Virus record (IMG/VR): IMGVR_UViG_2802429227_000004 | Coordinates: 1 to 25,029 of that record | Length of the DNA: 25,029 bases | Direction: 5' to 3' (one strand) | Origin: a virus | Taxonomy: Duplodnaviria; Heunggongvirae; Uroviricota; Caudoviricetes | Part shown: piece after piece, positions 1 through 25,029 of the stretch | Numbering within the stretch: position 1 is the first letter of the stretch | Layout: every line of letters begins with the position of its first letter | Program-made: the position numbers and the translations under genes | Notes under the pieces: model-generated | The model's input: the letters and a program-made list of their open reading frames with translations, nothing else | What the model was told of the DNA's origin: nothing | Database searches by the model: none

Positions 1-159
1 ATGAAAAACATTGCAGCTATCAAACGTAATAACCGCAAGATTCACGCTCGTAAGTTCCTGTCTACGCCAGAAGGAAAAGCCTGGCTAGAGCGTAAACAGA
101 GAGAGAACGAAGAAAGAAAACTCCTTAGTGAGTTGAAATGGCTTAGAGAGGATTTCTGA
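1..159 (+). CDS. Hypothetical small basic protein (52 aa); may be the 3' part of a longer gene cut by the window edge
   Basis: ATG at position 1 in frame to TGA at 157..159; K/R-rich; below the ORF-track length cutoff. Confidence 0.25.
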   Translation: MKNIAAIKRNNRKIHARKFLSTPEGKAWLERKQRENEERKLLSELKWLREDF

Positions 160-430
160 AAATCTCCAGAACGCAACAGGACGCATTCTAACGCTGTTTT
201 CATTACTCGGTATAGGGATGTATAGGTGATGTGTGTTTAATGCGTCTGTGAGCTTGTTTTGTGCCTTATTTTGCATTTTCATAATGCAGGAGAGAACACG
301 GAAAGCCTTAAAATTAATTATTGGGGTATTTAAGGCTATTTTTAGGTTATTTAAGGGTATTAAACTTGATTTAATTGGTTAAAATATAAACAGATAGTTC
401 TGTATCTTATTGATTTATAAGGTTATTTTT

Positions 431-500
431 AAATAAAGGTAAATAAAAAATAAATAGCCATAAATAGCTATAAATAGCTATAAATACATCTAAATACCTA
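431..500. repeat. Tandem degenerate decamer repeats (TAAATAGCTA-like, about 5-6 copies)
   Basis: taaatagcca / taaatagcta / taaatagcta / taaatacatc / taaataccta read head to tail at 451..500, with similar taaata units just upstream. Confidence 0.7.
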
Positions 501-513
501 TATCCCTTCCCTT

Positions 514-897
514 ATGGCTAGATTGCGAGAGGTGCTTAACGCGATTTTCAGCGCCCCCCGATCTGGAAAATCCAGAATCCCCAAATATCAGCAAGGAATT
601 TTCTTGCGTAATCAACATCGTTTTTACCTATTAAATCATTACACAGAAAGCCTTTCTGTAATGTCTCTCACTAAACTTTCACTAAACACGAGAATGATCG
701 GTTTTATGTCGGATCAGATGCTAGAAACAGCACCACGTCTCACAAGGGCTGTAAGCGATGAAACCAGTGTTTATGCGGGTGCAGGTCAAAATATAGGCCA
801 AAATCCATTTAACATAATAAACGTAATATGCACTAAGGAACACATAGAACGCCTTGAATTGATGTATCAGGGGAAAAGTGATGGATTTTTTACGTAG
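514..897 (+). CDS. Hypothetical protein (127 aa)
   Basis: ORF-track ORF; no convincing RBS upstream (cccttccctt before the ATG); no recognisable motifs. Confidence 0.3.
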   Translation: MARLREVLNAIFSAPRSGKSRIPKYQQGIFLRNQHRFYLLNHYTESLSVMSLTKLSLNTRMIGFMSDQMLETAPRLTRAVSDETSVYAGAGQNIGQNPFNIINVICTKEHIERLELMYQGKSDGFFT

Positions 898-977
898 GAG
901 CACGAGAGGGCTTCTGTTGACTTTTGTATGCTATGAAATATAATTAAAGGTTTTTTGTTTTTATCGTGTGATGTAGT

Positions 978-1421
978 GGATTACACAGGGGGATAGATTA
1001 AATGGTGTTCTGTTTATACAGGTTTATTTGTTAGATCAACAATTTGGCATTTCTAAACAGATGTTTGAACGTTGCCAAATGTATTGACAACACAAGAAAA
1101 GGGCTTGCTATGCCACGCATTACACGAAATAAGGCTGTAAAAACAAAATAAATTTTAAAATTTGCACAAACGAGAAAACTCGTTCAGAAACAAGCAGAAT
1201 AATTTTTAGCCAACAATTTCTGATGGTGCTCTGTAAGCCGCATTACACAAGGCTTTGCGAAAGTGATGTAAAAGTGAAGAAAGCTAACATTGCACTTTGA
1301 AGCCATTTTTCATTGGATTTTTTAGTAGGGAATTACACAGGGAATAGAGAGCATTATTCTATGATTTACACAGGGAATATAGGGGATTATGGCACACACA
1401 TAGAAAGGCATTACACAGAGT
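978..1421. repeat. Iteron family 1: about 6 dispersed direct copies of a CATTACACAG-like motif
   Basis: ggattacacaggggg (~980), cgcattacacgaaat (~1119), ccgcattacacaaggc (~1241), gaattacacagggaatagag (~1333), gatttacacagggaatat (~1366), ggcattacacagagtg (~1409). Confidence 0.65.
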
Positions 1422-1464
1422 GAGTGCTATGTGATGATTGGTAGTAACGGTAGGTCATAGTGAA

Positions 1465-1602
1465 CTACCCCCACAGAATTCTGTTAATCTTAACTTTTAA
1501 AGAGATTTTTACCCTAACAAAATTCTGTTACCCCACCCTAACAGAATTCTGTTAGACACCCCCACAGAAAACTGTTAGACACCCCCACAGAATTCTGTTA
1601 CC
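1465..1602. repeat. Iteron family 2: 5 copies of a C-rich flanked palindrome, CCCCCACAGAATTCTGTTA
   Basis: Copies at ~1465, ~1511, ~1531, ~1557 and ~1580; core ACAGAATTCTGT is a perfect palindrome, as expected for a dimeric DNA-binding protein site. Confidence 0.7.
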
Positions 1603-2160
1603 TATTAGATCATTTATTAAATTACTTATTAAATTATAATATTATATATTTATTTATATGATCTTTTGCCTTCCGGCGTTAGCTTCACTCTCTGGCAAGC
1701 AGCCTTACTCCGCTACCTTTCGGGCTTCGTGGCTGGCCCGTTCCGCTCACACCGAAAGCAAAGCGTTACTTTCTTCGTGTAACTATCGTTGGCGGTAACG
1801 CCCACGAAGAAATACTATTGCGCTGTGCGCAGAAGAGTAATCACCTAACCAATCATACTGATTGCTTACGTGTTAACTCTCTCTAACTCTTAATTACCCT
1901 CCTACATTTAATAACTCTCGTTATTCTCTGTAGTTGTGTAATTACTCGAAGAGAGAGCGGCTAAAGCTCAATTACACTCTGCTTTCCTCGTGTAATTTCA
2001 CTAAGCCTCAATACAATTCCACTTCCACATTCTGTAGTCGTGTAATTGTTTTCGGTGGAAAAGCCAGAGGCGACACCGAAAGAGAATTCTGATCTTATTA
2101 ATCTTATCTATCTTAGTTATCTTACTTATCTTACTTACTTTATCTACTTTATTATTAATA
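1603..2160. promoter_or_regulatory. Origin-associated non-coding region: AT-rich tract (1603..1670), structured GC-richer segment with inverted repeats, GTGTAATT/AATTACAC repeats, TATCTTA repeats (about 2095..2150)
   Basis: No credible ORF; inverted repeat ttcttcgtg...cacgaagaa near 1770..1815; repeated ttctgtagt(t/c)gtgtaatt units near 1925 and 2025; atctta x5 around 2100..2140. Confidence 0.4.
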
Positions 2161-2678
2161 ATAGCTTTATAAGCTCTCTGTAGCTCTCTGACGCAAGAAA
2201 CAGCATTCAGGAAGGGAATCACCTTAGAAAAGTGTTCTTTGCGTCATAATGTGTTTTATGAAGGATTCAGAGGTGTTTCATAACAGGAATGTATAGAGGA
2301 TACTTTAATTAATTAAAAATAAGGGGTCTAAATGCTTCTCTAACAGCATTAAGCAGGGTAGAGAATGGAAACGCATTGTCTACATATATAATCTCACTAC
2401 AGGGCTTTACAGAGCGTTTTATAAAGTGACTCTCTGTTTTATATTTACCATTACCTTCTCATACACCTAACAAATACAAAATAAGCCCCTTAAATAAGCC
2501 TCTGGCGAGCTAAACAGCCATTAGATAAGGCAATGTATTTCTTTTATCAAAATCTCGTTAGAACGCGTTTTAGAGCGTTTTAGCGGATAATGAAGAATAG
2601 CACTACACAGAAGAGCACGAATAGCTAAGAAAAAATGTAAGTGCATGAAAAAGATCAGATTTTTTATGAAAAGGTATT

Positions 2679-2712
2679 GACAAATGTTTCTTTATATGTA
2701 ATAATAGGTATT
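2679..2712 (+). promoter_or_regulatory. Sigma70-like promoter candidate upstream of 2816 gene
   Basis: TTGACA at 2679..2684 followed by AT-rich -10-like hexamers (tatatg/aataat) about 17 bp downstream. Confidence 0.3.
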
Positions 2713-2815
2713 AGAGGGACAGAAAAACATTCTTCTCTAAATAATCAAAATCAATGCACTTTGAAGCCGTCAGGCTTGCAAGGTGTTTTTCTTTTAACTG
2801 AATAAGGAGTTTTTT

Positions 2816-3004
2816 ATGAAATGGTTTACCCCGGAGCACGTCGTCTCGGCATTTAAAAAAGGTGAGCTTACACGCCACCAAGTAGTAATGAATCGTAATA
2901 TGGCAAGGAGTCGAGGTTATCCAGAGCGAGCAGCTTGCTTCAATGAAGCACTCAAGATTATTGATGAATTAAGAAAAAATGAAAAAGAATCTGAAACAGA
3001 GTAA
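2816..3004 (+). CDS. Hypothetical small protein (62 aa)
   Basis: ORF-track ORF with AAGGAG RBS 7-8 nt upstream of the ATG. Confidence 0.5.
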   Translation: MKWFTPEHVVSAFKKGELTRHQVVMNRNMARSRGYPERAACFNEALKIIDELRKNEKESETE

Positions 3005-3023
3005 AGAATAGAAGGAGAAAACT

Positions 3024-3191
3024 ATGAGCGAAACCAAGAAACCAATTCCGCGCACTTACCTACACGTTGACCCTGAAATCTTCAAGGTTTTATTTGCTGA
3101 AGCCAAGAAAAGGCAAATTATGGTCAGTGATTTGATGTTAGAAATCATTACTGAAGCAGCAGAGAACATCAAACAAAAAAAGGGTAAGTGA
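3024..3191 (+). CDS. Small ribbon-helix-helix-like (CopG/Arc-type) putative regulator (55 aa)
   Basis: Not in ORF track (<60 aa). GAAGGAG RBS then ATG at 3024, TGA at 3189..3191. Translation MSETKKPIPRTYLHVDPEIFKVLFAEAKKRQIMVSDLMLEIITEAAENIKQKKGK has a beta-strand then helix pattern typical of RHH proteins. Confidence 0.45.
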   Translation: MSETKKPIPRTYLHVDPEIFKVLFAEAKKRQIMVSDLMLEIITEAAENIKQKKGK

Positions 3192-3242
3192 TCCTCATTC
3201 ACTTTAGTAGCGCATTAAGCGTGATTTATAAGGAGATTTTTA

Positions 3243-3896
3243 ATGATTAATGAAGAACAATTTGTAAAAGTTCCTATGTGGATTCTAAAAATAAGCCAAG
3301 TAAACGGGCATAAATTTACAGATAGTGCTAAAAACCTTTACTGCTATCTGAAAGGGTTTGATCGTGCATTTCCCTCTTACGCTAAGATAGGCGATGTTTT
3401 TGGCATAACACCAAGAGCAGCAGAGGAAAGGGTTAAGAAATTGCTCGAAATGGGATTAATTATAAAAGATGCACGACCAGGAAGTTCTAATGTCTATCAA
3501 GTGGTAGATATTCCACAAGAAGAAGCTAGACAAGAAGCCAAGACACAACAAGAAGCTACTGTTAAAGCTGTTCCTGATCAGCTTCCCCCTACGGAAGATA
3601 ATAAAGAGTCTTCTTTTGATGTTCTTGATGATTGGGATGCGCCTTTGCCGTGGGAGACGGAAGAAACACCTGTTTCATCAAGTGAAAAAGTAACTAATGA
3701 TAATGAGGAGGATGTGTTAGAGAATTTTGCCTCTCTTATCTGCCAGGAGAAAAACACCAGAACAGGAGGATCATCATTTATAGAATTTGCAAATTCACTA
3801 GCTTATAGACACGGGCTAAAACGACCAAATGGTATTGAGGCATATTTTGCTAAGAAACATCCCAAAGTATATGAAGACTTTGATATTCCATTTTAA
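3243..3896 (+). CDS. Putative replication initiator-like protein with winged helix-turn-helix N-terminal domain and acidic C-terminal region (217 aa)
   Basis: AAGGAG RBS; N-terminal segment (VPMWIL...NLYCYL...YAKIGDVFGITPRAAEERVKKLLEMGLII) resembles HTH domains of plasmid/phage Rep proteins; acidic DVLDDWDAPLPWETEE tail; sits next to iterons. Confidence 0.5.
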   Translation: MINEEQFVKVPMWILKISQVNGHKFTDSAKNLYCYLKGFDRAFPSYAKIGDVFGITPRAAEERVKKLLEMGLIIKDARPGSSNVYQVVDIPQEEARQEAKTQQEATVKAVPDQLPPTEDNKESSFDVLDDWDAPLPWETEETPVSSSEKVTNDNEEDVLENFASLICQEKNTRTGGSSFIEFANSLAYRHGLKRPNGIEAYFAKKHPKVYEDFDIPF

Positions 3897-3907
3897 TAAG
3901 GAGGGTT

Positions 3908-4186
3908 ATGATTCAATATTTAGTAAAAAATCAAGTAGACAGAATTCAGTGTAATGACACAGGAAAACGCATCTACGAAACACTTGCTTACCTCTATAAA
4001 GGAAAGCCAACACCGCTAAAATATAGCGATGTGTTACATCGAGCAGGGTGCTCTGAAGATGGTTTAAAATTCTGGCTGAAACAGCTATCAAACTTCGGTG
4101 TTATAGAGATTAAAGAATTATCTTTCTCTACATTCAATCTCAAAAGACTGGATAAAGAAATAGACTTCATCTATTCCACTCTCTAA
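3908..4186 (+). CDS. Hypothetical protein (92 aa), possibly a small DNA-binding protein
   Basis: ORF-track ORF with AAGGAGGG RBS; immediately follows the Rep-like gene. Confidence 0.5.
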   Translation: MIQYLVKNQVDRIQCNDTGKRIYETLAYLYKGKPTPLKYSDVLHRAGCSEDGLKFWLKQLSNFGVIEIKELSFSTFNLKRLDKEIDFIYSTL

Positions 4187-4318
4187 AATCTCTCTATGTA
4201 ATTAAAATATAAAAGGAAAACATTATTATGATAGTAGCTATGTATTGGTTATTGTTCTTTCTCACGTTAGAAACATATTTCGGGGTGTTTTCCTTTAAAA
4301 GAAAAGGAAAAGTAAATA

Positions 4319-4726
4319 ATGGCAAAAAGAAAAAACAACGTTGTTAAGAAAATCGGTGATTCAGCTTCTCTTCTAAGTAAACCTAAATCTATTCTAAGAC
4401 GTAAAGACTTTAAAGAGCTAGTTACGCTCACCAAGCATAATAGCGCCCCTGGCGAATGGAAAACAGAGATCATAGAACATTCTCCCTCTGTGCCTTGTGG
4501 AGATGAATTTAACGCCTTACAAGAAATCTTATCTTCAACACCTGGCGTATTCTGGAAACCTAGAAAAAGAAAAGAGTATATTGTTAGTTCTGACGAACTC
4601 CGCAAATACCAGATTTTAGGATTTGAAGACTATAACCACTACGTCGGTTATCTCGCCACCAATGGCCTAAATAATTTAGTTCCTGAATTCCATTTAGATA
4701 ATGATGATCACTATGGAGACTTTTAA
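4319..4726 (+). CDS. Hypothetical protein (135 aa)
   Basis: ORF-track ORF, basic N-terminus; antisense ORF 4267..4605 treated as a shadow. Confidence 0.5.
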   Translation: MAKRKNNVVKKIGDSASLLSKPKSILRRKDFKELVTLTKHNSAPGEWKTEIIEHSPSVPCGDEFNALQEILSSTPGVFWKPRKRKEYIVSSDELRKYQILGFEDYNHYVGYLATNGLNNLVPEFHLDNDDHYGDF

Positions 4727-4727
4727 T

Positions 4728-5063
4728 ATGAACAAAAACACGTATGACACAATTTATTCACTAATTAATTATTATGAGGATGATTACCTCCTGCCTTTAA
4801 ACCGTGCTGAACTTGAAGCACACAAAAACTCCACGCCAGCGGCACTAAATGAGGCGTTTAAACACTGGGATTTAGCTGTGAATGCCTTTGAGATGCTCTG
4901 TAAGCGTGTAGAGATGCTCTGTAAGCGTGAAAACGCATACCTGACAGCCGATCAGATATGGGAGCTATCAAACTGGATAGAAGATATTGAATCTGATGTT
5001 CGCTATGTGGGAGATGGCCTTATCGAACTCGCTCAACGCTTAGCCATTATCACAGAAGAATAA
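4728..5063 (+). CDS. Hypothetical protein (about 111 aa) containing a 21 bp tandem duplication
   Basis: ORF-track ORF 4701..5063; ATG at 4728 preferred because it follows the upstream stop with GGAGA about 10 nt upstream. In-frame tandem repeat gagatgctctgtaagcgtg at 4890..4931. Confidence 0.5.
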   Translation: MNKNTYDTIYSLINYYEDDYLLPLNRAELEAHKNSTPAALNEAFKHWDLAVNAFEMLCKRVEMLCKRENAYLTADQIWELSNWIEDIESDVRYVGDGLIELAQRLAIITEE

Positions 5064-5092
5064 AAAAAGCAACAAAAAAGTTGTAAAATATC

Positions 5093-5121
5093 TTGACATT
5101 TCATATATTGTATGTTAATAT
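5093..5121 (+). promoter_or_regulatory. Strong sigma70 consensus-like promoter
   Basis: TTGACA (5093..5098), 17 bp spacer, TAATAT (5116..5121). Confidence 0.6.
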
Positions 5122-5127
5122 AATTAT

Positions 5128-5345
5128 ATAGGGTGATTATTTTTCCTTTATTGGTTCGATATTAAAAATTCTTCTTGTCGTTAAAGGGGAGTAAAATCTC
5201 CGCTCCCCGCTTCTCCTCCTCCTTAAGTGTCATTATTACCTCTTTTTTCCTTTGTTATGCATACATCTTGGAGTATGCATAACATAGGGTAATTACATAG
5301 GTACAAGTTAATAAAAGGCGGCTCTAAATGCTGCCTTTTATTTTG
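5128..5345 (+). ncRNA. Candidate small RNA or structured leader/attenuator (about 215 nt) between promoter and intrinsic terminator-like hairpin
   Basis: Begins just downstream of the 5093 promoter; hairpin ggggag...ctcccc (~5186..5208); perfect palindrome ttatgcatac-N8-gtatgcataa (5255..5282); hairpin aaaaggcggc-tctaaat-gctgcctttt followed by a T-rich run (5313..5345); no convincing ORF on the + strand. Confidence 0.3.
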
Positions 5346-5406
5346 CCCGTTATACAACTTAAAAGTTGTATTTCTTACTTTAAACAAGGTAACAAGGTTT
5401 ATATAA

Positions 5407-5619
5407 ATGTTGTTTTTAAATGATAAAGAGCAAATCATCAAGTATCGCGATGAAATGCTAAAGATCAATCCACAAATTACCGAAATGGTAGCTAAATACG
5501 CTGGGTGTTCTGTCGAAGAAGTGGAACGTTGTGTTGAAAAATATTTTTCTCCTTCTTCTCCGTCTACACCTTCCCTTAATGAATTAATCAAATTAAAAGC
5601 TAAGGAGATTACTAAATGA
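5407..5619 (+). CDS. Hypothetical small protein (70 aa)
   Basis: ORF-track ORF; 4 nt ATGA overlap with the next gene suggests translational coupling. Confidence 0.45.
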   Translation: MLFLNDKEQIIKYRDEMLKINPQITEMVAKYAGCSVEEVERCVEKYFSPSSPSTPSLNELIKLKAKEITK

Positions 5620-5978
5620 TTATTGATTTAGACACTCTATTTCCAGTTCGAAAGACTTTCACAGATATTGTAAGTTATTGTACTGATCCGTTTGCCTCTG
5701 TAGAAAGCAAGGTTTTTGCTTCTCTTCCTGCTGATGTTGAATGCGGCGACTTGATCACCAGAACTGGCGCTAAATATGTATCAGGAGATGATATCTATGT
5801 TGTTATGAGTGAGTTTTTAACGGCTGGAGACAACAAGCCTGTAGATGTGCTACGTAGCAATGCTGGCCTTGTCTGCATCAAAGCTGATGCGCTGAATGCT
5901 GTAAGTGAAGCAGCAAAAACAGCATTAATTAAAAAAGGCTTCCAGCTTGAAGGGTTCCACTCTGTTTTCACTTCTTAA
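5616..5978 (+). CDS. Hypothetical protein (120 aa), first gene of a putative structural-like module
   Basis: AAGGAG RBS; tightly linked to the 342 aa gene. Confidence 0.55.
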   Translation: MIIDLDTLFPVRKTFTDIVSYCTDPFASVESKVFASLPADVECGDLITRTGAKYVSGDDIYVVMSEFLTAGDNKPVDVLRSNAGLVCIKADALNAVSEAAKTALIKKGFQLEGFHSVFTS

Positions 5979-5996
5979 TAAAAGGAATAATAATAA

Positions 5997-7025
5997 ATGA
6001 TTCTAGGCAATGATTACGTTGATTTGATCCCTCTGTTCCAGGCACACAACACTAGAAATTATCTACTCTCTACCCTTGATTTTACGGATTCTGTAGGGGT
6101 TACATCTCATAAAGTAGCTGTTTCCCAGCTTGTCGAAAGCAACGAATCTCTCTTTAACAAAGAGACAAGCCGTTTTAGTTCTGAACACAATGTTACTAAG
6201 CGTGAACAAGGTAAAGAATGGCTTATTGAAATCCCGTATTTTCTTCGTGAAGATGTGATCCGTCCTTCTGATGTTCAAGGCAAGCGTAAGCCTGGCACTG
6301 ATTTTCAGGAAACACTCACTGATATCTATGCTGACTATGTTGCTAAACACCACGTAGCGTATCAGCGTACAAAAGAGAGCGTGTTGGCGGCTTCTTTGTT
6401 CTCTGGCAAAACTTACACGCCTAAAACTGATGATGTTCTTATCGAGTGGGGCAAGCTGTTTAACGTATCAGCTATGAAAGCCACTGTGAACGCTTCCAGC
6501 ACTGACACCACGAAGATTTTTAAAGAATTTGATCAGATTGCTACCAATATTTTTGAAATCACACAAAGCCAGGCGTCAGCGGTAGAAAGAATTGTTGTTT
6601 TCTGTAAACCGGAAGCCTTCTCTGCAATTCGATTCTCTGCGGGTATGGCAAACGCATTCCAGTATGTAAGCCCACTGGAAGAAGGGAACGTTGTGTATCA
6701 GCGTCGTGACCTGCTGCCAGGGGTGACAGCGTTCACTATTCCAGGAACTAACATTGATGTTATTAAACTGGTAGATCCGCTACATCTTGCACATATGACC
6801 GCAGACGCTGTAGCTGTGCCTAAATTCGCTAAAGGCTCTAACGTATATCAGAACATCTACGGGGCTGCTTCCAGCACCTTTGAACTGATTAATGCCGCTC
6901 CCGCTGAGGTTTATAGCTACAGCTATGAATCTTCTCGTGGTGATGCTGTTAACGTTGTTACAGAGAATAGCCAGATGGTTGTAAACCACGGTGTAGGCTT
7001 CTCTGTTCAAATCACTGTGAAATAA
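5997..7025 (+). CDS. Hypothetical protein (342 aa); tentative homolog of the HK97-fold major capsid protein family of T7-like phages (gp10-like)
   Basis: Long ORF with RBS. Segment RIVVFCKPEAFSAIRFSAGMANAFQYVSPLEEGN (DNA about 6585..6700) matches, from memory, the T7 gp10 region RVFYCDPDSYSAILAALMPNAANYAALIDPEKG (pattern FCxPxxxSAI...MxNAxxY...EG); similar size to gp10A. Not verified by any search. Confidence 0.5.
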   Translation: MILGNDYVDLIPLFQAHNTRNYLLSTLDFTDSVGVTSHKVAVSQLVESNESLFNKETSRFSSEHNVTKREQGKEWLIEIPYFLREDVIRPSDVQGKRKPGTDFQETLTDIYADYVAKHHVAYQRTKESVLAASLFSGKTYTPKTDDVLIEWGKLFNVSAMKATVNASSTDTTKIFKEFDQIATNIFEITQSQASAVERIVVFCKPEAFSAIRFSAGMANAFQYVSPLEEGNVVYQRRDLLPGVTAFTIPGTNIDVIKLVDPLHLAHMTADAVAVPKFAKGSNVYQNIYGAASSTFELINAAPAEVYSYSYESSRGDAVNVVTENSQMVVNHGVGFSVQITVK

Positions 7026-7043
7026 TATTTTAACGTGTAATAG

Positions 7044-7080
7044 AGGCGTGGCGTGTATTCACGCTTCGCCTTTTTTTATT
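7044..7080 (+). terminator. Rho-independent terminator candidate after the 342 aa gene
   Basis: ggcgtggcgtg-tattc-acgcttcgcc imperfect hairpin followed by ttttttt. Confidence 0.5.
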
Positions 7081-7111
7081 TATTTTTTAAATTTTGAGAG
7101 GTGATTAAAAT

Positions 7112-7315
7112 ATGGAAGTGATTTTGAAATCAAAAAATGGTTTACACGTACATTTAGATGCTAATGATTCTAGAGGCTTGTTAAATCTGAAATATCTATG
7201 TTCTCTTTTAGATGTTCCATATGAAGGCGTAAAAGCCCGTATGTTCAGACTAAACGAGAGTATTGATCAGGCTCTACACCATTTCTTAAGTAAAGAAGGT
7301 GGTAAAAATGATTAA
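7112..7315 (+). CDS. Hypothetical small protein (67 aa)
   Basis: ORF-track ORF with GAGAGG RBS region. Confidence 0.45.
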   Translation: MEVILKSKNGLHVHLDANDSRGLLNLKYLCSLLDVPYEGVKARMFRLNESIDQALHHFLSKEGGKND

Positions 7316-7329
7316 TAAGGGGATTTTAA

Positions 7330-9162
7330 ATGTTAGAAATTAACACTTCTAAAATTAAGAACACAGTTACATTTAGTGTAGATAAAGACAGCTTGAAAAA
7401 AGCGAAAGACTCTATTACAGGCTTAAAGAAATTCGCCGAAAATATCAAGCCAGCTAAGCTGAGATTTGATAGTGTCACTAAAGGCTATAAGAAAGCACAA
7501 AGTGAAGTAGACAAGATTGCTCAACAGAAAGCTAAAACAGAAAAGCAGAATCAAAGAGCACAAGCTGCCGCAGCAAGAGCACAGGCAAGGCAACAGCAAC
7601 AAATAGCAGCACGTAAAGAGAAAGCAGAATTAAAGCTCCTCGATGTGTCAAGCTCTATCAGTGCAATGCACCGCCTTTCTGTAGCTGAACAATACAAAGC
7701 TATTGCACAGGCGCGTGAGATAGCCAAACAATACGAACAAGGGGCTATCTCGCTTGCACGTATGAATAGTCAGATGAAACGCCTACAACAGCAACAACGT
7801 AAGATTAATGGCAACAGAAAAGCTCAATTAGCCCCCGTTAAGGGAGGATCAGGGAATTCCGCCACGATGGGCGCTCTGTTATTTGGAGGCGCTACGGCTG
7901 CCGCTGGCGTGATGGCTGTTAGTAAAGCCTCTGAATTTATGGCTAACAGCTTCGCTAACGCAGAGACGCAAGGGGAGCTAATTCAACGGGCCAAGCTGGG
8001 CGGTGTAGACGTTAACCAGATGTATAATATTACAGAATGGGCGTATAAAAACGGCGTTGACTCTATGATGGGTGATCAAGGGGCTAGGAAATACCTGGAT
8101 CAGATGAAAGATGTTAGGGAACGTGCCGCAAAATCCTATAGTGAAGCTGAATTGGTGAAAGACAAGAAAACCGGAAAATCTGAATGGAAAGGCGGTGATA
8201 ACGCTATTAATGAACTTCTAAACATCGGTGTTATTAACAAAAGCGACCTTAAAAAATTTGCTGATAATCCGGCTGGATTAATTTCTAAGGCTGTTAATGG
8301 AATGATGAAAAAAGGGTTTTCAGACTCCCAAATTGGACAACGTTTAGAAGACCTGGGCGATGATTTGATGCTTACGTCAAAATATTGGCAACGTTCCGTT
8401 AAAGATGTACAAGAAAGTATTAATCAGCAAAAAGCCTCTGGAAAATGGCTAACAGAAACACAGCAAGACTCTATTGTTAAATTCAGAGAACTAAACAGAC
8501 AGCTTTCACAGCTTTCTGATGCAAGACAAGTAGCATTCGTAGACGGCTTTATGAAATCTCTTGATCCAAAAGTAACGGAAGAGTTTATGAAAAACCTTTC
8601 TAATCTCACTCCGTATTTTACGAAGCTGGGAGAAGCTACAGGAAGTCTCTTTGAGGCCATTATGAAGATTGTAAACTGGTTTAATCGTAATGATGATAAG
8701 ACAGATGCTATTCAGAAAAATTTAGGTGATGCACCGCCATTAAGCAATGACGGAATGAAACAGCATCTTTCTAATCTCGTTCCTGATCAATATAAAGGCG
8801 CTGGCACTGCAACAACAGCACCTGATAATAGTCATTCTCTCTTTAATACGATTAAGGGATGGCTTTTCGATGATAATGCTTCTTCTGTGTCAGATGTAAA
8901 AATGTCAGTCAATGAAGCACCGATAAGCAATCTCAAACAGGGTGCTTTAAATAATCTTGCAATGACAACTCCGGCTTATAATTTATCTCCTGTGTTTAAT
9001 CTGAATCCTACATTTGAAGTGGTAACAGAGGTTCCTCTTACTATTAATTCAGACACATCAAGATTAAGCGATTATGTGGATTTTACAGCGAGAGCAAGTC
9101 GGGATAGCTTCTTGAAATCATTAACATTAACCAGCTTATCAGGACAATCTAACGGCGGGTAA
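7330..9162 (+). CDS. Hypothetical large protein (610 aa): N-terminal K/Q/A-rich coiled-coil region, Gly/Ala-rich hydrophobic segment, then C-terminal globular region; tape-measure-like or ejection/internal-virion-like architecture (tentative)
   Basis: AAGGGG RBS; AQAAAARAQARQQQQIAARKEKAELK coiled-coil-like stretch; GGSGNSATMGALLFGGATAAAGVMAV hydrophobic segment; no Walker or nuclease motifs seen. Confidence 0.6.
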   Translation: MLEINTSKIKNTVTFSVDKDSLKKAKDSITGLKKFAENIKPAKLRFDSVTKGYKKAQSEVDKIAQQKAKTEKQNQRAQAAAARAQARQQQQIAARKEKAELKLLDVSSSISAMHRLSVAEQYKAIAQAREIAKQYEQGAISLARMNSQMKRLQQQQRKINGNRKAQLAPVKGGSGNSATMGALLFGGATAAAGVMAVSKASEFMANSFANAETQGELIQRAKLGGVDVNQMYNITEWAYKNGVDSMMGDQGARKYLDQMKDVRERAAKSYSEAELVKDKKTGKSEWKGGDNAINELLNIGVINKSDLKKFADNPAGLISKAVNGMMKKGFSDSQIGQRLEDLGDDLMLTSKYWQRSVKDVQESINQQKASGKWLTETQQDSIVKFRELNRQLSQLSDARQVAFVDGFMKSLDPKVTEEFMKNLSNLTPYFTKLGEATGSLFEAIMKIVNWFNRNDDKTDAIQKNLGDAPPLSNDGMKQHLSNLVPDQYKGAGTATTAPDNSHSLFNTIKGWLFDDNASSVSDVKMSVNEAPISNLKQGALNNLAMTTPAYNLSPVFNLNPTFEVVTEVPLTINSDTSRLSDYVDFTARASRDSFLKSLTLTSLSGQSNGG

Positions 9163-9195
9163 TTCCCGCCATAACATTACAAGGAAATTATTATT

Positions 9196-9909
9196 ATGGC
9201 GACCGCCGGGATTTTAACCATACGTGCAGCAAATACTCCAGAACAACACGTTCAGGCTGTTTACAAAGCAGAACAAGATATAAACTCTACAAAAAACGAA
9301 AATAGCAAAGCTAATAAAACAAAAGGAGAAAATGGATTTGCTATTGTTACCAGTGGGCTGGCATCTTCTGGCAATGACGTTTATGAAAATTATATGGCAC
9401 TGGCTTTTGACAGTGTAGACGATGTGAACGTGAGACGTTCGGCAGATGTTACAAGCTACCCCGTAGAAAATGGTGCTACTGTGTCTGATCACGTTCAAAT
9501 TAAAAACAATAAGTTTTCTCTTAAAGGTAGGATCACTGAAACACCGATTAAAAGCGATCCTGGCTTGCTAAAGAGTGCAGGGGTGAACGGGAACAGAAGA
9601 TCATTAGCTATTGATTACCTGAATCAGATTATGGACAGTAGACAGCCTTTTCTTCTTGTTACAGAAAATAAAACTTTTGAGAACGTTGTTTTAACAGGCA
9701 TCGAATACACAGAAGAGGCAAGCGAATCCCTGGTATTTGATCTTAGCTTTGAGCAGATCAGGCTCGTTTCGTATGGCACTGTAAACACTGTAGCTATCAA
9801 AACACAGCCATCTAAGAACATCGGGGCTAATATGAAAAAACGTGTTAACACTGAAAAATCAAGTAGTGAAGGTGAAGACACTATTACTCCTGCCTTTAAA
9901 CAGGAATAG
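9196..9909 (+). CDS. Hypothetical protein (237 aa), last gene of the + strand operon
   Basis: AAGGA RBS; no signal peptide; followed by an inverted repeat shared with the convergent integrase gene. Confidence 0.55.
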   Translation: MATAGILTIRAANTPEQHVQAVYKAEQDINSTKNENSKANKTKGENGFAIVTSGLASSGNDVYENYMALAFDSVDDVNVRRSADVTSYPVENGATVSDHVQIKNNKFSLKGRITETPIKSDPGLLKSAGVNGNRRSLAIDYLNQIMDSRQPFLLVTENKTFENVVLTGIEYTEEASESLVFDLSFEQIRLVSYGTVNTVAIKTQPSKNIGANMKKRVNTEKSSSEGEDTITPAFKQE

Positions 9910-9950
9910 CCGTAAACGCCTCTAAAACGCTCTGTAACGATGTAATTATA

Positions 9951-9984
9951 AAAGAGGCTACCAATCTATGTTGAAGCCTCTTTA
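9951..9984. terminator. Inverted repeat between convergent genes (possible bidirectional terminator)
   Basis: aaagaggct ... agcctcttt, a perfect 9 bp stem with a loop of about 16 nt. Confidence 0.35.
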
Positions 9985-9990
9985 TTGCGT

Positions 9991-11325
9991 CTATGGCGTT
10001 GTTTTACGCCTTAAATTTGATTTTTTATTGATTGATAAGCCTTTCTCTATTTCAGGGTAGCGTAGAAGCTCAATATATTTTTTAAGCTCTACTGGAGAAG
10101 CTGCATTCTTGCTATATGTGCGGAATGTCTCTGTATTACCGCGTGTATGGCCCAGGAGAAGGGCGATCCTGTCTTCTGGAATTTGATTTCGATCAAGAAG
10201 CTGTGCTACTCCGTGTCTCAGAGAATGAAACACCTTCCTTTCTGTTCCCTTTTCCCCTAAAGCCTTTCGTTTAGCCCTGGTAAATCTCTGCGTGTGCCAC
10301 GTGGAACGCTTGCCGTCTGCACGTTCTGTGATGCTGGCGTGATAGAACAAAAAGCCATTATGAGGCTTTTCACGCAGCGACAACACCAACGGAGTGATAA
10401 GGCTATGTACAGGCACAACACGTGCCGCAGCTTTCGTTTTTCCCTGTGTGATTTCAAAACACAGCACACCTTCGATCTCTTTCACATCGTCTATTGTGAG
10501 ACTTGCTATCTCATTGATCCGCATACCTGTATATAAACCGATAAGACACAAAGCCATCATTTCTTTGTTTTCTGCTGAATTACCGGAAAATACTTGCAAC
10601 ACCTGCAATAGCTCTTTGTTAGAAAATGCCTCGTAGCTCTCTCTACTTTGTGCCACATCAAGCCTATGCCCTCGCCAGGGGGAGAGCGCCCTTTCTGGTG
10701 CATCGTGGTAACGTGATGAAGCTAACTCCCATAGCTGGGCCATTGGGCTGATATAATTTGCAATTGATTGTTGTGAAAGGGTTTTTTGCATGTGTTCAAT
10801 CCAGCCTGTAACAGTGGTGCGGCTCACATCTTGCAATGCAATATCAGGCTTTTTACGGTAGGAGAGAAACATCTCTACCGCTTTTCTTGCCTTAGCTAAA
10901 GTGGCTGGCTTCTTCTTCGTGCTGTTAATTGTCAGGTAGATTTCAAGAATTTTAAGCAATGACGGACACGAAGACGCTGTATCTTGCATTCTGGTAGCTG
11001 TTTTGGCGTATTTAGCCTTACTGCGTAACAGCTCCAGCGTGTTCTCTATTGTGCTGTTTACAGGAGCGACACTCTCGCGTAAGCAATGGTATTCATCTGC
11101 AATCTGATCACGCTTTCTACGTGCAACACGAAGGTTACTTGTATGCAGACTCCTGACAAACGTCCTTTTTCCTTCAAAAAAGGGCTGCATATACACAGGC
11201 AGCGTGATCCTTAGATAGTAGTTACCGTAAGAATCACAGATTATGTATTGATTGGGCTTGTATCTCATAAACTCCCCGGCTAAAGTGTCGGAGCGTTTGT
11301 AATGTGAAAATTGATTGTAACGCAT
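9991..11325 (-). CDS. int: Tyrosine site-specific recombinase (integrase), 444 aa as given; alternative start at the second Met (about 11268)
   Basis: C-terminal catalytic signature: GMRINE (Arg), HSLRHGVAQ (His-x-x-Arg), LLGH (His), TFRTYSK (Tyr nucleophile). Confidence 0.85.
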   Translation of the reverse strand: MRYNQFSHYKRSDTLAGEFMRYKPNQYIICDSYGNYYLRITLPVYMQPFFEGKRTFVRSLHTSNLRVARRKRDQIADEYHCLRESVAPVNSTIENTLELLRSKAKYAKTATRMQDTASSCPSLLKILEIYLTINSTKKKPATLAKARKAVEMFLSYRKKPDIALQDVSRTTVTGWIEHMQKTLSQQSIANYISPMAQLWELASSRYHDAPERALSPWRGHRLDVAQSRESYEAFSNKELLQVLQVFSGNSAENKEMMALCLIGLYTGMRINEIASLTIDDVKEIEGVLCFEITQGKTKAAARVVPVHSLITPLVLSLREKPHNGFLFYHASITERADGKRSTWHTQRFTRAKRKALGEKGTERKVFHSLRHGVAQLLDRNQIPEDRIALLLGHTRGNTETFRTYSKNAASPVELKKYIELLRYPEIEKGLSINKKSNLRRKTTP

Positions 11326-11447
11326 AGAAAATGATGATTTTTTCTATAAGATTCAATCAATTAGTAATGGTCGTAGGTGATGGCATTAACACGAGATTAA
11401 TCGAGTGTTTTACTCCTATTATCGGCACCATTCTAACGTCTCCCCAA

Positions 11448-11597
11448 GTCTACTCAAGTATTTAAAAAACTCTTATAATCCGCATGTTAGCGCCCCTTTT
11501 AGTCTTTTGATGTCTACTTAAGTACCCCAAAATCTACAGTCAATTGGGGGTACTTTTGGGGGTATTTGCTGTTCGGTTTAGTGGAGGTACCCCCAAG
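11448..11597. repeat. Direct and inverted repeats in the 271 bp spacer between the two integrase genes (candidate att core or integrase binding sites)
   Basis: gtctactcaagta (11448..11460) and gtctacttaagta (11512..11524); inverted pair taccccaaaa (11523..11532) / ttttgggggta (11553..11563); extra ggtacccccaag at 11586..11597. Confidence 0.5.
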
Positions 11598-12811
11598 TGA
11601 AACTCAATGCCCGTCAAATAGACACTGCCAAGCCAAAAGAGAAGGCTTACAAGCTGGCTGATGGTGGTGGTCTGTATCTCTTGGTAAAACCTAGTGGAGG
11701 AAAATATTGGCGCTTCAAATATCGTGTAGCTGGTAAAGAGAAGCTGTTAGCACTAGGTGTGTATCCTGAAGTTACCTTGGCTGATGCTCGTGCAAAACGT
11801 GAAGAAGCTAAAAGGGGGATCGCTGGGGGTATCGATCCGATGGAAGCGAAACGAGAGGAAAAGATTGCCCGGGAAACGCAGTTAAACAACACCTTCAAAG
11901 ATATTGCCCTTGAGTGGCACAGCAGCAAATTAAAAAAATGGTCTGCTGGTTATGCTTCAGACATCCTCGAAGCCTTCAACAAAGATGTGTTCCCTTACAT
12001 TGGCAAAAAACCAATCGCCGAAATCAAACCACTTGAACTGCTGAATGTGCTGCGGCGCATCGAGGGGCGCGGTGCTACCGAAAAAGCCAAAAAAGTGAGG
12101 CAGCGATGCGGGGAAGTTTTCCGCTATGCAATTGTCACTGGACGTGCTGAGTATAACCCTGCACCGGATCTCACCAGCGCGATGCAAGGTCATGAATCTA
12201 ATCATTATCCTTTCCTCACAGCCAAAGAATTACCTGATTTTTTCAAGGCATTGTCCAGTTACTCAGGAAGTGCATTGGTTGTTATGGCGGCTCGTCTACT
12301 GATTATCACCGGTTTGCGGACTGGCGAACTGCGCGGTGCATTATGGGATGAAATCGATCTCAACAAGGCTATCTGGGAGATACCTGCTTCACGGATGAAA
12401 ATGCGTCGCCCTCATGTGGTGCCTTTGTCTAAGCAGGCTCTTTCGCTTATTGGGCAGATTAAAGAATTAACTGGCAATTATCCGCTTATGTTTCCCGGCC
12501 GTAATGATCCAAGGAAAACAATGAGCGAGGCTAGCATAAACCAAGTATTTAAACGCATCGGCTATAACGGAAAGGTTACTGGTCATGGATTCCGGCACAC
12601 CATAAGCACCATTTTGCATGAGCAGGGCTATAACACCGCGTGGATAGAGACACAGCTCGCACACGTCGATAAAAACTCAATTCGTGGCACATACAACCAT
12701 GCGCAATATCTGGATGGTCGCCGGGAGATGCTCCAGTGGTATGCCGACTATATGGATTCGCTCGAGCATGGCGGAAATGTGGTGCATGGTGAGTTCGGAA
12801 AATGCGGGTGA
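11597..12811 (+). CDS. int: P4-type tyrosine integrase (404 aa), GTG start
   Basis: N-terminus KPKEKAYKLADGGGLYLLVKPSGGKYWRFKYRVAGKEKLLALGVYPEVTLADARAKREEAK is the hallmark arm-binding domain of P4-family integrases; catalytic HGFRHT ... QLAHVD ... RGTYNHAQY. Confidence 0.9.
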   Translation: MKLNARQIDTAKPKEKAYKLADGGGLYLLVKPSGGKYWRFKYRVAGKEKLLALGVYPEVTLADARAKREEAKRGIAGGIDPMEAKREEKIARETQLNNTFKDIALEWHSSKLKKWSAGYASDILEAFNKDVFPYIGKKPIAEIKPLELLNVLRRIEGRGATEKAKKVRQRCGEVFRYAIVTGRAEYNPAPDLTSAMQGHESNHYPFLTAKELPDFFKALSSYSGSALVVMAARLLIITGLRTGELRGALWDEIDLNKAIWEIPASRMKMRRPHVVPLSKQALSLIGQIKELTGNYPLMFPGRNDPRKTMSEASINQVFKRIGYNGKVTGHGFRHTISTILHEQGYNTAWIETQLAHVDKNSIRGTYNHAQYLDGRREMLQWYADYMDSLEHGGNVVHGEFGKCG

Positions 12812-12909
12812 CTGGTTGAGTATACAGTAGTAGACTTTGAGCACCTAAAAAGGCTGATGCAAACAGAGCTGGCTCGGCCTTAACATTAGACCGCTTGAAG
12901 GGGGAGAAT

Positions 12910-13626
12910 ATGCCAATTGTGGAAAACATTCCTGACTTATCCCACTGGCGAACAATACAGGAGTTTTCTATCACCCAGGCCGCTTTATTGTTGGCCGGAA
13001 TTGATCCTTATGATTACCCTACTCTTGAACATGTCAGAGATAATAAACATGAACGTTGGAAAATGGCATGGGGGTTGGCTAATGGAATGGTAACAGCCAT
13101 CCGTCGTGGTGTCTTAACTCCTGTTGAATGTACCTCTGAAATAGTTGAATACGATAATTGGGGAAATGTTTGTGATATTGAGTACAAACGTCTGACATCA
13201 GCGCAACTGACCGATCGTGCATATGAGATAAGCAAGGATAAAACTTTAATTAGTCGCCATTCTTTATATGAGTGGATAAAAAATGAGAGCGTTGATTTTG
13301 CGAGATGCCCTCGCCCTATACCTGTTAAGGAAGTTAATCCGCCAGCAATCATTGAATCATCTCATCAGGTAATTAATCCTGACGAGTATTTGTGTACTTA
13401 TGGGCATAAGAGTGATGGGTTGGAGTATGTGCAGGATGCTATAAGAGAACTATGGTCGACGTATGACCCAGATGACCCACAGACGGCTCCGACAGAGCAT
13501 GAGGTACTTGAATATTTGAAAAAACGGGGGGCGGGTTCTAATGTTGCTAGGGCTGTGAATCTGATTTTAAGGCCTGAACATCTGAAGCGTATTGGTAGAA
13601 GACCAAAAAAACAAAAAGTTAAATAG
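12910..13626 (+). CDS. Hypothetical protein (238 aa) between int and alpA
   Basis: ORF-track ORF 12895..13626 begins at a TTG; ATG at 12910 preceded by AAGGGGGAG is preferred. No recognised motifs. Confidence 0.6.
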   Translation: MPIVENIPDLSHWRTIQEFSITQAALLLAGIDPYDYPTLEHVRDNKHERWKMAWGLANGMVTAIRRGVLTPVECTSEIVEYDNWGNVCDIEYKRLTSAQLTDRAYEISKDKTLISRHSLYEWIKNESVDFARCPRPIPVKEVNPPAIIESSHQVINPDEYLCTYGHKSDGLEYVQDAIRELWSTYDPDDPQTAPTEHEVLEYLKKRGAGSNVARAVNLILRPEHLKRIGRRPKKQKVK

Positions 13627-13881
13627 TGGTCGCTATTCCAGAAAAATGGTGGTTTCCTTTCAAAAAAAAGTAACCACCAATGCAGATTAAATCGTAAGAA
13701 CAGTAATTTTTCTTCGTGTTTCACGTCAGCATGATACTTAAAATAGTAAACGCCATTATTAAAAAAAGGTGGAGCTATTTCACTGAAATGGTATTCGCCA
13801 TTCATAATGGTAAGCATCTATAAATATCACTTTTCTTAATGCAAGCTATGTACACCTTTATAGACGTTACAAGGTGAATAT

Positions 13882-14079
13882 ATGGCAAACTCTCTTATTC
13901 GTTTAACGGAAGTTCAGCGTAGAACTGGATATAGCAAGGCATGGATTTATCGCCTTATGGGGCAAGGTAAATTTCCTGCATCAGTTAAAATTGGCTCGCG
14001 AGCTATTGCTTTCGTTGAGAGTGAAATTGACGAGTGGATTAATCAGCGTATTGCGGAATCACGCGGAACAGCTACCTGA
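13882..14079 (+). CDS. alpA: AlpA-family phage transcriptional regulator/excisionase-like protein (65 aa)
   Basis: LIRLTEVQRRTGYSKAWIYRLMGQGKFPASVKIGSRAIAFVESEIDEWI matches the AlpA HTH family; position just after a P4-type int; AAGGTGA RBS. Confidence 0.85.
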   Translation: MANSLIRLTEVQRRTGYSKAWIYRLMGQGKFPASVKIGSRAIAFVESEIDEWINQRIAESRGTAT

Positions 14080-14157
14080 TTAAATGGCTACGGGGCCAGA
14101 AGCCCCAACTATCCACTAGCAAATAAAAAGTAACTTAATTCGATAGCAGGAGTTTTT

Positions 14158-15006
14158 ATGAAACAGCGAAAAACGCCCGTACAGGGGCAGGGCTTCGTTC
14201 GGCCTGAAAACCAGAATCTGCAAAATTTCGGCGAAATTATCCCGGTTATTTCCGGCGTTATTGGCGGACGTGAAACCAATATTGTTAGCGCCAGAGCGTT
14301 GCATAAGGCGCTGGGTGTGAAGCGTGATTTCACAACCTGGATTAAAGGACGCATTGATGAGTACGGATTTAAAAAGGGCGTGGATTTTGAAGTTGTAGAT
14401 AATTTGTACTTTGATTCCCCGAAACGGGGGAACCAAAGTGTAAATATTGAACAGTTTGATTTTGATTGGACAACAAAGCGCGGCGGTGATCGTCGCAGTG
14501 AAGACTATTTGATCTCCACGAACATGGCGAAAGAACTGGCGATGGTCGAGCGCACCGAACAGGGCCGCGCCGATCGTCAGTACTTCATCAAATGCGAGGA
14601 GGAGCTACACAAGGTAGCGCCAGTGCGTTCCGCAGCGTTACGCCGGGAACTGAAAGCCCGTATCTCCGTTGCCAGCTACTTTAAGCCGATGTGTGCCGCG
14701 CTGGAGGCGTACCGGGCTGAACTGGGTAAAAACACACTCCAGCACCACTACACCACGGAAGCCAATATGCTGGCGCGTATCGTGCTGGGTGGCATGACTG
14801 CAAAACAGTGGACGCAGGCGAACGGCATCACAGGCGAACCACGCGACCACATGAGCACGTTGCAGCTTGAGCACCTTTCTTACCTTGAGCAGAGCAATAT
14901 CACGCTGATTGAGTTAGGCCTGGACTACCACCAGCGGAAAGCTGAATTAATTCGTCTTTCGCAGCGTTGGTTAGCCCGTCGCATGGAGGAAAACAGCCAT
15001 GTGTAA
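14158..15006 (+). CDS. Phage antirepressor-like protein (AntA-like N-terminal domain, KilA-C-like C-terminal region), 282 aa
   Basis: Segment VSARALHKALGVKRDFTTWIKGRIDEYGFKKGVDFEV resembles AntA/Rha-type antirepressor N-terminal domains; AGGAG RBS. Confidence 0.65.
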   Translation: MKQRKTPVQGQGFVRPENQNLQNFGEIIPVISGVIGGRETNIVSARALHKALGVKRDFTTWIKGRIDEYGFKKGVDFEVVDNLYFDSPKRGNQSVNIEQFDFDWTTKRGGDRRSEDYLISTNMAKELAMVERTEQGRADRQYFIKCEEELHKVAPVRSAALRRELKARISVASYFKPMCAALEAYRAELGKNTLQHHYTTEANMLARIVLGGMTAKQWTQANGITGEPRDHMSTLQLEHLSYLEQSNITLIELGLDYHQRKAELIRLSQRWLARRMEENSHV

Positions 15007-15420
15007 CGCTCTGACCGTTACAAAAAGAGAAAGCGCCCCGTTGCCGGAGCGCCTTTGTGAACGAATAGCCTACTGCGCCATATTGCTTACTGTCTACGAG
15101 GCAGATTATAGCGTTGTGGTCGCACAGAGTGAAGGCGCTGATCACCGTTACTACAGCACGCCAGAAATGCAGAATATTTTGCTGCAAAATGTCGTTGGTC
15201 ACGCTGTCCGGAAAGCAAAAAATTTTGCTGGTGGCGCGACTGATGCGATTTTGTCAGGTCGCAAGGTGATGATCAATCTGATGTCTAATTTCGTTCTGGA
15301 TAAAACAAAGGCGACCGCAGAGGGCCACCAGTGGGAAAGCTACACACTTGAACACATCGCCAACAATGCCAGATTTGCGGCTGGTGGGCAATGTGATCAG
15401 TGTGCTGGCTTGCTGGTGGG
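14999..15420 (+). other. ORF of uncertain extent; only about the first 130-140 codons of the 512 aa ORF-track call look protein-like, and the 3' end is undefined
   Basis: Start overlaps upstream stop as ATGTGTAA. After about codon 140 the translation becomes Cys/Ser/Arg-rich low complexity and runs across a well-supported minus-strand gene (15679..15984) and into gene 16172..16537 in the same frame. Confidence 0.25.
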
Positions 15421-15678
15421 CTATTCCTGCTCTTTAACATTGCCATGCCGCGATGTTTTCCAGGTATGCGACCCCATTTTTGTGCGCCTGTACTCTTTAA
15501 GGAATTTCTCAAGGATAAACGCACAGGGCGCGAATCTGTCTGACTCATATTCGTACGCTATCTTTCTGCGCTGTCTTTTCCGTGCCGGTGATGGTGTATT
15601 GGTCGATTCTTTGTTGGTCATTCTGTGTACCTGTAAAGCAATGCGCCGGAGTTCCTCACACCACGGCGATGATAGTTA

Positions 15679-15984
15679 TTATTCTGATTCTTTGGCCTTG
15701 CGGCGCTGGAGTTCTTCACGTGCGACGGTGACGAGCTGCCCGATCTCCTCGACAGCTTTGACTCCGATTTTTTCCACCTGCGCCAGTGCATTGAGCGAAG
15801 AAACCAGGGGATTTTCTCCGCTTCCTTCTGCCTGGCGGCGGGCGATCTCACCACGCATGGCGGTTACTATGAATCCGGCGTTGCTTTCGCCGTCCAGTTT
15901 TACGGATTCCATGCCTTCAAAAGCATCATGTGGGATACGAATTGAAATCTGTTTTGATTTGTCGTTGATAGTGTTTTTTGCCAT
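15679..15984 (-). CDS. Ribbon-helix-helix-like DNA-binding protein (101 aa), candidate repressor divergent from the replication operon
   Basis: AGGAGA RBS 6 nt upstream of the ATG at 15982..15984 (ORF-track call 15679..16023 uses an upstream Met without RBS); KQISIRIPHDAFEGMESV strand-helix pattern. Confidence 0.65.
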   Translation of the reverse strand: MAKNTINDKSKQISIRIPHDAFEGMESVKLDGESNAGFIVTAMRGEIARRQAEGSGENPLVSSLNALAQVEKIGVKAVEEIGQLVTVAREELQRRKAKESE

Positions 15985-16171
15985 GTGCATTCTCCTAAAC
16001 AAAAGATGTGATTCAGTATACACAAAAAAGAATCACAAAAAATACTTGACCTGTGATTCAGTTAAATTTAATTTAAATCACACCTCAGTAAGAGGATATA
16101 AACGACAACGCCCCGAACTGTTTGCGGCAGTAGCGGGGCGTCTAACCAAACCGTTAAATGAGGTAACGATT
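15985..16171. promoter_or_regulatory. Divergent promoter/operator region with TGTGATTCAG repeats
   Basis: gatgtgattcagtatacac (~16005), gaatcacaaaa (~16030), cctgtgattcagttaaat (~16049), aaatcacacc (~16075); TTGACC -35-like element at ~16045. Confidence 0.5.
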
Positions 16172-16537
16172 ATGGCTGGGGCACAGCATACCCAAACTCA
16201 CCCTAAATTTATATACACCTTCCTGGCGGTGCACCGTGATTGCATGGCTGACGGTAAAAACACTGTTCATGTAGCCGCCGATACGCTGGTTGATGCCTGC
16301 GAGATGCTCAATGACATGGGCTATATCTCGGCAACATGGAAAGGGCGCGAAGAAAACACGTTGTTTATTCAGAAATGCGAAAACAATTTTATCTGGCGTT
16401 TTATCGCCCTGAGTACGGCACAACCGCGCGTGATTCACATCGAGGCCACCAGCGAACAGGAAGCACGCCAGCAATCTCCTGATGGCTGCGTGATGGTATT
16501 CGCTGCCCGTATTCGCCAGGAGGTGGAGCATGTGTAA
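16172..16537 (+). CDS. Hypothetical protein (121 aa), first gene of the small-gene/primase operon
   Basis: GAGG RBS then ATG at 16172; in the ORF track this is the in-frame tail of the 14999..16537 ORF. Confidence 0.6.
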   Translation: MAGAQHTQTHPKFIYTFLAVHRDCMADGKNTVHVAADTLVDACEMLNDMGYISATWKGREENTLFIQKCENNFIWRFIALSTAQPRVIHIEATSEQEARQQSPDGCVMVFAARIRQEVEHV

Positions 16538-16754
16538 TGCAACATGGCCTGATGCAGCGGTAGACGCTATCAAAACGCTGATGGATTCACTTATTGAGAT
16601 TTCTGCTATCGCTGGTGTGGCGCATAAACACGCAGCCAGAGAATCAGAATGCATCTCCCATTATTTAGCATTTGTGCAGCTGAAAGCCGATCAGGCACTG
16701 GATAAGGCCGGAAAAATTATCATGGCTGATGTACAGGAGGTGCACCATGCATAA
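16530..16754 (+). CDS. Hypothetical small protein (74 aa)
   Basis: Start overlaps upstream stop as ATGTGTAA (16530..16537). Confidence 0.55.
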   Translation: MCNATWPDAAVDAIKTLMDSLIEISAIAGVAHKHAARESECISHYLAFVQLKADQALDKAGKIIMADVQEVHHA

Positions 16755-17112
16755 CCTGTCAATTTCTGACCTTAACAGCATTCAGTTTGACGAGATATTT
16801 TCCGGGCAGCTACTGGTTAACGTGGAGAATGGACGCGTGGTAAGTAATTATCACCTGCCGGATGGTGCAATTGCCGGAAGCGTTGAAGCATTGCTGGAAC
16901 TGGCGGAACGTGCGCGACTGATTAAGCCGTCAACGTGCCATCACGATGATGATCTGCATTTTACCGGGTGTATGGTGAGTCACTACGAAAACGGCGTTGA
17001 AGTATCCTGCGAACGTCTGCGTGATGATTGCTGTTTCGGCACACTGCCGGAATTTATCGAATTGCTGACCAGTTGCGGTTATCAGGTCATTCAGGGGGGT
17101 AAACATGCGTGA
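16747..17112 (+). CDS. Hypothetical protein (about 121 aa)
   Basis: GGAGG RBS; ATG at 16747 overlaps upstream stop as ATGCATAA; ORF-track call starts 18 nt earlier. Confidence 0.55.
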   Translation: MHNLSISDLNSIQFDEIFSGQLLVNVENGRVVSNYHLPDGAIAGSVEALLELAERARLIKPSTCHHDDDLHFTGCMVSHYENGVEVSCERLRDDCCFGTLPEFIELLTSCGYQVIQGGKHA

Positions 17113-17338
17113 TGATCGTTTTAATTCCCTGAAACAGGAGTTTGATGGCGCACCGGAAGATACATCGGGCGCATTGTTGAGCATTGCTGACATGATGAAA
17201 GCTGCATATTTTCTTATCAATACCAGGGGCTACAAGTCAGAGGGTGAAATGATTCTTAGTATTGCGTCGGACTATGCTGAATATGTGGCAGAGACGCGTT
17301 ACAGAAGAAAATCTCTGGAGGATGTAAGCCATGCATAA
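17105..17338 (+). CDS. Hypothetical small protein (77 aa)
   Basis: Start overlaps upstream stop as ATGCGTGA (17105..17112). Confidence 0.55.
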   Translation: MRDDRFNSLKQEFDGAPEDTSGALLSIADMMKAAYFLINTRGYKSEGEMILSIASDYAEYVAETRYRRKSLEDVSHA

Positions 17339-17531
17339 TCATGAAGCGCATGTACCCGTAGTGCTTAATGTGCCAGATGATTTCACCGGACGCGTGCTGG
17401 TTTACCTTGATAAAGAAAAAGTGAAATCACAATGCCGACTGAAAAGTAATGAGATTGTGGGTTCTCCTGAATTTTTTTCTGAACTCTGTATTCGTGCAGA
17501 AATAAAACCGGAACTGCTGACAGGAAAATAA
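17331..17531 (+). CDS. Hypothetical small protein (66 aa)
   Basis: Start overlaps upstream stop as ATGCATAA (17331..17338). Confidence 0.55.
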   Translation: MHNHEAHVPVVLNVPDDFTGRVLVYLDKEKVKSQCRLKSNEIVGSPEFFSELCIRAEIKPELLTGK

Positions 17532-17535
17532 AACC

Positions 17536-17826
17536 ATGAAAAGGAAAAATTCTGGCTTTACTGCCAGCGGTCTCTCTCGGCCTGAAATCAGACACGGAGA
17601 TATTTACCGCGACACCAGACGTGGGGGACGAGTGGTTATTCGTCACGTTACGCCAGGCAATATCACCTACCGCCGTGAGGCTTACGAATATGACTGCGTA
17701 ATGCCGCGCCGTCAGTTTGAGCGTGATTTTATTCTGGTGGAAAACAAACAACAGGCAGTGGCGAGACGTGCAGCCACGAATATTAAAAAAATCCGGGCAA
17801 TGTTGGTTGCGGGAGGTAAGAAGTGA
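17536..17826 (+). CDS. Hypothetical basic protein (96 aa) immediately upstream of the primase
   Basis: ATG 5 nt after the upstream stop; 4 nt GTGA overlap with the primase gene start. Confidence 0.55.
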   Translation: MKRKNSGFTASGLSRPEIRHGDIYRDTRRGGRVVIRHVTPGNITYRREAYEYDCVMPRRQFERDFILVENKQQAVARRAATNIKKIRAMLVAGGKK

Positions 17827-19628
17827 AAAACGCACCGAATTTAAAATATCAGCCGAAGGATAAATTCACCGAGGTAATCATTTTTGCCGGGACGGATGCT
17901 TACGCCCATGCTCAACACTGGATTGAAAGCGAAGGACGAAAACACGGCGATAACGTGCCTCCTGTTTACCTGGGGCCAAAGCAACTGGCAGACCTGGCGA
18001 ATATCCGCATTGTCGACGATGAACGCCGCTTTGCGCGTGTCTATCTCGCGGGGGAGATAGAGCCAATCCAGATCAATGCTATTGCTGAAAAGCTGGCGCT
18101 GGCTGGTGTACAGGACGCGAAATTATACAAAGGTATCACCGACCGGGAGCCGGAAAACTGGCGCGACTACCTGCAACGGATCCGCGAACAGGCAGAGAGT
18201 GGGGAAGTTTCAGCGATGAAATTAGCCACAAAAAATATTGACCTATCTAGGCCAGCACTAAATCAGATGGGAGCCAGCCAGAGAGGGGAAGTGTTACTTG
18301 AATATTATGGAAGAGCACTGGCTATAAATGATGATTCTGATGTAGTTCACCATTACAACGGAATTGTCTGGGTGCCTGTATCTGATAAGGAACTCCAGCG
18401 GTCTATGGCGAAGATTTTTATTGATGCTGGAATCAGTTATTCGCAAAACGCCATTAAATTTGCCGTAGACACAATGAAATTGAGCCTGCCTGTTATGGGC
18501 GGGGCAGACAGGAATCTTATTGGATTCAGTAACGGGGTATTTGATACCCGGACGGGAAATTTTCGGGAGCATAACAAAAATGACTGGTTGTTAAATGCCA
18601 GTGAATTACCGTTCAGCCCACCAGCAGAGGGGGAAACGCTGGCAACACATGCGCCGAATTTCTGGAAGTGGCTGCGTCGTTCGGTGGCAGATAATGATCG
18701 TAAAGCTGATCGCGTACTGGCGGCATTATTCATGGTGCTGGCGAACCGGTACGACTGGCAGTTATTCCTTGAGGTAACAGGCCCAGGCGGAAGCGGTAAA
18801 AGTGTGATGGCTGAGATTTGTACCATGCTGGCGGGTAAGGCCAACACAGTATCGGCAAGCATGAAGGCTCTGGAAGACGCAAGGGAACGCGCGTTAGTAG
18901 TTGGCTTTTCGCTGATTATCATGCCGGATATGACTCGCTACGCTGGCGATGGTGCAGGAATTAAGGCAATTACTGGCGGCGACAAGGTGGCAATTGATCC
19001 GAAACATAAAGCCCCCTACTCCACACGTATTCCGGCAGTAGTGCTTGCGGTAAACAATAACGCCATGTCATTCAGTGACCGAAGCGGGGGGATCTCGCGT
19101 CGTAGGGTGATATTTAATTTCTCTGAGGTCGTACCGGAGAACGAACGCGATCCCATGCTGGCGGAAAAGATAGAAGGCGAACTGGCGGTAGTGATTCGCC
19201 ATTTGCTAACACGATTTACCGACCAGGACGAAGCTAAAAGACTACTTTATGAGCAGCAAAAATCAGAAGAAGCGCTGTTGATAAAGCGCGAAGGTGATTC
19301 ACTGGTGGACTTTTGCGGCTATCTGATGTCGTTGGTTAAATGTGAAGGAATGATGGTGGGCAATGCGGAAATAGTGCCATTTAGCCCGAGGCGATACCTG
19401 TATCATGCTTATTTAGCCTATATGTCAGCGCATGGCCTGGGAAAACCAGTATCACTGACACGCTTTGGTACTGATATGCCAGGAGCTATGGCGGAATACG
19501 GAAAGGAGTATAAGCGGGCTAAATGCACTAAAGGCCCGGATAAAGGGCGAGTGATAACAAATGTTCTGTTAGATGATGATGCTGATGGCTGGTTGCCAGC
19601 AGCTACAGGGATTAACGACAGAACATAA
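17823..19628 (+). CDS. Phage/plasmid primase-helicase, P4 alpha/D5 family (601 aa)
   Basis: Walker A P-loop VTGPGGSGKSV in the C-terminal half; overall size and architecture of satellite pri-rep proteins; followed by an iteron origin. Confidence 0.8.
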   Translation: MKNAPNLKYQPKDKFTEVIIFAGTDAYAHAQHWIESEGRKHGDNVPPVYLGPKQLADLANIRIVDDERRFARVYLAGEIEPIQINAIAEKLALAGVQDAKLYKGITDREPENWRDYLQRIREQAESGEVSAMKLATKNIDLSRPALNQMGASQRGEVLLEYYGRALAINDDSDVVHHYNGIVWVPVSDKELQRSMAKIFIDAGISYSQNAIKFAVDTMKLSLPVMGGADRNLIGFSNGVFDTRTGNFREHNKNDWLLNASELPFSPPAEGETLATHAPNFWKWLRRSVADNDRKADRVLAALFMVLANRYDWQLFLEVTGPGGSGKSVMAEICTMLAGKANTVSASMKALEDARERALVVGFSLIIMPDMTRYAGDGAGIKAITGGDKVAIDPKHKAPYSTRIPAVVLAVNNNAMSFSDRSGGISRRRVIFNFSEVVPENERDPMLAEKIEGELAVVIRHLLTRFTDQDEAKRLLYEQQKSEEALLIKREGDSLVDFCGYLMSLVKCEGMMVGNAEIVPFSPRRYLYHAYLAYMSAHGLGKPVSLTRFGTDMPGAMAEYGKEYKRAKCTKGPDKGRVITNVLLDDDADGWLPAATGINDRT

Positions 19629-19655
19629 TACGAAATTTATAAGCTGAAACGTAAA

Positions 19656-19991
19656 GGTAGACGGTTGGTAGACAGATTCACTTAACCCTCTACCAACCAT
19701 CTACCAATTAATATTTTGAATTATAAAGATATTTTCAATGTAGTAGAGAGGTAGACAGTTATTTCTATATTCCTAAACCACGGGGGGTATATAAAAAACA
19801 GATAGTTAAGGGGGCATTTTTTAAATTTCTCTTTTAACTGTCTACACTGTCTACCATTTAGTAAAAATCATTAATTATCAATGTATTAATGCGGTAGACC
19901 GTTGGTAGACAGTTTGCAGATTGTTTTTTTGTTATGTGTTAATAACATTAAATAAATCAATCAATTATATCGGTAGACAGTTGGTAGACAG
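19656..19991. repeat. Iteron-type origin: about 6 direct and inverted copies of GGTAGAC(A/C/G)GTTGGTAGACAG
   Basis: 19656..19675 direct; 19689..19704 inverted; 19750..19760 half site; 19839..19856 inverted; 19893..19912 direct; 19972..19991 direct; separated by AT-rich DNA. Confidence 0.75.
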
Positions 19992-20011
19992 TTGTAACGA
20001 TGGGGCAAAGC

Positions 20012-20542
20012 ATGACTAAGCTGACCATTAACAGAAAACCAAAAGGTATTTACGGCACGCCGCAGAAAACGACGCAGGCGGCACAGGAGCAGGATAAAAC
20101 CACATCGGCGCATAAAGTGATGCCCGGTAACCAGAAAGCGCAGCAGAAGCCTACAGGGGCGACACCGTGGCGGCATATGACCAAACGCCAGCGCAAAAAC
20201 CGCAGGCGCGTTAACCGCCTCACTGAGTTGTGGCCTGACTTATTCAGCCGGGAAGCACTGAAGCCGCTTAAGGTGGGGATATTCGACGACCTGATGCAGG
20301 ATCTCGCCGCCAGGGGGCTGGCATTCGGGCCAGGGGCATTGCGTGCGACGCTGGCATCTTATGCGCAGTGTCCGCGCTATTACCGCGCCTTAATGGCTGG
20401 TGGGGTACGCTACGACCTGAAAGGCCAGCCGTGCGGCGAGGTGACACCACAGGAACAACAGGACGCAGAAACGCGGCTGGTGGCGCTGAATGAGAAGCGC
20501 AAACGCCAGTGCCGGGCAGCAAAGGAGACAATAGGCGCATGA
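20012..20542 (+). CDS. ProQ/FinO-domain RNA-binding protein-like (about 176 aa)
   Basis: LWPDLFS...PLKVGIFDDLMQDLAARG...ALRATLASYAQCPRYYRALMAGGVRYDLKGQPCGEVT resembles the ProQ/FinO domain of E. coli ProQ; start at 20012 (GGGG upstream) preferred over 20000. Confidence 0.7.
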   Translation: MTKLTINRKPKGIYGTPQKTTQAAQEQDKTTSAHKVMPGNQKAQQKPTGATPWRHMTKRQRKNRRRVNRLTELWPDLFSREALKPLKVGIFDDLMQDLAARGLAFGPGALRATLASYAQCPRYYRALMAGGVRYDLKGQPCGEVTPQEQQDAETRLVALNEKRKRQCRAAKETIGA

Positions 20543-20826
20543 TTCACGACAGCAAAGCGGAAGCACTGGAAGCGCGTGGTCTGTACCGGAGAGCGGCGGC
20601 GCGGTGGGCTGAGGTCATCATGCTGGCGAATGATGACAAGGCACGGGAACAGGCGGCAAAACGTCGCGCGGAATGTATCCACAAGGCAGCACGCCCACCA
20701 GCAAGGCAGGATAATTTCGGGGAGATGCGCGAAACCATCAGCCGGGCACATGCCGGGATGGGATTACATCAGCCCAATGGTGAGGCATTCAGGAAATACC
20801 AAAAAAAGAACAATTGTAGTCAGTAA
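20539..20826 (+). CDS. PerC-family transcriptional regulator-like protein (95 aa)
   Basis: MIHDSKAEALEARGLYRRAAARWAEV is PerC-like; 4 nt ATGA overlap with the upstream gene; ORF-track call starts 30 nt earlier without RBS. Confidence 0.6.
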   Translation: MIHDSKAEALEARGLYRRAAARWAEVIMLANDDKAREQAAKRRAECIHKAARPPARQDNFGEMRETISRAHAGMGLHQPNGEAFRKYQKKNNCSQ

Positions 20827-20960
20827 CAGAGGATGGGATTCTCTTGGTTTTTTGTTGATGCTTTCTGAGGAAATCTACTACGTTGCTGAGCAGATGAATA
20901 TTCAATTGCATCTGGGTTCCTGATAAGATTAATCTGAATATTTTCATTTGGAATAGGGAT

Positions 20961-22103
20961 ATGAATAAAACTTTAATTGCAACATTAGTCGGTATAGTAA
21001 TGTTAACCGGATGTGGGCCAGAAGAGTTAACTCCAGAACAGAAACAGGAAGTAGCTGCTCTTAAAGCTGAACTGTCGCAAACGGAAGGTGAAATATCAGC
21101 AGCTAAGGAAGTTGACCAGCAGTTTTCTGGTGGGTTGATAAAAAATCTGACAACAGCAAGACTGGAAATATTAGGAACTAATAAAGCGCTTTTGGAACAG
21201 CGTATTAATGCTATTGAATCAGGTGCCAAAATTGATGTTGTTGTATCTGGAGTAAAACCTGATCCTGAGCTTGCGGCTTCAATTAAAACTGAAATTGACA
21301 GCTTAGATGCAAAAATCAACGAAGCCAAAGCTGATGCTCGTCAGTATAGTGGTGGTCTGATAAAGGTACTAAAATTATCTACTGTTGCCACTGAAGAGCA
21401 GACCATGGCAATGTTGCAGCAAAAGTACCTCACAGCCAAGTATGGCCTCGCTGAAGTTAAGCTGGCATCAGTACAAGCTAATGACGCAAAAAACAGTACT
21501 GAAACGGAAGTAACAGCCAAAAATTCCCAAGAGCAACTTCCTTTACTCCCGCCAGCGGATGGTCCGTTTGGCTTAGAAGCCGGTCTTACACAGAAAAACA
21601 TCGAAGATATGATCGGTGCTAAGCTCAAGCCACTACCAGACAGTGTGAATCTGTATACTTCTGATAAATTACCGAAGCAAAACGCAGATTTTGAAATGTA
21701 TGGTTTGCTGATCTCCCCGAAAGCTGGTTTATGTCAAATACGGGCTTTAGGAAAAAATATTGATACTGATAGCTATGGATTGGCTCTTAAATCCAAGTTT
21801 GAAGAATTGAGTAATTCTTTAAGTTCTCTGTATGGAAAGGCTGATACTACAGACTTTTTGCTGGCTGGTTCAATTTGGAAAGATCCTCAGGACTGGATGA
21901 GGGGGCTAAACAAAAAAGAACGCTTCTTATCTGCCACATGGAAGGGAACAAAAGAAATACCATTAAAAAACAATATTGATACTATATCTATTGAGGCCAG
22001 AGCGAACAATTCCACTCAGGGATATGTCTATCTGCAGTACTCATTTACAAATGACGAAATTTGTCAGGCAGAAATTGAAGGGGCGAAAAAAAGTTCCCTT
22101 TAA
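20961..22103 (+). CDS. Predicted lipoprotein (380 aa) with internal repeats; low-GC cargo gene
   Basis: Signal peptide with lipobox MNKTLIATLVGIVMLTGC; repeated QQFSGGLIKNL / RQYSGGLIKVL units; AT-rich compared with flanking genes. Confidence 0.75.
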   Translation: MNKTLIATLVGIVMLTGCGPEELTPEQKQEVAALKAELSQTEGEISAAKEVDQQFSGGLIKNLTTARLEILGTNKALLEQRINAIESGAKIDVVVSGVKPDPELAASIKTEIDSLDAKINEAKADARQYSGGLIKVLKLSTVATEEQTMAMLQQKYLTAKYGLAEVKLASVQANDAKNSTETEVTAKNSQEQLPLLPPADGPFGLEAGLTQKNIEDMIGAKLKPLPDSVNLYTSDKLPKQNADFEMYGLLISPKAGLCQIRALGKNIDTDSYGLALKSKFEELSNSLSSLYGKADTTDFLLAGSIWKDPQDWMRGLNKKERFLSATWKGTKEIPLKNNIDTISIEARANNSTQGYVYLQYSFTNDEICQAEIEGAKKSSL

Positions 22104-22113
22104 ACAATCCGTG

Positions 22114-22145
22114 CAAAGCCCCTTAGTAAGGGGCTTTTATATATT
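22114..22145 (+). terminator. Rho-independent terminator after the lipoprotein gene
   Basis: aagcccc-ttagtaa-ggggctt hairpin followed by ttat. Confidence 0.65.
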
Positions 22146-22167
22146 AATGTTCAACGTGGGGGATTAG

Positions 22168-22491
22168 ATGAAAGATAATCTAGCAAAACTAATTGAAAAT
22201 ACTTTAAAAGATATTCTATTAGCTAATGCTGCTCTAACATTCATTTTTGCAATACCAATGGCTATTATCAGTAGGCATGGGATGGGCATCACAATCTGGT
22301 TTATAACTGTGCTCATTGCACCTGCTCTGTGTGCAGTAGGTGCATGGCTTGTATCTCGAACATCCGGCCATGCTGAGGAGTTCTTTCATCGTCGGTGGGC
22401 TAAGCGAATTTATGTTTTTTATACTCTTGCGGCTGCCGAGTTTTTGCTTGTGTACTCAATCGCGCAAATAATGAAAAATCTGATGAAATAA
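22168..22491 (+). CDS. Small integral membrane protein (107 aa, 2-3 predicted TM helices)
   Basis: Hydrophobic stretches AALTFIFAIPMAII, ITIWFITVLIAPALCAVGAWLV, VFYTLAAAEFLLVY; GGGG RBS. Confidence 0.6.
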   Translation: MKDNLAKLIENTLKDILLANAALTFIFAIPMAIISRHGMGITIWFITVLIAPALCAVGAWLVSRTSGHAEEFFHRRWAKRIYVFYTLAAAEFLLVYSIAQIMKNLMK

Positions 22492-22685
22492 TTAACAAGT
22501 TATTATCATGGAGCTTGTGGCTGTTAACCTGCAGTGAGGCGACAATCGTGTATTTATAAAAACTTCCCCTTTTCACTCCCCGCTGCTTCTTCTGCTATTG
22601 CCTTTATGTTTGCATCTGCCATACCTTTGCAGAAAAATCAGAGCATTCAGTGCCGAAGGTTGGTTTATTGATGCTTTTCGTTTCA

Positions 22686-22745
22686 TTTATTGCAATTGTC
22701 TCTGGTATCATTTCAATTTGTGCAATAATTGCAATTATTGTCATT
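22686..22745. promoter_or_regulatory. Operator-like array of TTGCAAT-containing repeats upstream of gene 22760
   Basis: ttattgcaattg (22688..22699) and aatttgtgcaataattgcaattattg (22712..22740); the reverse complement of ATTGCAAT is itself, so the core is palindromic. Confidence 0.5.
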
Positions 22746-22759
22746 CAGAAGGGATCATC

Positions 22760-22927
22760 ATGAAAAATCACGGAGTAAAGCCAGTTTTACTTTCCCGGAG
22801 GCAGATCGAAGCCCTGCAACGCATCCAGGACGAAGAGCGTCAGAAATCTGTGCTTGGTGTGGCACCGTCGATTCATGTTATCGCTCGGCAACTGATGGAT
22901 AAGGCACTTAAAGAGGTGAGACTGTGA
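22760..22927 (+). CDS. Hypothetical small protein (55 aa)
   Basis: ATG at 22760 with AGAAGGGA RBS; the ORF-track ORF 22598..22927 extends upstream through the operator repeats and is not credible there. Confidence 0.5.
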   Translation: MKNHGVKPVLLSRRQIEALQRIQDEERQKSVLGVAPSIHVIARQLMDKALKEVRL

Positions 22928-23196
22928 AATTAAATATCAGAGTGGATAAACGCCAGCTATGGCAGAAAAAAGAGAACAGCGAGGCATTCAGGGCGTTGCT
23001 GGTGGAAAATCTTCAGCATCGGTTCAGTGGAGAGTTGCCTGATGCTCTAGGGAAGAAACTGGAATCCCTGACGGTGGAAATTGGCGATTATGGCTTTGTT
23101 GATGTTGAAAGCACGACTGCCAACACAGAAATCGTAAAACAGGTCGTCAATGATGTAATGAAAACCACGCTTAGCCAGCCATCCTGGCGCAACTGA
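22924..23196 (+). CDS. Hypothetical protein (90 aa), GTG start
   Basis: 4 nt GTGA overlap with the upstream gene, suggesting translational coupling. Confidence 0.5.
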   Translation: MKLNIRVDKRQLWQKKENSEAFRALLVENLQHRFSGELPDALGKKLESLTVEIGDYGFVDVESTTANTEIVKQVVNDVMKTTLSQPSWRN

Positions 23197-23295
23197 ATCA
23201 GTAAGGGGCGGTTATTGCCCCTTTCCTCCATACCCACAACGCATTCCCTTTCCGCATGAAATTATTTTTTATCGTATATGCATGAGGTGAGCTAC

Positions 23296-23823
23296 ATGTT
23301 GATGAGTAAAGCCGAATACGCCAAATACAAAGGCGTAAGCCGCCAGACAGTTTACGACTGGCTCGAGAAAGGCGAAGTGGTCATGTCCGGTAAAAAAATT
23401 GATGTGGAAGCGACAGAGCAGCGGAACAGCCCACCAGCACAGGGGAAAGACACCATTTCTGAAATGTGGCCAGAAAGAACGCTGGAAATGACATGGGGCG
23501 AGTTCTGGAAAGCAGTTAAGGCCAGAGACGGTAAAATTCCTGCGCCAGTAACGGACGAGGGCATACAGCAGCGTGTGCTGTATGCAGCCGGGGAATTAGG
23601 CTGGGAAGTGCACTTTCTTGATGATGGTGCTATCTGCCTTGAGGATGATGAAGGGCAGCATTACTTTGAAAAATACAATTTGCGAGGTAATGCCAGGCTG
23701 GCAATTCGTATGCTGCGTTGCGAACTCTGCTATGTTGCAGGTGATTATCCCGATGAACCGGAATCATGGAGTGAAGCCGGGTTAAACGCCCTGGCTGAGT
23801 GGGAAAAATCAGACCATCAATGA
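23296..23823 (+). CDS. Winged-HTH DNA-binding protein resembling the N-terminal domain of lambda terminase small subunit Nu1 (about 175 aa); candidate packaging-redirection (Rpp/TerS-like) protein
   Basis: MSKAEYAKYKGVSRQTVYDWLEKGEVV aligns, from memory, with lambda Nu1 KKQLADIFGASIRTIQNWQEQGMPV (pattern A-x-x-x-G-x-S-x-x-T-x-x-x-W-x-E-x-G); GAGGTGA RBS 6 nt before the ATG at 23296; similar size to Nu1. Confidence 0.55.
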   Translation: MLMSKAEYAKYKGVSRQTVYDWLEKGEVVMSGKKIDVEATEQRNSPPAQGKDTISEMWPERTLEMTWGEFWKAVKARDGKIPAPVTDEGIQQRVLYAAGELGWEVHFLDDGAICLEDDEGQHYFEKYNLRGNARLAIRMLRCELCYVAGDYPDEPESWSEAGLNALAEWEKSDHQ

Positions 23824-24115
23824 CATCAAAAAGTGTCAAGTTGAGCAGCTTGCCAGCTTGCCAGCTTGCCAGGTTGACACTTTACACTCTGAACGCGAAA
23901 AAGTGTCAACCTCGCTGTAAGCCCCGCAATTACTGGGTTTGTGCCAGATTTACCACGTCAAAAAGCCGAAAAAACCGCGAAAAATGTCAAGTTGCCATGC
24001 TTAGAAATGCTAAGGTTTTTCGCGAAAAAGTGTCAAGTGTGTCAACCTGCGATATTAAGATTTATTAAGGTCTTAAGCCGGAAAGTGTCAACCAGCCCCC
24101 TAAGATTTCCTAAGG
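23824..24115. repeat. Array of at least 7 copies of (A)AAGTGTCAA(C/G) in both orientations plus AGCTTGCC x3 and TAAGATTTnnTAAGG repeats; candidate packaging (cosB-like) or binding site array
   Basis: GTGTCAA cores at ~23833, 23873 (inverted), 23903, 23984, 24030, 24038, 24084; cgcgaaaaagtgtcaa occurs 3 times; cttgccagcttgccagcttgccagg at 23849..23873. Confidence 0.75.
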
Positions 24116-24212
24116 TGTGATTGGACGTGCTGTAACCTTCTTGTCGCAATGTGGATGAATGACTATAGTGCTGGTAGCTTTGACAGCAGAATCAGATTAC
24201 TGAAGGAAATGT

Positions 24213-24797
24213 GTGATGAGTTTTTTTAGTCTTTATGGGAAAGAACTATTTTCTTTTTTTATAACGATTTTAACATGGATACTGAATAACAGATTTAAAA
24301 GCAAGGCAAAGTTATCCTATGGTTATCAGCATGGATTTACTTTTCTTCTCAATGAACCCTTACGGAATGCCAATGGTGAGGTAATATCTAATTCACAGTT
24401 GGTGTATACACGATCTATTATTCTTGTTAATGAAGGGCGAGAAAGTGCTACTAATATCTCATTGGTTTTTAACTATAAGCCAATGCATATTAATTTTTGG
24501 CCTGTCCACCATTTTGAAGAAAATATTGAACAGGATGGTCGCTATATTATCAAGTTTGAAAGCCTTGCACCTGGTGAGTCTATTCAATGTGAAATATTAT
24601 CAATAAATAGAGAAGTTCCAAGTATTCTATCGATAAGATCTAAAGAGTGTGTGGCTGAGCCAGTGAATATCGTGATGCAAAAATCGATTAGTAATATTGC
24701 CCTACGTTGCTATCAATTATTAATACTTCTTGGAACTGGCACATTAACATATTTAATTATCGTTATTCTGCAATGGTTAGTCACTAAAACGGGATAA
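24213..24797 (+). CDS. Low-GC hypothetical membrane protein (194 aa) with N-terminal and C-terminal hydrophobic helices
   Basis: Strongly AT-rich coding sequence; FFITILTWIL near the N-terminus and LLILLGTGTLTYLIIVILQWLV at the C-terminus. Confidence 0.6.
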   Translation: MMSFFSLYGKELFSFFITILTWILNNRFKSKAKLSYGYQHGFTFLLNEPLRNANGEVISNSQLVYTRSIILVNEGRESATNISLVFNYKPMHINFWPVHHFEENIEQDGRYIIKFESLAPGESIQCEILSINREVPSILSIRSKECVAEPVNIVMQKSISNIALRCYQLLILLGTGTLTYLIIVILQWLVTKTG

Positions 24798-24846
24798 TCC
24801 ATTGTATTGAACTTATTAATTGGATATGAGTGCTGATAGGAAACCT

Positions 24847-25029
24847 ATGACCATCACCGAAGCCGATATGCTGGAGATGATCCGCAGCATTGCCGGAATC
24901 AAACAACCAGCAAGCAAAATTAACAGGTGTTCAGCGCCTGTTTCCGTTGTGCTGCAACAGGAACGCCACCAGCGGCGGGAAAACGAAAAGGCGTACCAAT
25001 GGACGAAGCCAAACAAGTTACGGCGTTAA
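24847..25029 (+). CDS. Hypothetical protein, 5' partial at window end
   Basis: AGGAAA RBS then ATG at 24847 (MTITEADMLEMIRSIAGIK...); the ORF runs off the window. Confidence 0.4.
   Translation: MTITEADMLEMIRSIAGIKQPASKINRCSAPVSVVLQQERHQRRENEKAYQWTKPNKLRR

Follow-up and report, generated by a model that had tools for sequence, protein, structure and literature searches.

The λ origin comprises four to five iterons with an internal dyad, directly followed by an AT-rich tract, and for T7 the packaging of plasmids requires a phage origin together with the concatemer junction. Origins can also be targets, as shown by Odn of phage ICP1, which attacks the origin of the PLE satellite. The PLE replicon is defined by a modular covariation of DNA-binding domain and iterons (PMC8263062). 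In RSF1010, binding of RepC leads to unwinding, by which the ssiA and ssiB hairpins on complementary strands are exposed to the RepB′ primase (PMC8567376). The locus compared with these systems here lies in IMG/VR record IMGVR_UViG_2802429227_000004, of which we analysed 25,029 nucleotides (the window).

The context of the window is the E. coli chromosome at the thrW tRNA-Thr gene, where a phage satellite is integrated that spans window positions 1 to about 11420 (~12 kb; element 1) and encodes an integrase, a λ-O-like Rep, a Phage_cap_E capsid protein, a tape-measure-like protein and a Dit-like protein. Element 1 represents an apparently undescribed E. coli family, and no description of such satellites was found in the searchable literature; a virulent phi92/phAPEC8-type phage (Stephanstirmvirinae) is implied as its helper. 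Part of 900–2800 is present in 754 of 5426 complete E. coli genomes (~14%), and protein searches combined with contig look-ups recovered relatives in at least seven further genera. The region appears to be the replicon of a widespread satellite family, an E. coli counterpart to the Vibrio PLE–ICP1 system, with parallels in exchangeable initiator/iteron cassettes, nuclease-like phage genes and a copied helper genome end. Since phi92/phAPEC8-type phages are under consideration for therapy, such parasitic satellites could alter their efficacy. The first-pass annotation had described a non-coding region of 1.9 kb; non-coding it is, but the gene-free stretch is longer, at ~2.65 kb (160–2815), and RefSeq carries no annotation there in any related genome inspected. 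An open reading frame at 514–897 was rejected as a gene on the basis of frameshifts and of substitutions distributed 9/21/15 over the codon positions. In most relatives a small serine or tyrosine recombinase gene occupies the left edge of the region, a gene that the window itself lacks, and the block 2486–3250 is kept in all E. coli relatives.

The initiator candidate is the 217-residue Rep (3243–3896, plus strand), which matches PHROG replication-initiation and O-like families (best E = 3e-10) and, weakly, HTH_36 and HTH_24 in Pfam, with HTH_36 under its cutoff. A winged-helix DNA-binding domain (allele 1) at its N-terminus is followed by an acidic linker and a C-terminal part that varies. 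The predicted binding sites of Rep are five 20-bp iterons, ACCC(C/T)(C/A)ACAGAATTCTGTTA with the internal dyad ACAGAATTCTGT, at 1467–1600. These correspond to the five palindromic repeats picked out at first reading, and they exceed chance: CCCACAGAATTCTGTTA with up to three mismatches occurs at 1470, 1514, 1538, 1561 and 1584, compared with 0.13 occurrences expected in the whole window. With start-to-start spacings of 44, 24, 23 and 23 bp, the array offers five copies where an iteron origin calls for at least three direct repeats of a 17–22-bp unit near multiples of the helical turn. A comparison of iteron families also revealed a lone remnant of another family (type 4, GGTAGGTCATAGTGAACT) at 1443–1460 on the plus strand. 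Directly after the iterons lies a predicted DNA unwinding element of 63 bp (1601–1663; 89% A+T, 11% G+C), the AT-rich tract of the first reading, which contains GATC at 1608 and 1660 and a sequence, GATCATTTATTAA, that resembles the oriC 13-mers. In every relative, the iterons are followed by a tract rich in A+T and in GATC, and the same arrangement with other iteron sequences recurs in Klebsiella, Enterobacter, Citrobacter and others. The DnaA box TTATCCACA was absent from window positions 1–2900 with up to one mismatch allowed, a feature that many plasmid iteron origins possess but that is not obligatory and is missing from the λ origin too; sites for DnaA, IHF and Tus–Ter were rejected on comparison by eye, the DnaA box alone being searched formally.

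Evidence for an origin also comes from covariation between the iterons and Rep. In 26 of 26 loci, representing five pairs, the dominant iteron family corresponds to the N-terminal allele of Rep, independently of the type of hairpin domain between them, which argues that the iterons are the Rep-binding sites of an origin. Breaks in identity at 1455–1603 and 3254–3601 mark the boundaries of the exchanged cassettes. Together with the AT-rich tract and the cis-encoded O-like initiator, this matching strongly supports, at the level of sequence, the original interpretation of 900–2200 as a replication origin, and the iterons, the dispersed motif and the hairpins described below all recur in related elements. 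Two other options raised initially, an oriT and the classical single-strand origin of a rolling-circle replicon, are unsupported, as no HUH-type Rep or relaxase domain was recognised among the element-1 proteins scanned.

The arrangement resembles that of PLE in several respects: a satellite of a virulent phage, integrated in the host, carries its origin in non-coding DNA, the iterons are semi-palindromic, the N-terminal domain of a cis-encoded initiator is the binder (here by prediction), and this domain and the iterons are exchanged as a module while the rest stays in place (PMC8263062). However, the PLE initiator has a RepA_N fold rather than the HTH_36/O-like type seen here, two alleles are found in PLE compared to five here, and neither the hairpin domain of 420 bp nor the terminal-repeat mimic has a counterpart in the portion of the PLE report available; the locus would work in a PLE-like manner without being a PLE member. 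The likeness to λ lies in dyad-containing iterons followed by an AT-rich tract, and in an initiator related to O-like families. The λ origin, however, is located inside the O gene, whereas the present iterons lie 1.6 kb upstream of rep, with the hairpin domain and promoters between them; moreover, the satellite lacks a gene for a P-like helicase loader, and Rep has a C-terminal part that varies and bears no relation to its λ counterpart.

A predicted promoter for the replication operon (TTGACA-17-AATAAT with an upstream TG; 2677–2705, plus strand) emerged from a consensus scan. Downstream, 2816–3004 (plus strand) encodes a 62-residue protein without a Pfam or PHROG match, the sole small protein found in nearly every E. 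coli or IMG/VR relative tested. The next gene (3024–3191, plus strand) encodes a 55-residue protein that had been proposed as an RHH candidate; it has no domain match, its DNA is identical in phage muut, and because it exists as two alleles or is missing among relatives, we rejected it as the binder of the TT(A/G)CAC motif.

[quoted passage not shown] One such chimera is 82% identical over Rep residues 1–119, and the chimeras contain two tandem DNA-binding domains, with two different satellite alleles each. The occurrence of Rep DNA-binding alleles in these phage proteins suggests that the iterons are a recognised target, and from their sequences the chimeras look like origin-directed nucleases such as ICP1 Odn. 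The parallel extends to the architecture, in which the same DNA-binding domain is joined to a domain of the GIY-YIG superfamily, with the nuclease role putative here; the chimeras differ from Odn in their two tandem DNA-binding domains and in having MUG113 in place of a T5orf172 domain.

In all loci compared, the unwinding element is directly followed by a hairpin domain of ~420 bp (1664–2082), which begins with TTTTGCC next to GATC, ends with GCCAGAGGCGACACCGAAAG, and is supported by folding z-scores, homologues and covarying helices. The structured, GC-richer core with inverted repeats that was initially recognised is borne out by composition, with 46% G+C compared to 36% over the whole non-coding stretch, and by folding. 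Local z-scores reach −5 to −8 on both strands across 1761–2000; for the whole 441 nt, the plus-strand value is −5.4 and the minus-strand value −10.0. Conserved boxes occur at 1743–1756 (CCGCTCACACCGAA), 1820–1830 (GCGCTGTGCGC) and 1959–2007 (GGCTAAAG...CACTAAGCC). Homologous domains exist in E. coli, Klebsiella, Enterobacter, Citrobacter, Cronobacter and Dryocola (six other genera overall), with 96–99% identity within E. coli lineage A, a conservation at least equal to that of coding genes. Nine helices, totalling ~255 bp, are almost all Watson–Crick although their sequences differ between genera; they were picked by eye, which partly explains why wobble pairs are almost absent from them, and were checked by hand and by script. 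In a MAFFT cross-genus alignment the hairpins were not brought into register, and the RNAalifold consensus derived from it was therefore poor. Among the cross-genus helices is a three-way junction, whose counterpart in the window (1770–1812) has an outer stem (1770–1779/1803–1812) and an inner hairpin (GGCG-GTAA-CGCC, 1791–1802) but is missing the first inner hairpin (I1) of other genera; the junction stems pair with differing sequence in Klebsiella, Enterobacter, Citrobacter, Cronobacter, Dryocola and a metagenome relative. In some genera the plus strand shows GNRA-like and UUCG loops. The version of the domain in E. coli lineage B is modular and differs greatly, units having been gained and lost, a pattern more in keeping with an array of separate hairpin sites than with a single fixed fold. 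BLAST searches of phage and plasmid collections (plasmids with 1600–2420) returned no match to the hairpin region outside the satellites. This domain, kept by compensatory changes across genera, supports the earlier suggestion of a second distinct element beside the origin. The C-terminal part of Rep, unlike the hairpin domain, varies across genera; a direct partnership between the two is thus unsupported, and a pairing of C-terminus with hairpin type was rejected. Tandem 9-bp repeats (TTATCTNNC) at 2086–2140 lie beyond the domain, inside a segment (2083–2405) that is missing from other genera.

The region also contains a dispersed motif, noted originally as the repeat CATTACACAG and interpreted as a second iteron class. 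Its presence above chance was confirmed: ATTACAC occurs 13 times in the 25-kb window compared to 3.1 expected, a count reached in none of 100 shuffles, and 10 of the 13 copies fall within 638–2046 (plus strand at 638, 980, 1119, 1242, 1332, 1410 and 1971; minus strand at 1936, 1990 and 2040). The iteron interpretation did not hold, since the motif stays constant across Rep types whose palindromic iterons differ, and a second Rep iteron family was rejected. To the left of the iterons, TT(A/G)CAC recurs in plus orientation at 980, 1119, 1242, 1289, 1332, 1366 (a variant) and 1410, within a region (980–1416) that is conserved in both E. coli lineages, A and B, and can be recognised in other genera as well. 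Across ten loci, 28 copies on the left are forward and 5 reverse, compared with 6 forward and 19 reverse on the right, although these loci are kin and the p-value overstates their independence. Such a flip in orientation across the origin means that the motif reads alike to forks departing either way, and TT(A/G)CAC probably serves as a replication signal specific to one strand. Some copies are arranged as inverted pairs, such as AATTACAC-N12-GTGTAATT at 1970–1997. A role as a helper promoter motif was rejected, there being no enrichment in phage pieces beyond overlaps with start and stop codons. A predicted sigma-70-like promoter (TTGACT-16-TATAAT, 11 of 12 matches; 917–944, plus strand) points rightward into the origin region and is kept in loci that have the 265–987 block. 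In addition, a 17-nt box, CATTGCACTTTGAAGCC, at 1288–1304 (plus strand) has a direct second copy in the operon leader (2752–2768), and both copies change in parallel in one Enterobacter locus (L052).

A packaging site had been among the functions first considered for 900–2200. A candidate signal does exist, but outside that interval: 517–562 (minus strand) reproduces the inner end of the direct terminal repeat found in the helper, with 95.7% identity over 46 bp to ~45 Stephanstirmvirinae phages, and is a likely packaging or terminase site. The match in phi92 (nt 318–363) spans the end of the annotated 343-bp terminal repeat, with the repeat boundary between window positions 537 and 536 (...GAAAATCGCGTTA before and AGCACCTCTCGC after it on the minus strand). 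Satellites of other genera, like the end of phAPEC8-type phages, retain the core GTGCTTAACGCG and the downstream AAATATC. On this sequence resemblance packaging is probably specified at 517–562, so that packaging signal and origin would stand side by side, reminiscent of the T7 requirement for plasmid packaging. The likeness to phages of the T7/T3 type and phi92 consists in 46 bp that span the inner boundary of the phi92 terminal repeat and adjoin an origin; the difference is that satellite and phage have only short islands in common and that the signal falls outside 900–2200. A second island, 2311–2332 (minus strand; lineage A only), is identical at 21 of 22 positions to phi92 147334–147355, which starts the non-coding right end of that phage, and it is colinear with the terminal-repeat mimic.

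Taking these features together, we consider it probable that 900–2200 is the satellite's replication origin and that its hairpin domain is a priming or helicase-loading platform for a borrowed replisome. Rep would bind the five iterons through its winged-helix domain, and binding should melt the neighbouring AT-rich tract. Unwinding would extend into 1664–2082, where the single strands could fold into the conserved set of hairpins, including the three-way junction. Priming or helicase loading may then take place at these hairpins, on behalf of a replisome that the satellite does not encode, either the host's or, more likely, that of the virulent phi92/phAPEC8-type helper. No helicase or primase domain was recognised among the element-1 proteins scanned, a set that omits some small open reading frames. 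Our best guess, by analogy with the ssi sites of RSF1010, is that the domain is a platform of single-stranded DNA for priming or loading; it could reveal how priming is achieved by a satellite without helicase and primase. The IncQ oriV of RSF1010 has the same order of iterons, AT-rich tract and hairpin-forming sequences (PMC8567376), and in both systems the signals on the two strands face opposite ways. RSF1010, however, encodes both helicase and primase and carries two hairpins of 40 nt, compared to a 420-bp multi-hairpin domain with neither enzyme recognised, and no similarity to ssiA or ssiB was noticed in the hairpin domain. More tentatively, and with appreciable doubt, the hairpin domain and the fork-polar TT(A/G)CAC motif could constitute a new class of origin module that captures a replisome, in an undescribed satellite family engaged in an arms race like that of PLE and ICP1. 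If so, a folded single-stranded platform, whether DNA or RNA, would let satellites of virulent Stephanstirmvirinae phages capture a replisome that they do not encode.

An alternative that we regard as unlikely is that the hairpin domain encodes a structured non-coding RNA of ~420 nt, transcribed either leftward to the AT-rich tract (minus strand) or rightward from inside it (plus strand). It could prime replication or form an R-loop, as do ColE1 RNA II and the T4 and T7 origin transcripts, or regulate satellite or helper in trans. The folding pattern would fit a minus-strand RNA, with z-scores of −10 to −11.5 in the window and a lower whole-domain folding energy than the plus strand in six of six genera; it is G-rich in all of them, the plus strand being C-rich everywhere. 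A three-way junction with compensatory changes is typical RNA architecture, two lineage A substitutions change minus-strand pairs from U-A to U-G and from G-U to A-U, and the phage-shared island at 2311–2332 holds a possible leftward promoter (TTAGAC-18-TAAAGT). Yet that island is absent from lineage B and other genera, and a consensus scan revealed neither a minus-strand promoter in 2100–2700 nor a terminator framing the domain. The local hairpins fold equally on both strands, and their internal mismatches (GT 6, AC 6, other 22) show no wobble excess on either. Individual helices give conflicting strand clues, and close relatives carry one hairpin loop in opposite orientations (TGAAA in L065, TTTCA in L052). 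Membership of a known RNA family, which the first-pass annotation had proposed to check with covariance models, is excluded: Rfam 15 gave no match at gathering score for the window and seven related loci, and only noise at E ≤ 10. A tRNA scan found nothing.

It is less likely still that the hairpin domain and the flanking repeats form a packaging or concatemer-processing region rather than part of a replicon. Read along the minus strand, 2332 to 537 would then mimic the helper's non-coding right end before the terminal repeat, and the hairpins would serve terminal-repeat duplication or terminase loading; a similar role for hairpins has been proposed at the T7 concatemer junction. The colinear islands of phi92 identity at 2311–2332 and 517–562 do bracket the region, the right terminal repeat of phi92 is preceded by 1.1 kb of non-coding DNA containing short AT-rich repeats and GC hairpins, and domain type, A or B, follows the capsid-gene lineage in eight of eight E. 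coli loci with long flanks. But the hairpin domain has no sequence similarity to any phage in the collection, types A and B each occur with either kind of terminal-repeat mimic, and other genera that retain the domain lack the segment holding the 22-nt island. Furthermore, the domain is fixed directly to the iteron/AT-rich unit and never to the mimic. The idea that the palindromes and TT(A/G)CAC are duplex binding sites for a regulatory or partition-like protein seems very improbable. The 62-residue protein, the relatives' small recombinase or a helper factor would be candidates, and the resulting nucleoprotein complex at the origin might act in copy control, multimer resolution or silencing before the helper arrives. 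The over-representation and order of the motif, its inverted pairs, the recombinase gene in most relatives and the 17-nt box common to region and operon leader would all accord with such sites. The stems, however, retain pairing despite sequence change, which indicates selection on base pairing and not on a protein recognition sequence, and the window, lacking the recombinase, retains every feature. An invertible DNA switch was rejected, as no inverted copy of the domain was found in ~45 loci.

The terminal-repeat mimic at 517–562 is itself flanked by an AT-rich stretch (317–500; 21% G+C) with repeats phased at 10–11 bp (TATTTAAGG, and ATAAATAGCT in four copies), which from its sequence may be bent DNA of the packaging signal; phased repeats likewise adjoin the terminal-repeat motif in Klebsiella (L050) and Serratia (L054) relatives. 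On the other side, 537–912 (minus strand) is the most conserved non-coding block in the lineage, with 98–99% identity, and more speculatively may be the satellite's equivalent of the terminal repeat. Another sequence that looks like a cut site, ACGAGAGGGCTT at 902, is similar to GCGAGAGGTGCTT at 525.

The region 900-2200 is part of the first (about 1-11420; element 1) of two integrated elements lying in tandem next to the thrW tRNA-Thr gene of the E. coli chromosome. Among the products of element 1 are a tyrosine integrase and a 217-aa Rep whose PHROG matches are to replication-initiation and O-like families. Element 1 further encodes a capsid protein (Phage_cap_E, lambda-E-type), a tape-measure-like protein of ~610 aa and a Dit-like tail protein, and no recognisable terminase or portal was found in it. 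To our knowledge, none of the known satellite classes (P4-like, PICI, capsid-forming PICI and PLE) fits, and the literature searched held no description of the family; element 1 looks like a member of an undescribed satellite family. Of 5426 complete E. coli genomes, 754 have part of 900-2800, and relatives reside in Klebsiella, Enterobacter, Citrobacter, Cronobacter, Dryocola, Serratia and Sodalis (L050-L065). None of the related genomes inspected has a RefSeq-annotated gene in 160-2815.

All features listed in the first-pass annotation (iterons, AT-rich tract, inverted-repeat core and ATTACAC repeats) were found in the window. The iterons are five 20-bp units with an internal dyad (1467-1600; spacing 44, 24, 23 and 23 bp; chance expectation 0.13), followed by a 63-bp tract (1601-1663) of 89% A+T with two GATC sites; a sequence search of the origin region found no DnaA box. 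In a set of 26 loci with an intact Rep (E. coli genomes and IMG/VR), each of five N-terminal Rep alleles goes without exception with one of five iteron families: MINEEQF... with CCCACAGAATTCTGTTA (the type in the window), MIKHTKP... with CCCCTATCAAnnnTGATAC, MIKNIKT... with CCTAGGAAATGAGTTCC, MINQPTF... with GGTAGGTCACTGTGAGCT and MSKIKLI... with GTAACGATTCGTTAC. The two cassettes lie ~1.7 kb apart and assort independently of the intervening DNA, with break points where identity drops, at 1455-1603 and 3254-3601. Iterons of other sequence, again followed by an AT-rich, GATC-rich tract, recur in Klebsiella, Enterobacter, Citrobacter and Cronobacter, as well as in Dryocola and one metagenome relative. 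The proposed replication origin, with 1467-1600 as its Rep sites, is well supported by this sequence co-variation, a signature by which the modular replicon of PLE in Vibrio cholerae has also been defined (PMC8263062). The iteron origin is a further case of an already known kind. Several iteron families are stacked left of the AT-rich tract in some IMG/VR loci, namely L025 (types 1-5 in 2, 2, 4, 6 and 2 copies) and L019, and every locus retains single leftover copies of other types, suggesting either frequent cassette recombination or selection for escape from phage nucleases.

Beyond the tract lies a GC-richer hairpin domain (1664-2082; 46% G+C) with many inverted repeats, for which local folding z-scores are -5 to -8 on both strands and those of the whole 441 nt are -5.4 (plus strand) and -10 (minus strand). 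Type A, the version in the window, is 96-99% identical among 14 E. coli loci and at least as conserved as coding genes; type B, the other E. coli version, is a modular array with hairpin units gained and lost, and only the boxes CCGCTCACA(C/A)CGAA and TGCGCTGTGCGCAGAA are common to both. Type A has homologues in Klebsiella, Enterobacter, Citrobacter and Cronobacter satellites and in Dryocola and metagenome relatives, and across genera the type A-like domain occupies the same place, running from GATC(T/A)TTTGCC, directly following the AT-rich tract, to GTGCCAGAGGGCG. Nine helices keep Watson-Crick pairing with different sequences between genera; in the three-way junction lying just upstream of GCGCTGTGCGC, for example, the inner stem is GGCG:CGCC, GCG:CGC, CCG:CGG, TGAC:GTCA, CTCG:CGAG or GGC:GCC, according to genus. 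Since pairing is kept despite sequence change, selection acts on base pairing, and the domain therefore functions at least partly single-stranded and folded.

Such folding could reside in a minus-strand RNA, as whole-domain energy favours the minus strand in 6/6 genera and the plus strand is C-rich in all six. However, local hairpins fold as well on one strand as on the other, and an unbiased count of internal mismatches (GT 6, AC 6, other 22) gives a random ratio, with wobble tolerance absent on either strand. A loop is moreover inverted between close relatives, and no consensus promoter or terminator was found framing the domain. We therefore lean toward DNA hairpins exposed at origin opening. 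The covariance-model search proposed in the first-pass annotation found no Rfam match to the domain. The second site suspected there is real, in the form of the hairpin domain, and corresponds to no known RNA; an oriT finds no support, the element-1 proteins examined including no relaxase domain. The closest functional analogue of a satellite origin with such DNA hairpins would be RSF1010 oriV, where the initiator on iterons and AT-rich opening expose ssiA and ssiB on complementary strands, their hairpins serving a dedicated primase (PMC8567376). By analogy, opening of the satellite origin would expose the hairpins for a replisome, and as no recognisable helicase or primase was found encoded by the satellite, this replisome would be that of the host or of the helper.

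ATTACAC is over-represented in the window, with 13 copies versus 3.1 expected, ten of them within 638-2046. Its interpretation as a second iteron class did not hold, since TT(A/G)CAC is unchanged across Rep types and is hence not a Rep site. Over ten loci together, its orientation flips at the origin, from 28 forward and 5 reverse on the left to 6 forward and 19 reverse in the hairpin domain (Fisher p = 4e-6, the loci being mutually related), such that the strand bearing it on each side is the template of the leading strand departing the origin. We read it as a putative fork-polar signal; the hairpin domain together with this polar motif is a new variant, its mechanism only proposed. The 55-aa protein encoded upstream of rep is excluded as a universal TT(A/G)CAC binder, and a 62-aa protein is a possible candidate. 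A 17-nt box, CA(T/A)TGCACTTTGAAGCC, occurs in the same orientation left of the origin (1288-1304) and in the replication operon leader (2752-2768), with both copies changed in parallel in an Enterobacter relative (L052, about 4126 and about 5440); a role as operator or as a site of RNA-level control is possible.

In lytic Stephanstirmvirinae phages there are genes encoding proteins that begin with the DNA-binding allele, type 1 or 2, of a satellite Rep (satellite counterpart, window 3243-3600). QNJ49226.1 of phage Mt1B1_P17 (L031:1540-2526) has 82% identity over Rep residues 1-119, and muut_154 (L030:4232-5230) begins with allele 2; in both, a second HTH_36 equivalent to Rep allele 3 precedes a C-terminal MUG113 domain, which we take to belong to the GIY-YIG clan. 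A comparable architecture is found in ICP1 Odn, whose cuts in the PLE origin fall at the iterons (PMC8263062). The chimeras look like two-headed Odn counterparts aimed at satellite origins, putatively nucleases, and because of this parallel we suggest that these phages are helpers and the iterons contested targets. The 55-aa gene (3024-3191) is 100% identical in DNA to a muut gene (L030:4013-4180) directly preceding the chimeric nuclease-like gene. Its product, called ribbon-helix-helix in the first-pass annotation, gave no domain match; satellites carry two alleles ~45% identical, missing in Rep-type-3 loci.

A packaging site, also raised earlier for 900-2200, is likely present outside it, at 517-562 (extended 513-590), where the minus strand matches about 45 phages at 95.7% identity. 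The phi92 match (L035:318-363) runs across the inner end of the direct terminal repeat annotated in that phage (343 bp), and a 22-nt island (2311-2332) matches the start of the phi92 non-coding right end in colinear order. In E. coli relatives without the 517-562 block, a block with a serine recombinase takes its place, and 83 bp there match the ends of phAPEC8-type genomes (L037:1501-1585; L007:600-682). E. coli satellites carry two alternative copies of the inner end of the helper terminal repeat, phi92-type and phAPEC8-type. The satellite family, other genera included, retains the core GTGCTTAACGCG together with AAATATC. From these matches, 517-562 is a likely packaging signal that also marks helper specificity. 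Block 514-900 is the element's most conserved non-coding DNA (98-99%), and 537-912 may, speculatively, be the satellite's own terminal repeat. The only ORF of any size in 160-2815, at 514-897, was rejected as a gene, with substitutions of 9/21/15 by codon position and frameshifts in several relatives.

The Dit-like gene opens with another short segment common to the satellite and large lytic phages: 79 bp (9226-9304) with 91% identity to a gene for a 'tail tube initiator protein' in the 145-kb E. coli phage EC_OE_11. In most relatives, though not in the window, a small second recombinase gene encoding 183-205 aa (L062: 291 aa) borders the non-coding region on the left and faces away from it; its type is either serine (L005:742-1293; L007:686-1237) or tyrosine (L012:419-997 and L050-L065), and multimer resolution and helper-triggered excision are possible roles. 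The second element (11412-25029), in tandem with element 1 and unrelated to it, resembles a P4- or PICI-type satellite. It is 99% identical in other E. coli genomes, and its products include an integrase, a DUF5906/primase protein, an AntA/AntB antirepressor, an Icd-like protein and a ProQ/FinO protein.

Follow-up and report, generated by a model that had tools for sequence, protein, structure and literature searches.

A conserved promoter, structured RNA and terminator ahead of the morphogenesis genes of a satellite-like island in Escherichia coli

The window (the whole 25,029-nt stretch of DNA analysed here) is E. coli chromosome, and within it a 343-bp intergenic gap, running from the stop of a 120-aa orf (5063) to an ATG at 5407, raises the question of what function lies in the DNA immediately ahead of a set of capsid genes. 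A sequence-only reading had taken 5093–5345 for either a small regulatory RNA or an attenuator-containing leader controlling a capsid-like operon. The RNA unit found here is real, conserved and unannotated; its transcription, its termination, read-through as the drive for the operon, and the trigger of that read-through are what we infer from it. Of the two functions proposed, a leader for the capsid-like operon fits best, and our analysis tentatively favours, at slightly less than even probability, a promoter-leader-terminator gate for the capsid/tail operon, with an RNA possibly also acting in trans. Beyond the view of the earlier reading were the satellite-like host element, RNAs of 350–914 nt in its relatives, and two CAAC-N6-GTTG palindromes flanking the unit; that element and the large RNAs its relatives carry at this locus stand out as more unusual than the unit itself.

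The unit sits in a ~12-kb island adjoining tRNA-Leu, in which all genes are on the + strand up to that of a Dit-like protein, followed by a tyrosine integrase gene on the − strand. The order is small orfs, a replication-initiator-like HTH protein (3243–3896, +; PHROG 270, E 3e-10), three to four orfs without assignment, the RNA unit, p70, p120, the major capsid protein (+; PF03864, E 3e-14), a terminator (T2), p67, the tape-measure protein (+; PHROG 16051, E 4e-53) and the Dit-like protein (+; PF21821, E 3e-29). Virulent myoviruses of the phi92 group (~148 kb) encode the closest counterparts of the tape-measure and Dit-like proteins (34–61% identity), while the capsid protein matches Pseudomonas myoviruses only (~25%). 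Searches of Pfam, PHROGs and NCBIfam with the small orfs of the island gave no match, and a single-sequence structure prediction for p70, of low confidence (pLDDT 63), was set aside. The island looks like a phage satellite of an apparently undescribed family: a literature search found no described satellite of phi92-like or rV5-like phages, and none encoding a tape measure.

The near-perfect sigma70 promoter reported earlier is confirmed, with an extended −10 in addition (5093–5121, +). TTGACA (5093–5098) is followed by a 17-nt spacer and by TGT-TAATAT (5113–5121), giving a score of 10/12 plus TGn (TG at 5113–5114; −10 TAATAT at 5116–5121). A search of the whole 25-kb window for the extended pattern TTGACA-N14-TGnTATAAT, allowing ≤2 mismatches, returned this site as one of two matches (2677 and 5093), both on the + strand and both within the element; shuffled sequences gave a mean of 0.42 matches, and two were reached in 6 of 100. 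Less demanding promoter-like sites (≥9/12) number 10 in place of 7.4 expected. Among 31 unique E. coli variants the −35 is without variation, and A2 and T6 of the −10 are kept in all 31. Scoring of the + strand from 5122 to 5965 for sigma70-like promoters yielded none, nor was one found between the predicted terminator T1 and the ATG at 5407. A resemblance to T7-like promoters (TAATA...TATAGGG) was discounted, since the conserved −35 and TGn indicate sigma70 and the distance from −10 to AGGG varies.

The transcript, a predicted non-coding RNA of ~215 nt (5128–5345, +; start and 3′ end both inferred), would start at A5128–G5131 within AUAGGGU (5128–5134), a placement made because A5128 lies 7 nt 3′ of the −10, and would end in a U-tract at ~5340–5345. 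No orf of at least 40 aa exists on the + strand at 5063–5407, as the earlier reading had it. On the opposite strand, an orf at 5223–5591 (122 aa, TTG start) was ruled out, having 9-, 10- and 17-nt indels inside it and overlapping p70. The ~215 nt of structured RNA postulated earlier is borne out by the fold of the 218-nt RNA, at −61.5 kcal/mol compared with −39.5 ± 4.1 for shuffled sequences (z −5.4; 0 of 200 shuffles as low), and each of the three hairpins or palindromes pointed out in it is found at its coordinates. Little structure is predicted for the first ~58 nt. Hairpin 1 (5186–5208, +) pairs GGGGAGU with GCUCCCC across a 9-nt loop (−12.2 kcal/mol, z −2.8; pair probabilities 0.92–0.97), and hairpin 2 (5248–5289, +) has a perfect 12-bp core (5253–5264/5273–5284), four more pairs and an 8-nt loop (−21.3 kcal/mol, z −6.7; pair probabilities ~1.0). 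Between them is a variable pyrimidine-rich linker (5209–5247, +), containing CCUCCUUA at 5218–5225, which we take to be identical to the 3′ end of 16S rRNA. In the MFE fold a segment of this linker pairs with the 5′ UAGGG, a low-confidence pairing that is missing from the centroid.

The last hairpin, earlier described as terminator-like, has the form of a canonical intrinsic terminator, T1 (5310–5345, +), with a GC core (GGCGGC/GCUGCC; 5317–5322/5330–5335), an A-tract/U-tract extension and a 7-nt loop (UCUAAAU). Its stem spans 5313–5339 when the A/U extension is included, the U-tract UUUUAUUUU occupies 5336–5344, and the hairpin at 5310–5342 has −17.8 kcal/mol (z −6.1). The hairpin/terminator scan overlooks T1 because part of the T-run pairs with the upstream A-run. 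T1 ends ~65 nt upstream of the first morphogenesis gene, and the intervening leader contains a small palindrome or hairpin, AUACAACUU-AA-AAGUUGUAU (5352–5371, +; perfect 9-nt arms, −7.6 kcal/mol, z −5.1), just beyond the range of the earlier reading (5093–5345), followed at 5383–5409 (+) by two tandem copies of AACAAGGU (Shine-Dalgarno-like AAGG) and the ATG (5407) of the 70-aa p70. A T4-late-like TATAAATA before this ATG was dropped, being well placed in one group of relatives (group D) only. T2 (7043–7075, +; −20.6 kcal/mol, z −6.4, then U7), also a predicted intrinsic terminator, lies directly 3′ of the capsid gene and 5′ of the p67, tape-measure and Dit-like genes.

Rfam 15 at gathering score gave 0 matches in the window or in five related loci (L003, L004, L006, L007, L009); at E ≤10 there were 11 sub-threshold matches, the best being STnc250 (E 0.49) and rpsL_ricks, which rest on the terminator alone. 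RefSeq has nothing annotated in the gap in any E. coli copy. Among 50,697 phage records (megablast, blastn) no homologue of the RNA unit was found, the matches being weak promoter look-alikes in ~115–139-kb Aeromonas and Erwinia phages (E 0.1–0.3).

Of 5426 complete E. coli genomes, 307 carry the island, always with a full-length gap (89–99.7% identity); carriers include strains KSC64, CH4804, NGF1 and the O26 strain H19. In 32 E. coli copies, nucleotide diversity (pi) is 0.019 in the promoter, 0.022 in the 5′ region, 0.019 in hairpin 2 and 0.015 in the terminator; apart from hairpin 1 (0.000), it is lowest in the post-terminator leader (5346–5406; 0.008). Third codon positions of the flanking genes have values of 0.048–0.169 in the same copies, so that promoter, hairpins and terminator show 3–10 times less variation than these neighbouring positions. 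Variable columns are concentrated outside the stems (4 of 64 in stems vs 52 of 162 elsewhere; Fisher p 2.6e-5), and all indels among the copies (1, 2, 3, 4, 9, 10 and 17 nt) fall within two linkers. The linker at 5209–5247 has the highest diversity of the unit and ~20% gaps; its UCCUCCUUAAG core, which is anti-Shine-Dalgarno-like, is present in every E. coli variant. Given indels of 1–17 nt and the absence of a + strand orf, the region is non-coding, and it is under purifying selection, with constraint on promoter, helices and terminator.

Stem pairs are intact in the 26 unique RNA-region sequences, one sequence excepted. The sole common polymorphism in hairpin 2 changes U5262-A5275 to U.G (13 of 26 unique sequences), and in the hairpin at 5352–5371 A5354-U5369 becomes G.U, with G at 5354 in 24 of the 26. 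Changes of these two kinds preserve pairing in + strand RNA only, which places the structure on the plus strand.

A long structured leader with a terminator directly before an operon could also be a classical cis attenuator or riboswitch, switching folds on a ligand, a tRNA or translation. The helices argue against this: all three keep pair probabilities of 0.92–1.0 in terminated and read-through RNA alike (T1, 0.95–1.0), and these probabilities reveal no competing antiterminator fold for T1. There is also no leader peptide, nor any Rfam riboswitch or leader match at gathering score. With no competing fold the unit is not a classical attenuator in our reading, and a mechanism of this type is very unlikely. 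Since T1 has no alternative fold, read-through would need a factor and not an RNA switch. The earlier proposal of an attenuator-containing leader therefore survives in its leader half, which agrees with the position and strand of the unit in five groups of relatives, the lack of a closer promoter and the presence of T2, and fails in its attenuator half.

Capsid-profile scans identified 109 related loci, which divide into five groups (A–E; the window belongs to A) by their upstream DNA. Capsid proteins are 55–98% identical across the groups, and the gene order p70, p120, capsid is kept. Representatives of all five share one layout, consisting of promoter, AGGG(G/T), an orf-less structured RNA, terminator, small hairpin, RBS and p70, and the position and strand of the unit are unchanged despite the divergence of the groups. 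Sigma70 promoters, often with TGn, are seen in each, and AGGG(G/T) lies 7–10 nt 3′ of the −10 in all. An equivalent of T1, with compensatory stem changes, precedes the first morphogenesis gene by 45–110 nt in 91 of 93 related loci, and a terminator follows the capsid gene, at the position of T2, in 70 of 86. The small palindrome at 5352–5371 likewise has an equivalent in the representatives of each group, its sequence being group-specific.

The RNAs themselves differ greatly in length, from ~215 nt (A, including the window) to 353 (D), 550–700 (C), 772 (E) and 914 nt (B). Four long RNAs at the homologous position (L003:4457–5370, L057:4577–5348, L004:4778–5325 and L100:4971–5323) fold far better than shuffled sequences; the z-scores obtained at the homologous position are −7.05, −7.35, −5.8 and −7.9. 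Folding and covariation analysis across homologs had been proposed as a check on the unit, and it returned clear covariation in two alignments of the long RNAs. In group C (28 sequences), 87% of cells are paired vs 42–45% with slid partners, with 42 double-change pairs (16–23 with slid partners) and a covariation score of 0.226 (0.06–0.09). In groups B and E together the corresponding values are 94% vs 42–45% of cells, 43 vs 10–14 double-change pairs and 0.109 vs 0.034–0.043. The RNAs of the relatives fold better on the plus than on the minus strand, and some loops of the long ones are conserved, for example GCAUCCACA in groups B and E. A boxA-like CGCUCUUUA was dropped, as it is confined to some group C relatives, where it is part of a helix, and the window lacks it. 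Profiles (nhmmer) of the group B, C, D and E RNAs detected no sequence homology in the intergenic region of the window, so the link across groups is one of layout and synteny only; such a lack of sequence match is expected at this divergence.

These comparisons bear on the simplest rival, in which the gap serves no dedicated purpose and AT-rich spacer DNA, a promoter look-alike and the upstream operon's terminator have come together by chance. AT-rich DNA is rich in promoter-like sites, as the count at ≥9/12 illustrates, and T1 could merely end the early operon. Diversity 3–10 times below that of synonymous sites, a layout conserved in five groups and the covariation in relatives nevertheless make an accident of this sort hardly credible.

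The flanking palindromes suggest another rival, a mainly DNA-level element in which palindromes and hairpins are protein-binding or packaging/replication sites (operators, pac/cos, ori) and the RNA is incidental. An upstream palindrome, CAAC-AAAAAA-GTTG (5070–5083), lies 10 nt 5′ of the −35, and the palindrome at 5352–5371, in the 5′ leader of p70, holds a second CAAC-N6-GTTG, so that the two bracket the RNA unit. The sequence CAACNNNNNNGTTG occurs in the window at 5070 and 5355 only (expected 0.39), and equivalent TAAC-N6-GTTA pairs can be made out by eye at both places in the aligned sequences of some relatives from group C. The upstream copy is unchanged in all aligned E. coli copies but one (L010; a 2-nt deletion plus substitutions); as an RNA hairpin it is weak (−4.3 kcal/mol), and it may serve as an operator or mark the end of the early operon as a weak hairpin. 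The neighbouring p92, with its predicted winged helix, would also suit a DNA-level function. Against this, G.U-type stem polymorphisms break DNA symmetry, the relatives show strand-specific covariation and better plus-strand folding, and promoter and terminator are kept across groups while the palindrome sequences are not. Indels of 9–17 nt between the palindromes in E. coli copies would in addition upset helical phasing, and DNA looping between the two was dropped for this reason. A role mainly as DNA is accordingly quite unlikely. Regulation of the promoter at the DNA level would nonetheless be allowed by the flanking CAAC-N6-GTTG palindromes together with the predicted winged-helix p92, a point that weakens the gate reading.

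The orf encoding p92 (92 aa; 3908–4186) is predicted to form a winged helix-turn-helix, with a core pLDDT of ~80. Its Foldseek matches to PefI, PapI, MarR and ArsR domains (PDB) are weak (E ≥ 2e-3), and on this model the protein is a candidate binder of the palindromes that flank the RNA unit.

The gate is preferred because no other sigma70-like promoter precedes p70 and because a second terminator follows the capsid gene. In such a gate, the unit would be an autonomous sigma70 transcription unit between the replication module (to 5063) and the morphogenesis module. RNA polymerase would start constitutively at the near-consensus extended −10 promoter, make the ~215-nt non-coding RNA with its two very stable hairpins and stop at the Rho-independent T1. 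A resting element would produce the short RNA only, with capsid and tail genes off; a factor overriding both T1 and T2, supplied by an infecting helper phage or by the element itself, would lead to their expression. The terminated RNA may act in trans too, as StxS of Stx phages does. Several points weaken the case for a gate. The element yielded neither an antiterminator gene nor a nut/qut/put-like motif, the presumed helpers are virulent myoviruses, and we know of no antitermination system in phi92-like phages, whose tail proteins those of the element resemble. A helper-specific promoter in 5346–5406 is possible.

The closest likeness is to the late control of lambdoid phages. In Stx phages a constitutive late promoter yields a terminated leader that is both a by-product and a functional, Hfq-binding sRNA, StxS (PMC7547250). 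Judged by its sequence features, the unit resembles lambda PR′-6S/StxS-tR′ in having a sigma70 promoter directly before morphogenesis genes, a short structured transcript and an intrinsic terminator, and further terminators within the late region, as in lambda, are represented here by T2 (in silico). No Q-like family was found in any orf of the element, nor was a Q-binding element or a convincing sigma-dependent pause element; a weak GATTAT (+8 to +13) is the sole −10-like hexamer early in the transcribed sequence. The setting also differs, being a ~12-kb satellite-like island with virulent-myovirus-like tail proteins, no sequence similarity to lambda, and leaders of up to 914 nt in relatives. 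HK022 put RNA and lambda nut sites are promoter-proximal RNA hairpins that act in cis on polymerase and lead to read-through of terminators; the hairpins here are likewise promoter-proximal, but no sequence or structural match to either was established.

P4 provides a comparison from a satellite. Its CI RNA is processed out of a leader; by pairing with the seqA/seqC sites of its own transcript, it causes termination before the replication genes. The present unit would share with it a satellite leader RNA, a constitutive promoter and premature termination silencing downstream genes, while differing in its intrinsic terminator, in the structural nature of the genes that follow and in the lack of a match to a related Rfam family (C4/CI absent even below threshold). 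Inverted repeats that might pair in this way are weak, limited to 5134–5151 with 5423–5440 (78%) and 5233–5246 with 5382–5395 (79%), each 14–18 nt.

The main rival, possible if rather doubtful, is that the ~215-nt RNA is a stand-alone regulator in trans, pairing with host, element or helper transcripts or sequestering a protein that acts on them, while another promoter, located past the terminator and dependent on the helper, drives the capsid operon. The unit is discrete: it has a strong promoter to itself and its terminator ends in a long U tail, and in this it resembles Hfq-type sRNAs (own promoter, Rho-independent terminator with U tail) as far as can be read from the DNA. The 5′ ~58 nt of the RNA, although largely unstructured by prediction, hardly vary in E. 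coli (pi 0.022), the exposed UCCUCCUUAAG is kept in all variants, and the long, structurally conserved RNA bodies of the relatives hint at a function at the RNA level. Precedents exist in StxS (PMC7547250) and in SviR of Vibrio cholerae, an sRNA encoded by the satellite PLE for which experiments demonstrated action in trans on transcripts of both ICP1 and PLE (10.1101/2022.04.08.487710). Like SviR, this would be a non-coding RNA from a virulent phage's satellite, one that is conserved throughout the family of satellites and tied to structural-gene regulation; unlike SviR, no target was found for it here, and sequence, position and host are different. Searches for targets speak against action in trans: the 50,697 phage records hold no extended complementarity beyond AT-rich promoter look-alikes, none was detected elsewhere in E. 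coli genomes, and duplexes with the 13 translation starts of the element are unremarkable (best z −2.6, equalled by 1 of 100 shuffles before correction for 13 tests). The downstream operon, moreover, has no promoter of its own in the scans, and the unit lies directly upstream of it in every group.

RNAs of 350–914 nt with conserved structure exceed what a simple gate would need, which suggests that the body of the RNA does something in its own right. A broader reading, which we consider unlikely, is that the RNA of the window is the smallest member of an unrecognised class of large (0.2–0.9 kb), highly structured, fast-evolving RNAs that invariably head the morphogenesis operon in an undescribed family of Enterobacteriaceae satellites encoding capsid and tail. 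The RNA body, and not the terminator alone, would then sense or interfere with a virulent phi92-like helper. It could bind a helper protein or RNA and so license read-through, or act on the expression of helper structural genes.

Should the gate be correct, the unit would be what switches on capsid and tail genes in an island widespread in E. coli (~6% of complete genomes, O26/O111 STEC among them), and fusions to promoter, leader and terminator would give a direct handle on the signal that the element senses and on its helper phage. The RNAs of 350–914 nt, with covariation and without an Rfam family, would add a new family, associated with phage parasitism, to the large structured RNAs of bacteria. 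On a more modest reading, the unit would be an abundant unannotated RNA in pathogenic E. coli, worth recognising in transcriptome studies.

The other extended −10 promoter of the window (2677–2815 with its leader; TTGACA-17-TGTAATAAT) heads the early/replication operon and is followed by AGAGGGA and a ~100-nt leader with a hairpin, GAAGCC-GUCA-GGCUU, a design that may parallel the unit at 5093–5345. A stretch of ~1.9 kb (900–2800) contains no orf >73 aa and no RefSeq annotation, and is bounded by two 11/12 sigma70 promoters (917–944 and 2677–2705, both +). Patches within this stretch (1145–1346, 2404–2798, 1044–1080 and 1685–1750) retain 75–95% DNA identity even in relatives whose capsid proteins are 62–72% identical, and the stretch might serve as an origin or a packaging site, or encode a further RNA. 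At 4890–4931, the 120-aa orf upstream of the unit contains an in-frame 21-nt tandem duplication (GAGATGCTCTGTAAGCGTG..), giving EMLCKRV-EMLCKRE.

The island (window 1–11400; loci L002–L109) lacks terminase, portal and protease genes, and relatives of it also occur in Citrobacter, Enterobacter, Klebsiella, Kluyvera, Buttiauxella and Scandinavium. A second island abuts the first (11597–25029), beginning with a P4-type integrase gene (11597–12811, +) and consisting of a long + strand gene array with a G+C content of 45–59% vs 33–45% in the first. In strain CH4804 (L001:9393–10727) the capsid gene is split by an IS3-family insertion. One contig (L008) is labelled as a ‘Bacillota bacterium’ MAG; its island is near-identical to those of E. 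coli, and it is therefore probably mis-binned.

Follow-up and report, generated by a model that had tools for sequence, protein, structure and literature searches.

A 12-kb integrative element with its own capsid and tail-core genes, a probable satellite of phi92-like phages

The element and its integration sites

The window analysed here, a stretch of 25,029 nucleotides of viral record IMGVR_UViG_2802429227_000004, carries a compact integrative element whose features are collected in Table 1. At the reference locus, the element measures 12,034 bp and is flanked by the thrW att repeat, the 3′ end of thrW recurring 12,034 bp away. Strain 10159 carries the element as a standalone insertion, which confirms the 12 kb unit. 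Related elements with att repeats reside in tRNA-Gly(CCC) of K. pneumoniae (13.9 kb) and tRNA-Leu(CAA) of Buttiauxella (13.8 kb), and the family occupies at least three tRNA sites in many genera with differing integrases. The GC content is 38.7%, against 37.5% in phi92 and 50.3% in the host flank.

A search for homologous islands, proposed in a first-pass annotation of this DNA, yielded 112 syntenic loci from at least ten genera of Enterobacterales that retain the gene order decoration protein, major capsid protein, small ORF, and tape measure; some clades have no tube initiator gene. The element is present in about 5–10% of complete E. coli genomes and is frequent in both E. coli and Klebsiella. 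Its 'viral' calls in IMG/VR all derive from prophage-style predictions in isolate genomes. No attP junction was found in IMG/VR or metagenome contigs, and no circular molecule occurred among 24 whole metagenome contigs.

The first-pass annotation had also credited the element with its own iteron replicon and a tyrosine integrase, and both are confirmed. The five 23 bp iterons lie at about 1459–1602, with six TTACACAG-type repeats upstream of them (positions 638 to 1419). The N-terminal domain of the Rep-like protein is ~97% identical in protein and 87% in nucleotide sequence to QNJ49226 of Phapecoctavirus Mt1B1_P17, a protein built of two HTH_36 domains plus T5orf172. The Rep-like module is exchanged among copies of the element, and the replicon is the variable part of the family. 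No homologue of the 135 aa basic protein was found in phages. Pfam and PHROG searches detected no relaxase, mobilization, or conjugation genes among the element ORFs. A D5-type primase-helicase is confined to a neighbouring second island, outside the element.

Table 1. Features of the element, in window coordinates
Position	Strand	Feature	Basis or remark
~605-630 nt left of position 1		attL	tRNA gene thrW itself
450..502	+	Tandem 10 bp repeat ATAAATAGCT, five copies	TRF; directly upstream of block 1
513..590	+	Block 1	Mimic of Stephanstirmvirinae genome-terminus site
1044..1078	+	Block 2	Inverted repeat TTGGCA-N23-TGCCAA
1459..1660	+	Probable replication origin	Five 23 bp iterons (ACAGAATTCTGTTAGACACCCCC), then AT-rich stretch
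3024..3191	+	55 aa ORF	99% nt identity to gene muut_153 of Justusliebigvirus muut
3243..3896	+	Rep-like winged-helix protein, 217 aa	Pfam/PHROG profile matches; relatedness to Mt1B1_P17 protein
4319..4726	+	Basic protein, 135 aa	Kept family-wide
5313..5345	+	Terminator-like hairpin and T-run	~60 nt upstream of structural operon
5407..5619	+	70 aa ORF	Opens structural operon; dN/dS 0.09-0.15
5616..5978	+	Capsid decoration (cement) protein, gpD-like, 120 aa	
5997..7025	+	Major capsid protein, HK97 fold, lambda gpE type, 342 aa	PF03864
7043..7067	+	Terminator-like hairpin	3′ of capsid gene
7112..7315	+	67 aa protein	HTH-like conserved core (LLDV.Y..V+QRIFRG)
7330..9162	+	Tail tape measure protein, 610 aa	Homologue of phi92 gp134 (659 aa)
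9196..9909	+	Tail-tube initiator (Dit-like), 237 aa	Homologue of phi92 gp135
9991..11325	-	Tyrosine integrase (DUF6538, SAM-like, and catalytic domains)	Pfam/PHROG matches
11406..11430	+	attR	Copy of 3′ end of tRNA-Thr(CGT) thrW

The structural operon

The virion genes of the element number only four, for decoration, major capsid, tape measure, and tail-tube initiator proteins, and all four ORFs are present where the first-pass annotation had placed them. Pfam and PHROG profiles gave no portal, terminase, protease, tube, or sheath match in ORFs of at least 55 aa, and a scaffold gene was not recognized either. The annotation's view that the element has no portal, terminase, or protease is thus borne out, but its extension to tail genes is not, as the tape measure and tube initiator are tail proteins. 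The operon order parallels phi92 gp123-gp124 ... gp134-gp135 with the intervening genes absent. Other elements show hairpins upstream of the operon comparable to the one seen here.

Capsid and decoration proteins: The 342 aa protein matches Pfam PF03864 (Phage_cap_E) over residues 17–341 of 342, with an E-value of 2.8e-14 and a score of 53.3 bits, where the gathering cut-off is 22.9 bits. It also matches phrog_29, major head protein (1.7e-16), and its best solved relative is the capsid of Pakpunavirus P7-1 (9zbi, 5.5e-11). Phi92 gp124 aligns over the full length at 22% identity, and tblastn found no close relative in sequenced phages. On these matches, the protein is assigned as an HK97-fold major capsid protein of the lambda gpE/Pakpunavirus/phi92 type. 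An affinity to T7 gp10 had been proposed earlier from the motif block FCKPEAFSAI...MANAFQY...EEG, which is indeed present in the protein; the identification as a major capsid protein stands, while the T7 gp10 type is rejected, with no T7-like family or phage in the Pfam, PHROG, PDB, or tblastn matches. The remark that a T7-like capsid would be unusual in an integrative element falls away because the protein belongs to PF03864. The 120 aa protein resembles lambda gpD in its beta-rich, gpD-like fold and in the position of its gene, which adjoins the capsid gene.

Tape measure and tube initiator: The 610 aa protein matches phrog_16051 (3.6e-53) and the PDB entry of phi92 gp134 (21vq_V Phi92_gp134, 2.2e-38). 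By BLASTP against gp134 (7e-33), its N-terminal 66 aa are 55% identical and its middle part 28%. Its gene lies directly upstream of the tube initiator gene, as in the gp134-gp135 pair of phi92. When the tape measures of four divergent elements were used as tblastn queries, matches were confined to the identical 134 Stephanstirmvirinae records. Of the two architectures suggested for this protein earlier, tape-measure-like or ejection-protein-like, we retain the first: the homology to gp134 identifies it as a genuine tape measure and not an ejection protein. The 237 aa protein matches PF21821 (3.4e-29), shares 60% identity with phi92 gp135, and finds PDB relatives in 21vq_N (2e-78), 9cuy, annotated as 'Tube initiator protein' (2.7e-13), and Pam3 gp17. 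Profile searches of the 342, 610, and 237 aa proteins return an HK97-fold capsid, a tape measure, and a Dit-like tube initiator, respectively. The 67 aa protein encoded between the capsid and tape measure genes has an HTH-like conserved core and no similarity to phi92 gp133; it could be a small regulator or bind DNA.

Selection on the module: The structural module is under purifying selection (dN/dS about 0.1–0.2). Across all structural genes, dN/dS ranges from 0.0 to 0.24 in copies compared up to dS saturation, with values of 0.10–0.13 for the capsid protein and 0–0.13 for the tube initiator, and the ORFs are intact even between copies with saturated dS. Within the family, conservation and synteny are strongest in the structural genes. 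Those for the tape measure and tube initiator are fast-evolving and are exchanged between elements.

A copy of a phage genome-terminus site in the non-coding arm

Two sequence blocks in the non-coding arm of the element are shared with Stephanstirmvirinae phages. First, the core of block 1 (523–562) reads TTGCGAGAGGTGCT / TAACGCGATTTTCAGCGCCCCCCGAT and has CCCCAAATATCA after it. The core matches phi92, Antha, and W22 at 40 of 40 nucleotides, and Klebsiella phage KP2025 and Citrobacter phage Tr1 preserve its first 26 nucleotides unchanged. The annotated DTR-L boundary of phi92, between positions 343 and 344, lies within this core, and the record of BME3, whose genome ends were determined with PhageTerm, begins at AACGCGATTTT. 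Block 1 is a copy of the sequence spanning the phi92/BME3 direct-terminal-repeat boundary, the site of genome cutting, and the terminase cut is predicted between 536 and 537 or between 537 and 538. The element has only one of the two boundary sites. A phage-only nhmmer profile located plus-strand copies of block 1 in elements of other genera, 5.1–6.9 kb upstream of the capsid gene; these copies are diverged, yet occupy the equivalent position, and the copy in the K. pneumoniae element has Klebsiella-phage-specific bases. Block 1 could also have another cis role, such as promoter or origin, besides or instead of packaging.

Second, block 2, which in the phages lies within the direct terminal repeat, is common to phi92, Antha, W22, KP2025, and six elements of the family. 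It is probably a protein-binding site, because it is an inverted repeat inside the terminal repeat of the phages. Two further segments of the element are 87–99% identical to Stephanstirmvirinae DNA (Mt1B1_P17, 87% nt; muut, 99% nt). These matches, including that of the 55 aa ORF to muut_153, show very recent DNA exchange between the element and phages of this group.

Comparison with known satellites

The cf-PICIs (Alqurainy et al., bioRxiv 10.1101/2022.09.08.507074) are, like the element, small integrative islands of ~12–15 kb in Enterobacterales that encode their own HK97-fold capsid protein, do not remodel helper capsids, and take the remaining virion from a helper, as we infer for the element. 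However, only tails are taken from the helper by cf-PICIs, whose own genes supply the full head and packaging set of portal, protease, head-tail connectors, and small terminase (bioRxiv 10.1101/2022.09.08.507074). Pfam and PHROG searches of the element ORFs detected no portal, prohead protease, head-tail connector, or small terminase, and membership in the cf-PICIs is rejected. The element instead adds a decoration protein, two tail-lumen proteins, and a helper terminus site, and its presumed helpers are large virulent myoviruses.

P4, the satellite of P2, shares with the element its size of ~12 kb, an integrative lifestyle, its own replicon, a helper packaging site (cos in P4), a decoration-like protein (Psu), and a dependence on small capsids that is presumed for the element. 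In contrast, P4 uses the external scaffold Sid to change the size of capsids made from helper protein, lacks genes for a capsid protein, tape measure, or tube initiator, and exploits the temperate P2, whereas the presumed helper of the element is a lytic phage with direct terminal repeats. No sid, psu, delta, alpha primase-helicase, or epsilon family was found in the element by Pfam or PHROG, which speaks against a P4-like assignment.

PLE of Vibrio cholerae (helper ICP1) and PICMI of the Vibrionaceae (PMC10803314) are chromosome-integrating satellites of virulent phages that replicate on their own and hijack the virion of a lytic helper, as proposed for the element. PLE uses the helper coat protein with its own scaffold TcaP. 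PICMI, which lacks capsid genes, is packaged as concatemers (PMC10803314). Unlike the element, neither has a capsid protein, tape measure, or tube initiator gene. They have no sequence relationship to the element, and no PICMI or PLE marker homologue (TcaP, RepA) appears among its family matches; assignment to either group is rejected.

In gene order and homology, the module matches the structural module of the Stephanstirmvirinae as seen in phi92 (capsid protein 22%, tape measure 28–55%, tube initiator 60% identity), which likewise includes a decoration protein and comes with the terminus sequence and a similar GC content. Among the ~250 genes of such a phage are those for portal, terminase, scaffold, sheath, tube, and baseplate; of the virion genes the element retains four, and it has an integrase, an att site, and an iteron replicon in addition. 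An independent sister case of a capsid-and-tail-core element is provided by 'plasmid unnamed4' of E. coli strain 190 (NZ_CP020521.1), deposited as a circular episome of 13,689 bp, a size near that of the element. It shares the unusual repertoire of the element: next to a small ORF there are genes for a PF03864-type capsid protein, tube initiator, tape measure, and Rep-O-like HTH protein, together with iteron-like repeats. The encoded proteins are only 24–28% identical to those of the window, and its tail genes resemble another myovirus lineage (tube initiator closest to PhiTE 9cuy; tape measure phrog_5255). It has an extra tail-completion gene, no annotated tyrosine integrase, and no phi92-type block 1.

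Interpretation

We conclude that the thrW element is probably a satellite of Stephanstirmvirinae, the phi92-like virulent enterobacterial myoviruses of ~148 kb. As is general for satellites, it combines att repeats, an integrase, iterons, and a Rep with an incomplete set of virion genes, and it carries a helper terminus sequence, the block 1 core, as a putative packaging signal. A capsid gene without the rest of the head machinery would make the element dependent on a helper phage for its mobilization. This idea, already put forward in the first-pass annotation, is supported by the discrete 12 kb unit between att sites, the purifying selection, the synteny throughout the family, the copied helper genome end, and the 87–99% identical DNA shared with one phage subfamily. 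Counting against a satellite are the distance of the capsid protein from phi92 gp124 and from other sequenced phages, the lack of a recognized scaffold gene, the single boundary site, the clades that have no tube initiator, and the negative searches for attP and circular contigs.

Three other explanations were weighed. Satellites such as P4, SaPI, and PLE interfere with their helpers, and the element might be an anti-phage interference island that protects its host from phi92-like phages, spreads by other means, and is not itself transduced; the capsid, tape measure, and tube-initiator homologues would then be poisoning or decoy subunits, and block 1 would be a decoy for the terminase. The divergence of these proteins from their helper homologues, the rapid evolution and swapping of the tape measure and tube initiator, as an arms race predicts, and the abundance of the element in E. 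coli and Klebsiella fit this explanation. Nevertheless, we regard it as unlikely: no known defence family was detected with PADLOC-DB models, the sole match being a marginal RmrA (E 0.003) in one 120 aa ORF; occupation of at least three tRNA sites in many genera, with no conjugation or mobilization genes, demands some transfer route; and paired capsid and decoration genes in a 12–14 kb element suit the building of a container better than poisoning. Satellite transfer and interference are not mutually exclusive.

Descent by decay from a phi92-like or related myovirus-type prophage, with mostly vertical inheritance and a few structural genes kept by chance, would accord with the phi92 gene order lacking its intervening genes and with the prophage-style IMG/VR calls. 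It is very improbable given the purifying selection on every structural gene, with ORFs intact across dS-saturated copies, the identical reduced set in 112 loci from many genera with different tRNA sites and integrases, an own replicon with module swapping, the retention of a precise cis site in block 1, and the description of Stephanstirmvirinae as lytic, direct-terminal-repeat phages rather than prophages. Least probable is an integrative plasmid-like or mobilizable element that carries phage genes as mere cargo and spreads irrespective of a helper phage, as the iteron replicon with its Rep and the distantly analogous 13.7 kb circular plasmid might suggest, since relaxase and mobilization genes were not detected, it is the supposed cargo that is best conserved and syntenic across the family and the replicon that varies, and the terminus-site mimicry is left unexplained.

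As a satellite of phi92-like phages, the element would excise upon helper infection and replicate from its iterons. Its capsid and decoration proteins would assemble a shell sized for 12–14 kb around the helper portal, perhaps near T=4 if P4 (11.6 kb) is taken as the model. The helper terminase would recognize block 1 and package the element, and the helper neck, tube, sheath, and baseplate would complete the particle, with the tail-lumen parts, tape measure and tube initiator, coming from the element itself; these parts would probably also divert or spoil helper tail assembly. In the new host, the integrase would place the DNA into a tRNA gene. No description of such an element was found in the literature searched, and these satellites most likely constitute a new, previously undescribed family.

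The element at thrW

Megablast places the left half of the window in a known E. coli chromosomal island adjoining proA and the tRNA-Thr(CGT) gene thrW. The last 20-25 nt of thrW recur 12,034 bp downstream, between the integrase of the element and a second, P4-type integrase. Window position 1 lies 604 nt within the element, and in strain 10159 this 12 kb unit is the sole insertion at thrW. The GC content is 38.7% in the element, 37.5% in phage phi92 and 50.3% in the flanking E. coli genes. A second island (GC 45.7%) directly follows attR and has the appearance of a further satellite- or PICI/P4-like island inserted in tandem at thrW; other strains carry the vat autotransporter island in this position or leave it empty.

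The left arm of the element is mostly non-coding. Among E. coli elements that are otherwise 95-99% identical (retrieved loci L015-L029), the gene for the Rep-like protein varies most, with 32-55% identity between elements or no copy at all, so the replication module is often replaced. The iterons are absent from the phage genome pieces examined. Rfam and PADLOC searches of the element found no RNA family and no defence system. A predicted 127 aa ORF, the start of which coincides with block 1, a non-coding block common to phages and the element, matches no family; the corresponding phage sequence does not code for protein, and the only ORFs annotated there are tiny and spurious. A conserved, basic 135 aa protein has no detected phage homologue, and its structure model is unusable (pLDDT 53, pTM 0.20). 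At 90% identity it forms 322 clusters, mostly from Klebsiella, versus 53 for the capsid protein, indicating that it either evolves faster or also occurs in related islands without the capsid gene.

Features of the window and of one phage genome piece (L035)
Feature	Position	Strand	Remark
Predicted 127 aa ORF	514-897		
Block 1 core, TTGCGAGAGGTGCTTAACGCGATTTTCAGCGCCCCCCGAT	523-562		40/40 identity in phi92, Antha and W22
Block 2, inverted repeat TTGGCA-N23-TGCCAA	1044-1078		Inside phage terminal repeat; common to phages and elements of several genera
TTACACAG repeats			Left arm
Five 23 bp iterons and AT-rich stretch	~1459-1660		Left arm
55 aa ORF	3024-3191		
Rep-O-like winged-helix protein	3243-3896		Left arm
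135 aa basic protein	4319-4726		
Terminator-like hairpin	5313-5345		Ahead of structural operon
70 aa ORF	5407-5619	+	Structural operon
120 aa ORF, decoration protein	5616-5978	+	Structural operon
342 aa ORF, major capsid protein	5997-7025	+	Structural operon
Terminator-like hairpin	7043-7067		Downstream of capsid gene
67 aa ORF	7112-7315	+	Structural operon
610 aa ORF, tape measure	7330-9162	+	Structural operon
237 aa ORF, tail-tube initiator	9196-9909	+	Structural operon
Tyrosine integrase	9991-11325	-	3' of structural operon
attR	11406-11430		Repeat of thrW 3' end
Second island	11597-25029		P4-type integrase (Arm-DNA-bind_3, Phage_int_M), AntA-domain protein, many unknown ORFs
D5/DUF5906 primase-helicase	17823-19628		Second island
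ProQ/FinO protein	20000-20542		Second island
GATAATGATTATCATT copies	L035 2565-2593, 2760-2788, 3617-3636, 3675-3694		Phage sequence

Structural genes

All ORFs named in the first-pass annotation are present, as are the iterons and the tyrosine integrase it had assigned to the element. Its proposal that the 342 aa protein resembles T7 gp10 is ruled out: the profile, structure and BLAST evidence all indicates the lambda gpE type, PF03864, and nothing among these results points to gp10. The protein matches PF03864 over its full length (E 2.8e-14) and phrog_29, its closest solved relative is the Pakpunavirus P7-1 capsid (9zbi, 5.5e-11), and phi92 gp124, an HK97-fold capsid protein, aligns with it end to end at 22% identity. 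The 610 aa protein had been described as tape-measure-like or ejection-protein-like. The first description is retained and the second dropped, given its matches to phrog_16051 (3.6e-53) and, by BLASTP and in PDB 21vq (2.2e-38), to phi92 gp134, with 55% identity over the N-terminal 66 residues and 28% in the middle part. The 237 aa protein matches PF21821, shares 60% identity with phi92 gp135, and has as solved relatives 21vq_N, the 'Tube initiator protein' of 9cuy and Pam3 gp17. The earlier view that tail genes are absent thus fails, since a tape measure and a tube initiator are encoded. The absence of portal, terminase and protease stands: no ORF of at least 55 aa in the element matched these, nor a tube, sheath, relaxase or known defence protein.

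In phi92, gp123 (decoration) and gp124 (capsid) are followed by at least eight head-completion, sheath, tube and chaperone genes, and then by gp134 and gp135. The island looks like this module stripped of all other genes. Tblastn against phages found no close relative of the capsid and decoration proteins, the hhalign match between the 120 aa decoration protein and gp123 was below significance, and no similarity was found between the 67 aa ORF and gp133. The decoration family and gp123 (phi92 piece L002, 7205-7597) both end in FTS, and T119 and S120 are invariant across the decoration family of the element. Comparison across genera revealed no obvious conserved promoter ahead of the operon, only the terminator-like hairpin. 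PGAP labels the genes of the element solely as 'major capsid protein', 'phage baseplate protein' or 'hypothetical'.

Relationship to Stephanstirmvirinae

Sequence matches tie the element to the Stephanstirmvirinae, phi92-like virulent myoviruses of ~148 kb that are its presumed helpers. Four divergent tape measures, from E. coli element types 1 and 2, from K. pneumoniae and from a clade in which this protein is 25% identical, served as tblastn queries, and each returned the identical set of 134 phage records, every one from this subfamily (Justusliebigvirus, Phapecoctavirus and relatives). The C-terminal two-thirds of the K. pneumoniae tape measure is 40-42% identical to Phapecoctavirus proteins, including that of Klebsiella phage ZCKP1. 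The decisive matches came from a blastn of the non-structural arm against phages, in which the 55 aa ORF and gene 153 of Justusliebigvirus muut share 99% nucleotide identity. In the Rep-like protein, the N-terminal DNA-binding domain shares 87% nucleotide and ~97% amino acid identity with a Phapecoctavirus Mt1B1_P17 protein, which is built of two winged-helix domains and T5orf172. The search also found the non-coding block 1 (46-78 nt, window 513-590) in about 60 Stephanstirmvirinae genomes. Several 'Campylobacter phage' records of ~146-150 kb (matches H47-H50 and H105, for example MG065639 and MG065650) match in the same way as phi92-like phages and are probably mislabelled or were grown on a host other than stated.

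Block 1 and the phage terminal repeat

Stephanstirmvirinae genomes generally end in direct terminal repeats, or DTRs (PMC12695924). The phi92 record annotates the left DTR at 1-343, and the boundary between 343 and 344 falls within the block 1 core, at GGTGCT^TAACGCG (the caret marks the boundary). Independently of this annotation, phage BME3, whose termini were set with PhageTerm and give a 342 bp repeat (PMC12210895), starts with AACGCGATTTTCAGCG, one base off the phi92 boundary. By its sequence, block 1 is the site at which the phage genomes end. Klebsiella phage KP2025 and Citrobacter phage Tr1 retain the first 26 nt of its core unchanged. The opposite repeat boundary reads AGTAGGCT^CAACAAATAGG in phi92 and BME3, AAGGTGCT^CAAC in Tr1 and AAGTGGCT^CAAC in KP2025. 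Across the pieces compared (L040 1-360, L041 3271-3613, L042 1-345, L035 2500-2900, L038 and L039), the ~343 bp repeats are bounded by GGTGCT^TAAC and GTAGGCT^CAAC, with AGGTGCT at both ends in Tr1. Both repeat ends therefore carry a GGTGCT^YAAC-like sequence, which suggests a likely terminase cut consensus for the subfamily; the searched literature contained no statement of it. Exactly one such site occurs in the element, and a second DTR-boundary motif is absent from it.

A block 1 profile built from phages only matched the plus strand of elements of E. coli, Kluyvera, Buttiauxella, Klebsiella, Citrobacter and several metagenomic lineages (E 1e-19 to 1e-3). The matches lie 5.1-6.9 kb ahead of the capsid gene, with GTGCT(T/G)AACG, CCCC and AAATATC conserved in this order. 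Block 1 of the K. pneumoniae element carries Klebsiella-phage-specific bases (CCCCCATTTT.AAA). Several copies of GATAATGATTATCATT also lie in the non-coding phage DNA that surrounds the terminal repeat. This sequence closely resembles the consensus of the E. coli Fur box, a hint of iron/Fur control or of a site for a phage regulator.

Distribution of the family

The search for homologous islands proposed at first pass yielded 112 loci with a complete capsid gene, spread over many genera and at least three tRNA sites. On every contig of sufficient length, decoration, capsid, small ORF and tape measure follow in this order; many clades have the tube initiator, others carry short ORFs in its place, and an integrase closes the element. 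The capsid relatives are full-length (342-348 aa), with identities of 95, 89, 76 and 71% in E. coli, 56% in Klebsiella (one cluster holding 721 member sequences), 42% in Sodalis and 37% in Serratia; others occur in Citrobacter, Enterobacter, Cronobacter, Kluyvera, Buttiauxella and Scandinavium. The K. pneumoniae member (13.9 kb, tRNA-Gly(CCC)) and the Buttiauxella member (13.8 kb, tRNA-Leu(CAA)) each have their own att repeats and a different integrase. Among 5,426 complete E. coli genomes, 527 contain the structural module (287 with query coverage of at least 80%), always on the chromosome and in at most three copies.

Known systems and an episomal relative

Full-text literature searches found no description of the element. 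It lacks the portal, protease, connectors and small terminase that define cf-PICIs, and does not contain the defining gene sets of P4-like elements, PLE or PICMI. By its gene content it would work most like a hybrid of a cf-PICI, with its own capsid, and P4 or a cos-PICI, with a copied helper packaging site; the tail-lumen genes are its novel trait.

The plasmid database held a single match to the capsid protein, the 13,689 bp circular replicon NZ_CP020521.1 of E. coli strain 190 (L131). On it, a small ORF precedes the gene for a PF03864-type capsid protein. It further encodes a tube initiator with PhiTE 9cuy as its nearest relative (9e-35), a protein for tail completion, a tape measure of 706 aa assigned to phrog_5255 and a Rep-O-like HTH protein, and has iteron-like repeats at 13259-13340. 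The phi92-type block 1 is absent from it. This replicon is related to a different, PhiTE/rV5-like myovirus lineage and may represent a sister satellite family in episomal form. The odd repertoire thus recurs in a second lineage, one connected to another group of myoviruses, and this recurrence speaks for the combination as a functional design.

A probable satellite of phi92-like phages, and alternatives

We consider it fairly probable that the element is a satellite of phi92-like phages. The first-pass annotation had raised a satellite with a T7-like capsid; the T7 part falls, and the satellite idea is considerably strengthened and made specific by a presumed helper subfamily, a putative packaging site and four structural gene roles. 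Carrying the helper's packaging or terminus site without an own terminase is the classic satellite signature, as in P4 with the P2 cos site and in cos-type PICIs, and would account for the lack of a terminase gene. At 12-14 kb, the element is too small to fill a 148 kb head, so the pairing of capsid with cement protein is most readily understood as a dedicated small shell, which by analogy with P4 (genome 11.6 kb) we infer to be about T=4. In the simplest reading, the element's own tape measure and tube initiator would replace the lumen components of helper tails, a substitution that could favour its particles and also spoil those of the helper. These two genes evolve faster than the capsid gene and are swapped between elements, which would fit continual adaptation to helper variants. 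Beyond gene identity, we infer all these steps from sequence. The attP junction was not found in IMG/VR or metagenome contigs, none of 24 whole metagenome contigs or of the 11-12 kb Logan contigs was circular, and a 12,139 bp contig, also not circular, breaks at the att sites.

Much of this evidence also fits an island that serves purely for defence or as a decoy, and satellite transfer and interference usually coexist; such an island leaves unexplained how the element reached many tRNA sites and genera with no transfer genes, as well as the matched capsid-cement pair. Decay of a prophage, which could leave structural genes behind, is contradicted by pairwise dN/dS values of 0.10-0.13 for the capsid, 0.08-0.22 for the tape measure, 0-0.13 for the tube initiator and 0.17-0.24 for the decoration protein, low enough to indicate that selection keeps these genes, by the identical reduced gene set throughout the family, and by the lytic nature of the related phages, which have terminal repeats. 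A plasmid-like element with phage genes as cargo, which the iteron replicon might suggest, is contradicted by the pattern of conservation: the supposed cargo forms the core that is conserved, and the replicon is the part that varies, swapped even between near-identical E. coli copies.

Implications

The satellite reading as a whole, for which we see about an even chance that all parts hold jointly, would make the element the founding example of a satellite class on virulent myoviruses of the phi92/rV5 supergroup, with its own decorated mini-capsid, replaced tail-lumen parts and use of the helper terminase through a copied DTR cut site, and with the family of NZ_CP020521.1 as its episomal sister. 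It would be the first satellite known to have tail-length and tube-initiation proteins and the first known for therapeutic phi92-like coliphages. If true, the satellite would be a selective one, contributing its own shell and tail-core parts and stealing portal, motor and outer tail, which raises the questions of how a foreign capsid protein nucleates on the portal of the helper and for what reason a parasite requires a tape measure of its own. Among candidates for therapy against ExPEC, APEC and Klebsiella, phi92-like phages (Justusliebigvirus, Phapecoctavirus) are a popular choice. About 5-10% of the complete E. coli genomes harbour the element, which is also common in Klebsiella; if it does hijack or sabotage these phages, the outcome of therapy, the host range and gene transfer would all be affected.

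Follow-up and report, generated by a model that had tools for sequence, protein, structure and literature searches.

The successive insertion of separate elements into one tRNA gene is a well-known kind of event. At thrW, phage SfI has been shown experimentally to integrate at the thrW-proximal attL of a resident SfX (Sun et al. 2011, PMC3306764), and tandem prophages occupy the same gene in E. coli O157:H7, in which differences between strains result from the loss of one tandem member (PMC9997748). Tandem satellites and additional integrases are also a recognised complication in the detection of the families covered by SatelliteFinder, namely P4-like satellites and Gram-negative PICIs (PMC10085698). 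For Vibrio cholerae PLE and ICP1, it has been reported that the N-terminus of Odn is 42% identical to the RepA_N domain of PLE (Barth et al. 2021, PMC8263062).

We analysed a stretch of 25,029 nucleotides of E. coli DNA (hereafter the window), which starts 605 bp downstream of thrW (tRNA-Thr) and carries two integrase genes separated by a short spacer. This spacer is very probably a hybrid attachment site, which arose by tandem site-specific integration of two unrelated elements, designated A and B, into the 3' end of thrW. The locus resembles the SfI/SfX and O157:H7 tandems in its target (thrW downstream of proA) and in the presence of two elements in series with an internal att copy between them. 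It differs from them in that A and B are small, satellite-sized islands rather than related phages, and in that their integrase genes, the products of which are ~23% identical, lie at opposite ends of the elements and face each other across the common core. The order would be proA, then thrW as attL of A, then the 12.0 kb of element A, whose integrase gene comes last and points inward, the core, and element B with its P4-type integrase gene first, followed beyond the window by the degenerate right-end core of B itself. The features are listed in Table 1.

Table 1. Positions of the features of elements A and B and of the site between them (window coordinates)
Feature	Position	Strand	Remarks
Element A, thrW-proximal integrative element, 12,035 bp in full	1-11411	+	left end and thrW outside the window, 605 bp upstream
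Candidate replication origin of A	1467-1660	+	five ~23-bp iterons (ACCCCCACAGAATTCTGTTAGAC), then AT-rich short tandem repeats
Rep-like winged-helix protein of A, 217 aa	3243-3896	+	matches PHROGs families for replication initiation and O-like proteins (best E 3.3e-10)
Structural gene block of A	5997-9909	+	Pfam Phage_cap_E and Dit_like; phi92 homology
Major capsid protein homolog of A	5997-7025	+	aligns with phi92 capsid gp124 end to end, 21.6% identity
67-aa ORF of A	7112-7315	+	within structural block
Tape-measure homolog of A	7330-9162	+	phi92-like homology
Tail-tube-initiator homolog of A	9196-9909	+	phi92-like homology
Integrase of A, DUF6538-type tyrosine recombinase, 444 aa	9991-11325	-	Pfam Phage_integrase (E 1.4e-17), DUF6538, SAM_5
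A-side arm of hybrid att site and leader of the int gene of A	11326-11411		GC 30%
att core	11412-11431	+	exact thrW 3'-end copy: T-loop, 3' T-stem, 3' acceptor strand, CCA and 1 base
B-side, int-proximal arm of the att site of B	11432-11596		direct repeat GTCTACTYAAGTA and four TTGGGGGTA-type motifs
Element B, P4/PICI-type satellite-like island	11432-25029	+	~15.3-16.9 kb in relatives; right end beyond window
Integrase of B, P4-type, 404 aa, GTG start	11597-12811	+	Pfam Arm-DNA-bind_3 (3.6e-29), Phage_int_M (1.2e-34), Phage_integrase (6.1e-26)
AlpA of B	13882-14079	+	Pfam
AntA of B	14158-15006		profile match
D5/P4-family primase of B	17823-19628	+	profile match
ProQ/FinO of B	20000-20542		Pfam
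PerC-family regulator of B			RefSeq annotation of homologous genes

The att core (ACTCCTATTATCGGCACCAT) is the single exact match to the 20-bp thrW 3' end in the window (0.00 expected by chance), and it is identical to the thrW 3' end of L001, K-12, strain 55989 and L028. It is a hybrid site, being both attR of the left element A and attL of the right element B. In contig L028, which is 100% identical to positions 1-17025 of the window, tRNA-Thr(CGT) ends 605 bp short of window position 1, and 12,035 bp separate the two cores that flank A. A complete tRNA gene within the window is ruled out, since both ARAGORN and Rfam (at gathering thresholds) returned no match. The original prediction had reported no visible tRNA; this holds for a complete gene, but the exact 3' end between the integrase genes had been missed. 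The upstream search for a matching att, which it had proposed, leads to thrW, and the downstream search to a degenerate core seen in relatives, which in L031 (99.5-99.8% identical to window 14520-25029) is located ~3.27 kb beyond the last window position. Copies of the tRNA 3' end bound each element as direct repeats, one of them lying between the two and common to both, with the right-end core of B taken from relatives. The locus has three att copies (thrW, the core and the right end of B), and not the one pair enclosing both integrases that had been named as grounds for rejecting a tandem.

Both integrase genes are uninterrupted ORFs, in whose translations candidate active-site motifs (R, K, HxxR, H and Y) can be read by eye, in the A integrase as TGMR, HSLRH, LLGH and RTY. 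They had been taken for unrelated tyrosine integrases, in agreement with an identity of ~23% (E 0.004) that is confined to an alignment of ~160-175 residues of the catalytic domain. The A integrase, which matches PHROG 1 (integrase), comprises 425 aa if begun at the second ATG (11268), the start used in the RefSeq annotation of its homolog; the spacer between the ORFs is then 328 bp, compared with 271 bp when the longest ORF is used. The B integrase has the N-terminal arm-DNA-binding, central and catalytic domains of the CP4-57/P4 family, which bears out its assignment as P4-type; its match to NCBIfam PRK09692 (E 1.6e-91) scores 307 bits, below the curated cut-off of 434, and its coordinates agree with the RefSeq CDS in L001. 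The description of the two genes as back to back is wrong if tail to tail is meant, since they are divergent, head to head, with their 5' ends facing each other. They are divergent and close because each adjoins its own arm of the common core, at a distance from int start to core of 87 bp for A (minus strand) and 165 bp for B (plus strand), so that the integrase of each element adjoins one of the att sites of that element.

Like CP4-6 of K-12, A uses thrW and has a distal, minus-strand, inward-reading integrase gene beside a partial thrW copy (attR). Unlike in CP4-6, the integrase is only ~24% identical to IntF (E 2e-5), within an alignment of ~160-175 residues of the catalytic domain, and A integrase is therefore ruled out as an IntF ortholog. 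The CP4-6 repeat reaches the anticodon loop (at least 37 bp; about 47 bp by another reading), whereas the A repeat comprises 20 bp from the T-loop, which would imply a different crossover position within the tRNA gene. Such a reading of crossover position from repeat extent reportedly follows Williams 2002.

The two halves of the spacer belong to different elements. The A-side arm adjoins the core in A-only genomes and is missing in B-only genomes, whose matches start exactly at 11412; it contains an imperfect palindrome (AACACGAGATTAATCGAGTGTT, 11388-11409), which ends two bases before the core. The spacer repeats noted in the original prediction all lie on the B side: the direct repeat GTCTACTYAAGTA has two copies (11448-11460 and 11512-11524; 0.04 expected by chance), and three exact copies of TTGGGGGTA/TACCCCCAA lie inside 53 bp (0.13 expected). 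Inverted repeats are present, the TTGGGGGTA-type motifs being located at 11523-11531 (minus, 1 mismatch), 11544-11552 and 11556-11564 (both plus) and 11588-11596 (minus), the last of which abuts the GTG start of the B integrase. The repeats are found in the B-only strain 55989 and are absent from the A-only strain ET915, and the B-side arm lies directly 3' of thrW in 570 genomes. Moreover, pairs of TTGGGGGTA reappear ~60-80 bp before the right-end core of B in L001, 55989, L031 and L033. We infer that the TTGGGGGTA repeats are candidate arm-type binding sites for the B integrase, which fits their recurrence near the far-end core. The repeats had been offered as possible att cores or arm sites: they are real and the latter role fits B, but they are not att cores, being all on the side of B and absent from ET915. 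As regards arm-type repeats for the A integrase, the two arms of A share only 8-10-bp matches at chance level. A promoter scan of 3.2 kb including the spacer was uninformative (4 sites against 5.3 expected). The expected compositional break is real but modest (GC rises from 38.7% to 45.7% across the junction, left to right), and neither side is homogeneous.

Junction queries run against 5,426 complete E. coli genomes revealed that each element occurs at thrW without the other. A synthetic junction of thrW, the left arm of B and its int gene was found in one piece in 570 genomes (99.1-99.7% identity in the best 30 of 570 rows), and one composed of the A int gene, the core and the ancestral yagP-side flank in 275. 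The real A/B junction is present in 71 genomes, 17 of which contain a full-length B int. Partial matches, in the rows sampled, started at query position 783 (window 11412) or ended at 802-807 (window 11431-11436), which are the edges of the core. Where A occurs alone, it terminates at the identical base, and beyond the unchanged 20-bp core comes the ancestral chromosomal flank. Among the strains checked, 55989 has thrW-B without A, and ET915 has thrW-A-core-yagP without B. Apart from one Icd-like gene, the 21 annotated B genes have identical RefSeq protein accessions in O104:H4 and 55989, as do the genes flanking B; only in O104:H4 is there an element of the A family, placed between thrW and B. 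Presence and absence of the individual elements, with breakpoints exactly at the repeat, was verified in these three strains. The reverse order, B-A, occurs inside a longer array in strain PT62. A core copy is present between the integrase genes, the boundaries of both elements fall on it, and the elements occur independently. Comparison with genomes lacking either element, as had been suggested, placed these boundaries at the 20-bp core and confirmed the tandem integration of two elements at one locus. By contrast, the idea that the two might be co-mobilised does not agree with their independent distribution, or with the observation that closely related ST678 strains differ only by the presence or absence of the left element.

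As regards the history of the array, B would have been resident first, and A would later have entered the intact thrW gene that had been regenerated; the most recent insertion would lie nearest to the tRNA gene. The order of arrival in the strain of the window is not readable from the junction, because an identical product would result whether A entered attL of B or B entered attR of A. Alternatively, homologous recombination across the thrW region could have brought in the array as a unit or re-assorted it, and one or both integrases may be inactive; we consider this course of events unlikely. It would fit the mosaic structure of thrW island regions, the truncated B-type integrases seen at the locus in many genomes, and the lack of excised forms, the excised attP junction of A being absent from IMG/VR and JGI metagenomes in exact-match scans. 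It would also fit the right-end core of B, which in relatives reads GTTCCTATTATCG-CACCAT, is preceded by TTGGGGGTA repeats and has a 1-bp deletion relative to thrW. Nevertheless, both integrase ORFs are uninterrupted with visible candidate active-site motifs, and the two cores of A are identical over 20 bp. Furthermore, the same deletion occurs in four independent right-flank contexts (55989; WWCOL-236; IMG/VR L007 and L031; PT62), which suggests that it belongs to the attP of B and does not reflect decay. An imported array touches, in any case, the history of one strain and not the nature of the structure.

That A and B form a single composite element with two integrases and one att pair (thrW and the right end of B), moving as one unit, is highly improbable, and is largely refuted by the comparative data. 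The adjacency of the int genes, the conservation of the A/B junction in 71 genomes and the outer cores at thrW and at the right end of B are in keeping with such a unit, but an exact core copy lies between the integrases, each half is found alone at thrW elsewhere with its boundary at the core, and both A-B and B-A orders exist. In addition, the outer arms would come from different elements (A on the left, B on the right), and neither integrase would see a complete arm set. Nesting of B inside A, or acquisition of the A int gene by B or a neighbouring island via illegitimate recombination with no att site, as raised in the original prediction under nested integration or capture, is barely conceivable: the composition does shift close to the junction, but A-only genomes show the same end point of A and the same core, with the ancestral flank next to it, relatives have no A-derived sequence beyond B on the right, the copy of the tRNA 3' end at the junction is a signature of site-specific recombination, and the elements are independently distributed (570, 275 and 71 genomes) and occur in both orders.

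Under tandem integration at thrW, B would exchange strands in CACCAT, at the very 3' edge of the core and on the 3' side of the 1-bp deletion intrinsic to its attP, and A and B would each excise separately through their own integrase. A single "attP-like" junction match of B was ruled out as an excised circle; it is a chromosomal tandem array, in which B is followed by an island with a truncated B-type integrase. The right end of B is known from relatives, which were all that look-ups for the genome of the window returned. A third, substitution-only copy of the 20-bp core does not exist at this end, where a match was obtained only once an indel was allowed.

Element B resembles P4-like satellites and PICIs in having a P4-type integrase beside a tRNA copy, AlpA, a P4-family/D5 primase-helicase, a size of ~15-17 kb and no virion genes. 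As in such satellites, its variable cargo region is at the far end (e.g. the pair of an AAA ATPase and DUF4435 in 55989). The genomic features of Gram-negative PICIs (int, alpA and pri-rep genes, about 10-18 kb, no virion genes) are found in B, which has int, AlpA and primase genes on the plus strand, the expected size in relatives and no structural genes. P4-like satellites are defined in SatelliteFinder by int, alpA, alpha/primase, sid, psu, delta and epsilon; in B, those ORFs of the window that were scanned gave no Pfam or PHROGs match to Sid, Psu or Delta. We describe this satellite-like element as P4/PICI-type. Ten unannotated ORFs of A and B did not match any PADLOC defence-system model.

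Element A has a different gene content. Its iterons span positions 1467-1600, and the candidate origin sits inside a 1.9-kb stretch without any ORF longer than 73 aa. The Rep-like protein has a weak match to Pfam HTH_36, and over its first 119 aa it shares 82% identity with the N-terminal part of gp053 of phage Mt1B1_P17. The structural block matches phi92 gp134 (E 2.2e-38) and gp135 (E 2.1e-78) of PDB 21vq, and has 58-61% and 34-37% identity to Justusliebigvirus and Phapecoctavirus (tblastn). PDB 9zbi was ruled out as a solved structure of the A capsid, since it is a distant homolog (E 5.5e-11, residues 26-217); the A' capsid had no PDB match. In RefSeq, genes of A are named "major capsid protein" and "phage baseplate protein", and A-type regions are listed in IMG/VR as proviruses from isolate genomes.

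Capsid-forming PICIs (cf-PICIs) encode a full head and packaging module but lack tail genes. Element A is similarly small and integrative and encodes its own major capsid protein homolog. Of the capsid/packaging module it has the capsid homolog only, with no portal, protease or terminase matches (Pfam, PHROGs, NCBIfam); since it lacks connector matches too and carries two tail-assembly homologs, its identity as a cf-PICI is ruled out.

We propose, with about even confidence, that A is the founding example of an undescribed family of satellites of the strictly lytic Stephanstirmvirinae coliphages (phi92/Justusliebigvirus, Phapecoctavirus). According to this model, A would reside at thrW and, on infection, would be excised by its DUF6538-type integrase and replicate from the iteron origin driven by the Rep-like winged-helix protein. 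It would supply its own divergent capsid, tape-measure and tube-initiator proteins, giving particles built from helper parts. The phages would counter with an Odn-like endonuclease bearing captured DNA-binding domains of two satellite Rep alleles. Two phage proteins, gp053 of Mt1B1_P17 and gp094 of muut, do combine Rep-type wHTH domains with an endonuclease domain (PHROG 681, E 2e-18; GIY-YIG-superfamily/T5orf172-like). These Rep-type domains match the Rep proteins of A and A' at 82% and 88% identity, and one phage protein has two such domains, which match two different A-family Rep alleles.

The parallel with PLE lies in the make-up of the island, which is small and integrative and has an iteron origin together with a Rep-like winged-helix protein, and that with ICP1 Odn in lytic phages, related to the structural genes of A, which join Rep-type DNA-binding domains to an endonuclease domain; it would mean that A works like PLE, not that it is a member of that group. 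Compared with Odn and PLE, the identity is much greater (82% and 88%), and two domains are present in one phage protein. Unlike PLE, A has a tyrosine integrase at a tRNA gene and its own capsid, tape-measure and tube-initiator homologs. Nothing relevant on a satellite of phi92 or of Stephanstirmvirinae was found in the literature searched.

It is also possible, though somewhat doubtful, that A is the decayed remnant of a temperate phage, without a life of its own. This agrees with the failure to recognise portal, terminase, protease, sheath or tube genes in A (Pfam, PHROGs), and with the RefSeq names and provirus listing mentioned above. An ordinary prophage remnant is, nonetheless, disfavoured by the conserved layout of A, the lytic-phage homologs, and the iteron origin with its Rep-like gene. 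Within E. coli, A keeps its size of ~12 kb and its order of genes from one att site to the other; Phytobacter shows the same gene order. Adjacent tape-measure and tube-initiator homologs are found on contigs of Enterobacter (together with the integrase), Buttiauxella and Kluyvera, even though the protein identities of A-type genes in these genera are only 27-54%. Two E. coli variants of A have a common integrase and capsid proteins that are 18-19% identical. The structural homologs point, moreover, to strictly lytic phages of 145-151 kb, and nucleotide patches of A that are 100% identical to lytic phages (239 nt and 40 nt) indicate recent exchange.

If A is indeed a satellite of phi92-like lytic phages, the two integrases would mark two satellites that depend on different helpers and have piled up at a single tRNA gene. 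The system would then be a tractable E. coli counterpart to Vibrio PLE/ICP1, including a natural phage nuclease which apparently holds two satellite-derived DNA-binding domains. Since phi92-like phages are therapy candidates, a resident satellite that interferes with them would also matter in practice.

The junction itself is a textbook structure, which shows how islands build up one after another at a tRNA gene, with partial tRNA copies as seams. It fixes the exact limits of two elements that are fused or overlooked by annotation pipelines, and so helps to demarcate thrW islands in pathogenic E. coli; the same A/B junction was observed in O104:H4, APEC O1 and vat-island strains.

The two integrase genes of the window mark the meeting point of two elements, A on the left and B on the right, which are integrated in tandem at the tRNA-Thr gene thrW of Escherichia coli. 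Positions 9000-14000 were matched by 1,476 of 5,426 complete E. coli genomes, and in the best match, NZ_CP178552, the window is placed just downstream of proA and thrW. In this genome thrW ends ...GGTTCGACTCCTATTATCGGCACCA, and the spacer between the integrase genes carries an exact 20-bp copy of the thrW 3' end (ACTCCTATTATCGGCACCAT, 11412-11431; 0.00 matches expected by chance), referred to below as the core. The original prediction had seen no tRNA here; an ARAGORN scan likewise found no tRNA gene in the window, but the 3'-end fragment had been overlooked. Gene orientation also had to be revised, since the genes, described as back to back, are transcribed divergently from start codons 271 bp apart (328 bp with the second ATG, as RefSeq annotates the homolog). 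In other respects the observation was largely correct. Both integrase ORFs are uninterrupted, with candidate active-site motifs readable in their translations, and the two proteins share approximately 23% identity, confined to the catalytic domain. At the junction the GC content changes from 38.7% on the left side to 45.7% on the right side.

Further evidence came from synthetic junctions, expected to occur only if each element can occupy thrW alone. The thrW gene joined to what follows the core on its right (the B arm and integrase gene) was present as one piece in 570 genomes, with 99.1-99.7% identity among the best 30 of them; in strain 55989 the annotation runs from thrW directly to the B integrase, and the B element is 15.3 kb long. 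The reciprocal junction (the 5' end of the A integrase gene, the core and a K-12-type chromosomal flank) was present as one piece in 275 genomes, and strain ET915 has the locus thrW-A-core-yagP. The real A/B junction was found in 71 genomes, 17 of which have a full-length B integrase. Among the partial matches sampled, alignments started at query position 783 (window 11412) or ended at 802-807 (window 11431-11436), so that the breakpoints coincide with both edges of the core. The result named beforehand as refuting the original prediction, one element whose only att pair encloses both integrases, was thus not obtained; an att copy lies between the two integrases, and each element is found at thrW alone elsewhere. 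Of the readings first suggested, tandem integration is correct; nothing supports nesting, the capture of one element by the other, co-mobilisation or any obligatory co-movement.

Features of the window, of the phage protein Mt1B1_P17 gp053 and of the right flank of B in other sequences
Feature	Position	Strand	Remarks
A: five ~23-bp iterons ACCCCCACAGAATTCTGTTAGAC, then AT-rich short tandem repeats	1467-1660		each iteron with palindrome ACAGAATTCTGT
A: Rep/O-like winged-helix protein	3243-3896
A: structural homologs (major capsid, tape-measure, tail-tube initiator)	5997-9909		likeness to strictly lytic phi92-like myoviruses
A: integrase, tyrosine recombinase, 444 aa	9991-11325	-	Phage_integrase, DUF6538, SAM_5 domains
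A: imperfect 22-bp palindrome AACACGAGATTAATCGAGTGTT	11388-11409		ends two bases before the core, A side
B: integrase, P4-type, 404 aa	11597-12811	+	Arm-DNA-bind_3, Phage_int_M, Phage_integrase domains
gp053, first part	residues 1-119		82% identity to winged-helix domain of A Rep
gp053, second part	residues 119-210		88% identity to winged-helix domain of A' Rep
gp053, third part	C-terminus		endonuclease domain (PHROG 681, E 2e-18; Pfam MUG113 borderline; T5orf172 sub-threshold)
Right of degenerate core of B, 55989			ancestral flank
Right of degenerate core of B, WWCOL-236			divergent flank
Right of degenerate core of B, IMG/VR L007, L031			truncated B-type integrase and vat island
Right of degenerate core of B, PT62			left arm of element A

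Tandem accretion at thrW is already well documented. Definition of the seam, however, exposed a cleanly bounded 12-kb element, A, which may belong to a new family of satellites that depend on lytic coliphages. In a public contig (GCA_002965925.2) that is 100% identical to window positions 1-17025, a tRNA-Thr(CGT) gene ends 605 bp upstream of position 1, and after it come the same 20 bp. The identical copies at thrW and in the spacer define A as a 12,035-bp insert between two identical cores, in which the integrase gene comes last and is directed inward. The attP of A is predicted to read ...CGAGTGTTTT-ACTCCTATTATCGGCACCAT-CAAGAAAATC...; exact-match scans for it in IMG/VR and the JGI metagenomes found no excised forms. 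The palindrome adjoining the core could be a binding site for the integrase of A or for a regulator, and no match to it was found in the left arm of the element.

The gene content of A points to lytic phages. Its 610-aa protein is a homolog of the phi92 tape-measure protein gp134 (PDB 21vq, E 2.2e-38) and its 237-aa protein a homolog of the tail-tube initiator gp135 (PDB 21vq, E 2.1e-78), and tblastn against Justusliebigvirus and Phapecoctavirus gave identities of 34-37% for the tape-measure and 58-61% for the tube-initiator homolog; the genes for gp134 and gp135 are adjacent in phi92, a lytic 148-kb myovirus. The capsid protein of A can be aligned end to end with phi92 gp124 (21.6% identity), whereas scans of A gave no hit to genes for a portal, terminase, sheath or tube. 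The iterons (1467-1600) lie within an ORF-poor stretch (900-2800; no ORF longer than 73 aa over 1.9 kb, and no Rfam match), and this repeat region looks like a replication origin.

Links with these phages were also found at the nucleotide level. A 239-nt segment of A (3012-3250) is 100% identical to lytic phage muut and includes a 55-aa ORF identical to muut gp095. In A, five copies of ATAAATAGCT (450-502) stand before a further, GC-rich segment of 40 nt (TTGCGAGAGGTGCTTAACGCGATTTTCAGCGCCCCCCGAT, 523-562). Justusliebigvirus genomes carry this segment with 100% identity, in a region that appears non-coding and where the only ORFs are tiny and dubious; A and these phages could share it as a cis-acting signal in packaging or regulation. 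Moreover, Mt1B1_P17 gp053, a protein of 328 aa, is built of three parts, and muut gp094 has the same architecture. Together, the similarities with muut and Mt1B1_P17 cover window 3012-3596, with L019 (muut) 3001-4230 and L020 (Mt1B1_P17) 2960-4026 as the phage regions concerned. This design matches that of ICP1 Odn, a T5orf172 nuclease with an N-terminus resembling RepA of the satellite PLE, which cuts the satellite origin (PMC8263062). Our literature search found no paper describing a satellite of phi92-like (Stephanstirmvirinae) phages. We give roughly even chances to the view that A is a satellite of phi92-like lytic phages.

A second variant of this family, A', was identified in E. coli O104:H4 strain 2011C-3493 (L005, 8566-21525). 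It has nearly the same integrase and the same gene order as A (window 1-11431), with only 18-19% identity between the capsid proteins and 18% between the Rep domains; its tube initiator is closest to Phapecoctavirus, whereas that of A points to Justusliebigvirus. Adjacent tape-measure and tube-initiator homologs were also found in Enterobacter, Buttiauxella and Kluyvera contigs, accompanied by the integrase in Enterobacter. The gene order of A recurs in Phytobacter; in Phytobacter sp. V91 a fully syntenic element fills nearly the whole of a 13,988-bp contig.

As to the order and INDEPENDENCE of the two arrivals, two genomic comparisons are informative. Strains 2011C-3493 and 55989 agree in the RefSeq protein accessions of every annotated B gene except the Icd-like one, and in those of the adjacent flanking genes, but an A-family element separates thrW from B in the O104:H4 strain only, which indicates that A-type elements come and go while B stays. 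In PT62 (L021, 6269-36152) a tandem array of four parts occupies the thrW locus, and its order is the reverse, B-A. A partial tRNA copy that begins in the anticodon loop comes first; next are a B-type element with a degenerate core after it, then A (its integrase gene split by IS3) and a core, and finally CP4-6-like genes. For Shigella phages SfI and SfX, which use the same tRNA, it was shown experimentally that the newcomer integrates at the tRNA-proximal attL (PMC3306764), and both patterns fit this rule. By that rule B would have been resident first and A would be the later arrival; the junction sequence alone is no proof of order. The prediction is that clones already carrying B gained A, as in ST678.

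The right end of B lies beyond the window and is expected approximately 3.3 kb downstream of it. In relatives it reads GTTCCTATTATCG-CACCAT, i.e. the core minus one G, preceded by a pair of TTGGGGGTA motifs. This 1-bp deletion was seen with four different sequences to its right, and we infer that it is intrinsic to the attP of B, predicted as ...TTGTTCCTATTATCGCACCAT-TCTAACGTCTCC..., and that strand exchange of B would occur 3' of the deletion, in CACCAT. As for A, exact-match scanning gave no excised form of B. Between the core and the B start codon the window contains four copies of TTGGGGGTA (two direct and two inverted, one with a mismatch). The motif therefore flanks both ends of B, a placement that would be expected of arm-type sites when the integrase has an arm-binding domain; a GTCTACTYAAGTA pair is found in the integrase-proximal arm only. 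The repeats first noticed in the spacer do exist, above chance expectation, but the proposal that they are att cores was not borne out: they are features of the B arm, all of them accompany B, and genomes with A alone lack them. In two close relatives (L031, 15050-15560; L007, 8913-9426) what comes after the right-end core is a further integrase of the B type, cut off after approximately 112 aa, and beyond it genes for MarR and for a Vat-type autotransporter. The B of the window is probably followed by the decayed remains of an older island that had this type of integrase.

The genes of B (P4-type integrase, AlpA, AntA, Icd-like peptide, P4-family/D5 primase, ProQ/FinO and PerC; the cargo at the far end varies) form a PICI/P4-like satellite layout. 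Among the B ORFs scanned, Pfam and PHROGs gave no hit to sid, psu or delta, so B was not classed as P4-like in the strict sense. In a 512-aa ORF of B (14999-16537) nothing is recognisable except an Icd-like domain at the C-terminus (residues 464-507). Annotations of this region differ among relatives: the Icd-like gene is given as 67 aa at its shortest and as approximately 180-300 aa in extended forms, and small minus-strand genes lie under the N-terminal part; the 512-aa ORF may not be a real gene.

Follow-up and report, generated by a model that had tools for sequence, protein, structure and literature searches.

Consecutive eight-nucleotide gene overlaps in a P4-like early operon and their probable part in coupled translation

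Main finding

Five eight-nucleotide overlaps, in each of which the start codon of one ORF lies 5 nt before the stop codon of the ORF preceding it (-8 spacing), were identified in the window (the whole analysed stretch of 25,029 nucleotides). Our analysis suggests that each octamer marks the border between two cistrons in the early operon of a P4-family satellite, where Shine-Dalgarno (SD)-assisted termination-reinitiation probably chains the cistrons and would pass a P4-type, translation-dependent protection from premature termination on to the primase gene. Translational coupling is the best-supported reading of the junctions, as judged from sequence comparison. Directly observed are the geometry and conservation of the junctions, the homology to the P4 operon, a nested long frame and a conserved internal promoter motif. 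The junctions are real gene boundaries, ordinary for a P4-type early operon and found both in P4 and in relatives across enterobacteria, and hence explainable and mildly new; the sequence oddity is tied to a known design, the translation-dependent read-through of the P4 early operon, and current understanding stands.

Position, geometry and frequency of the junctions

14999-15006, plus strand: junction 1, ATGTGTAA; AntA stop overlaps the Eta-like ORF start; GGAGG 9 nt upstream
16530-16537, plus strand: junction 2, ATGTGTAA; Eta/Kil stop overlaps the 74-aa gene start; AGGAGGTG upstream
16747-16754, plus strand: junction 3, ATGCATAA; 74-aa gene to 121-aa gene; AGGAGGTG upstream
17105-17112, plus strand: junction 4, ATGCGTGA; 121-aa gene to 77-aa gene; GGGGGG 5 nt upstream
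17331-17338, plus strand: junction 5, ATGCATAA; 77-aa gene to 66-aa gene; GGAGG 9 nt upstream

All five octamers reported by the initial annotation were found in place: each ATG opens a long ORF and each TAA or TGA ends the preceding one. The geometry is that of the -8 class, in which two ORFs run in the same direction and the second begins with an NTG 5 nt ahead of the stop of the first, and an SD-like run lies 5-9 nt upstream of each of the five ATGs. The octamers were also counted independently of annotation, using the pattern (A/G)TGNNT(AA/GA/AG) on both strands of the whole window and a cut-off of at least 60 open codons on each side. A total of 67 octamers were found, and the five junctions are the only ones that pass this cut-off; all five lie on the plus strand within a span of 2.3 kb. 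PGAP calls four of the five as -8 overlaps in an identical 4-kb copy (E. coli K56-43, NZ_CP053079). The remaining one, junction 1, is without PGAP annotation, since PGAP annotates nothing downstream of 14999 at this junction; an identical junction occurs in E. ruysiae (L002).

The -8 spacing is otherwise infrequent: among the first 70 co-directional pairs listed for E. coli K-12 it occurs in 2, against 6 for -4 and 4 for -1 (Table S2, PMC10666635), and in H. volcanii it accounts for 62 of 2,511 gene pairs (PMC10666635). A run of four or five -8 junctions is a non-chance occurrence, because a frequency of about 3% per junction gives about 1e-6 to 1e-8 per run if independence is assumed.

Two details of the earlier description need amending. 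The junctions are consecutive only if the 512-codon frame between junctions 1 and 2 is read as a gene, and the products are not six small proteins, since the second ORF is this 512-codon Eta-like frame (14999-16537) with a nested Icd/Kil-like ORF. The recurring N-termini MCN, MHN and MRD follow directly from the sequence ATG-NNT-(A/G)A, and the '..EVxHA' C-termini are likewise a by-product of the shared junction motif.

Gene content and identity of the element

13882..14079, plus strand: AlpA/Vis-like HTH excisionase-regulator (PHROG 'excisionase and transcriptional regulator'; PGAP, HTH regulator)
14158..15006, plus strand: AntA/AntB (Bro-network) protein, 282 aa (Pfam PF08346 AntA, E 7.6e-24; PHROG anti-repressor Ant; PGAP)
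14999..16537, plus strand: Eta-like 512-codon open frame, no stops in frame, without a PGAP call
15421..15621, minus strand: small hypothetical gene, 66 aa (PGAP; phrog_21027, E 6e-31), downstream of the YlcI/YnfO gene
15679..15984, minus strand: YlcI/YnfO-family gene, 101 aa (NCBIfam NF041551, E 5e-18; phrog_6522), antisense inside the Eta-like frame
16009..16090, no strand assigned: divergent control region with TGTGATTC-type operator repeats and a putative plus-strand internal promoter
16100..16171, plus strand: leader with a conserved hairpin (GCCCCG...CGGGGC), then UCUAACCA, then the kil SD (UGAGGU)
16172..16537, plus strand: Icd/Kil-like ORF, 121 aa (NCBIfam NF033153 phage_ICD_like, 81 bits, or 76.1 bits in the comparison with P4 Kil)
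16530..16754, plus strand: 74-aa protein (PGAP; phrog_5146, E 1.7e-48; pN/pS 0.34 against L025)
16747..17112, plus strand: 121-aa protein (phrog_340; pN/pS 0.10), its N-terminal part paralogous to the 66-aa protein
17105..17338, plus strand: 77-aa protein (phrog_24341, E 3e-46; pN/pS 0.32)
17331..17531, plus strand: 66-aa protein (phrog_340, E 5.7e-18; pN/pS 0.12 against L002)
17536..17826, plus strand: DUF4222 protein (Pfam PF13973, E 1.4e-19), +4 to the upstream gene and -4 (GTGA) to the primase
17823..19628, plus strand: P4-alpha-like DNA primase, end of the chain (phrog_864 DNA primase; tblastn against P4 alpha)

The gene order is int, AlpA/Vis, AntA, the Eta-like ORF with its nested Icd/Kil-like ORF, four small genes, DUF4222 and the P4-alpha-like primase. 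A tblastn alignment of the primase with P4 alpha covers residues 141-592 at 49% identity, P4 Vis matches the AlpA/Vis orthologue in L002 (E 6e-13), and the left flank carries a partial tRNA 3' end. The AlpA/Vis-like gene heads the long transcript of the late-promoter type. The first three zones of a PICI are present (integrase and AlpA, a Bro-network gene, the primase), and a putative late or packaging zone has a weak TerS-like match (phrog_57, E 2e-6). By this gene content, the junction region is to all appearances the early ('left') operon of a P4-family satellite or PICI at a tRNA-Thr-type att site.

The four small ORFs match PHROG families over their full length from the annotated Met and are under purifying selection (pN/pS 0.10-0.34). 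The coding status of both partners at the -8 junctions is thus supported by PHROG or NCBIfam matches together with pN/pS, and for the ORF starting at 14999 by the openness of its frame only.

The Eta-like frame and its internal control region

The Eta-like frame is open for 520 codons without a stop, whereas the two alternative frames contain 26 and 31. Two minus-strand genes lie antisense to it, and further along it crosses the putative internal promoter and the leader before entering the Icd/Kil frame. In 17 of 25 related loci an equivalent frame that terminates at the Kil stop has 300 or more open codons, and each of the other two frames holds about 20 stops. Constraint on the amino-acid sequence of the Eta-like frame was looked for and no sign of it was found.

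The Icd/Kil-like ORF shares its reading frame with the Eta-like ORF, whose last part it forms, and is the first cistron past the putative internal promoter. P4 Kil and this ORF score alike on NF033153 (76.1 bits each), and its start, MAGxQHTQ, is conserved together with its SD across many loci. The putative promoter consists of TTGACC (16047-16052), a spacer of 17 nt and TAATTT (16070-16075). A consensus promoter scanner made no call at 16047-16075; the pattern TTGAC/A-17 nt-TAnnnT is positionally conserved in nine loci, among which the operator words vary. The leader hairpin (fold z = -2.66) is conserved in 16 loci with two covarying pairs, and the leader (16100..16171) matched no Rfam family.

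Small antisense genes occupy the same position in all window-type loci. The minus-strand 66-aa gene (15421..15621) has homologues in L025-L027, L030 and L031, and the YlcI/YnfO-family gene is a candidate immunity repressor, whose protein gave a ribbon-helix-helix (RHH) fold match below threshold only.

The junction motif across related loci

Conservation of the junctions in homologous elements, proposed earlier as a check, is evident: -8 is the commonest spacing across 29 related loci and is present in P4. Counting junctions upstream of the primase in these loci, which come from at least 12 genera, gave 49 for -8, 36 for -4, 11 for -11 and 4 for -1. The order is kept when junctions are collapsed to protein-family pairs (24 for -8 against 15, 7 and 3 for -4, -11 and -1), and between the Icd-like gene and the primase in six PGAP-annotated E. 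coli loci (-8 16 times, -4 10 times, -11 five times). The shared motif is GGAGGTG-N4-ATG-NNT-RA, and the consensus of 39 distinct junctions reads gaGGAGGTgcacC ATG CgT AA; the strong SD, often the extended GGAGGTG, falls within the last codons of each upstream gene, where it is read as Glu-Val. Uniformity of the junctions is, on this comparison, a property of the satellite family as a whole and apparently not a product of local duplication. Matches to part of the operon were found in 1,410 of 5,426 complete E. coli genomes, and a P4-like read-through design would therefore be shared by a type of island that is very common in E. coli.

The initial annotation had raised duplication of a junction cassette. 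In the all-against-all alignment of the small proteins (blastp), the 121-aa and 66-aa proteins proved to be paralogues (34% identity over 61 aa, E 1e-5; both phrog_340, both after ATGCATAA and both starting MHN), and no other pair was detectably related. Duplication is accordingly upheld for this pair alone and fails for the other junctions, where the same motif joins unrelated genes across the family. As a source of all five similar junctions, local duplication of junction plus gene within the island is improbable: it would account for the paralogues that each follow ATGCATAA and for MCNA after both ATGTGTAA junctions, but MCNA is all that the proteins after those two junctions have in common, the tripeptides MCN, MHN and MRD are set by the octamer, the other pairs are unrelated at the BLAST level, and the same motif links unrelated genes in other genera and in P4.

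Another possibility, which we consider open to doubt though not far-fetched, is that the junction serves as a standard linker for cassette exchange, its uniformity being kept mainly by recombination at, or selection for, the boundary; this would be compatible with coupling. A downstream gene starting ATG-NNT-RA supplies its own out-of-frame stop for any upstream ORF, and members of the Icd/Eta family are followed by no fewer than 11 protein families, in most cases at -8. Edges of megablast blocks in E. coli genomes fall at query positions 525-533, 1106 and 1335 (window 16524-16532, 17105 and 17334), all at octamers, and the similarity of the window to L025 extends as far as '...GATGTAAGCC ATGC' inside the junction 5 octamer, beyond which the two are unrelated. 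L031 is without the 121-aa gene, so that the 74-aa-like and 77-aa-like genes abut at -8, and ATGCGTGA remains attached to the MRDIYH gene even in L027 and L031, which have the stop of the preceding gene elsewhere. Bias is also seen at C -1 and C +4, positions unneeded for SD, start or stop. Against this, the shared stretch of about 10-20 nt is short for homologous recombination, random recombination with selection for working boundaries would yield the same picture, and -4, -11, +1 and +5 junctions occur within the same operons. Cassette exchange exactly at octamers would be a by-product, possibly of more specialist interest.

Coupled translation from AntA to the primase

Gene pairs with -8 spacing are recognised as coupled (PMC12548453, PMC10666635). 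According to PMC10111431, which summarises Forti et al. 1999, the eta gene of P4 contains a constitutive promoter, and Kil corresponds to a shortened form of Eta. The complete Eta protein is made only on messages from the late promoter further upstream, and its translation is coupled to that of the alpA homologue. Translating kil or eta prevents Rho-dependent termination (timm), so that the late transcript continues past eta into the genes behind it (PMC10111431). Transcription of the P4 operon reaches its end only when the first cistron is translated, be it kil from the constitutive promoter or full-length eta from the late promoter.

In the window, a ribosome ending one cistron would come to rest with the P site 2 nt beyond the next start codon, the SD still being covered. 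Retained there, it could re-initiate on the following cistron by SD-assisted termination-reinitiation. A single translated chain would then run from AntA through Eta-like/Kil (Icd-like), the 74-aa, 121-aa, 77-aa and 66-aa proteins and DUF4222 to the primase, the last links, to DUF4222 and the primase, being the +4 and -4 junctions. Unbroken coupling would carry the P4-type decision to transcribe to the end as far as the primase gene. We infer both the re-initiation and the resulting protection from premature termination from the sequence comparisons above. The P4 control logic may not transfer fully, because the C4 and isrK RNAs are absent from the window and from 10 window-type loci.

Counting against coupling, the SDs are strong enough for each cistron to initiate alone, and no Rho-dependent terminator was located in the operon. 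That the overlaps reflect tight packing only, with each gene starting at its own strong SD regardless of upstream translation, is nonetheless unlikely. A good SD does stand at a normal distance from the ATG at every junction. RNA folds around the junctions showed no extra stability over shuffled sequence (z +0.4 to -1.55), and masking of start sites is therefore unsupported; there is no significant local structure to block free ribosomes. In addition, -8 overlaps reportedly re-initiate less efficiently than the shorter -4 or -1 overlaps (PMC10666635). Independent initiation does not account, however, for the excess of -8 over -4 in this operon, given that -4 occurs about three times as often as -8 in the K-12 sample, or for a junction that persists from P4 to distant relatives amid changing flanking genes; the documented translation dependence of the P4 operon is also left aside. 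Fusion of neighbouring small proteins by programmed +1 frameshifting at the octamers is scarcely credible. The step from each frame to the next is +1 and an SD lies upstream, prfB-like in outline, and phrog_2512 (154 aa) aligns with the 74-aa protein in its first half and the 77-aa protein in its second. But the SD-to-stop distance differs from that of prfB, no slippery or shift-prone codon precedes the stop, each downstream ORF begins with a conserved Met behind an SD, the 74-aa-like and 77-aa-like genes are separate and adjacent in L031, and one mis-annotated or truly fused member would account for the phrog_2512 profile.

Under coupled translation, if the relay is real, the replication genes of the satellite could be switched at one ribosome-binding site, and the small genes would be made in a fixed order and proportion, hinting at joint action. 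A more speculative extension, to which we lend limited credence, is that a standard module (extended SD, fixed spacer, CATGC-N-T-RA, -8) acts as a plug-in linker in P4-family satellites, such that gene swaps keep a ribosome track from alpA to the primase. The Eta-like frame might then stay open across the antisense repressor gene and its own promoter only for the sake of translation, much of the Eta-like protein being irrelevant; the act of translation would be the signal and the -8 chain the relay.

Comparison with known systems

Gram-negative PICIs are described in the part of PMC10111431 used here as having integration, Bro, replication and late zones, and the order in the window (int and AlpA, AntA and Eta-like, primase, a putative late region with a weak TerS-like protein) resembles this. 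Some PICI Bro zones have immunity RNAs, according to the same part; it holds no description of a run of -8 junctions, and a term search of PMC10111431 found no mention of YlcI, DUF4222 or ribbon-helix-helix proteins.

The P4 left operon (vis, eta/kil, epsilon, orf151, orf106, alpha) resembles the window in gene order and several homologies: a Vis/AlpA homologue at the operon head, a Kil/Icd-like domain and an alpha-type primase at the end. In both, kil makes up the 3' portion of an extended frame starting upstream of an internal promoter (putative in the window). In P4 the gene after kil, epsilon, starts at -8 behind an extended SD (GGAGGTGTCCC GTGCGTAA), orthologous to junction 2, and the epsilon-orf151 junction is also -8. 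P4 thus has two -8 junctions whereas the window has five; the small genes of the window have no detectable homology to P4 epsilon, orf151 or orf106, and its Eta-like frame, unlike that of P4, is divided from the AntA gene by an additional -8 junction. C4 (the P4 CI immunity RNA) and isrK (its seqA target), both located within eta in P4, were absent from the window at the gathering threshold and at E up to 10 (Rfam) and gave no match in 10 window-type loci, while P4 and L024, used as controls, scored 74.9-81.4 bits for C4 and 60.8-70 bits for isrK. In place of the P4 CI RNA and seqA, the window has the YlcI/YnfO-type gene antisense inside the Eta-like frame; in this branch, the RNA immunity factor of P4 would have been replaced by the gene for a small protein, a candidate repressor, possibly of more specialist interest.

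In the phage P1 immI region (c4 RNA, icd, ant), an Icd-family gene is also the first cistron; its translation is needed for the overlapping or following gene, and regulation acts at the icd ribosome-binding site via the c4 antisense RNA. The likeness to the window is the Icd-family first cistron; the window has no C4 match and its downstream genes differ.

As a class of co-directional pairs, -8 (NTGNNTRR; PMC12548453, PMC10666635, PMC6728339) shares with the window its geometry and an SD within the upstream gene. Among spacings in bacteria and archaea it ranks third in enrichment (PMC12548453, PMC10666635). Across whole genomes, -8 pairs are a minority, far fewer than -4 or -1 pairs, whereas in the operon family of the window it is the commonest class, with runs of up to five -8 junctions in the window and L022.

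Occurrence of the start-stop overlaps

Analysis of the window confirmed all five 8-nt start-stop overlaps (octamers; ATG-NN-TAA/TGA) listed in the initial annotation, namely ATGTGTAA at 14999 and 16530, ATGCATAA at 16747 and 17331 and ATGCGTGA at 17105; each ATG opens a long ORF and each stop closes the preceding ORF. An annotation-free count on both strands found 67 octamers of the form (A/G)TGNNT(AA/GA/AG), among which only these five (5/67) are flanked by 60 or more open codons on each side; all five are on the plus strand and lie within 2.3 kb. In E. coli K56-43, which carries a 4-kb copy that is 100% identical, PGAP calls overlaps of -8 (intercistronic distance, negative values being overlaps) at 16530, 16747, 17105 and 17331, and annotates no gene after 14999. 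The first 70 co-directional pairs of Table S2 in PMC10666635, taken here as the E. coli K-12 background, contain two -8, six -4 and four -1 junctions; the text of that paper gives the spacing order as -4 > -1 > -8 and puts the H. volcanii figure at 62 -8 pairs among 2,511. Because of this low background in the K-12 sample and in H. volcanii, a succession of four or five -8 junctions is not a matter of chance.

Both ATGTGTAA junctions contain AUGUG (14999-15003 and 16530-16534), where a GUG two bases in would, in the upstream frame, be a start codon followed at once by a stop (GUG-UAA). AUGUG sites are reported to be able to initiate in two frames in E. coli (PMC9841429).

Gene content of the region

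Features of the window (coordinates, strand, description)
5997-7025: capsid E-like protein, left element
9196-9909: Dit-like tail protein, left element
9991-11325, minus: integrase of the left element, before the partial tRNA 3' end
about 11364-11429: partial tRNA 3' end, start of the island
11597-12811: integrase, first gene of the island
13882-14079, plus: AlpA/Vis-like regulator, second in the island gene order
14158-15006, plus: AntA/AntB protein, after the AlpA/Vis-like gene
15679-15984, minus: YlcI/YnfO family gene, one of two small minus-strand genes after AntA
16047-16052 (TTGACC) and 16070-16075 (TAATTT), plus: internal promoter motif, from a nine-locus comparison
stop at 16537, plus: Icd-like ORF, upstream of the four small genes
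end of the gene order, plus: four small genes (74, 121, 77 and 66 aa), then the DUF4222 gene, then the primase gene

This layout fits the four-zone plan of Gram-negative PICIs and P4 as outlined in PMC10111431, and the primase shows 49% identity to the alpha protein of satellite phage P4. The left 11 kb (1-11430), where K56-43 instead has the proA-thrW chromosome flank, is a second, separate mobile element, and therefore the window covers two tandem islands. The identical K56-43 copy of the primase gene (17823-19628, plus strand) is labelled frameshifted by PGAP; the ORF is intact in the window (601 codons) and of equal length in the E. ruysiae locus (L002).

The four small ORFs are genuine genes, since each has a full-length PHROG family match from the annotated methionine onward and pN/pS against orthologues is 0.10-0.34. 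A Pfam search assigned a family to none of the four proteins (0/4), and no homology to P4 epsilon, orf151 or orf106 was found at E up to 0.01.

Junction types across related loci

A primase scan using one genome per species yielded 23 loci from Escherichia, Raoultella, Pluralibacter, Kluyvera, Citrobacter, Klebsiella, Enterobacter, Lelliottia, Serratia, Rahnella, Erwinia, Pantoea and others, and a simple ORF-chain caller was run on these together with five further E. coli loci that have annotation, P4 and vB_KppS-Ant. Over all of these loci, the junctions it found ahead of the primase gene were -8 in 49 cases, -4 in 36, -11 in 11 and -1 in four; collapsed to distinct protein-family pairs, the numbers are 24, 15, seven and three, respectively. 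PGAP calls from the Icd-like gene to the primase gene in six E. coli loci gave 16 junctions of -8, 10 of -4 and five of -11, and the Raoultella ornithinolytica locus has five consecutive -8 junctions. Annotated P4 itself has -8 junctions at kil/eta-epsilon (GTGCGTAA) and at epsilon-orf151 (ATGTTTGA). The comparison with homologous elements that had been proposed in the initial annotation hence speaks for conservation, with -8 present in P4 and commonest across the related loci, and the uniform -8 junction is a family trait.

Anatomy of the junction

The consensus from 39 distinct -8 junctions is gaGGAGGTgcacC ATG CgT AA. GGAGGTG forms an extended Shine-Dalgarno (SD) sequence at a nearly constant distance from the ATG, its 7 nt being complementary to the 3' end of 16S rRNA, and C is enriched at positions -1 and +4. 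Read in the upstream frame, the SD encodes Glu-Val, the base before the ATG plus AT encodes His, and the G plus the next two bases encodes Ala/Val; unrelated upstream proteins end in ..EVxHA or ..HV because of the junction motif. The similar N-termini of the downstream proteins (MCN, MHN, MRD) noted previously are present, but they are forced by the motif, which gives M-x-(N/K/D/E/S/R).

A mini-hairpin (GUGCA-CCA-UGCAU) considered for the C at -4/+4 was rejected as not general: five pairs form in seven and at least four in 17 of the 39 distinct junctions.

The Eta-like frame and its nested ORF

As PMC10111431 summarises Forti et al. 1999, P4 has a constitutive promoter inside eta, Kil is a truncated Eta, and full-length Eta is translated only from the upstream late promoter, coupled to the alpA homologue; Eta translation blocks termination, so that the late transcript extends across eta and the genes beyond it. 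The same account has the fate of the P4 operon hinge on translation of its first cistron.

The ORF between the junctions at 14999 and 16530 consists of two nested ORFs and corresponds to P4 eta, which has kil nested within it. Positions 14999-16537 (plus strand) form a single open frame, the Eta-like frame, of 512 codons from the ATG and 520 from stop to stop; it contains no stops, whereas the two alternative frames have 26 and 31. Both minus-strand genes lie antisense within it; it then continues through a control region and a leader, and enters the Icd-like ORF, whose start at 16172 is in the same frame. Of 25 related loci, drawn from several genera, 17 likewise have a frame that stays open for 300 codons or more up to the Icd-like stop, against about 20 stops in each of the remaining frames; the long open frame is therefore no accident of the window. 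The nested design resembles that of P4, where a 217-codon frame has the 65-aa Kil as its final part, and P4 Kil and the window ORF both match NCBIfam NF033153 at 76.1 bits.

Comparison of the first 100 Eta-like codons with E. ruysiae revealed three synonymous and 13 non-synonymous changes, spread evenly over codon positions, and no amino acid constraint is visible in this small sample. The frame is thus kept open while its protein sequence, in the same small sample, does not look constrained, as expected if it is the act of translation that matters.

The Icd/Kil-like ORF (16172-16537, plus strand) encodes 121 aa, roughly double the 65 aa of P4 Kil, and looks like a partial first domain copy (HPKFIYTFLAV) followed by a full second copy at residues 73-116; PGAP treats the identical K56-43 copy as a pseudogene lacking the N-terminus. 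A terminator-like hairpin with a T-run at 15030-15055 (minus strand), which would end the YlcI transcription unit, reads SAPLPERLCE in the Eta-like frame; this amino acid stretch also occurs in one related locus (L027). In six loci from other genera (L003, L014-L018) the next SD contains the AlpA stop (cggtg TGAGGTG gggt ATG), and the gap to the Eta-like start is +8; the P4 vis-eta junction is ATGA (-4). From this arrangement the head of the chain, AlpA-like to Eta-like, also looks coupled.

Internal control region and immunity module

Comparison of nine loci revealed a promoter motif (TTGAC/A-17 nt-TAnnnT) whose position within the long frame is constant. Its placement in the window comes from this comparison, as a consensus promoter scanner did not call the internal promoter. 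Three TGTGATTC-type words surround divergent promoters in the control region (16009-16090). In eight other loci the promoter hexamers are in place and the repeated operator-like word changes in step at all three sites, a pattern expected of immunity-specific operators, which these words may be.

The leader (16100-16171, plus strand) contains a hairpin, GCCCCG...CGGGGC around an inner ACUG/CAGU stem, and after it comes UCUAACCA, which hardly varies; 16 loci share the hairpin, in which two pairs covary, and for the wider leader (16075-16200) the fold z is -2.66. The leader (16100-16171) matched no Rfam family, and DNA at 16105-16232 shows about 79% identity to stretches in the unrelated phages Klebsiella P12620-1, mEp460 and Morganella IME1369_01. 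The predicted 5' end of the transcript (ACCUCA, 16082-16087) could pair with the kil SD.

The P4/P1 immunity RNA was absent from the window by Rfam at the gathering threshold, and around 15600-16700 also at E up to 10. P4, run as a positive control, gave the expected result, and therefore this RNA is truly absent from the window or diverged beyond detection. A YlcI/YnfO-type gene of 59-101 aa, the candidate immunity repressor gene, sits antisense and entirely within the Eta-like frame, both in the window (15679-15984, minus strand) and in all window-type loci examined (L002, L003, L008, L010, L015, L018, L021, L022, L025-L027 and L031), with sub-threshold support for a ribbon-helix-helix fold. 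P4 and one related locus (L024) have C4/CI RNA and isrK/seqA at the place of this gene. Judging from these positions, the RNA immunity factor appears to have given way to a protein in the window's branch of the family.

Paralogy and cassette exchange

The near-identical junction motifs had been tentatively ascribed to duplication of a junction cassette. This holds for the ATGCATAA pair, whose genes encode the paralogous 121-aa and 66-aa proteins (34% identical over 61 aa; phrog_340 matches both), and not for the other junctions; the all-against-all BLAST of the small proteins that had been suggested found paralogy in this pair only. Shared phrog_2512 matches of the 74-, 121- and 77-aa proteins were rejected as a sign of paralogy, since this looks like a composite profile: the first half of its 154 positions aligns to the 74-aa protein and the second half to the 77-aa protein. 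The 74-aa-like and 77-aa-like genes adjoin at -8 at 2787-3222 of L031, and these observations hint that the two proteins may act together, or that a fused form may exist somewhere.

In other E. coli genomes, blocks of homology to the window stop at 16524-16532, 17105 and 17334. One locus (L031) lacks the 121-aa gene, and there the 74-aa-like and 77-aa-like genes meet at -8; another (L025) is alike through '...GATGTAAGCC ATGC' and has a different gene thereafter. ATGCGTGA travels with its gene even where the upstream stop is elsewhere, and at least 11 different protein families follow the Icd/Eta family, mostly at -8. What stands out in these alignments is that gene gain and loss fall exactly at the octamers. 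A gene starting with ATG-NNT-RA brings with it the stop for the upstream ORF, and the upstream tail supplies the SD.

Mechanism and comparison with known systems

The best-supported reading is that SD-assisted termination-reinitiation takes place at every octamer. The result would be one translated chain from AntA through the Eta-like/Kil frame to the four small genes, which would then reach DUF4222 and the primase gene via +4 and -4 junctions. Such an unbroken chain would carry the P4-type dependence on first-cistron translation to the primase gene, and re-initiation would thereby protect against premature termination.

Several observations count against re-initiation. The SDs are strong enough for independent initiation, and -8 junctions are reported in PMC10666635 to be less efficient in re-initiation than -4 or -1 junctions. 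Local folding is unremarkable: the 91-nt folds around each junction are not unusually stable (z +0.42 to -1.55), which gives no sign of start-site masking. The P4 immunity RNA and its target are both absent. SD-assisted re-initiation remains our preferred reading, and we regard it as unlikely that the octamer is a standard plug-in junction relaying a translation signal.

The feature is real and tidy, and unsurprising. The -8 overlap class and translational coupling were already known, as were the nested eta/kil arrangement of P4 and the two -8 junctions in its annotation. Unlike P4, the window has a longer run of -8 junctions, -8 being the majority junction in the operon family; cassettes are exchanged exactly at the octamer; and the CI RNA module seems to be replaced by an antisense YlcI/YnfO-type gene in the Eta-like frame.

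Follow-up and report, generated by a model that had tools for sequence, protein, structure and literature searches.

A divergent YlcI/YnfO-family ribbon-helix-helix gene with candidate operators at the replication operon of an EcCIMP1-like phage-inducible chromosomal island

The window, i.e., the whole 25,029-nucleotide stretch of DNA that was analyzed, is E. coli chromosomal DNA and carries an EcCIMP1-like phage-inducible chromosomal island (PICI), a satellite of E. coli phages. A P4-type integrase gene (int, 11597-12811, plus strand) is followed by a hypothetical gene, by alpA, which encodes an AlpA-family HTH protein (13882-14079; PF05930, E = 2.4e-19), and by a gene for an AntA/AntB protein (14158-15006). 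The proposed repressor, a 101-aa ribbon-helix-helix (RHH) protein of the YlcI/YnfO family, is encoded on the minus strand (15679..15984) by an ORF with an ATG start codon (15984-15982) and a ribosome-binding site (AGGAGA, 6 nt upstream). Downstream of this gene and probably co-transcribed with it is a basic ORF of 66 aa (15421..15621, minus strand; phrog_21027), whose homologues were located 58 nt past the RHH stop codon in all E. coli loci, including EcCICFT073. A terminator-like hairpin (15310..15329, minus strand) was assigned to the end of the leftward RHH transcript, and a stronger terminator-like hairpin in the leftward direction was detected at 15030-15055. On the other side of a 187-bp spacer (15985-16171), the replication operon is transcribed rightward. 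Its first gene (16172..16537, plus strand) encodes an Icd-like chimera of 121 aa (NF033153, E = 4.7e-23), each half of which matches a different Icd-like gene. The rest of the operon (16530..19628, plus strand) is made up of overlapping or abutting ORFs, including four small ones, and contains a DUF4222 gene (17536-17826, plus strand) and a D5_N/DUF5906/Pox_D5 primase-helicase gene (17823-19628, plus strand), both identified using Pfam. The rightward set also contains ProQ/FinO and PerC genes, listed after the primase-helicase. With starts at 15984 (minus) and 16172 (plus), the RHH gene and the small-gene/primase operon are divergent and share 187 bp, as the earlier note had described.

The genes int, alpA, and pri follow one another in the order characteristic of Gram-negative PICIs, and no phage tail or lysis genes were found; the ORFs tested between 20000 and 24797 contained no tail or lysis domains. 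The 10-bp att core TCCTATTATC reported for the PICI EcCIMP1 (PMC11773190) is present in one copy at 11414-11423, just left of int, and the right end of the element lies beyond the window. The gene set of int, AlpA, antirepressor, primase, and PerC is common to EcCIMP1/EcCICFT073-type PICIs, and the att core is that of EcCIMP1. For these two relatives, EcCIMP1 and EcCICFT073, helper-phage induction and packaging have been shown experimentally (PMC11773190, PMC6092414). The satellite context proposed earlier from the window is borne out by the joint presence of int, AlpA, AntA/B, a D5-type primase, and the EcCIMP1 att core, and the RHH regulator does coexist with AlpA in the same island. According to the similarity search, E. 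coli strain 1008S13 is 100% identical to the 1.2 kb around the RHH/spacer locus. Sequence similar to this 1.2-kb query was detected in 1,341 of the 5,426 complete E. coli genomes, with a query coverage of at least 80% in 48.

The 101-aa ORF is labelled 'YlcI/YnfO family protein' in RefSeq, and its residues 9-50 match the NCBIfam model NF041551 (YlcI_YnfO_N), an N-terminal model of 42 residues, with an E-value of 5e-18 and 64.9 bits (cutoff 30). In PHROGs, the protein falls into two 'unknown function' families, including phrog_6522; no significant match was obtained in Pfam (only PF07704, 15.9 bits vs a cutoff of 28.3), and a tblastn search against the phage collection gave none. The NF041551-type family is small: a search of 1.84 billion proteins gave 41 clusters (50% identity, E ≤ 1e-3). 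The family includes short forms of 59-62 aa that end in a basic tail. The predicted RHH domain (residues 9-53; 15826..15960, minus strand) consists of a strand (residues ~11-17) and two helices (19-28 and 35-53), which corresponds to the ~45-residue size and the beta-strand/helix/helix topology of the RHH superfamily. Omega (PDB 1irq) was the top structural match, with a sequence identity of 13%. No RHH entry came up in PDB sequence searches, whether the query was the protein or its profile, and a significant sequence match to the curated RHH family models was not obtained for the 101-aa protein. The assignment of the regulator to the RHH type rather than the Stl type, made in the earlier note, agrees with the predicted fold and with the location of the gene on the minus strand and of int on the plus strand.

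RHH proteins are obligate dimers that insert their paired strands in the major groove, and in Arc the residues Q9, N11, and R13 read bases. A profile-sequence alignment placed KQISIRIPHDAF on Arc PQFNLRWPREVL (P = 0.003 as a single comparison, hhalign probability 10%); in this alignment, the Arc base readers correspond to Q12, S14, and R16 of the 101-aa protein. The predicted specificity segment (15934..15975, minus strand) comprises the N-terminal arm (residues 4-8) and the beta-strand (residues 11-17, KQISIRI). Variation within the otherwise conserved protein is greatest in this segment, and N7, S10, R16, and P18 are invariant in the family protein alignment. The C-terminal region (residues 59-100; 15685..15810, minus strand) was modeled by AF2 as a single long helix with a pLDDT of up to 94. 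A weak HhH-like match of this region to Hef 1x2i (E = 0.0055) is at odds with the single-helix model, and the region is missing from the short forms of 59-62 aa; as modeled, it is possibly involved in oligomerization or forms an HhH-like region.

Four TGTGATT(C) boxes were found in the spacer, two of which are exact TGTGATTCAGT copies on the plus strand (16007-16017 and 16052-16062) and two are shorter inverted copies. Box B1 (TGTGATTCAG; 16007..16016, plus strand), the position of which is kept in 19 loci, overlaps the -10 and +1 of the predicted leftward promoter, and box B2 (GAATCACA, the exact reverse complement of TGTGATTC; 16030..16037, minus strand) lies at the far end of the spacer of the same promoter. 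Box B3 (TGTGATTCAG; 16052..16061, plus strand) abuts the predicted rightward -35 and occupies the first 10 nt of the 17-nt promoter spacer, and box B4 (AAATCACA, reverse complement TGTGATTT, a 7/8 match; 16075..16082, minus strand) covers the predicted rightward +1. The repeats in both orientations previously noted for TGTGATTCAG were therefore confirmed for the core of 7-8 nt but not for the full 10-mer, the inverted copies being shorter. The centers of the boxes are 23, 22, and 23 bp apart. In each plus/minus pair, the starts are separated by 23 nt and the arms by 15 nt. The pairs make up two identical 31-bp units (TGTGATTC-N15-rAATCACA), 45 bp apart, each of which overlaps one of the predicted divergent promoters. 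The exact TGTGATTC occurs in four copies in 25 kb, three of them inside the spacer, and no inverted core pairs (up to one mismatch, spaced by 15-30 nt) other than the two in the spacer were found in the window. A non-trivial 7-mer in at least four copies was observed in 36 of 20,000 shuffled spacers. Repeats are present at the same four positions in 18 other loci. The search of the 25-kb window revealed no boxes near int or alpA. The regulon therefore looks local, and the protein more like a gate for the replication operon than like a global master repressor. An internal partial dyad symmetry of several boxes (TG-N5-7-CA; TGTGTACACA in locus L013) was also observed, which is compatible with binding of an RHH dimer.

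The rightward promoter was predicted with a -35 TTGACC (16046..16051, plus strand) and a -10 TAATTT (16069..16074, plus strand), a 17-nt spacer, and an expected start near 16081. The -35 assignment follows from its offset in related loci, since 15 of the 18 compared loci have TTGAC there and none of the 18 lacks TTG; the -10, which matches 3/6 positions, appears as TAAnnT in related loci. The predicted leftward (RHH) promoter mirrors the rightward one and has a putative -10 TATACT (16015..16020, minus strand), for which most related loci have TAtAnT at the corresponding offset, and only an A-tract where the -35 is expected, with no recognizable -35. Neither promoter in the spacer was called by a simple consensus promoter scan, so the assignments rest on conservation. 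The alignment of 15 loci, which contains compensatory changes, indicated a conserved structured leader at 16108..16171 on the plus strand (MFE z-score -2.85). It comprises a hairpin (16108-16141), the invariant TCTAACCA (16141-16148), and a small hairpin presenting the SD GAGG (16160-16163). Rfam at gathering thresholds gave no match in the whole window, and the spacer had sub-threshold matches only, the best relevant one being RF00043 (E = 0.61).

For comparative analysis, 19 loci were taken, namely the window and 18 others, nine of which were retrieved by a pattern scan (one genome per species), eight by exact-protein look-up, and one is EcCICFT073. They represent nine genera: Escherichia, Klebsiella, Enterobacter, Erwinia, Serratia, Edwardsiella, Yersinia, Xenorhabdus, and Photorhabdus. 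In all loci in which the flanks are covered, the genes are arranged as int - alpA - (Ant/Bro) - RHH (minus) / small genes - DUF4222 - primase; several loci carry capsid and protease genes and thus resemble cf-PICIs. Across the 19 loci, the boxes start at about +23, +47, +68, and +92 from the RHH ATG, and the -35 TTGAC lies at about +62. The box sequence differs between lineages, and all four boxes of a locus change together. Seven box classes were distinguished, which track protein residues 4-8 and 12-15, i.e., the arm and the beta-strand. By residues 12-15, class 1 is QISI (box TGTGATTCAG, core TGTGATTC; the window, Klebsiella, Edwardsiella, and Serratia), class 2 is L[TF]TV (box TGTGTTTCA / TGTGTTTC; E. 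coli, Xenorhabdus, Photorhabdus, Serratia, and Enterobacter), and class 3 is SLTA (box TGTAAGAC; Enterobacter and locus L017, whose protein is labelled Klebsiella by one source). Class 4, [LVM]KN[IV], has the box GGTGTGTA and was found in Erwinia, E. coli, and a contig labelled Martelella. The remaining classes are QLNA (class 5, box TGGTATTCA / TGGTATTC, E. coli), MTTI (class 6, box TGTATATCAC / TGTATATC, Yersinia), and the short-form class ALKA (class 7, box GTGGGCCACAC / GTGGGCCAC, EcCICFT073).

Classes 1 and 2 differ by a single core base (A to T at position 5), which is changed in 4/4 boxes while the spacers are still alignable; residues 4-15 of the class-2 protein are TSNKNAKSQLTTV. Mutual information with the box class peaks at alignment columns 4, 5, 8, 12, 13, and 14 (1.7-1.96 of 2.55 bits) and does not exceed 1.33 bits beyond residue 20. 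RHH proteins that are 78-82% identical overall and have different strands are accompanied by different boxes, and those only 69-71% identical with the same strand have common boxes. The comparative evidence thus points to alternate strand residues and the N-terminal arm as setting DNA specificity, as in other RHH proteins. Because the protein and the operator are linked in cis, part of this association reflects shared ancestry. A concerted change of four sites tied to the predicted DNA-reading residues is nevertheless what a cognate repressor/operator pair should leave behind in an alignment. The earlier suggestion that the repeats are the RHH protein's own operators is strengthened accordingly, as box sequence co-varies with the arm and strand residues and with nothing else tested.

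From the fold, layout, repeats, and co-variation observed in silico, we infer dimer binding, repression, autoregulation, and a route of derepression. Probably, an Arc/Mnt/omega-like RHH dimer occupies each box, blocks both promoters, silences the replication operon, and regulates its own gene. One dimer would bind per box of ~10 bp (core TGTGATTC), with contacts made by the N-terminal arm and the two-stranded beta-sheet. The boxes would be mirror-arranged on back-to-back promoters so that, at each of them, one abuts the -35 inside the promoter spacer and one lies over the -10/+1; with boxes in these places, occupancy should exclude RNA polymerase from both promoters. The operon of Icd-like, small, DUF4222, and primase genes would in this way be kept off in the integrated state, and the RHH protein would limit its own synthesis by negative autoregulation. 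Differing arm and strand residues, together with matching boxes, would define element-specific 'immunity' classes of PICI lineages. The spacing of 22-23 bp sets neighboring dimers on roughly the same face of the DNA, and the 40-residue C-terminal helix could bridge them; however, the short forms that lack this helix keep the spacing, which may simply follow promoter geometry. The claim of a master repressor/operator switch, put forward in the earlier note, holds as to the protein's own operators at a divergent promoter, but 'master' stays unproven, with no boxes at int or alpA.

Should the RHH protein bind the boxes mainly as an activator or a dual regulator, one promoter would be stimulated from the boxes of the other. 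Mnt activates its own promoter while repressing Pant, B1 and B2 are centered near -70 and -47 of the predicted P_right start, where activators classically sit, and, having no -35, the leftward promoter might need help. Such a role is nonetheless unlikely, since each promoter has two boxes within its own core (in the spacer and over the -10/+1), which favors occlusion, and EcCICFT073 retains strong boxes only at P_right.

Some other factor might also read the boxes, whether AlpA, a Cro-like first operon protein, the primase (the boxes then being iterons or an ori), or a host protein, in which case the RHH gene would be incidental. AlpA is a known activator of PICI genes (PMC6092414), and repeats close to replication genes can be iterons. 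The box class is, however, uncoupled from AlpA, the first operon gene, and the primase type and is predicted by the arm and strand residues of the RHH protein. AlpA is 94% identical between locus L015 (E. coli, class 2) and EcCICFT073 (class 7), yet their boxes differ, and only 44% identical between two class-2 elements with the same boxes. Similarly, L011 and L013, which belong to class-4 and class-5 elements with different boxes, have first operon genes of 86% identity, and in two class-1 elements whose boxes are the same these genes are only 21% identical. By these dissociations, both AlpA and the first operon gene were ruled out as box readers. One box class was found with D5_N, DUF927, and Toprim-DUF927 primases, and the iteron/ori reading was discarded, as the same boxes accompany different primase families; PICI origins have, moreover, been reported downstream of pri (PMC10111431). 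The occurrence of several box classes inside E. coli counts against a host factor. Altogether, a reader other than the RHH protein is very improbable.

A function of the omega/ParG type, in which the protein would bind a centromere or control the copy number of the excised replicon instead of acting as a lysogeny-type repressor, would suit the top structural match to omega and the position of the boxes upstream of the replication genes. Omega binds WATCACW heptads, which the class-1 core AATCACA resembles. On inc18 plasmids, omega heptads are contiguous, in 7-10 copies with 7-bp spacing, whereas the PICI boxes are only four in number, isolated, and 22-23 bp apart. As, in addition, no ParA/ParM partner was found in the window and a PICI element is normally integrated, this function seems highly doubtful. 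The least credible reading, in which the RHH protein is a type II antitoxin, the 66-aa basic ORF its toxin, and the repeats serve only TA autoregulation, was discarded on several grounds: the small ORF is not needed outside E. coli (its homologues are absent from all compared loci of other genera, where the RHH gene and boxes persist), has no toxin-family match in Pfam or NCBIfam, and is 98-100% identical beside RHH proteins of different classes and beside the short form, and half of the boxes lie on the replication-operon promoter.

If the RHH protein represses the replication operon, as we consider probable, this repression would have to be relieved after helper induction. AlpA is required for the induction of EcCICFT073 and EcCIMP1 (PMC6092414, PMC11773190), and in EcCICFT073 over-expressed AlpA alone triggers excision and replication (PMC6092414). 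Any repression in EcCICFT073 can therefore be overridden; this element has the 59-aa short form only. No plus-strand intrinsic terminators were found in the window between alpA and the spacer, so that AlpA-stimulated transcription could cross the RHH gene convergently. In the favored route of relief, alpA-antA transcripts driven by AlpA would read convergently through the RHH gene into the replication operon. Alternatively, an antirepressor encoded by the helper or by the satellite could act. Many loci that bear the module have no Ant/Bro gene, which shows that AntA/B is not a general partner, and AntA/B was excluded as an obligatory partner antirepressor.

In the immI region of P22, the RHH repressors Mnt and Arc control Pant and Pmnt. 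The PICI locus resembles this system in that a small RHH repressor gene is divergent from the operon it is predicted to control, the operators lie over back-to-back promoters, autoregulation is expected, and an Ant-family gene is nearby. Like P22 Mnt, the 101-aa protein has an RHH domain with a C-terminal helical extension, and its strand motif Q-x-S/N-x-R-x-P aligns with Q-F-N-L-R-W-P of P22 Arc. Sequence homology to Mnt/Arc is, however, not significant at the above hhalign probability of 10%. In P22 there is one 21-bp operator of two adjacent half-sites, whereas the PICI locus has four boxes 22-23 bp apart. The controlled operon also differs, encoding replication functions in a satellite rather than the antirepressor of a phage. 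In the operators of Arc, CopG, and omega, dimers are 7-11 bp apart, and the spacing of the PICI boxes is thus wider. In its predicted function, the 101-aa protein is akin to Mnt/Arc of P22 and to the omega/CopG regulators of plasmids.

Stl/Rpr are CI-like helix-turn-helix proteins transcribed co-directionally with int. The RHH gene occupies a similar map position, divergent from the xis/pri-rep operon, to those of Stl/Rpr in SaPIs and Gram-positive PICIs (PMC6092414), and its presumed job is likewise to prevent expression of the replication genes as long as no helper phage is active. Unlike Stl/Rpr, its product is an RHH rather than an HTH protein, the gene is opposite to int and alpA, and it coexists with the activator AlpA.

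The prototype element EcCICFT073 has the same module in a short form: the interval from alpA to the Icd-like gene contains a 59-aa YlcI/YnfO gene, a 57-aa ORF, repeated boxes, and the same TTGAC promoter. Its RHH gene and small ORF bear locus tags of a late series (C_RS30120 and C_RS30800), which suggests that both were added after the original annotation. The papers on EcCICFT073 and EcCIMP1 describe AlpA as the regulator (PMC6092414, PMC11773190), and in 2018 the global repressor in Gram-negative elements was called 'unclear' (PMC6092414). A 2023 survey describes most PICI genes, including int, alpA, and pri, as unidirectional and mentions no such RHH gene (PMC10111431); in a 2026 survey, the sole entry for 'YlcI/YnfO' is that of an accessory 'prophage-associated protein'. 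An RHH gene of this kind is likewise not mentioned in the papers on EcCIMP1 and on cf-PICIs. Literature searches combining PICI with ribbon-helix-helix and EcCICFT073 with repressor returned nothing relevant within a searchable literature that leaves out most subscription-journal papers; in that literature, an RHH repressor module of Gram-negative PICIs has not been described.

The protein would be a known kind of regulator in a fresh context and may be an overlooked repressor of enterobacterial PICIs. The wider proposal is more tentative: it is possible, though rather doubtful, that in enterobacterial PICIs and cf-PICIs the YlcI/YnfO RHH protein is a resident repressor filling the place of a missing Stl equivalent, that its loss alone triggers replication, that at least seven specificity classes prevent cross-regulation between co-resident satellites, and that it is overridden by AlpA read-through or helper antirepressors. 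If this is true, the induction of Gram-negative PICIs would be a two-key system of activator and repressor and not an activator-only one. The locus provides a concrete candidate repressor with defined operators at the position of SaPI Stl, conserved across nine enterobacterial genera. It makes testable how satellite replication is silenced and how AlpA or the helper phage overcomes the silencing, as well as whether the specificity classes govern the coexistence of multiple PICIs per cell. In addition, the matched RHH/operator pairs of these loci form a natural series with which recognition codes could be studied or engineered, and a candidate function is given to the uncharacterized YlcI/YnfO family, which includes y-genes of E. 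coli K-12.

The C-terminal part of the 101-aa RHH protein (residues 45-100; window 15685-15850) carries a nearly invariant motif, SSL(D/N)AL..VE.IG.KA.EEI. For this motif, archaeal Hef (1x2i) came up as a weak match of helix-hairpin-helix-like type (E=0.0055), whereas AF2 modeled a single continuous helix with high confidence. A very basic 66-aa ORF (window 15421-15621, minus strand; phrog_21027, unknown function), with the sequence pattern SPARKRQRRK...ERFAPCAF.LE.FLKEYR, follows the RHH gene at a distance of 58 nt. Its 57-aa homologue occupies the equivalent position in all E. coli loci, including EcCICFT073, and no such ORF was found in the compared loci from other genera. The small basic ORF is 98-100% identical between loci of different RHH classes, which differ in the strand residues of the protein and in their box sequences. 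In the prototype Gram-negative PICI EcCICFT073 (NC_004431.1, 1380242-1381052), the YlcI/YnfO gene is present in a short form (59 aa) together with the 57-aa ORF, and both bear late-series locus tags (C_RS30120 and C_RS30800). The Icd-like gene of EcCICFT073 is preceded by a TTGACG promoter, the -10 element of which is flanked by two GTGGGCCACACC boxes.

Beyond the unit formed by the RHH gene and the 66-aa ORF there are two terminator-like hairpins in leftward orientation (15329-15310 and 15055-15030), and no plus-strand intrinsic terminator was found between alpA/antA and the RHH gene in the window region 13600-15700. Given this terminator pattern, transcription of the alpA operon and of the RHH gene is therefore convergent, and the two could interfere with each other.

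The first gene of the rightward operon (window 16172-16537) is chimeric, joining parts of two Icd-like genes. Its residues 1-38 correspond to the beginning of the first gene of the Yersinia element, and residues 57-118 match the EcCICFT073 Icd-like protein over almost its entire length. The RefSeq annotation covers only the 3' part of this gene, as a partial pseudogene. A 512-codon plus-strand frame (window 14999-16537), present only in the mechanical ORF list and absent from the RefSeq annotation, probably does not represent a gene. It runs antisense to the 66-aa ORF and the RHH gene, crosses the entire spacer, and extends into the Icd-like gene.

The sequence TCCTATTATC, published as the att core of EcCIMP1, occurs as a single copy at window 11414-11423, with intF of prophage CP4-6 on one side and the island integrase gene on the other. 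It marks the left end of the island, with the right end lying beyond the window; no tRNA gene was detected within the window. The primase gene is intact here. Strain 1008S13 has an island that is otherwise identical, but its primase gene is interrupted by an IS5 element (positions 12102-13070 of locus L001, from NZ_CP147053.1), which probably makes that copy replication-defective. A short way downstream of the primase gene, overlapping genes encode ProQ/FinO-family (180 aa) and PerC-family (105 aa) proteins (window 20000-20826), an accessory pair also reported from other enterobacterial PICIs; in EcCIMP1, expression of LEE1 is silenced by the PerC homologue (PMC11773190).

The rightward operon has a structured leader (window 16108-16171, plus strand) conserved across the compared loci. 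Its first part, 16108-16141, is a bipartite hairpin; an invariant TCTAACCA spans 16141-16148, and the SD sequence GAGG is exposed by a further, small hairpin. The structure showed compensatory changes among 15 loci and an MFE z-score of -2.85. An intrinsic terminator was ruled out because the U-tract is missing. The search against Rfam revealed only a sub-threshold resemblance to R1162 antisense RNA (E=0.61). The leader might be a target of an RNA-binding protein, such as the island-encoded ProQ/FinO, or of an antisense RNA.

What the first reader, a model, noticed from the sequence alone, without database searches (positions are those of the whole stretch)
20961..22491. Low-GC cargo pair: repeat-containing lipoprotein plus small membrane protein
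An AT-rich insertion within the GC-balanced satellite encodes a lipobox lipoprotein (380 aa) with internal SGGLIK-containing repeats, an intrinsic terminator, and a 107 aa multi-TM protein. Prophage and satellite lipoproteins often mediate superinfection exclusion by masking receptors, and the compositional contrast indicates recent acquisition. This is a candidate uncharacterised exclusion or defence locus.
Basis: partly seen in the sequence, partly recalled or inferred. Interest (0 to 1): 0.6.

Follow-up and report, generated by a model that had tools for sequence, protein, structure and literature searches.

The report
Uncharacterised lipoprotein cargo in a phage satellite
A 1.8-kb AT-rich cassette inserted in an E. 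coli phage satellite (PICI) encodes a conserved outer-membrane lipoprotein from a large unnamed protein family, plus a small membrane protein; the same lipoprotein rides in prophage tail and lysis regions, so it is a plausible but untested envelope-level phage-exclusion or host-conversion gene.

Summary
Window 20961-22103 encodes a 380-aa lipoprotein (lipobox LTGC) with two SGGLIK-centred helical-hairpin repeats. A hairpin terminator follows at 22115-22137, then a 107-aa three-helix membrane protein at 22168-22491. Both genes are about 40% GC between 47-59% GC neighbours.

The element is an E. coli PICI at tRNA-Thr (thrW). A related PICI in strain ABU 83972 has 17 bp where this window has 20841-22679, so the pair is an insertion.

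Both genes are under purifying selection (dN/dS 0.05 and 0.17). Neither matches Pfam, NCBIfam, PADLOC or PHROGs.

The lipoprotein has two separable parts:
- a helical stalk, which elsewhere is fused to other heads;

Full-length homologues sit in three settings:
- just downstream of the primase gene in three PICI backbones;
- in lambdoid prophage tail modules, often 65 bp before the tape-measure gene;
- beside lysis genes.

Some have Imm-like superinfection-immunity neighbours. Function is not shown. The best guess is envelope-level exclusion; host conversion is a serious rival. This is a new family of a known kind (moron-encoded envelope lipoprotein).

The parts
20841..22679 (.). Inserted cargo cassette (1839 bp) between perC and the 55-aa ORF of the PICI backbone
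   Evidence: blastn against the ABU 83972 PICI: window 20401-20840 matches L051 9314-9752 and window 22680-23300 matches L051 9770-10389, leaving 17 bp in the empty site. GC is about 0.38-0.43.
20851..20864 (+). Left copy of a 14-nt direct repeat (TTTGTTGATGCTTT) at the insertion junction
   Evidence: the repeat finder family D11, 13/14 identical to 22664-22677, spacing 1813 nt, coinciding with the independently mapped junctions. It could be a recombination scar or chance.
20961..22103 (+). Lipoprotein gene, 380 aa
   Evidence: ORF; 318 full-length homologues; dN/dS 0.051; no hit in any family library.
20961..21014 (+). Signal peptide and lipobox (aa 1-18; L-T-G-C, Cys18 lipidated; Gly at +2, so outer-membrane sorting is inferred)
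   Evidence: Read directly from the sequence. G17, C18, G19 and P20 are invariant in 21 homologues.
21033..21218 (+). Helical hairpin 1 of the N-terminal stalk (aa 25-86; SGGLIK turn at aa 56-61)
   Evidence: AlphaFold helices 25-53 and 59-86. A profile hit to designed antiparallel coiled-coil hairpins, 9tls, E=1.7e-4. Internal repeat z of about 10.
21264..21443 (+). Helical hairpin 2 of the N-terminal stalk (aa 102-161; SGGLIK turn at aa 130-135)
   Evidence: AlphaFold helices 102-126 and 133-161; repeat alignment.
21453..21545 (+). Variable, probably disordered linker (aa ~165-195)
   Evidence: pLDDT below 50 for residues 162-193. This is the only poorly conserved stretch in alignment A1.
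21549..22100 (+). C-terminal globular alpha/beta domain (aa 197-380), starting GPFGLEAGLT; conserved Cys258 and Cys368; conserved KKSSL tail
22115..22137 (+). Intrinsic-terminator-like hairpin between the two genes
   Evidence: Terminator scan; perfect 11-nt arms, repeat I15; stem conserved with a changed loop in Klebsiella.
22168..22491 (+). 107-aa small membrane protein with three hydrophobic helices; a lineage-specific partner
   Evidence: ORF; hydropathy; 17 clusters, all Enterobacterales. It always lies 64-67 nt after the lipoprotein gene, in 33/33 loci. dN/dS 0.167.
22664..22677 (+). Right copy of the junction direct repeat (TTTATTGATGCTTT)
20509..20826 (+). Backbone flank: PerC-family regulator gene, preceded by ProQ/FinO at 20000-20542 and the D5/P4-type primase at 17823-19628
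   Evidence: Pfam PerC E=1.8e-31, ProQ E=2.5e-23, D5_N/DUF5906/Pox_D5.
22760..23823 (+). Backbone flank: 55-aa ORF, 90-aa ORF and a 181-aa HTH/TerS-like protein, conserved in PICIs with and without the cassette
   Evidence: tblastn markers in L051, L052 and L059-L074. PHROG 57 terminase small subunit E=2.2e-6. No match to solved Rpp structures.

Best explanation
Shown: the locus is a moron-like accessory cassette (window 20841-22679) in the primase-proximal variable region of an E. coli phage-inducible chromosomal island integrated at tRNA-Thr (thrW).

It encodes two proteins.
(1) A lipoprotein, probably anchored in the outer membrane and facing the periplasm (Gly at +2). It consists of a stalk of two antiparallel helical hairpins, a flexible linker, and a well-folded alpha/beta head. 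The head belongs to a large, unnamed, phylum-spanning family of secreted proteins.
(2) A 107-aa three-helix membrane protein, found only in the E. coli/Klebsiella/Edwardsiella clade.

Inferred: the cassette benefits the carrier cell at the envelope. The most likely role is interference with entry of other phages (superinfection exclusion). The head would bind an envelope component or an incoming tail or tape-measure component in the periplasm, and the small membrane protein would act as a lineage-specific inner-membrane partner. The molecular target is unknown.

The confidence given (0.4) is for the whole statement including the exclusion function; the anatomy and cargo status alone I would put at about 0.9.
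For: Anatomy:
- The ORFs, lipobox, repeats and terminator are all present.
- The structure models support a stalk plus a folded head.
- Conserved Cys258 and Cys368, and a signal peptide in every homologue, fit an extracytoplasmic location.

Cargo status:
- A related PICI has an empty site.
- Another relative carries different genes in the same slot.
- The gene is lower in GC than its surroundings in all 10 hosts checked.
- It carries its own conserved terminator.

Context on mobile elements:
- The gene sits immediately or shortly after the primase gene in three different PICI backbones: E. coli, Enterobacter and Yersinia. PMC11364771 reports this region as carrying anti-phage systems.
- At least 11 lambdoid prophages carry a homologue in the tail module, in eight or more of them 65 nt upstream of the tape-measure gene. 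HK97 gp15, a proven exclusion moron, lies between the tail chaperone and tape-measure genes (PMC3594210).
- Other homologues sit beside a GH108 endolysin.
- In Enterobacter-type PICIs an Imm_superinfect (PF14373, E=4e-16) plus Zn-ribbon membrane protein lies about 670 nt downstream.
- The head matches phage 'lipoprotein' models in BFVD, with E=5.9e-7 and TM 0.61 to an Erwinia phage protein.
- Lipoproteins encoded in structural-gene clusters of E. coli temperate phages do exclude phages experimentally (PMC11893012).

Selection: there is strong purifying selection on both genes.
Against: - No functional data exist.
- No sequence or convincing fold similarity to any known exclusion or defence protein was found.
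- The C-terminal domain is mostly a stand-alone chromosomal gene in Acidobacteria, Cyanobacteria, Desulfobacterota and Proteobacteria. It has no conserved partner, and no phage or defence enrichment appears among 128 neighbouring proteins.
- The protein is highly conserved (60-90% identity across genera). Receptor-masking proteins are usually small and receptor-specific.
- No sigma-70-like promoter was found upstream, so expression in the uninduced state is unproven.
- The 107-aa partner is absent from most homologues and is not Imm-like (hhalign probability 0.6%).
- There are no hits in 50,697 isolated-phage genomes.
Confidence: 0.4

Rival explanations
1. Lysogenic-conversion or host-fitness factor unrelated to phage entry. 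The periplasmic or outer-membrane lipoprotein would protect or remodel the envelope, for example by conferring serum or complement resistance like Bor/Iss/TraT, by inhibiting exogenous peptidoglycan hydrolases, or by acting as an orphan immunity protein against periplasm-acting T6SS, colicin or Rhs toxins.
For: - Stand-alone homologues of the head domain are ordinary chromosomal secreted proteins in many phyla, which suggests a generic envelope activity.
- The N-terminal stalk is fused to a T6SS-associated VasI domain in P0184 and to a peptidoglycan-binding domain in a Paracoccus plasmid protein.
- Prophage positions next to lysis genes and inside tail modules mirror those of lambda bor and lom (lambda gene order from general knowledge).
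- Carrier strains include EAEC 55989, O104:H4 and APEC.
Against: - No adjacent toxin or effector gene was seen in any locus.
- There is no homology to Bor, TraT or lysozyme-inhibitor families.
Confidence: 0.3
2. The gene serves the satellite's or phage's own lytic cycle. Expressed after induction as part of the pri-perC operon, the lipoprotein would mask a receptor or envelope component so that released particles are not wasted on lysed-cell debris (as T5 Llp does), or it would tune lysis.
For: - The gene has the same orientation as the pri/proQ/perC and packaging genes, with no recognisable promoter of its own.
- In some prophages it lies 65 nt upstream of the tape-measure gene inside the late operon, and in others next to the endolysin gene.
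Against: - An internal terminator follows the gene.
- The cassette is dispensable for the backbone, as the empty site in ABU 83972 shows.
- Orphan copies persist intact without any mobile-element backbone in Pantoea, Serratia and Pseudenterobacter.
- It is not a spanin: there is no C-terminal membrane helix and no i-spanin partner.
Confidence: 0.15
3. Neutral hitch-hiker. A periplasmic protein gene of general function was picked up by mobile elements and has no element-specific role.
For: There is a broad chromosomal distribution of the head domain with unremarkable neighbours. Orphan copies exist.
Against: - The gene was recruited independently into at least three PICI backbones and several prophage sites.
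- dN/dS is 0.05.
- It is 99-100% conserved in 112 E. coli genomes.
- A fixed 64-67-nt linkage to a co-evolving partner holds in one clade.
Confidence: 0.1

Closest known systems
Phage T5 Llp and phi80/N15/HK022 Cor; mEpimmI phage Lpp exclusion lipoproteins (PMC11893012)
   Same: These are lipobox lipoproteins encoded by mobile elements, located in or beside structural or accessory gene clusters. They act, or would act, at the envelope of the carrier cell.
   Different: They are small proteins that mask one receptor (for Llp and Cor, this rests on general knowledge). The protein here is 380 aa with two modules, shows no sequence or family match, and has an unknown target and an unproven activity.
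HK97 gp15 moron (superinfection exclusion; PMC3594210)
   Same: - It is an extra, compositionally distinct gene in the tail operon adjacent to the tape-measure gene, as for the prophage homologues here.
- It has bacterial chromosomal homologues.
- It carries a terminator.
   Different: gp15 is a small inner-membrane YebO-like protein, not a lipoprotein, and there is no homology. In the window the gene sits in a PICI, not a phage.
Lambda Bor/Iss and plasmid TraT outer-membrane lipoproteins
   Same: They are outer-membrane lipoproteins carried by mobile elements as accessory genes. In lambda, bor lies next to the lysis cassette (general knowledge), as do homologues L104 and L107 here.
   Different: There is no Pfam or NCBIfam match, and size and fold differ. 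Serum resistance was not tested.
PICI primase-adjacent accessory region carrying Tai systems (PMC11364771)
   Same: The genomic slot is the same, downstream of pri in Gram-negative PICIs.
   Different: As described in that paper, Tai acts on tail assembly inside the cell. The protein here is exported and unrelated in sequence.
T4 Imm (Pfam Imm_superinfect PF14373)
   Same: An Imm-domain plus Zn-ribbon membrane protein is a neighbour of the lipoprotein in Enterobacter-type PICIs. Both are small inner-membrane proteins next to an envelope protein.
   Different: The 107-aa protein of this window is not related to it.

Membership tests
Bacterial lipoprotein (Lgt/LspA substrate) | N-terminal signal peptide ending in the lipobox [LVI][ASTVI][GAS]C | tested here: met
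   The sequence is MNKTLIATLVGIVMLTG-C18. The lipobox is invariant in 21 homologues.
Bacterial lipoprotein (Lgt/LspA substrate) | Actual lipidation, and sorting to the outer membrane when there is no Asp at +2 | not testable with these tools
   Gly at +2 suggests Lol-dependent outer-membrane sorting. This is an inference only.
Moron (Juhala/Hendrix sense, as summarised in PMC3594210) | Extra DNA relative to otherwise collinear relatives | tested here: met
   1839 bp here against 17 bp in the ABU 83972 PICI.
Moron (Juhala/Hendrix sense, as summarised in PMC3594210) | GC content different from the flanks | tested here: met
   0.39-0.40 against 0.47-0.59. The same holds in 10 other hosts.
Moron (Juhala/Hendrix sense, as summarised in PMC3594210) | Own terminator | tested here: met
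   Hairpin at 22115-22137, with the stem conserved in Klebsiella. It lies after the first gene, not after the whole cassette.
Moron (Juhala/Hendrix sense, as summarised in PMC3594210) | Own promoter active in the repressed element | tested here: inconclusive
   The consensus scan found no sigma-70-like site upstream. About 45 nt upstream of the start are conserved with Klebsiella. No expression data are available.
Known anti-phage defence systems (PADLOC-DB 2.0) | Profile match to a component of a described system | tested here: not met
   No families matched either protein at E <= 0.1.
Known exclusion or conversion lipoproteins (Llp, Cor, TraT, Bor/Iss) | Sequence-family membership | tested here: not met
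   No Pfam, NCBIfam or PHROG hit above noise.
Spanins (o-spanin or unimolecular spanin) | Outer-membrane lipoprotein with either a C-terminal membrane helix (u-spanin) or an embedded or adjacent i-spanin gene within a lysis cassette | tested here: not met
   The C-terminus is soluble (ends ...AKKSSL). There is no lysis cassette in the PICI. Stand-alone chromosomal homologues exist.
T4 Imm-like superinfection immunity protein (for the 107-aa protein) | PF14373 domain | tested here: not met
   No Pfam hit. hhalign against Imm-like neighbours of the homologues gives probability 0.6%.
PICI (Gram-negative phage-inducible chromosomal island), for the host element | Integrase plus AlpA-type HTH plus primase, no capsid, tail or lysis genes, about 10-15 kb, at a tRNA or other specific att site | tested here: met
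   The annotation of near-identical islands at tRNA-Thr between proA and yagU/pao genes shows this layout, supported by Pfam. The architecture and site match those of EcCIMP1 (PMC11773190). Induction and helper dependence were not testable.

The most novel reading that the evidence does not exclude
The C-terminal domain defines a new, phylum-spanning periplasmic domain family. Together with small inner-membrane partners, it would form a previously unrecognised envelope barrier to phage genome delivery, used both by free-living bacteria and by satellites and prophages. The partners would include the 107-aa protein here and the Imm_superinfect/Zn-ribbon two-helix proteins elsewhere. The helical-hairpin stalk would be a reusable lipoprotein scaffold for different periplasmic heads.
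Probability: 0.15. Interest if true: 0.75.

Novelty: new member of a known kind. Interest (0 to 1): 0.45.

Why it matters
If the cassette excludes phages, it would add a new, large lipoprotein family to the short list of envelope-level exclusion factors. It would also extend the primase-proximal PICI slot as an immune hotspot to exported proteins.

It would give a first functional handle on an unnamed domain found in about 2,900 protein clusters (clustered at 50% identity) across diderm bacteria.

The gene is carried by clinically relevant E. coli (O104:H4, 55989, APEC), Klebsiella and Enterobacter. It could therefore affect phage-therapy host range or envelope-related virulence traits.

If it has no phage phenotype, it remains an ordinary uncharacterised moron.

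Tried and rejected
**Family and structure searches that gave nothing useful**
- Pfam, NCBIfam, PADLOC and PHROGs scans of both proteins: nothing significant.
- Pfam and NCBIfam on stand-alone head proteins and on stalk fusions: only VasI and GYF_2 on the fused parts.
- PDB sequence profiles: only designed coiled coils for the stalk, nothing for the head.
- Foldseek against PDB with the full-length model: no hit with E <= 0.001.
- The afdb50 library was unavailable.

**Hypotheses tested and dropped**
- The small protein as T4 Imm-like: rejected by hhalign.
- The small protein as a class I holin, and the lipoprotein as a spanin: rejected on architecture and context.

**Context searches that were uninformative**
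- Conserved neighbours of distant homologues: none, apart from occasional Zn-ribbon membrane proteins. Pfam content of 128 neighbours is miscellaneous.
- The two 107-aa ORFs near the Pantoea homologue are unrelated to the window's small protein.
- Isolated-phage genomes: no tblastn hit.
- Accession-number literature search: no paper.
- The downstream 181-aa protein compared with solved Rpp structures: no match.
- tRNA scan of the window: none.
- Look-ups of P0216 and P0158 gave no usable context.
- The first search for related loci attempt with alignment A2 failed because it lacked a conserved stretch.
Full report
**1. What is in the sequence**

- Window 20961-22103 (+) encodes 380 aa starting MNKTLIATLVGIVMLTGC. 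This is a canonical lipobox (L-T-G-C18) with Gly at +2.
- A perfect 11-nt-arm hairpin with a T-rich tail lies at 22115-22137.
- Window 22168-22491 (+) encodes 107 aa with three hydrophobic segments.
- SGGLIK occurs at aa 56-61 and 130-135. The two halves of the N-terminal region align with score 76, against 27.5 +/- 4.9 for shuffles.
- GC is 0.402 (GC3 0.32) and 0.389 (GC3 0.315). ProQ and PerC upstream are 0.56-0.59, and the primase and downstream genes are 0.47-0.50.

Both ORFs are real genes.
- The lipoprotein has 318 full-length homologues at 60-99% identity in Escherichia, Klebsiella, Enterobacter, Serratia, Yersinia, Pantoea, Rahnella and Xenorhabdus.
- The small protein has 17 clusters at 67-97% identity.
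- dN/dS against the Klebsiella copies is 0.051 and 0.167. The terminator stem is kept in Klebsiella while its loop differs.

**2. The host element and the insertion**

The window is E. coli-like DNA. The pair is 99-100% identical in 112 of 5426 complete E. coli genomes and is always chromosomal.

Near-identical islands, such as APEC E123 at 99.4% over window 11412-25000, sit at tRNA-Thr next to proBA. Their gene order is:
- integrase, hypothetical protein, HTH regulator, AntA/B antirepressor;
- YlcI, Icd-like protein, small ORFs, DUF4222;
- D5/P4-type primase, ProQ/FinO, PerC;
- the lipoprotein and the 107-aa protein;
- small ORFs and an HTH/TerS-like protein;
- a variable 3' cargo: GapS1 in E123, and AAA plus DUF4435 in strain 55989.

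This is the Gram-negative PICI architecture, at the same site as EcCIMP1 (PMC11773190).

The PICI of strain ABU 83972 has the same backbone. There, window 20401-20840 and 22680-23300 are contiguous apart from 17 bp. So 20841-22679 (1839 bp) is an insertion/deletion cassette. Another relative, strain cq9, has different genes in the slot.

A 14-nt direct repeat, TTT(G/A)TTGATGCTTT, sits at both junctions. [quoted passage not shown]

**3. What the proteins are**

Neither protein hits Pfam, NCBIfam, PADLOC or PHROGs.

A profile search of 1.84 billion representatives found 2870 clusters at E <= 1e-3 and showed that the lipoprotein has two separable modules.

*The N-terminal module (aa ~20-165).* AlphaFold predicts two helix-turn-helix hairpins with the SGGLIK turns. 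A profile search of PDB hits only designed antiparallel coiled-coil hairpins. Elsewhere the module is joined to other heads:
- a VasI-like domain in P0184;
- unknown domains in P0191, P0193 and P0212;
- a protein annotated as peptidoglycan-binding, next to BREX genes on a Paracoccus plasmid.

I read it as a reusable periplasmic stalk.

*The C-terminal module (aa 197-380).*
- It occurs mostly alone, in ~200-aa proteins that always carry a signal peptide or lipobox.
- It is found in Comamonas, Thiocapsa, Acidobacteria, Prochlorococcus, Xanthomonadales, Burkholderiaceae and Desulfobacterota.
- All sources call these proteins hypothetical or 'lipoprotein'.
- With 42 sequences AlphaFold gives pLDDT 95.9 and pTM 0.89: a seven-stranded antiparallel sheet packed by two long helices.
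- BFVD gives phage proteins labelled 'lipoprotein' (Erwinia phage Midgardsormr38, E 5.9e-7, TM 0.61).
- Conserved Cys258 and Cys368 and the universal signal peptides fit an oxidising, extracytoplasmic location. A disulfide between them is an inference.

**4. Where the family lives**

Full-length homologues were found in the following settings.
- (i) E. coli-type PICIs after pri-proQ-perC (L059-L074).
- (ii) Enterobacter/Klebsiella-type PICIs after a DUF927 primase.
- (iii) A Yersinia PICI, directly after a D5 primase and followed by SSB and an OLD-like nuclease.
- (iv) At least 11 lambdoid prophages, inside the tail module:
  - in Xenorhabdus, between the tape-measure gene and gpM;
  - in L092, L094-L095, L097-L099 and L101, 65-72 nt upstream of the tape-measure gene;
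  - in L093, before the tail chaperone, downstream of Fic/Doc, a CI-like repressor and antirepressor genes.
- (v) Prophages in which a GH108 endolysin follows the gene (L104, L107).
- (vi) Orphan copies in Pantoea, Serratia and Pseudenterobacter.

In every host checked the gene has lower GC than its surroundings. It is rare on plasmids (16 of 72,556 records) and absent from 50,697 isolated-phage genomes.

These positions are classic moron sites. HK97 gene 15, the founding moron and a superinfection-exclusion gene, lies between the tail chaperone and tape-measure genes (PMC3594210). Lipoproteins encoded in structural clusters of E. coli temperate phages exclude phages experimentally (PMC11893012).

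**5. The partner question**

- The 107-aa protein follows the lipoprotein gene at +64 to +67 nt in all 33 loci of the clade with >=88% identity (E. coli, E. ruysiae, Klebsiella, Edwardsiella). A truncated copy is present in Yokenella.
- It is absent from all other clades, so the lipoprotein is the primary unit.
- In Enterobacter-type PICIs a 108-aa two-helix protein with an Imm_superinfect domain (PF14373, E 4e-16) plus a Zn ribbon lies about 670 nt downstream.
- Related Zn-ribbon two-helix proteins flank the gene in three prophage lineages, and also in a Desulfobacterales and a Bryobacteraceae genome.
- Such proteins appear within 2.5 kb in about six independent contexts, against one farther away in the same loci. 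This is suggestive and not conclusive.
- The window's 107-aa protein is not related to them.

**6. Interpretation**

The anatomy and the cargo status are shown. The function is inferred.

The most likely role is an envelope-level one that benefits the carrier. I favour interference with entry of other phages, for four reasons: the recurrent recruitment into PICI immune slots and prophage moron sites, the tape-measure adjacency, the Imm-like neighbours, and the precedent of phage lipoproteins.

Four observations weigh against this:
- The head domain is mostly a chromosomal stand-alone protein. It has no conserved partner and no phage or defence enrichment among 128 neighbours.
- The family is unusually conserved for a receptor-specific masker.
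- No upstream promoter was detected.
- There is no similarity to any known exclusion or defence protein.

A non-phage conversion function is therefore a serious rival. Candidates are serum resistance, hydrolase inhibition and toxin immunity. A role in the element's own lytic cycle and neutral hitch-hiking are less likely.

**7. Verdict**

It is a new, uncharacterised family of a known kind, the moron-encoded envelope lipoprotein, in a recently recognised PICI accessory slot. It is of moderate interest and is directly testable by expression and phage challenge.

Noticed in passing
window 1-11400: A second, AT-rich integrated element lies in tandem upstream of the PICI. It has its own integrase on the minus strand (9991-11325), a major capsid protein E homologue (5997-7025) and a Dit-like tail protein (9196-9909). 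It is a small phage-like element or another type of satellite.
   Followed up: partly
window 24213-24797 and beyond the 3' end: A very low-GC (0.33) gene encodes a 194-aa protein with hydrophobic ends and no family hit. It lies at the start of the PICI's variable 3' cargo. Near-identical islands continue with GapS1 (APEC E123). Other relatives carry AAA plus DUF4435, a KAP NTPase, an OLD-like nuclease or a zinc-ribbon/ORC-like pair.
   Followed up: partly
L077:~9575-9900 and equivalents; L096, L105, L106; L058:7778-8365; L027:5528-5788; L036:6697-7371: Small two-helix membrane proteins with a C-terminal Zn ribbon recur next to the lipoprotein or its stand-alone head domain. One clade carries an Imm_superinfect domain. 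They appear in PICIs, in prophages and in two distant phyla.
   Followed up: partly
window 20897-20942 and 20915-20960: An imperfect 17-nt inverted repeat (AATATTCAATTGCATCT / AGATTAATCTGAATATT) lies just upstream of the lipoprotein start. About 45 nt upstream of the start, including TTCCTGATARGATTAATCYGAAT, are conserved between E. coli and Klebsiella although the cassette flanks differ. This may be a regulatory site.
   Followed up: no
window 22086-22100 (aa 376-380): The C-terminal tail K-K-S-S-L is nearly invariant in Enterobacterales. A small-x-hydrophobic C-terminus recurs in stand-alone homologues from other phyla. This may be a recognition tail; it was not examined.
   Followed up: no
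L086, L087, L091: In these IMG/VR loci a PICI-type DUF927 primase region, the lipoprotein gene and a ~1000-1200-aa tape-measure-like gene lie within 12 kb. This is compatible with satellites embedded in prophage late regions, as described in PMC10111431.
   Followed up: no
window 22554-22754 (minus strand): RefSeq annotates a 66-aa hypothetical protein antisense to the 3' end of the cassette and the junction (L001 13655-13855). There is no evidence for or against it.
   Followed up: no
L114 (Paracoccus sediminicola plasmid p2) 2498-3796: A lipoprotein with the same helical-hairpin stalk but a head annotated as peptidoglycan-binding sits directly beside a BREX operon (WYL, DUF1819, DUF1788, BrxC) on a conjugative plasmid.
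   Followed up: no
window 20000-20826: The ProQ/FinO and PerC genes form a GC-rich block (0.56-0.62) inside the PICI, overlapping by 34 nt. A PerC-like protein of a related PICI has been reported to silence LEE expression (PMC11773190).
   Followed up: no

Follow-up and report, generated by a model that had tools for sequence, protein, structure and literature searches.

What does a phage satellite gain from a gene for a 175-aa protein whose stop codon is directly followed by an array of short repeats, and could the pair direct the satellite's DNA into the particles of a helper phage? The pair lies in IMGVR_UViG_2802429227_000004:1-25029, a stretch of viral DNA of 25,029 nucleotides that was analyzed as a whole (hereafter, "the window"). 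A first-pass annotation had proposed that the protein, whose N-terminus it compared with the lambda small terminase subunit Nu1, and the repeats, which it read as cosB-like binding sites, form a module that hijacks helper packaging in the manner of the Rpp proteins of PICIs. The observation behind this proposal, a protein with an adjoining repeat array, is real as a whole.

The satellite and its 175-aa protein

The window comprises two tandem islands at the thrW tRNA-Thr site, with a partial tRNA 3′ end between them (~11415-11432). The second island is a Gram-negative PICI-type satellite, recognizable by int, alpA and a D5-type primase, in agreement with the first-pass annotation. Its landmarks are as follows.

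11597-12811: integrase
13882-14079: AlpA
17823-19628: D5_N/DUF5906/Pox_D5 primase-helicase
19640-19995: AT-rich iteron origin with a field of GGTAGACAGTT iterons, directly after the primase gene

In detail, the gene order is int, alpA, an AntA-type antirepressor, an Icd-like gene, DUF4222 and the primase-helicase, followed by ProQ/FinO, PerC, a lipoprotein with small ORFs, the 175-aa gene, the array and cargo. As in other Gram-negative PICIs, int and alpA are accompanied by pri-rep and then ori, the genes are co-oriented, the length falls within 10-20 kb, the att site is specific and there is no phage structural or lysis set. We found no terminase large subunit, no adjacent terL and no cosN in the island, and the annotated relative L001 lists no terL, no ParA-like ATPase and no Rep gene.

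The origin field has a GC content of 28-34% and at least 12 GGTAGAC(A/C/G)GT iterons in both orientations, and PICI origins have been reported downstream of pri (PMC10111431). The repeats after the 175-aa gene are unrelated to this iteron, and the array was rejected as a candidate replication origin for that reason and by its position. The first-pass annotation had named a replication origin as one identity of the repeats that would speak against packaging; the packaging idea is not refuted on this count, because the origin lies elsewhere and has a different iteron.

We located the known satellite EcCICFT073 in the CFT073 genome and found a matching gene order, with 44% identity for the primase, 49% for PerC and 52% for DUF4222. 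EcCICFT073 has the order PerC, capsid, decoration, X, cos1, rppA, cos2 and a small last gene, and the window has PerC, further genes, the 175-aa gene, the array, cargo and a homologue of the EcCICFT073 small last gene. Judged by this order, the 175-aa gene occupies the slot that rppA and cos fill in EcCICFT073. EcCICFT073 has no homologue of the 175-aa gene, and RppA, Nu1 and the EcCICFT073 capsid gene are absent from all 95 loci with the 175-aa gene.

The cargo after the array is variable: a membrane protein in the window and GapS1 in L001, the closest relative. In the PICI model of SatelliteFinder, a terS homologue is the last core gene and accessory genes come after it (PMC10085698). A subset of the E. 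coli relatives has a DUF2213 gene directly upstream of the 175-aa gene, and the DUF2213 protein strongly matches phrog_6216 (function unknown) and weakly the head-maturation protease phrog_530 (E-value 5e-5). If this weak match is taken at face value, the 175-aa gene would lie in a morphogenesis/packaging module.

The gene and the parts of its product are the following.

23296..23823 (+): gene for a two-domain protein (TerS-type winged helix-turn-helix plus orphan alpha/beta domain), an ORF whose translation is 175 aa
23296..23424 (+): winged helix-turn-helix (HTH) DNA-binding domain, aa 1-43, with the putative recognition helix GVSRQTVY, invariant or nearly so
23425..23469 (+): variable, low-confidence linker, ~aa 44-58 (AlphaFold2, family alignment)
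23470..23820 (+): C-terminal alpha/beta domain, aa 59-175, with no known relative

The ORF at 23296-23823 reported by the first-pass annotation is confirmed by a preceding GAGGTGA Shine-Dalgarno sequence, by RefSeq, where the closest E. coli genome has this 528-nt gene annotated (as "hypothetical protein"), and by the start MLMSKAEY, which is common to every homologue in the family alignment. We identified 112 homologues, all from Enterobacterales and nearly all unnamed or "hypothetical", some being labelled "MerR family" in RefSeq; no published description of the family was found in the literature. Pfam gave HTH matches below threshold and nothing else for the protein. When the PDB was searched by phmmer and with the family profile, only chance matches came back, and neither RppC nor Nu1 was among them even at an E-value of 10. 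The AlphaFold2 model, built from a 54-sequence alignment, is confident (pLDDT 87.9) and has two domains; the intervening aa 45-56 are disordered (pLDDT <50), and are variable and gapped in the family alignment.

Conservation in the family is concentrated in the N-terminal domain, where S15, R16, Q17 and Y20 are invariant, and V14, T18, V19 and W22 nearly so. It matches the small terminase (TerS) family PHROG 57 at an E-value of 5e-6 and also the TerS PHROGs 3218, 24579 and 2538; weak Cox, excisionase and MerR matches accompany these, and Cox/MerR proteins have the same fold class as this domain. A tblastn search of 50,697 phage records yielded only two matches, both to "Nu1" small terminases of cos myophages, vB_SspM_BZS1 and phiNP. 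Over aa 3-40 the identity is 47% to BZS1 TerS (calculated over 38 aa) and 45% to phiNP, in register with their N-termini (pairwise E-value 1e-9). The first-pass claim that the N-terminus matches Nu1 is weak for lambda Nu1 itself (34% identity over 32 aa, in register, pairwise E-value 8e-4) but clearer for PHROG 57 and BZS1 TerS. We thus regard the N-terminal HTH as homologous to that of TerS. In structure it is like the DNA-binding domain of lambda TerS, as in Rpp, and these matches support the assignment of the domain to the TerS/Rpp winged-HTH class.

Similarity to Rpp itself is confined to this domain. BLASTP aligned RppA with the 175-aa protein at 29% identity over 35 aa (E-value 0.06), and hhalign of the family profile against the Rpp profile aligned only 28 HTH columns, at 48% probability. 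With so few columns and a different C-terminal fold, membership in the Rpp family is not borne out. Of the structural comparison with Nu1 and Rpp that had been suggested, the likeness of the N-terminal winged HTH holds, whereas the C-terminal fold differs.

Beyond aa 40 the protein has no similarity to Nu1 or BZS1 TerS, and the fold is alpha/beta. Modelled alone with AlphaFold2, the C-terminal domain reaches a pLDDT of 95.3, and aa 59-166 fold as beta-alpha-alpha-beta-beta-beta-alpha-beta-alpha. It resembles neither TerS oligomerization domains nor the coiled coil of Rpp. In detail, we saw neither the helical oligomerization core, TerL-binding C-terminus and neighbouring terL of a small terminase nor the three-helix domain with a long coiled-coil helix that serves dimerization and TerS contact in Rpp. 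The remark that the C-terminal part is unlike Nu1 therefore agrees with both sequence and structure. A fold search of BFVD gave no match with an E-value <0.1, and tblastn of the 50,697 phage records no homologue of the domain. HMMER, run exhaustively with the domain against 1.84 billion representatives, retrieved no more than 20 clusters; nearly all of these share one architecture of 160-185 aa, so other contexts yield no clue to function. By sequence and model, the 175-aa protein is neither an Rpp family member nor a canonical TerS, because the class of the DNA-binding domain is all that it has in common with them.

The repeat array and its pairing with the gene

Directly after the stop codon, we distinguished the following features (those marked "no strand" carry sites in both orientations or were assigned none).

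23824..24116 (no strand): array of 8 AAAGTGT(C/A)AA(C/G) boxes, a putative binding-site field and candidate pac/cosB-like site, directly after the stop codon
23830..23910 (no strand): left sub-array, with boxes at 23830-23840 (+), 23872-23883 (-) and 23900-23910 (+)
23846-23869: octamer tract (CAGCTTGC)x3, a variable tract inside the left sub-array, between the inverted box pair
23880-23887 (-): GTGTAAAG box, overlapping the inverted box at 23872-23883 (-)
23919..23941 (no strand): conserved non-repeated central block AAGCCCCGCAATTACTGGGTTTG, between the left and right sub-arrays
23981..24116 (+): right sub-array of three composite units, with boxes at 23981-23991, 24027-24037, 24039-24046 and 24082-24092
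24000-24016, 24056-24071 and 24101-24116: TAAG-type second motif of the right sub-array

The array of GTGTCAA(C/G) cores in both orientations that had been noted directly downstream of the gene is confirmed, with 8 degenerate boxes in ~290 bp. GTGTCAA occurs six times in 23833-24091 and once in the remaining 24.7 kb. The 11-mer AAAGTGTCAAS, with at most one mismatch, has six copies in the window, all in 23830-24092; in each of 100 shuffles the count stayed below six. The degenerate box [GA]TGT[CA]AA[CG] has eight copies in 23833-24092 (six on the + strand and two on the - strand) out of 11 in the whole window. The other repeats that the first-pass annotation mentioned are present as well, namely (CAGCTTGC)x3 at 23846-23869 and three TAAGAwwTnyTAAGGT units at 24000-24116.

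The copy number of (CAGCTTGC)n is three in the window and one in relatives. The inverted box pair around it is kept in other genera, where the spacer is ACGAAAC..GACAGG. The center of the array, ~70 bp, is without boxes; the block within it, AAsCCsCGCCrTTACTGGnTTTr, is recognizable in the window and in six other loci (L009, L010, L012, L014, L015 and L056), and may be a host-factor site or, conjecturally, a site of cleavage. Each composite unit of the right sub-array has one or two GTGTCAA boxes and then, 6-9 bp on, yTAAGAwwTnyTAAGGT, with two TAAG half-sites ~10 bp apart; the unit also occurs in L010, L012, L014, L015, L017 and L018. The GC content of the array is 0.42-0.50, so it is not AT-rich. 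Read on the opposite strand, every box includes the -35 consensus TTGACA. The region has 4 promoter-like matches vs 4.3 expected, which is not above chance. Rfam gave no match in the window.

The comparison drew on 19 loci of GTDB genomes and 80 of IMG/VR, whose homologues have identities as low as 38%. IMG/VR contig ends that fall on the stop codon of the gene were considered as DNA termini and judged to be provirus-trimming artefacts. Eighty-three loci, from across Enterobacterales, extend at least 350 bp past the stop codon; 74 of them contain a minimum of three boxes in these first 350 bp, and the pairing is seen down to 38% protein identity. Box density after the stop codon, 13.4/kb, exceeds that in the rest of these loci (0.10/kb over 10-20 kb) 130-fold. 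In two loci the box cluster is shifted ~1.5 kb downstream (L009 and L012, the latter by an IS-type insertion that splits the gene), and in L015, where the homologue consists of the N-terminal domain only, the cluster is 3.7 kb downstream.

Boxes are kept in Rouxiella, Raoultella, Buttiauxella, Pantoea, Serratia and Klebsiella, where the flanking DNA is unalignable; those of Pantoea are mostly GTGTAAAC. The persistence of the box across genera fits the conserved residues of the recognition helix. Among 22 distinct Escherichia variants, conservation is 95% in boxes, 81% at other array positions and 91% in the last 300 coding nucleotides, and the central block and the TAAG-type motif are recognizable in several genera. 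The array stays at the 3′ end of the gene whether cargo, the last gene or a prophage late gene follows, and in minimal relatives it fills the whole 297-bp gap from the gene to the conserved small last gene.

In combination, these comparative data make it highly probable that the two form a conserved pair of DNA-binding protein and site array that belongs to PICI-type satellites. As the protein and the array are co-inherited, there is also a strong case that the 175-aa protein binds the AAAGTGT(C/A)AA(C/G) boxes. Small terminases have cognate sites beside or inside their gene, and the conserved array, with its predicted binding, is analogous to the GGTAACA arrays at the terS genes of BZS1 and phiNP.

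Searches for packaging sites and candidate helper phages

We searched for known cohesive ends. Nothing closer than three mismatches to the lambda cosN 12-mer occurs in the window. Among the loci, exact lambda cosN matches were restricted to the CFT073 control locus L004, which yielded both cos sites of EcCICFT073, and 12-mers with one or two mismatches are scattered away from the array. Lambda, BZS1/phiNP and P2 cohesive-end sequences gave nothing beyond chance in the window or, within the mismatch limits, beside the array in the loci. The arrangement typical of rpp, a lambda-like cosQ/cosN flanking the gene with a satellite-specific cosB, was not seen. Read strictly, the "cosB" of the first-pass annotation lacks support, as no lambda-, BZS1- or P2-type cosN lies in the window or, at the mismatch limits of the scans, beside the array in relatives.

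The TerS comparison extends to DNA. In BZS1 and phiNP, cosN is directly followed by an array of 8-9 GGTAACA heptamers, and the terS gene lies within this array. Between the satellite core TGTCAAC and TGTTACC, the complement of GGTAACA, two of seven positions are different; this likeness parallels that of the 47%-identical domains and is suggestive only.

A DNA search of the 50,697 phage records with the region gave no match, and the whole island matched a single record, by a primase; this "phage" of 16.5 kb is probably a packaged PICI. No viral contig was seen to carry both the satellite and a prophage with a BZS1-type TerS. Helpers could be approached through relatives that are embedded in prophages. 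In five Klebsiella-type loci the satellite is inserted in the major-head gene of a prophage. In L067, for example, head aa 1-135 are encoded upstream and aa 120-313 downstream of an 11.3-kb insert, and the homologue and its array lie at the far end of the insert. In L058 the satellite is inserted in a baseplate gene, and the Pantoea loci and L079 adjoin Mu-F-like and TerS genes of the same phage type. All of these relatives are helper-embedded PICIs in the sense of PMC10111431, those of Klebsiella and Pantoea lying among prophage late genes.

An uninterrupted phage of this kind, L188, has a phrog_370 TerS, a Terminase_3 ("PBSX family") TerL, a Phage_portal_3 portal and a Mu-F/SPP1 gp7-like protein. 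This is a PBSX-type head module, which we take to be associated with headful packaging, and the host prophages of the embedded relatives, with their PBSX terminase, probably package by headful. The DNA-binding domain of L188 TerS is unrelated to that of the 175-aa protein, and L188 terS, as the terS of the presumed Klebsiella helper, carries a GTACGCA heptamer array of its own; heptamer arrays beside or inside a terS-type gene were thus seen in three cases. Since the helper TerS domain is unrelated in the embedded relatives, mimicry of TerS in the style of Rpp, with a domain-for-domain mimic that forms heterodimers with helper TerS at a cos site, cannot be general and is unlikely for these relatives. 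A self-contained specifier with a pac-like site is more plausible for them than an Rpp/cos-type mechanism. Where helpers can be deduced, their terminase is of the PBSX type and the DNA-binding domain of their TerS is unrelated, which speaks for a pac type over the Rpp/cos-type mechanism implied by the first-pass annotation.

The satellite module is present in 167 of 5426 complete E. coli genomes (~3%) and the PBSX-terminase phage type in 157 of the 5426. Two samples of 60 entries each, one for the module and one for the phage, have at least four accessions in common vs ~0.7 expected, one of them being a helper match of 11% coverage. This co-occurrence of module and PBSX prophage in E. coli is suggestive only, because the shared accessions look clonal and each sample has 60 entries.

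Proposed role, rival readings and known systems

We give about even odds (a probability of roughly 0.5) to the reading that the pair is a satellite packaging specifier with its own pac/cosB-like site, a functional analogue of Rpp and not a member of its family. Upon induction of the helper phage, the satellite would express the 175-aa protein, whose N-terminal small-terminase-type winged HTH would bind the 7-8 AAAGTGT(C/A)AAS boxes adjoining its own gene. The resulting nucleoprotein complex would single out replicated satellite DNA for packaging. With the orphan C-terminal domain docked onto the helper terminase (TerS or TerL), the helper motor would start on satellite DNA instead of phage DNA, and the array would have the part of a pac site or cosB. 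Initiation is likelier to be of the headful (pac) type, because no known cosN was found and the embedded relatives lie in PBSX-terminase prophages. Box binding, recruitment of terminase by the complex, what the C-terminal domain does and where the DNA is cut are what we infer here; contact with the terminase is pure conjecture, as the C-terminal domain has no TerS or Rpp likeness and no phage homologue.

We favor packaging because the slot is equivalent, with rppA and cos replaced, because the only phage relatives of the DNA-binding domain are terminases, and because protein and array are paired; cargo after the array, DUF2213 upstream in a subset and an origin elsewhere point the same way. 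Of the packaging-hijack proposal in the first-pass annotation, the satellite, the TerS-class domain, the rppA/cos slot and the conserved pairing stand, but Rpp membership and a strict cosB do not.

The main rival is a Cox/MerR-like transcriptional regulator that would coat the array and control downstream genes (the last gene, cargo) or antisense promoters, with no packaging role. The shared fold class of the N-terminal domain and the "MerR family" label of some RefSeq annotations fit such a protein, as do the TTGACA on the opposite strand of every box and, in minimal elements, an array that abuts the start codon of the last gene. However, the number of promoter-like matches is at the chance level, and 7-8 boxes over 290 bp with a central block and a second motif are, in our judgement, large for an operator. 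Moreover, the array remains attached to the 3′ end of the 175-aa gene irrespective of what follows, and by sequence the domain has terminases as its only phage relatives and the gene sits in the rpp/cos slot. We consider a regulator unlikely, though it deserves serious consideration.

A role in replication or maintenance, with the protein bound to a second origin, a P4 crr-like enhancer or a partition centromere, is in our view quite improbable. P4-type primase satellites need a distant cis element, crr, which in P4 repeats the ori motif. Short iteron-like repeats in both orientations and a near-DnaA box, TGTGGATGA, at 24148-24156 would suit this role, but that box lies outside the conserved array in cargo-specific sequence. 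Furthermore, a complete AT-rich origin follows the primase, the array motif is unrelated to it, unlike that of P4 crr, the array is not AT-rich, and neither a ParA-like ATPase nor a Rep gene is listed for L001. Very improbable, in turn, is a recombination directionality factor with sites in the attR/attP arm. Excisionases are small single-domain winged-HTH proteins with sites in the att arm near the core; here, the protein has an extra 115-aa domain, the array of L001 is separated from the island end by ~4 kb of genes, that of embedded relatives lies at 0.4-1.3 kb from the junction, beyond the reach of an intasome arm, and cargo insertions are tolerated between array and attR. The island already has AlpA, a known PICI excision activator (PMC6092414, as cited in PMC10111431). 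The 175-aa protein was rejected as an excisionase on the distance from the island end and on domain architecture.

Returning to packaging, a more specific and more tentative version, which we hold to be possible at somewhat less than even odds, is that of a portable module: a TerS-derived DNA-binding head, an orphan alpha/beta adaptor and a multi-box pac site would together be a third, undescribed solution to satellite packaging. If so, PICIs without a recognizable terS, rpp or cos would be packaged by headful PBSX-type helper myoviruses with a TerS that recognizes other DNA, and the spread of at least part of the large "Type C" PICI class, which lacks known packaging genes, would be explained. 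EcCIMP1 is a functional element although its packaging mechanism is unknown (PMC11773190). Besides E. coli, the module occurs in Klebsiella, Serratia, Pantoea, Enterobacter, Rouxiella and Raoultella, and it always sits in the packaging slot and marks a boundary beyond which defence and other cargo genes insert. As a packaging specifier, the pair would provide a new marker for satellite annotation, a cis site for transducible plasmids or "drones" with a different helper class, and a clean test case for a TerS DNA-binding domain re-wired through a new adaptor domain; if only a regulator, it would be a well-defined but ordinary operator array.

Among known packaging sites, phage P1 pac has seven hexamer repeats in two clusters that flank the cut. 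The array is similar in having two repeat clusters (3-4 boxes left, 4 right) around a ~70-bp non-repeated conserved center, but its motif is another one and no Dam sites are involved. Among satellites, the SaPI TerS, together with the satellite pac site, redirects the large terminase of a headful helper, and GpsA/GpsB of PLE are reportedly satellite-encoded packaging specifiers for a headful helper. The concept is shared and fits the PBSX-terminase prophages that host embedded relatives, although SaPI TerS is a homologue of phage TerS throughout, whereas the 175-aa protein is TerS-like in its DNA-binding domain only.

Nu1-type TerS proteins have homologous N-terminal 40 aa in register with those of the 175-aa protein (47% identity for BZS1, 34% for Nu1); their cosB consists of the R sites in lambda and of the GGTAACA arrays in BZS1 and phiNP. 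They are of comparable length (181-199 aa vs 175 aa), likewise consist of a DNA-binding domain, a flexible linker and a second domain, and likewise have a short-repeat array beside or inside the gene. Unlike them, the 175-aa protein has no helical oligomerization or TerL-binding C-terminus and no adjacent terL or cosN. The Rpp proteins (RppA/B/C) are encoded by E. coli PICIs of the cos type, EcCICFT073 among them (Fillol-Salom et al., 2019, PMC6739421). Characteristically, Rpp attaches to the helper TerS, prevents packaging of the phage and is needed for transfer of the PICI. Rpp has a three-helix coiled-coil dimerizer at its C-terminus, in contrast to the alpha/beta domain here; lambda cosQ/cosN flank its gene with cosB upstream, whereas in the satellite none flank the gene and an array of 7-8 boxes lies downstream. 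By analogy of function, Rpp with PICI cosB would nevertheless be the closest known system, followed by SaPI TerS and the GpsA/GpsB of PLE.

Repeat tract within the array and the genes around it

Features of the array and its neighbours (positions in the window, except for the last)
22763-22927, 54-aa ORF
23846-23869, (CAGCTTGC)n tract, between an inverted pair of AAAGTGT(C/A)AA(C/G) boxes
24213-24797, 194-aa predicted membrane protein, cargo after the array
L001 18717-20315, cargo region of the closest annotated E. coli relative

The (CAGCTTGC)n tract is present in three copies in the window and in one copy in Escherichia relatives, L005 and L036 among them; in other genera an ACGAAAC..GACAGG spacer takes its place. 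The tract behaves as a variable-number repeat within the array. The cargo 3′ of the array varies among relatives, and the closest E. coli relative (L001) has an extra GapS1 defence gene ahead of the island end.

Upstream, the 54-aa ORF accompanies the gene for the 175-aa protein in 72 of the 95 loci that carry the latter, at times lying kilobases upstream of it. Pfam and PHROG searches returned no match for this ORF, and inspection by eye indicated a ribbon-helix-helix-like pattern. We speculate that its product may be a second DNA-binding protein, with the TAAG-type motif of the right sub-array as its target. In a subset of relatives (L190, at 13334-14005; L038-L047; L052-L054; L014) a DUF2213 protein gene lies immediately upstream of the homologue, and its product has a strong match to phrog_6216 and a weak match to the head-maturation-protease family phrog_530.

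The N-terminal DNA-binding domain of the 175-aa protein was also found joined to different C-terminal parts (L016 2386-2514, 4192-4320 and 6001-6129; L015 6001-6648). Three tandem paralogues with this domain occur in Lelliottia, and a Serratia aquatilis PICI encodes a 215-aa version with its GTGTCAA cluster 3.7 kb downstream.

The satellite, its neighbouring island and related insertions

Features of the first island and the PICI (window positions)
5997-7025, first island, gene annotated “major capsid protein”
7330-9162, first island, 610-aa ORF
9196-9909, first island, annotated “phage baseplate protein”
9991-11325, minus strand, first island, tyrosine recombinase, 444 aa
19640-19995, satellite replication origin, 28-34% GC, immediately 3′ of the primase-helicase gene

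Window positions 1-11430 constitute a separate island, with the thrW tRNA-Thr site on one side and the PICI on the other; 224 complete E. coli genomes contain at least 80% of it. It sits in tandem with the PICI, and the partial 3′ end of a tRNA, at about 11415-11432, divides the two. The satellite origin contains at least 12 GGTAGAC(A/C/G)GT iterons in both orientations. LR881103.1 (16.5 kb), deposited as “Escherichia phage vB_KppS-Ant, induced prophage,” shares 77% identity with the satellite primase; it probably represents a packaged PICI and not a phage.

Several homologue-carrying satellites, those of L067 (117-521 and 11801-12382), L057, L065, L066 and L069, are located in a prophage of myovirus type, inside its major head gene, which is interrupted at about codon 135 with a duplication of 16 amino acids. 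The Pantoea loci L055 and L007 adjoin a Mu-F-like gene, the phage type being the same as for these head-gene insertions, and the L058 satellite is embedded in a baseplate-wedge gene.

Heptamer arrays in phage terS genes

Heptamer arrays in phage terS loci
L024 48-303
L025 3974-4232
L188 about 9990-10120, minus strand

In these phage terS genes the heptamer repeat arrays run into the coding region, where they encode low-complexity linkers. The GGTAACA repeats of BZS1 and phiNP terS (L024, L025) give rise to GNK-type peptide repeats, and the GTACGCA repeats in terS of the uninterrupted Klebsiella prophage (L188) to GTQ-type repeats. One and the same DNA appears to serve as both packaging site and TerS linker in the heptamer-array phages.
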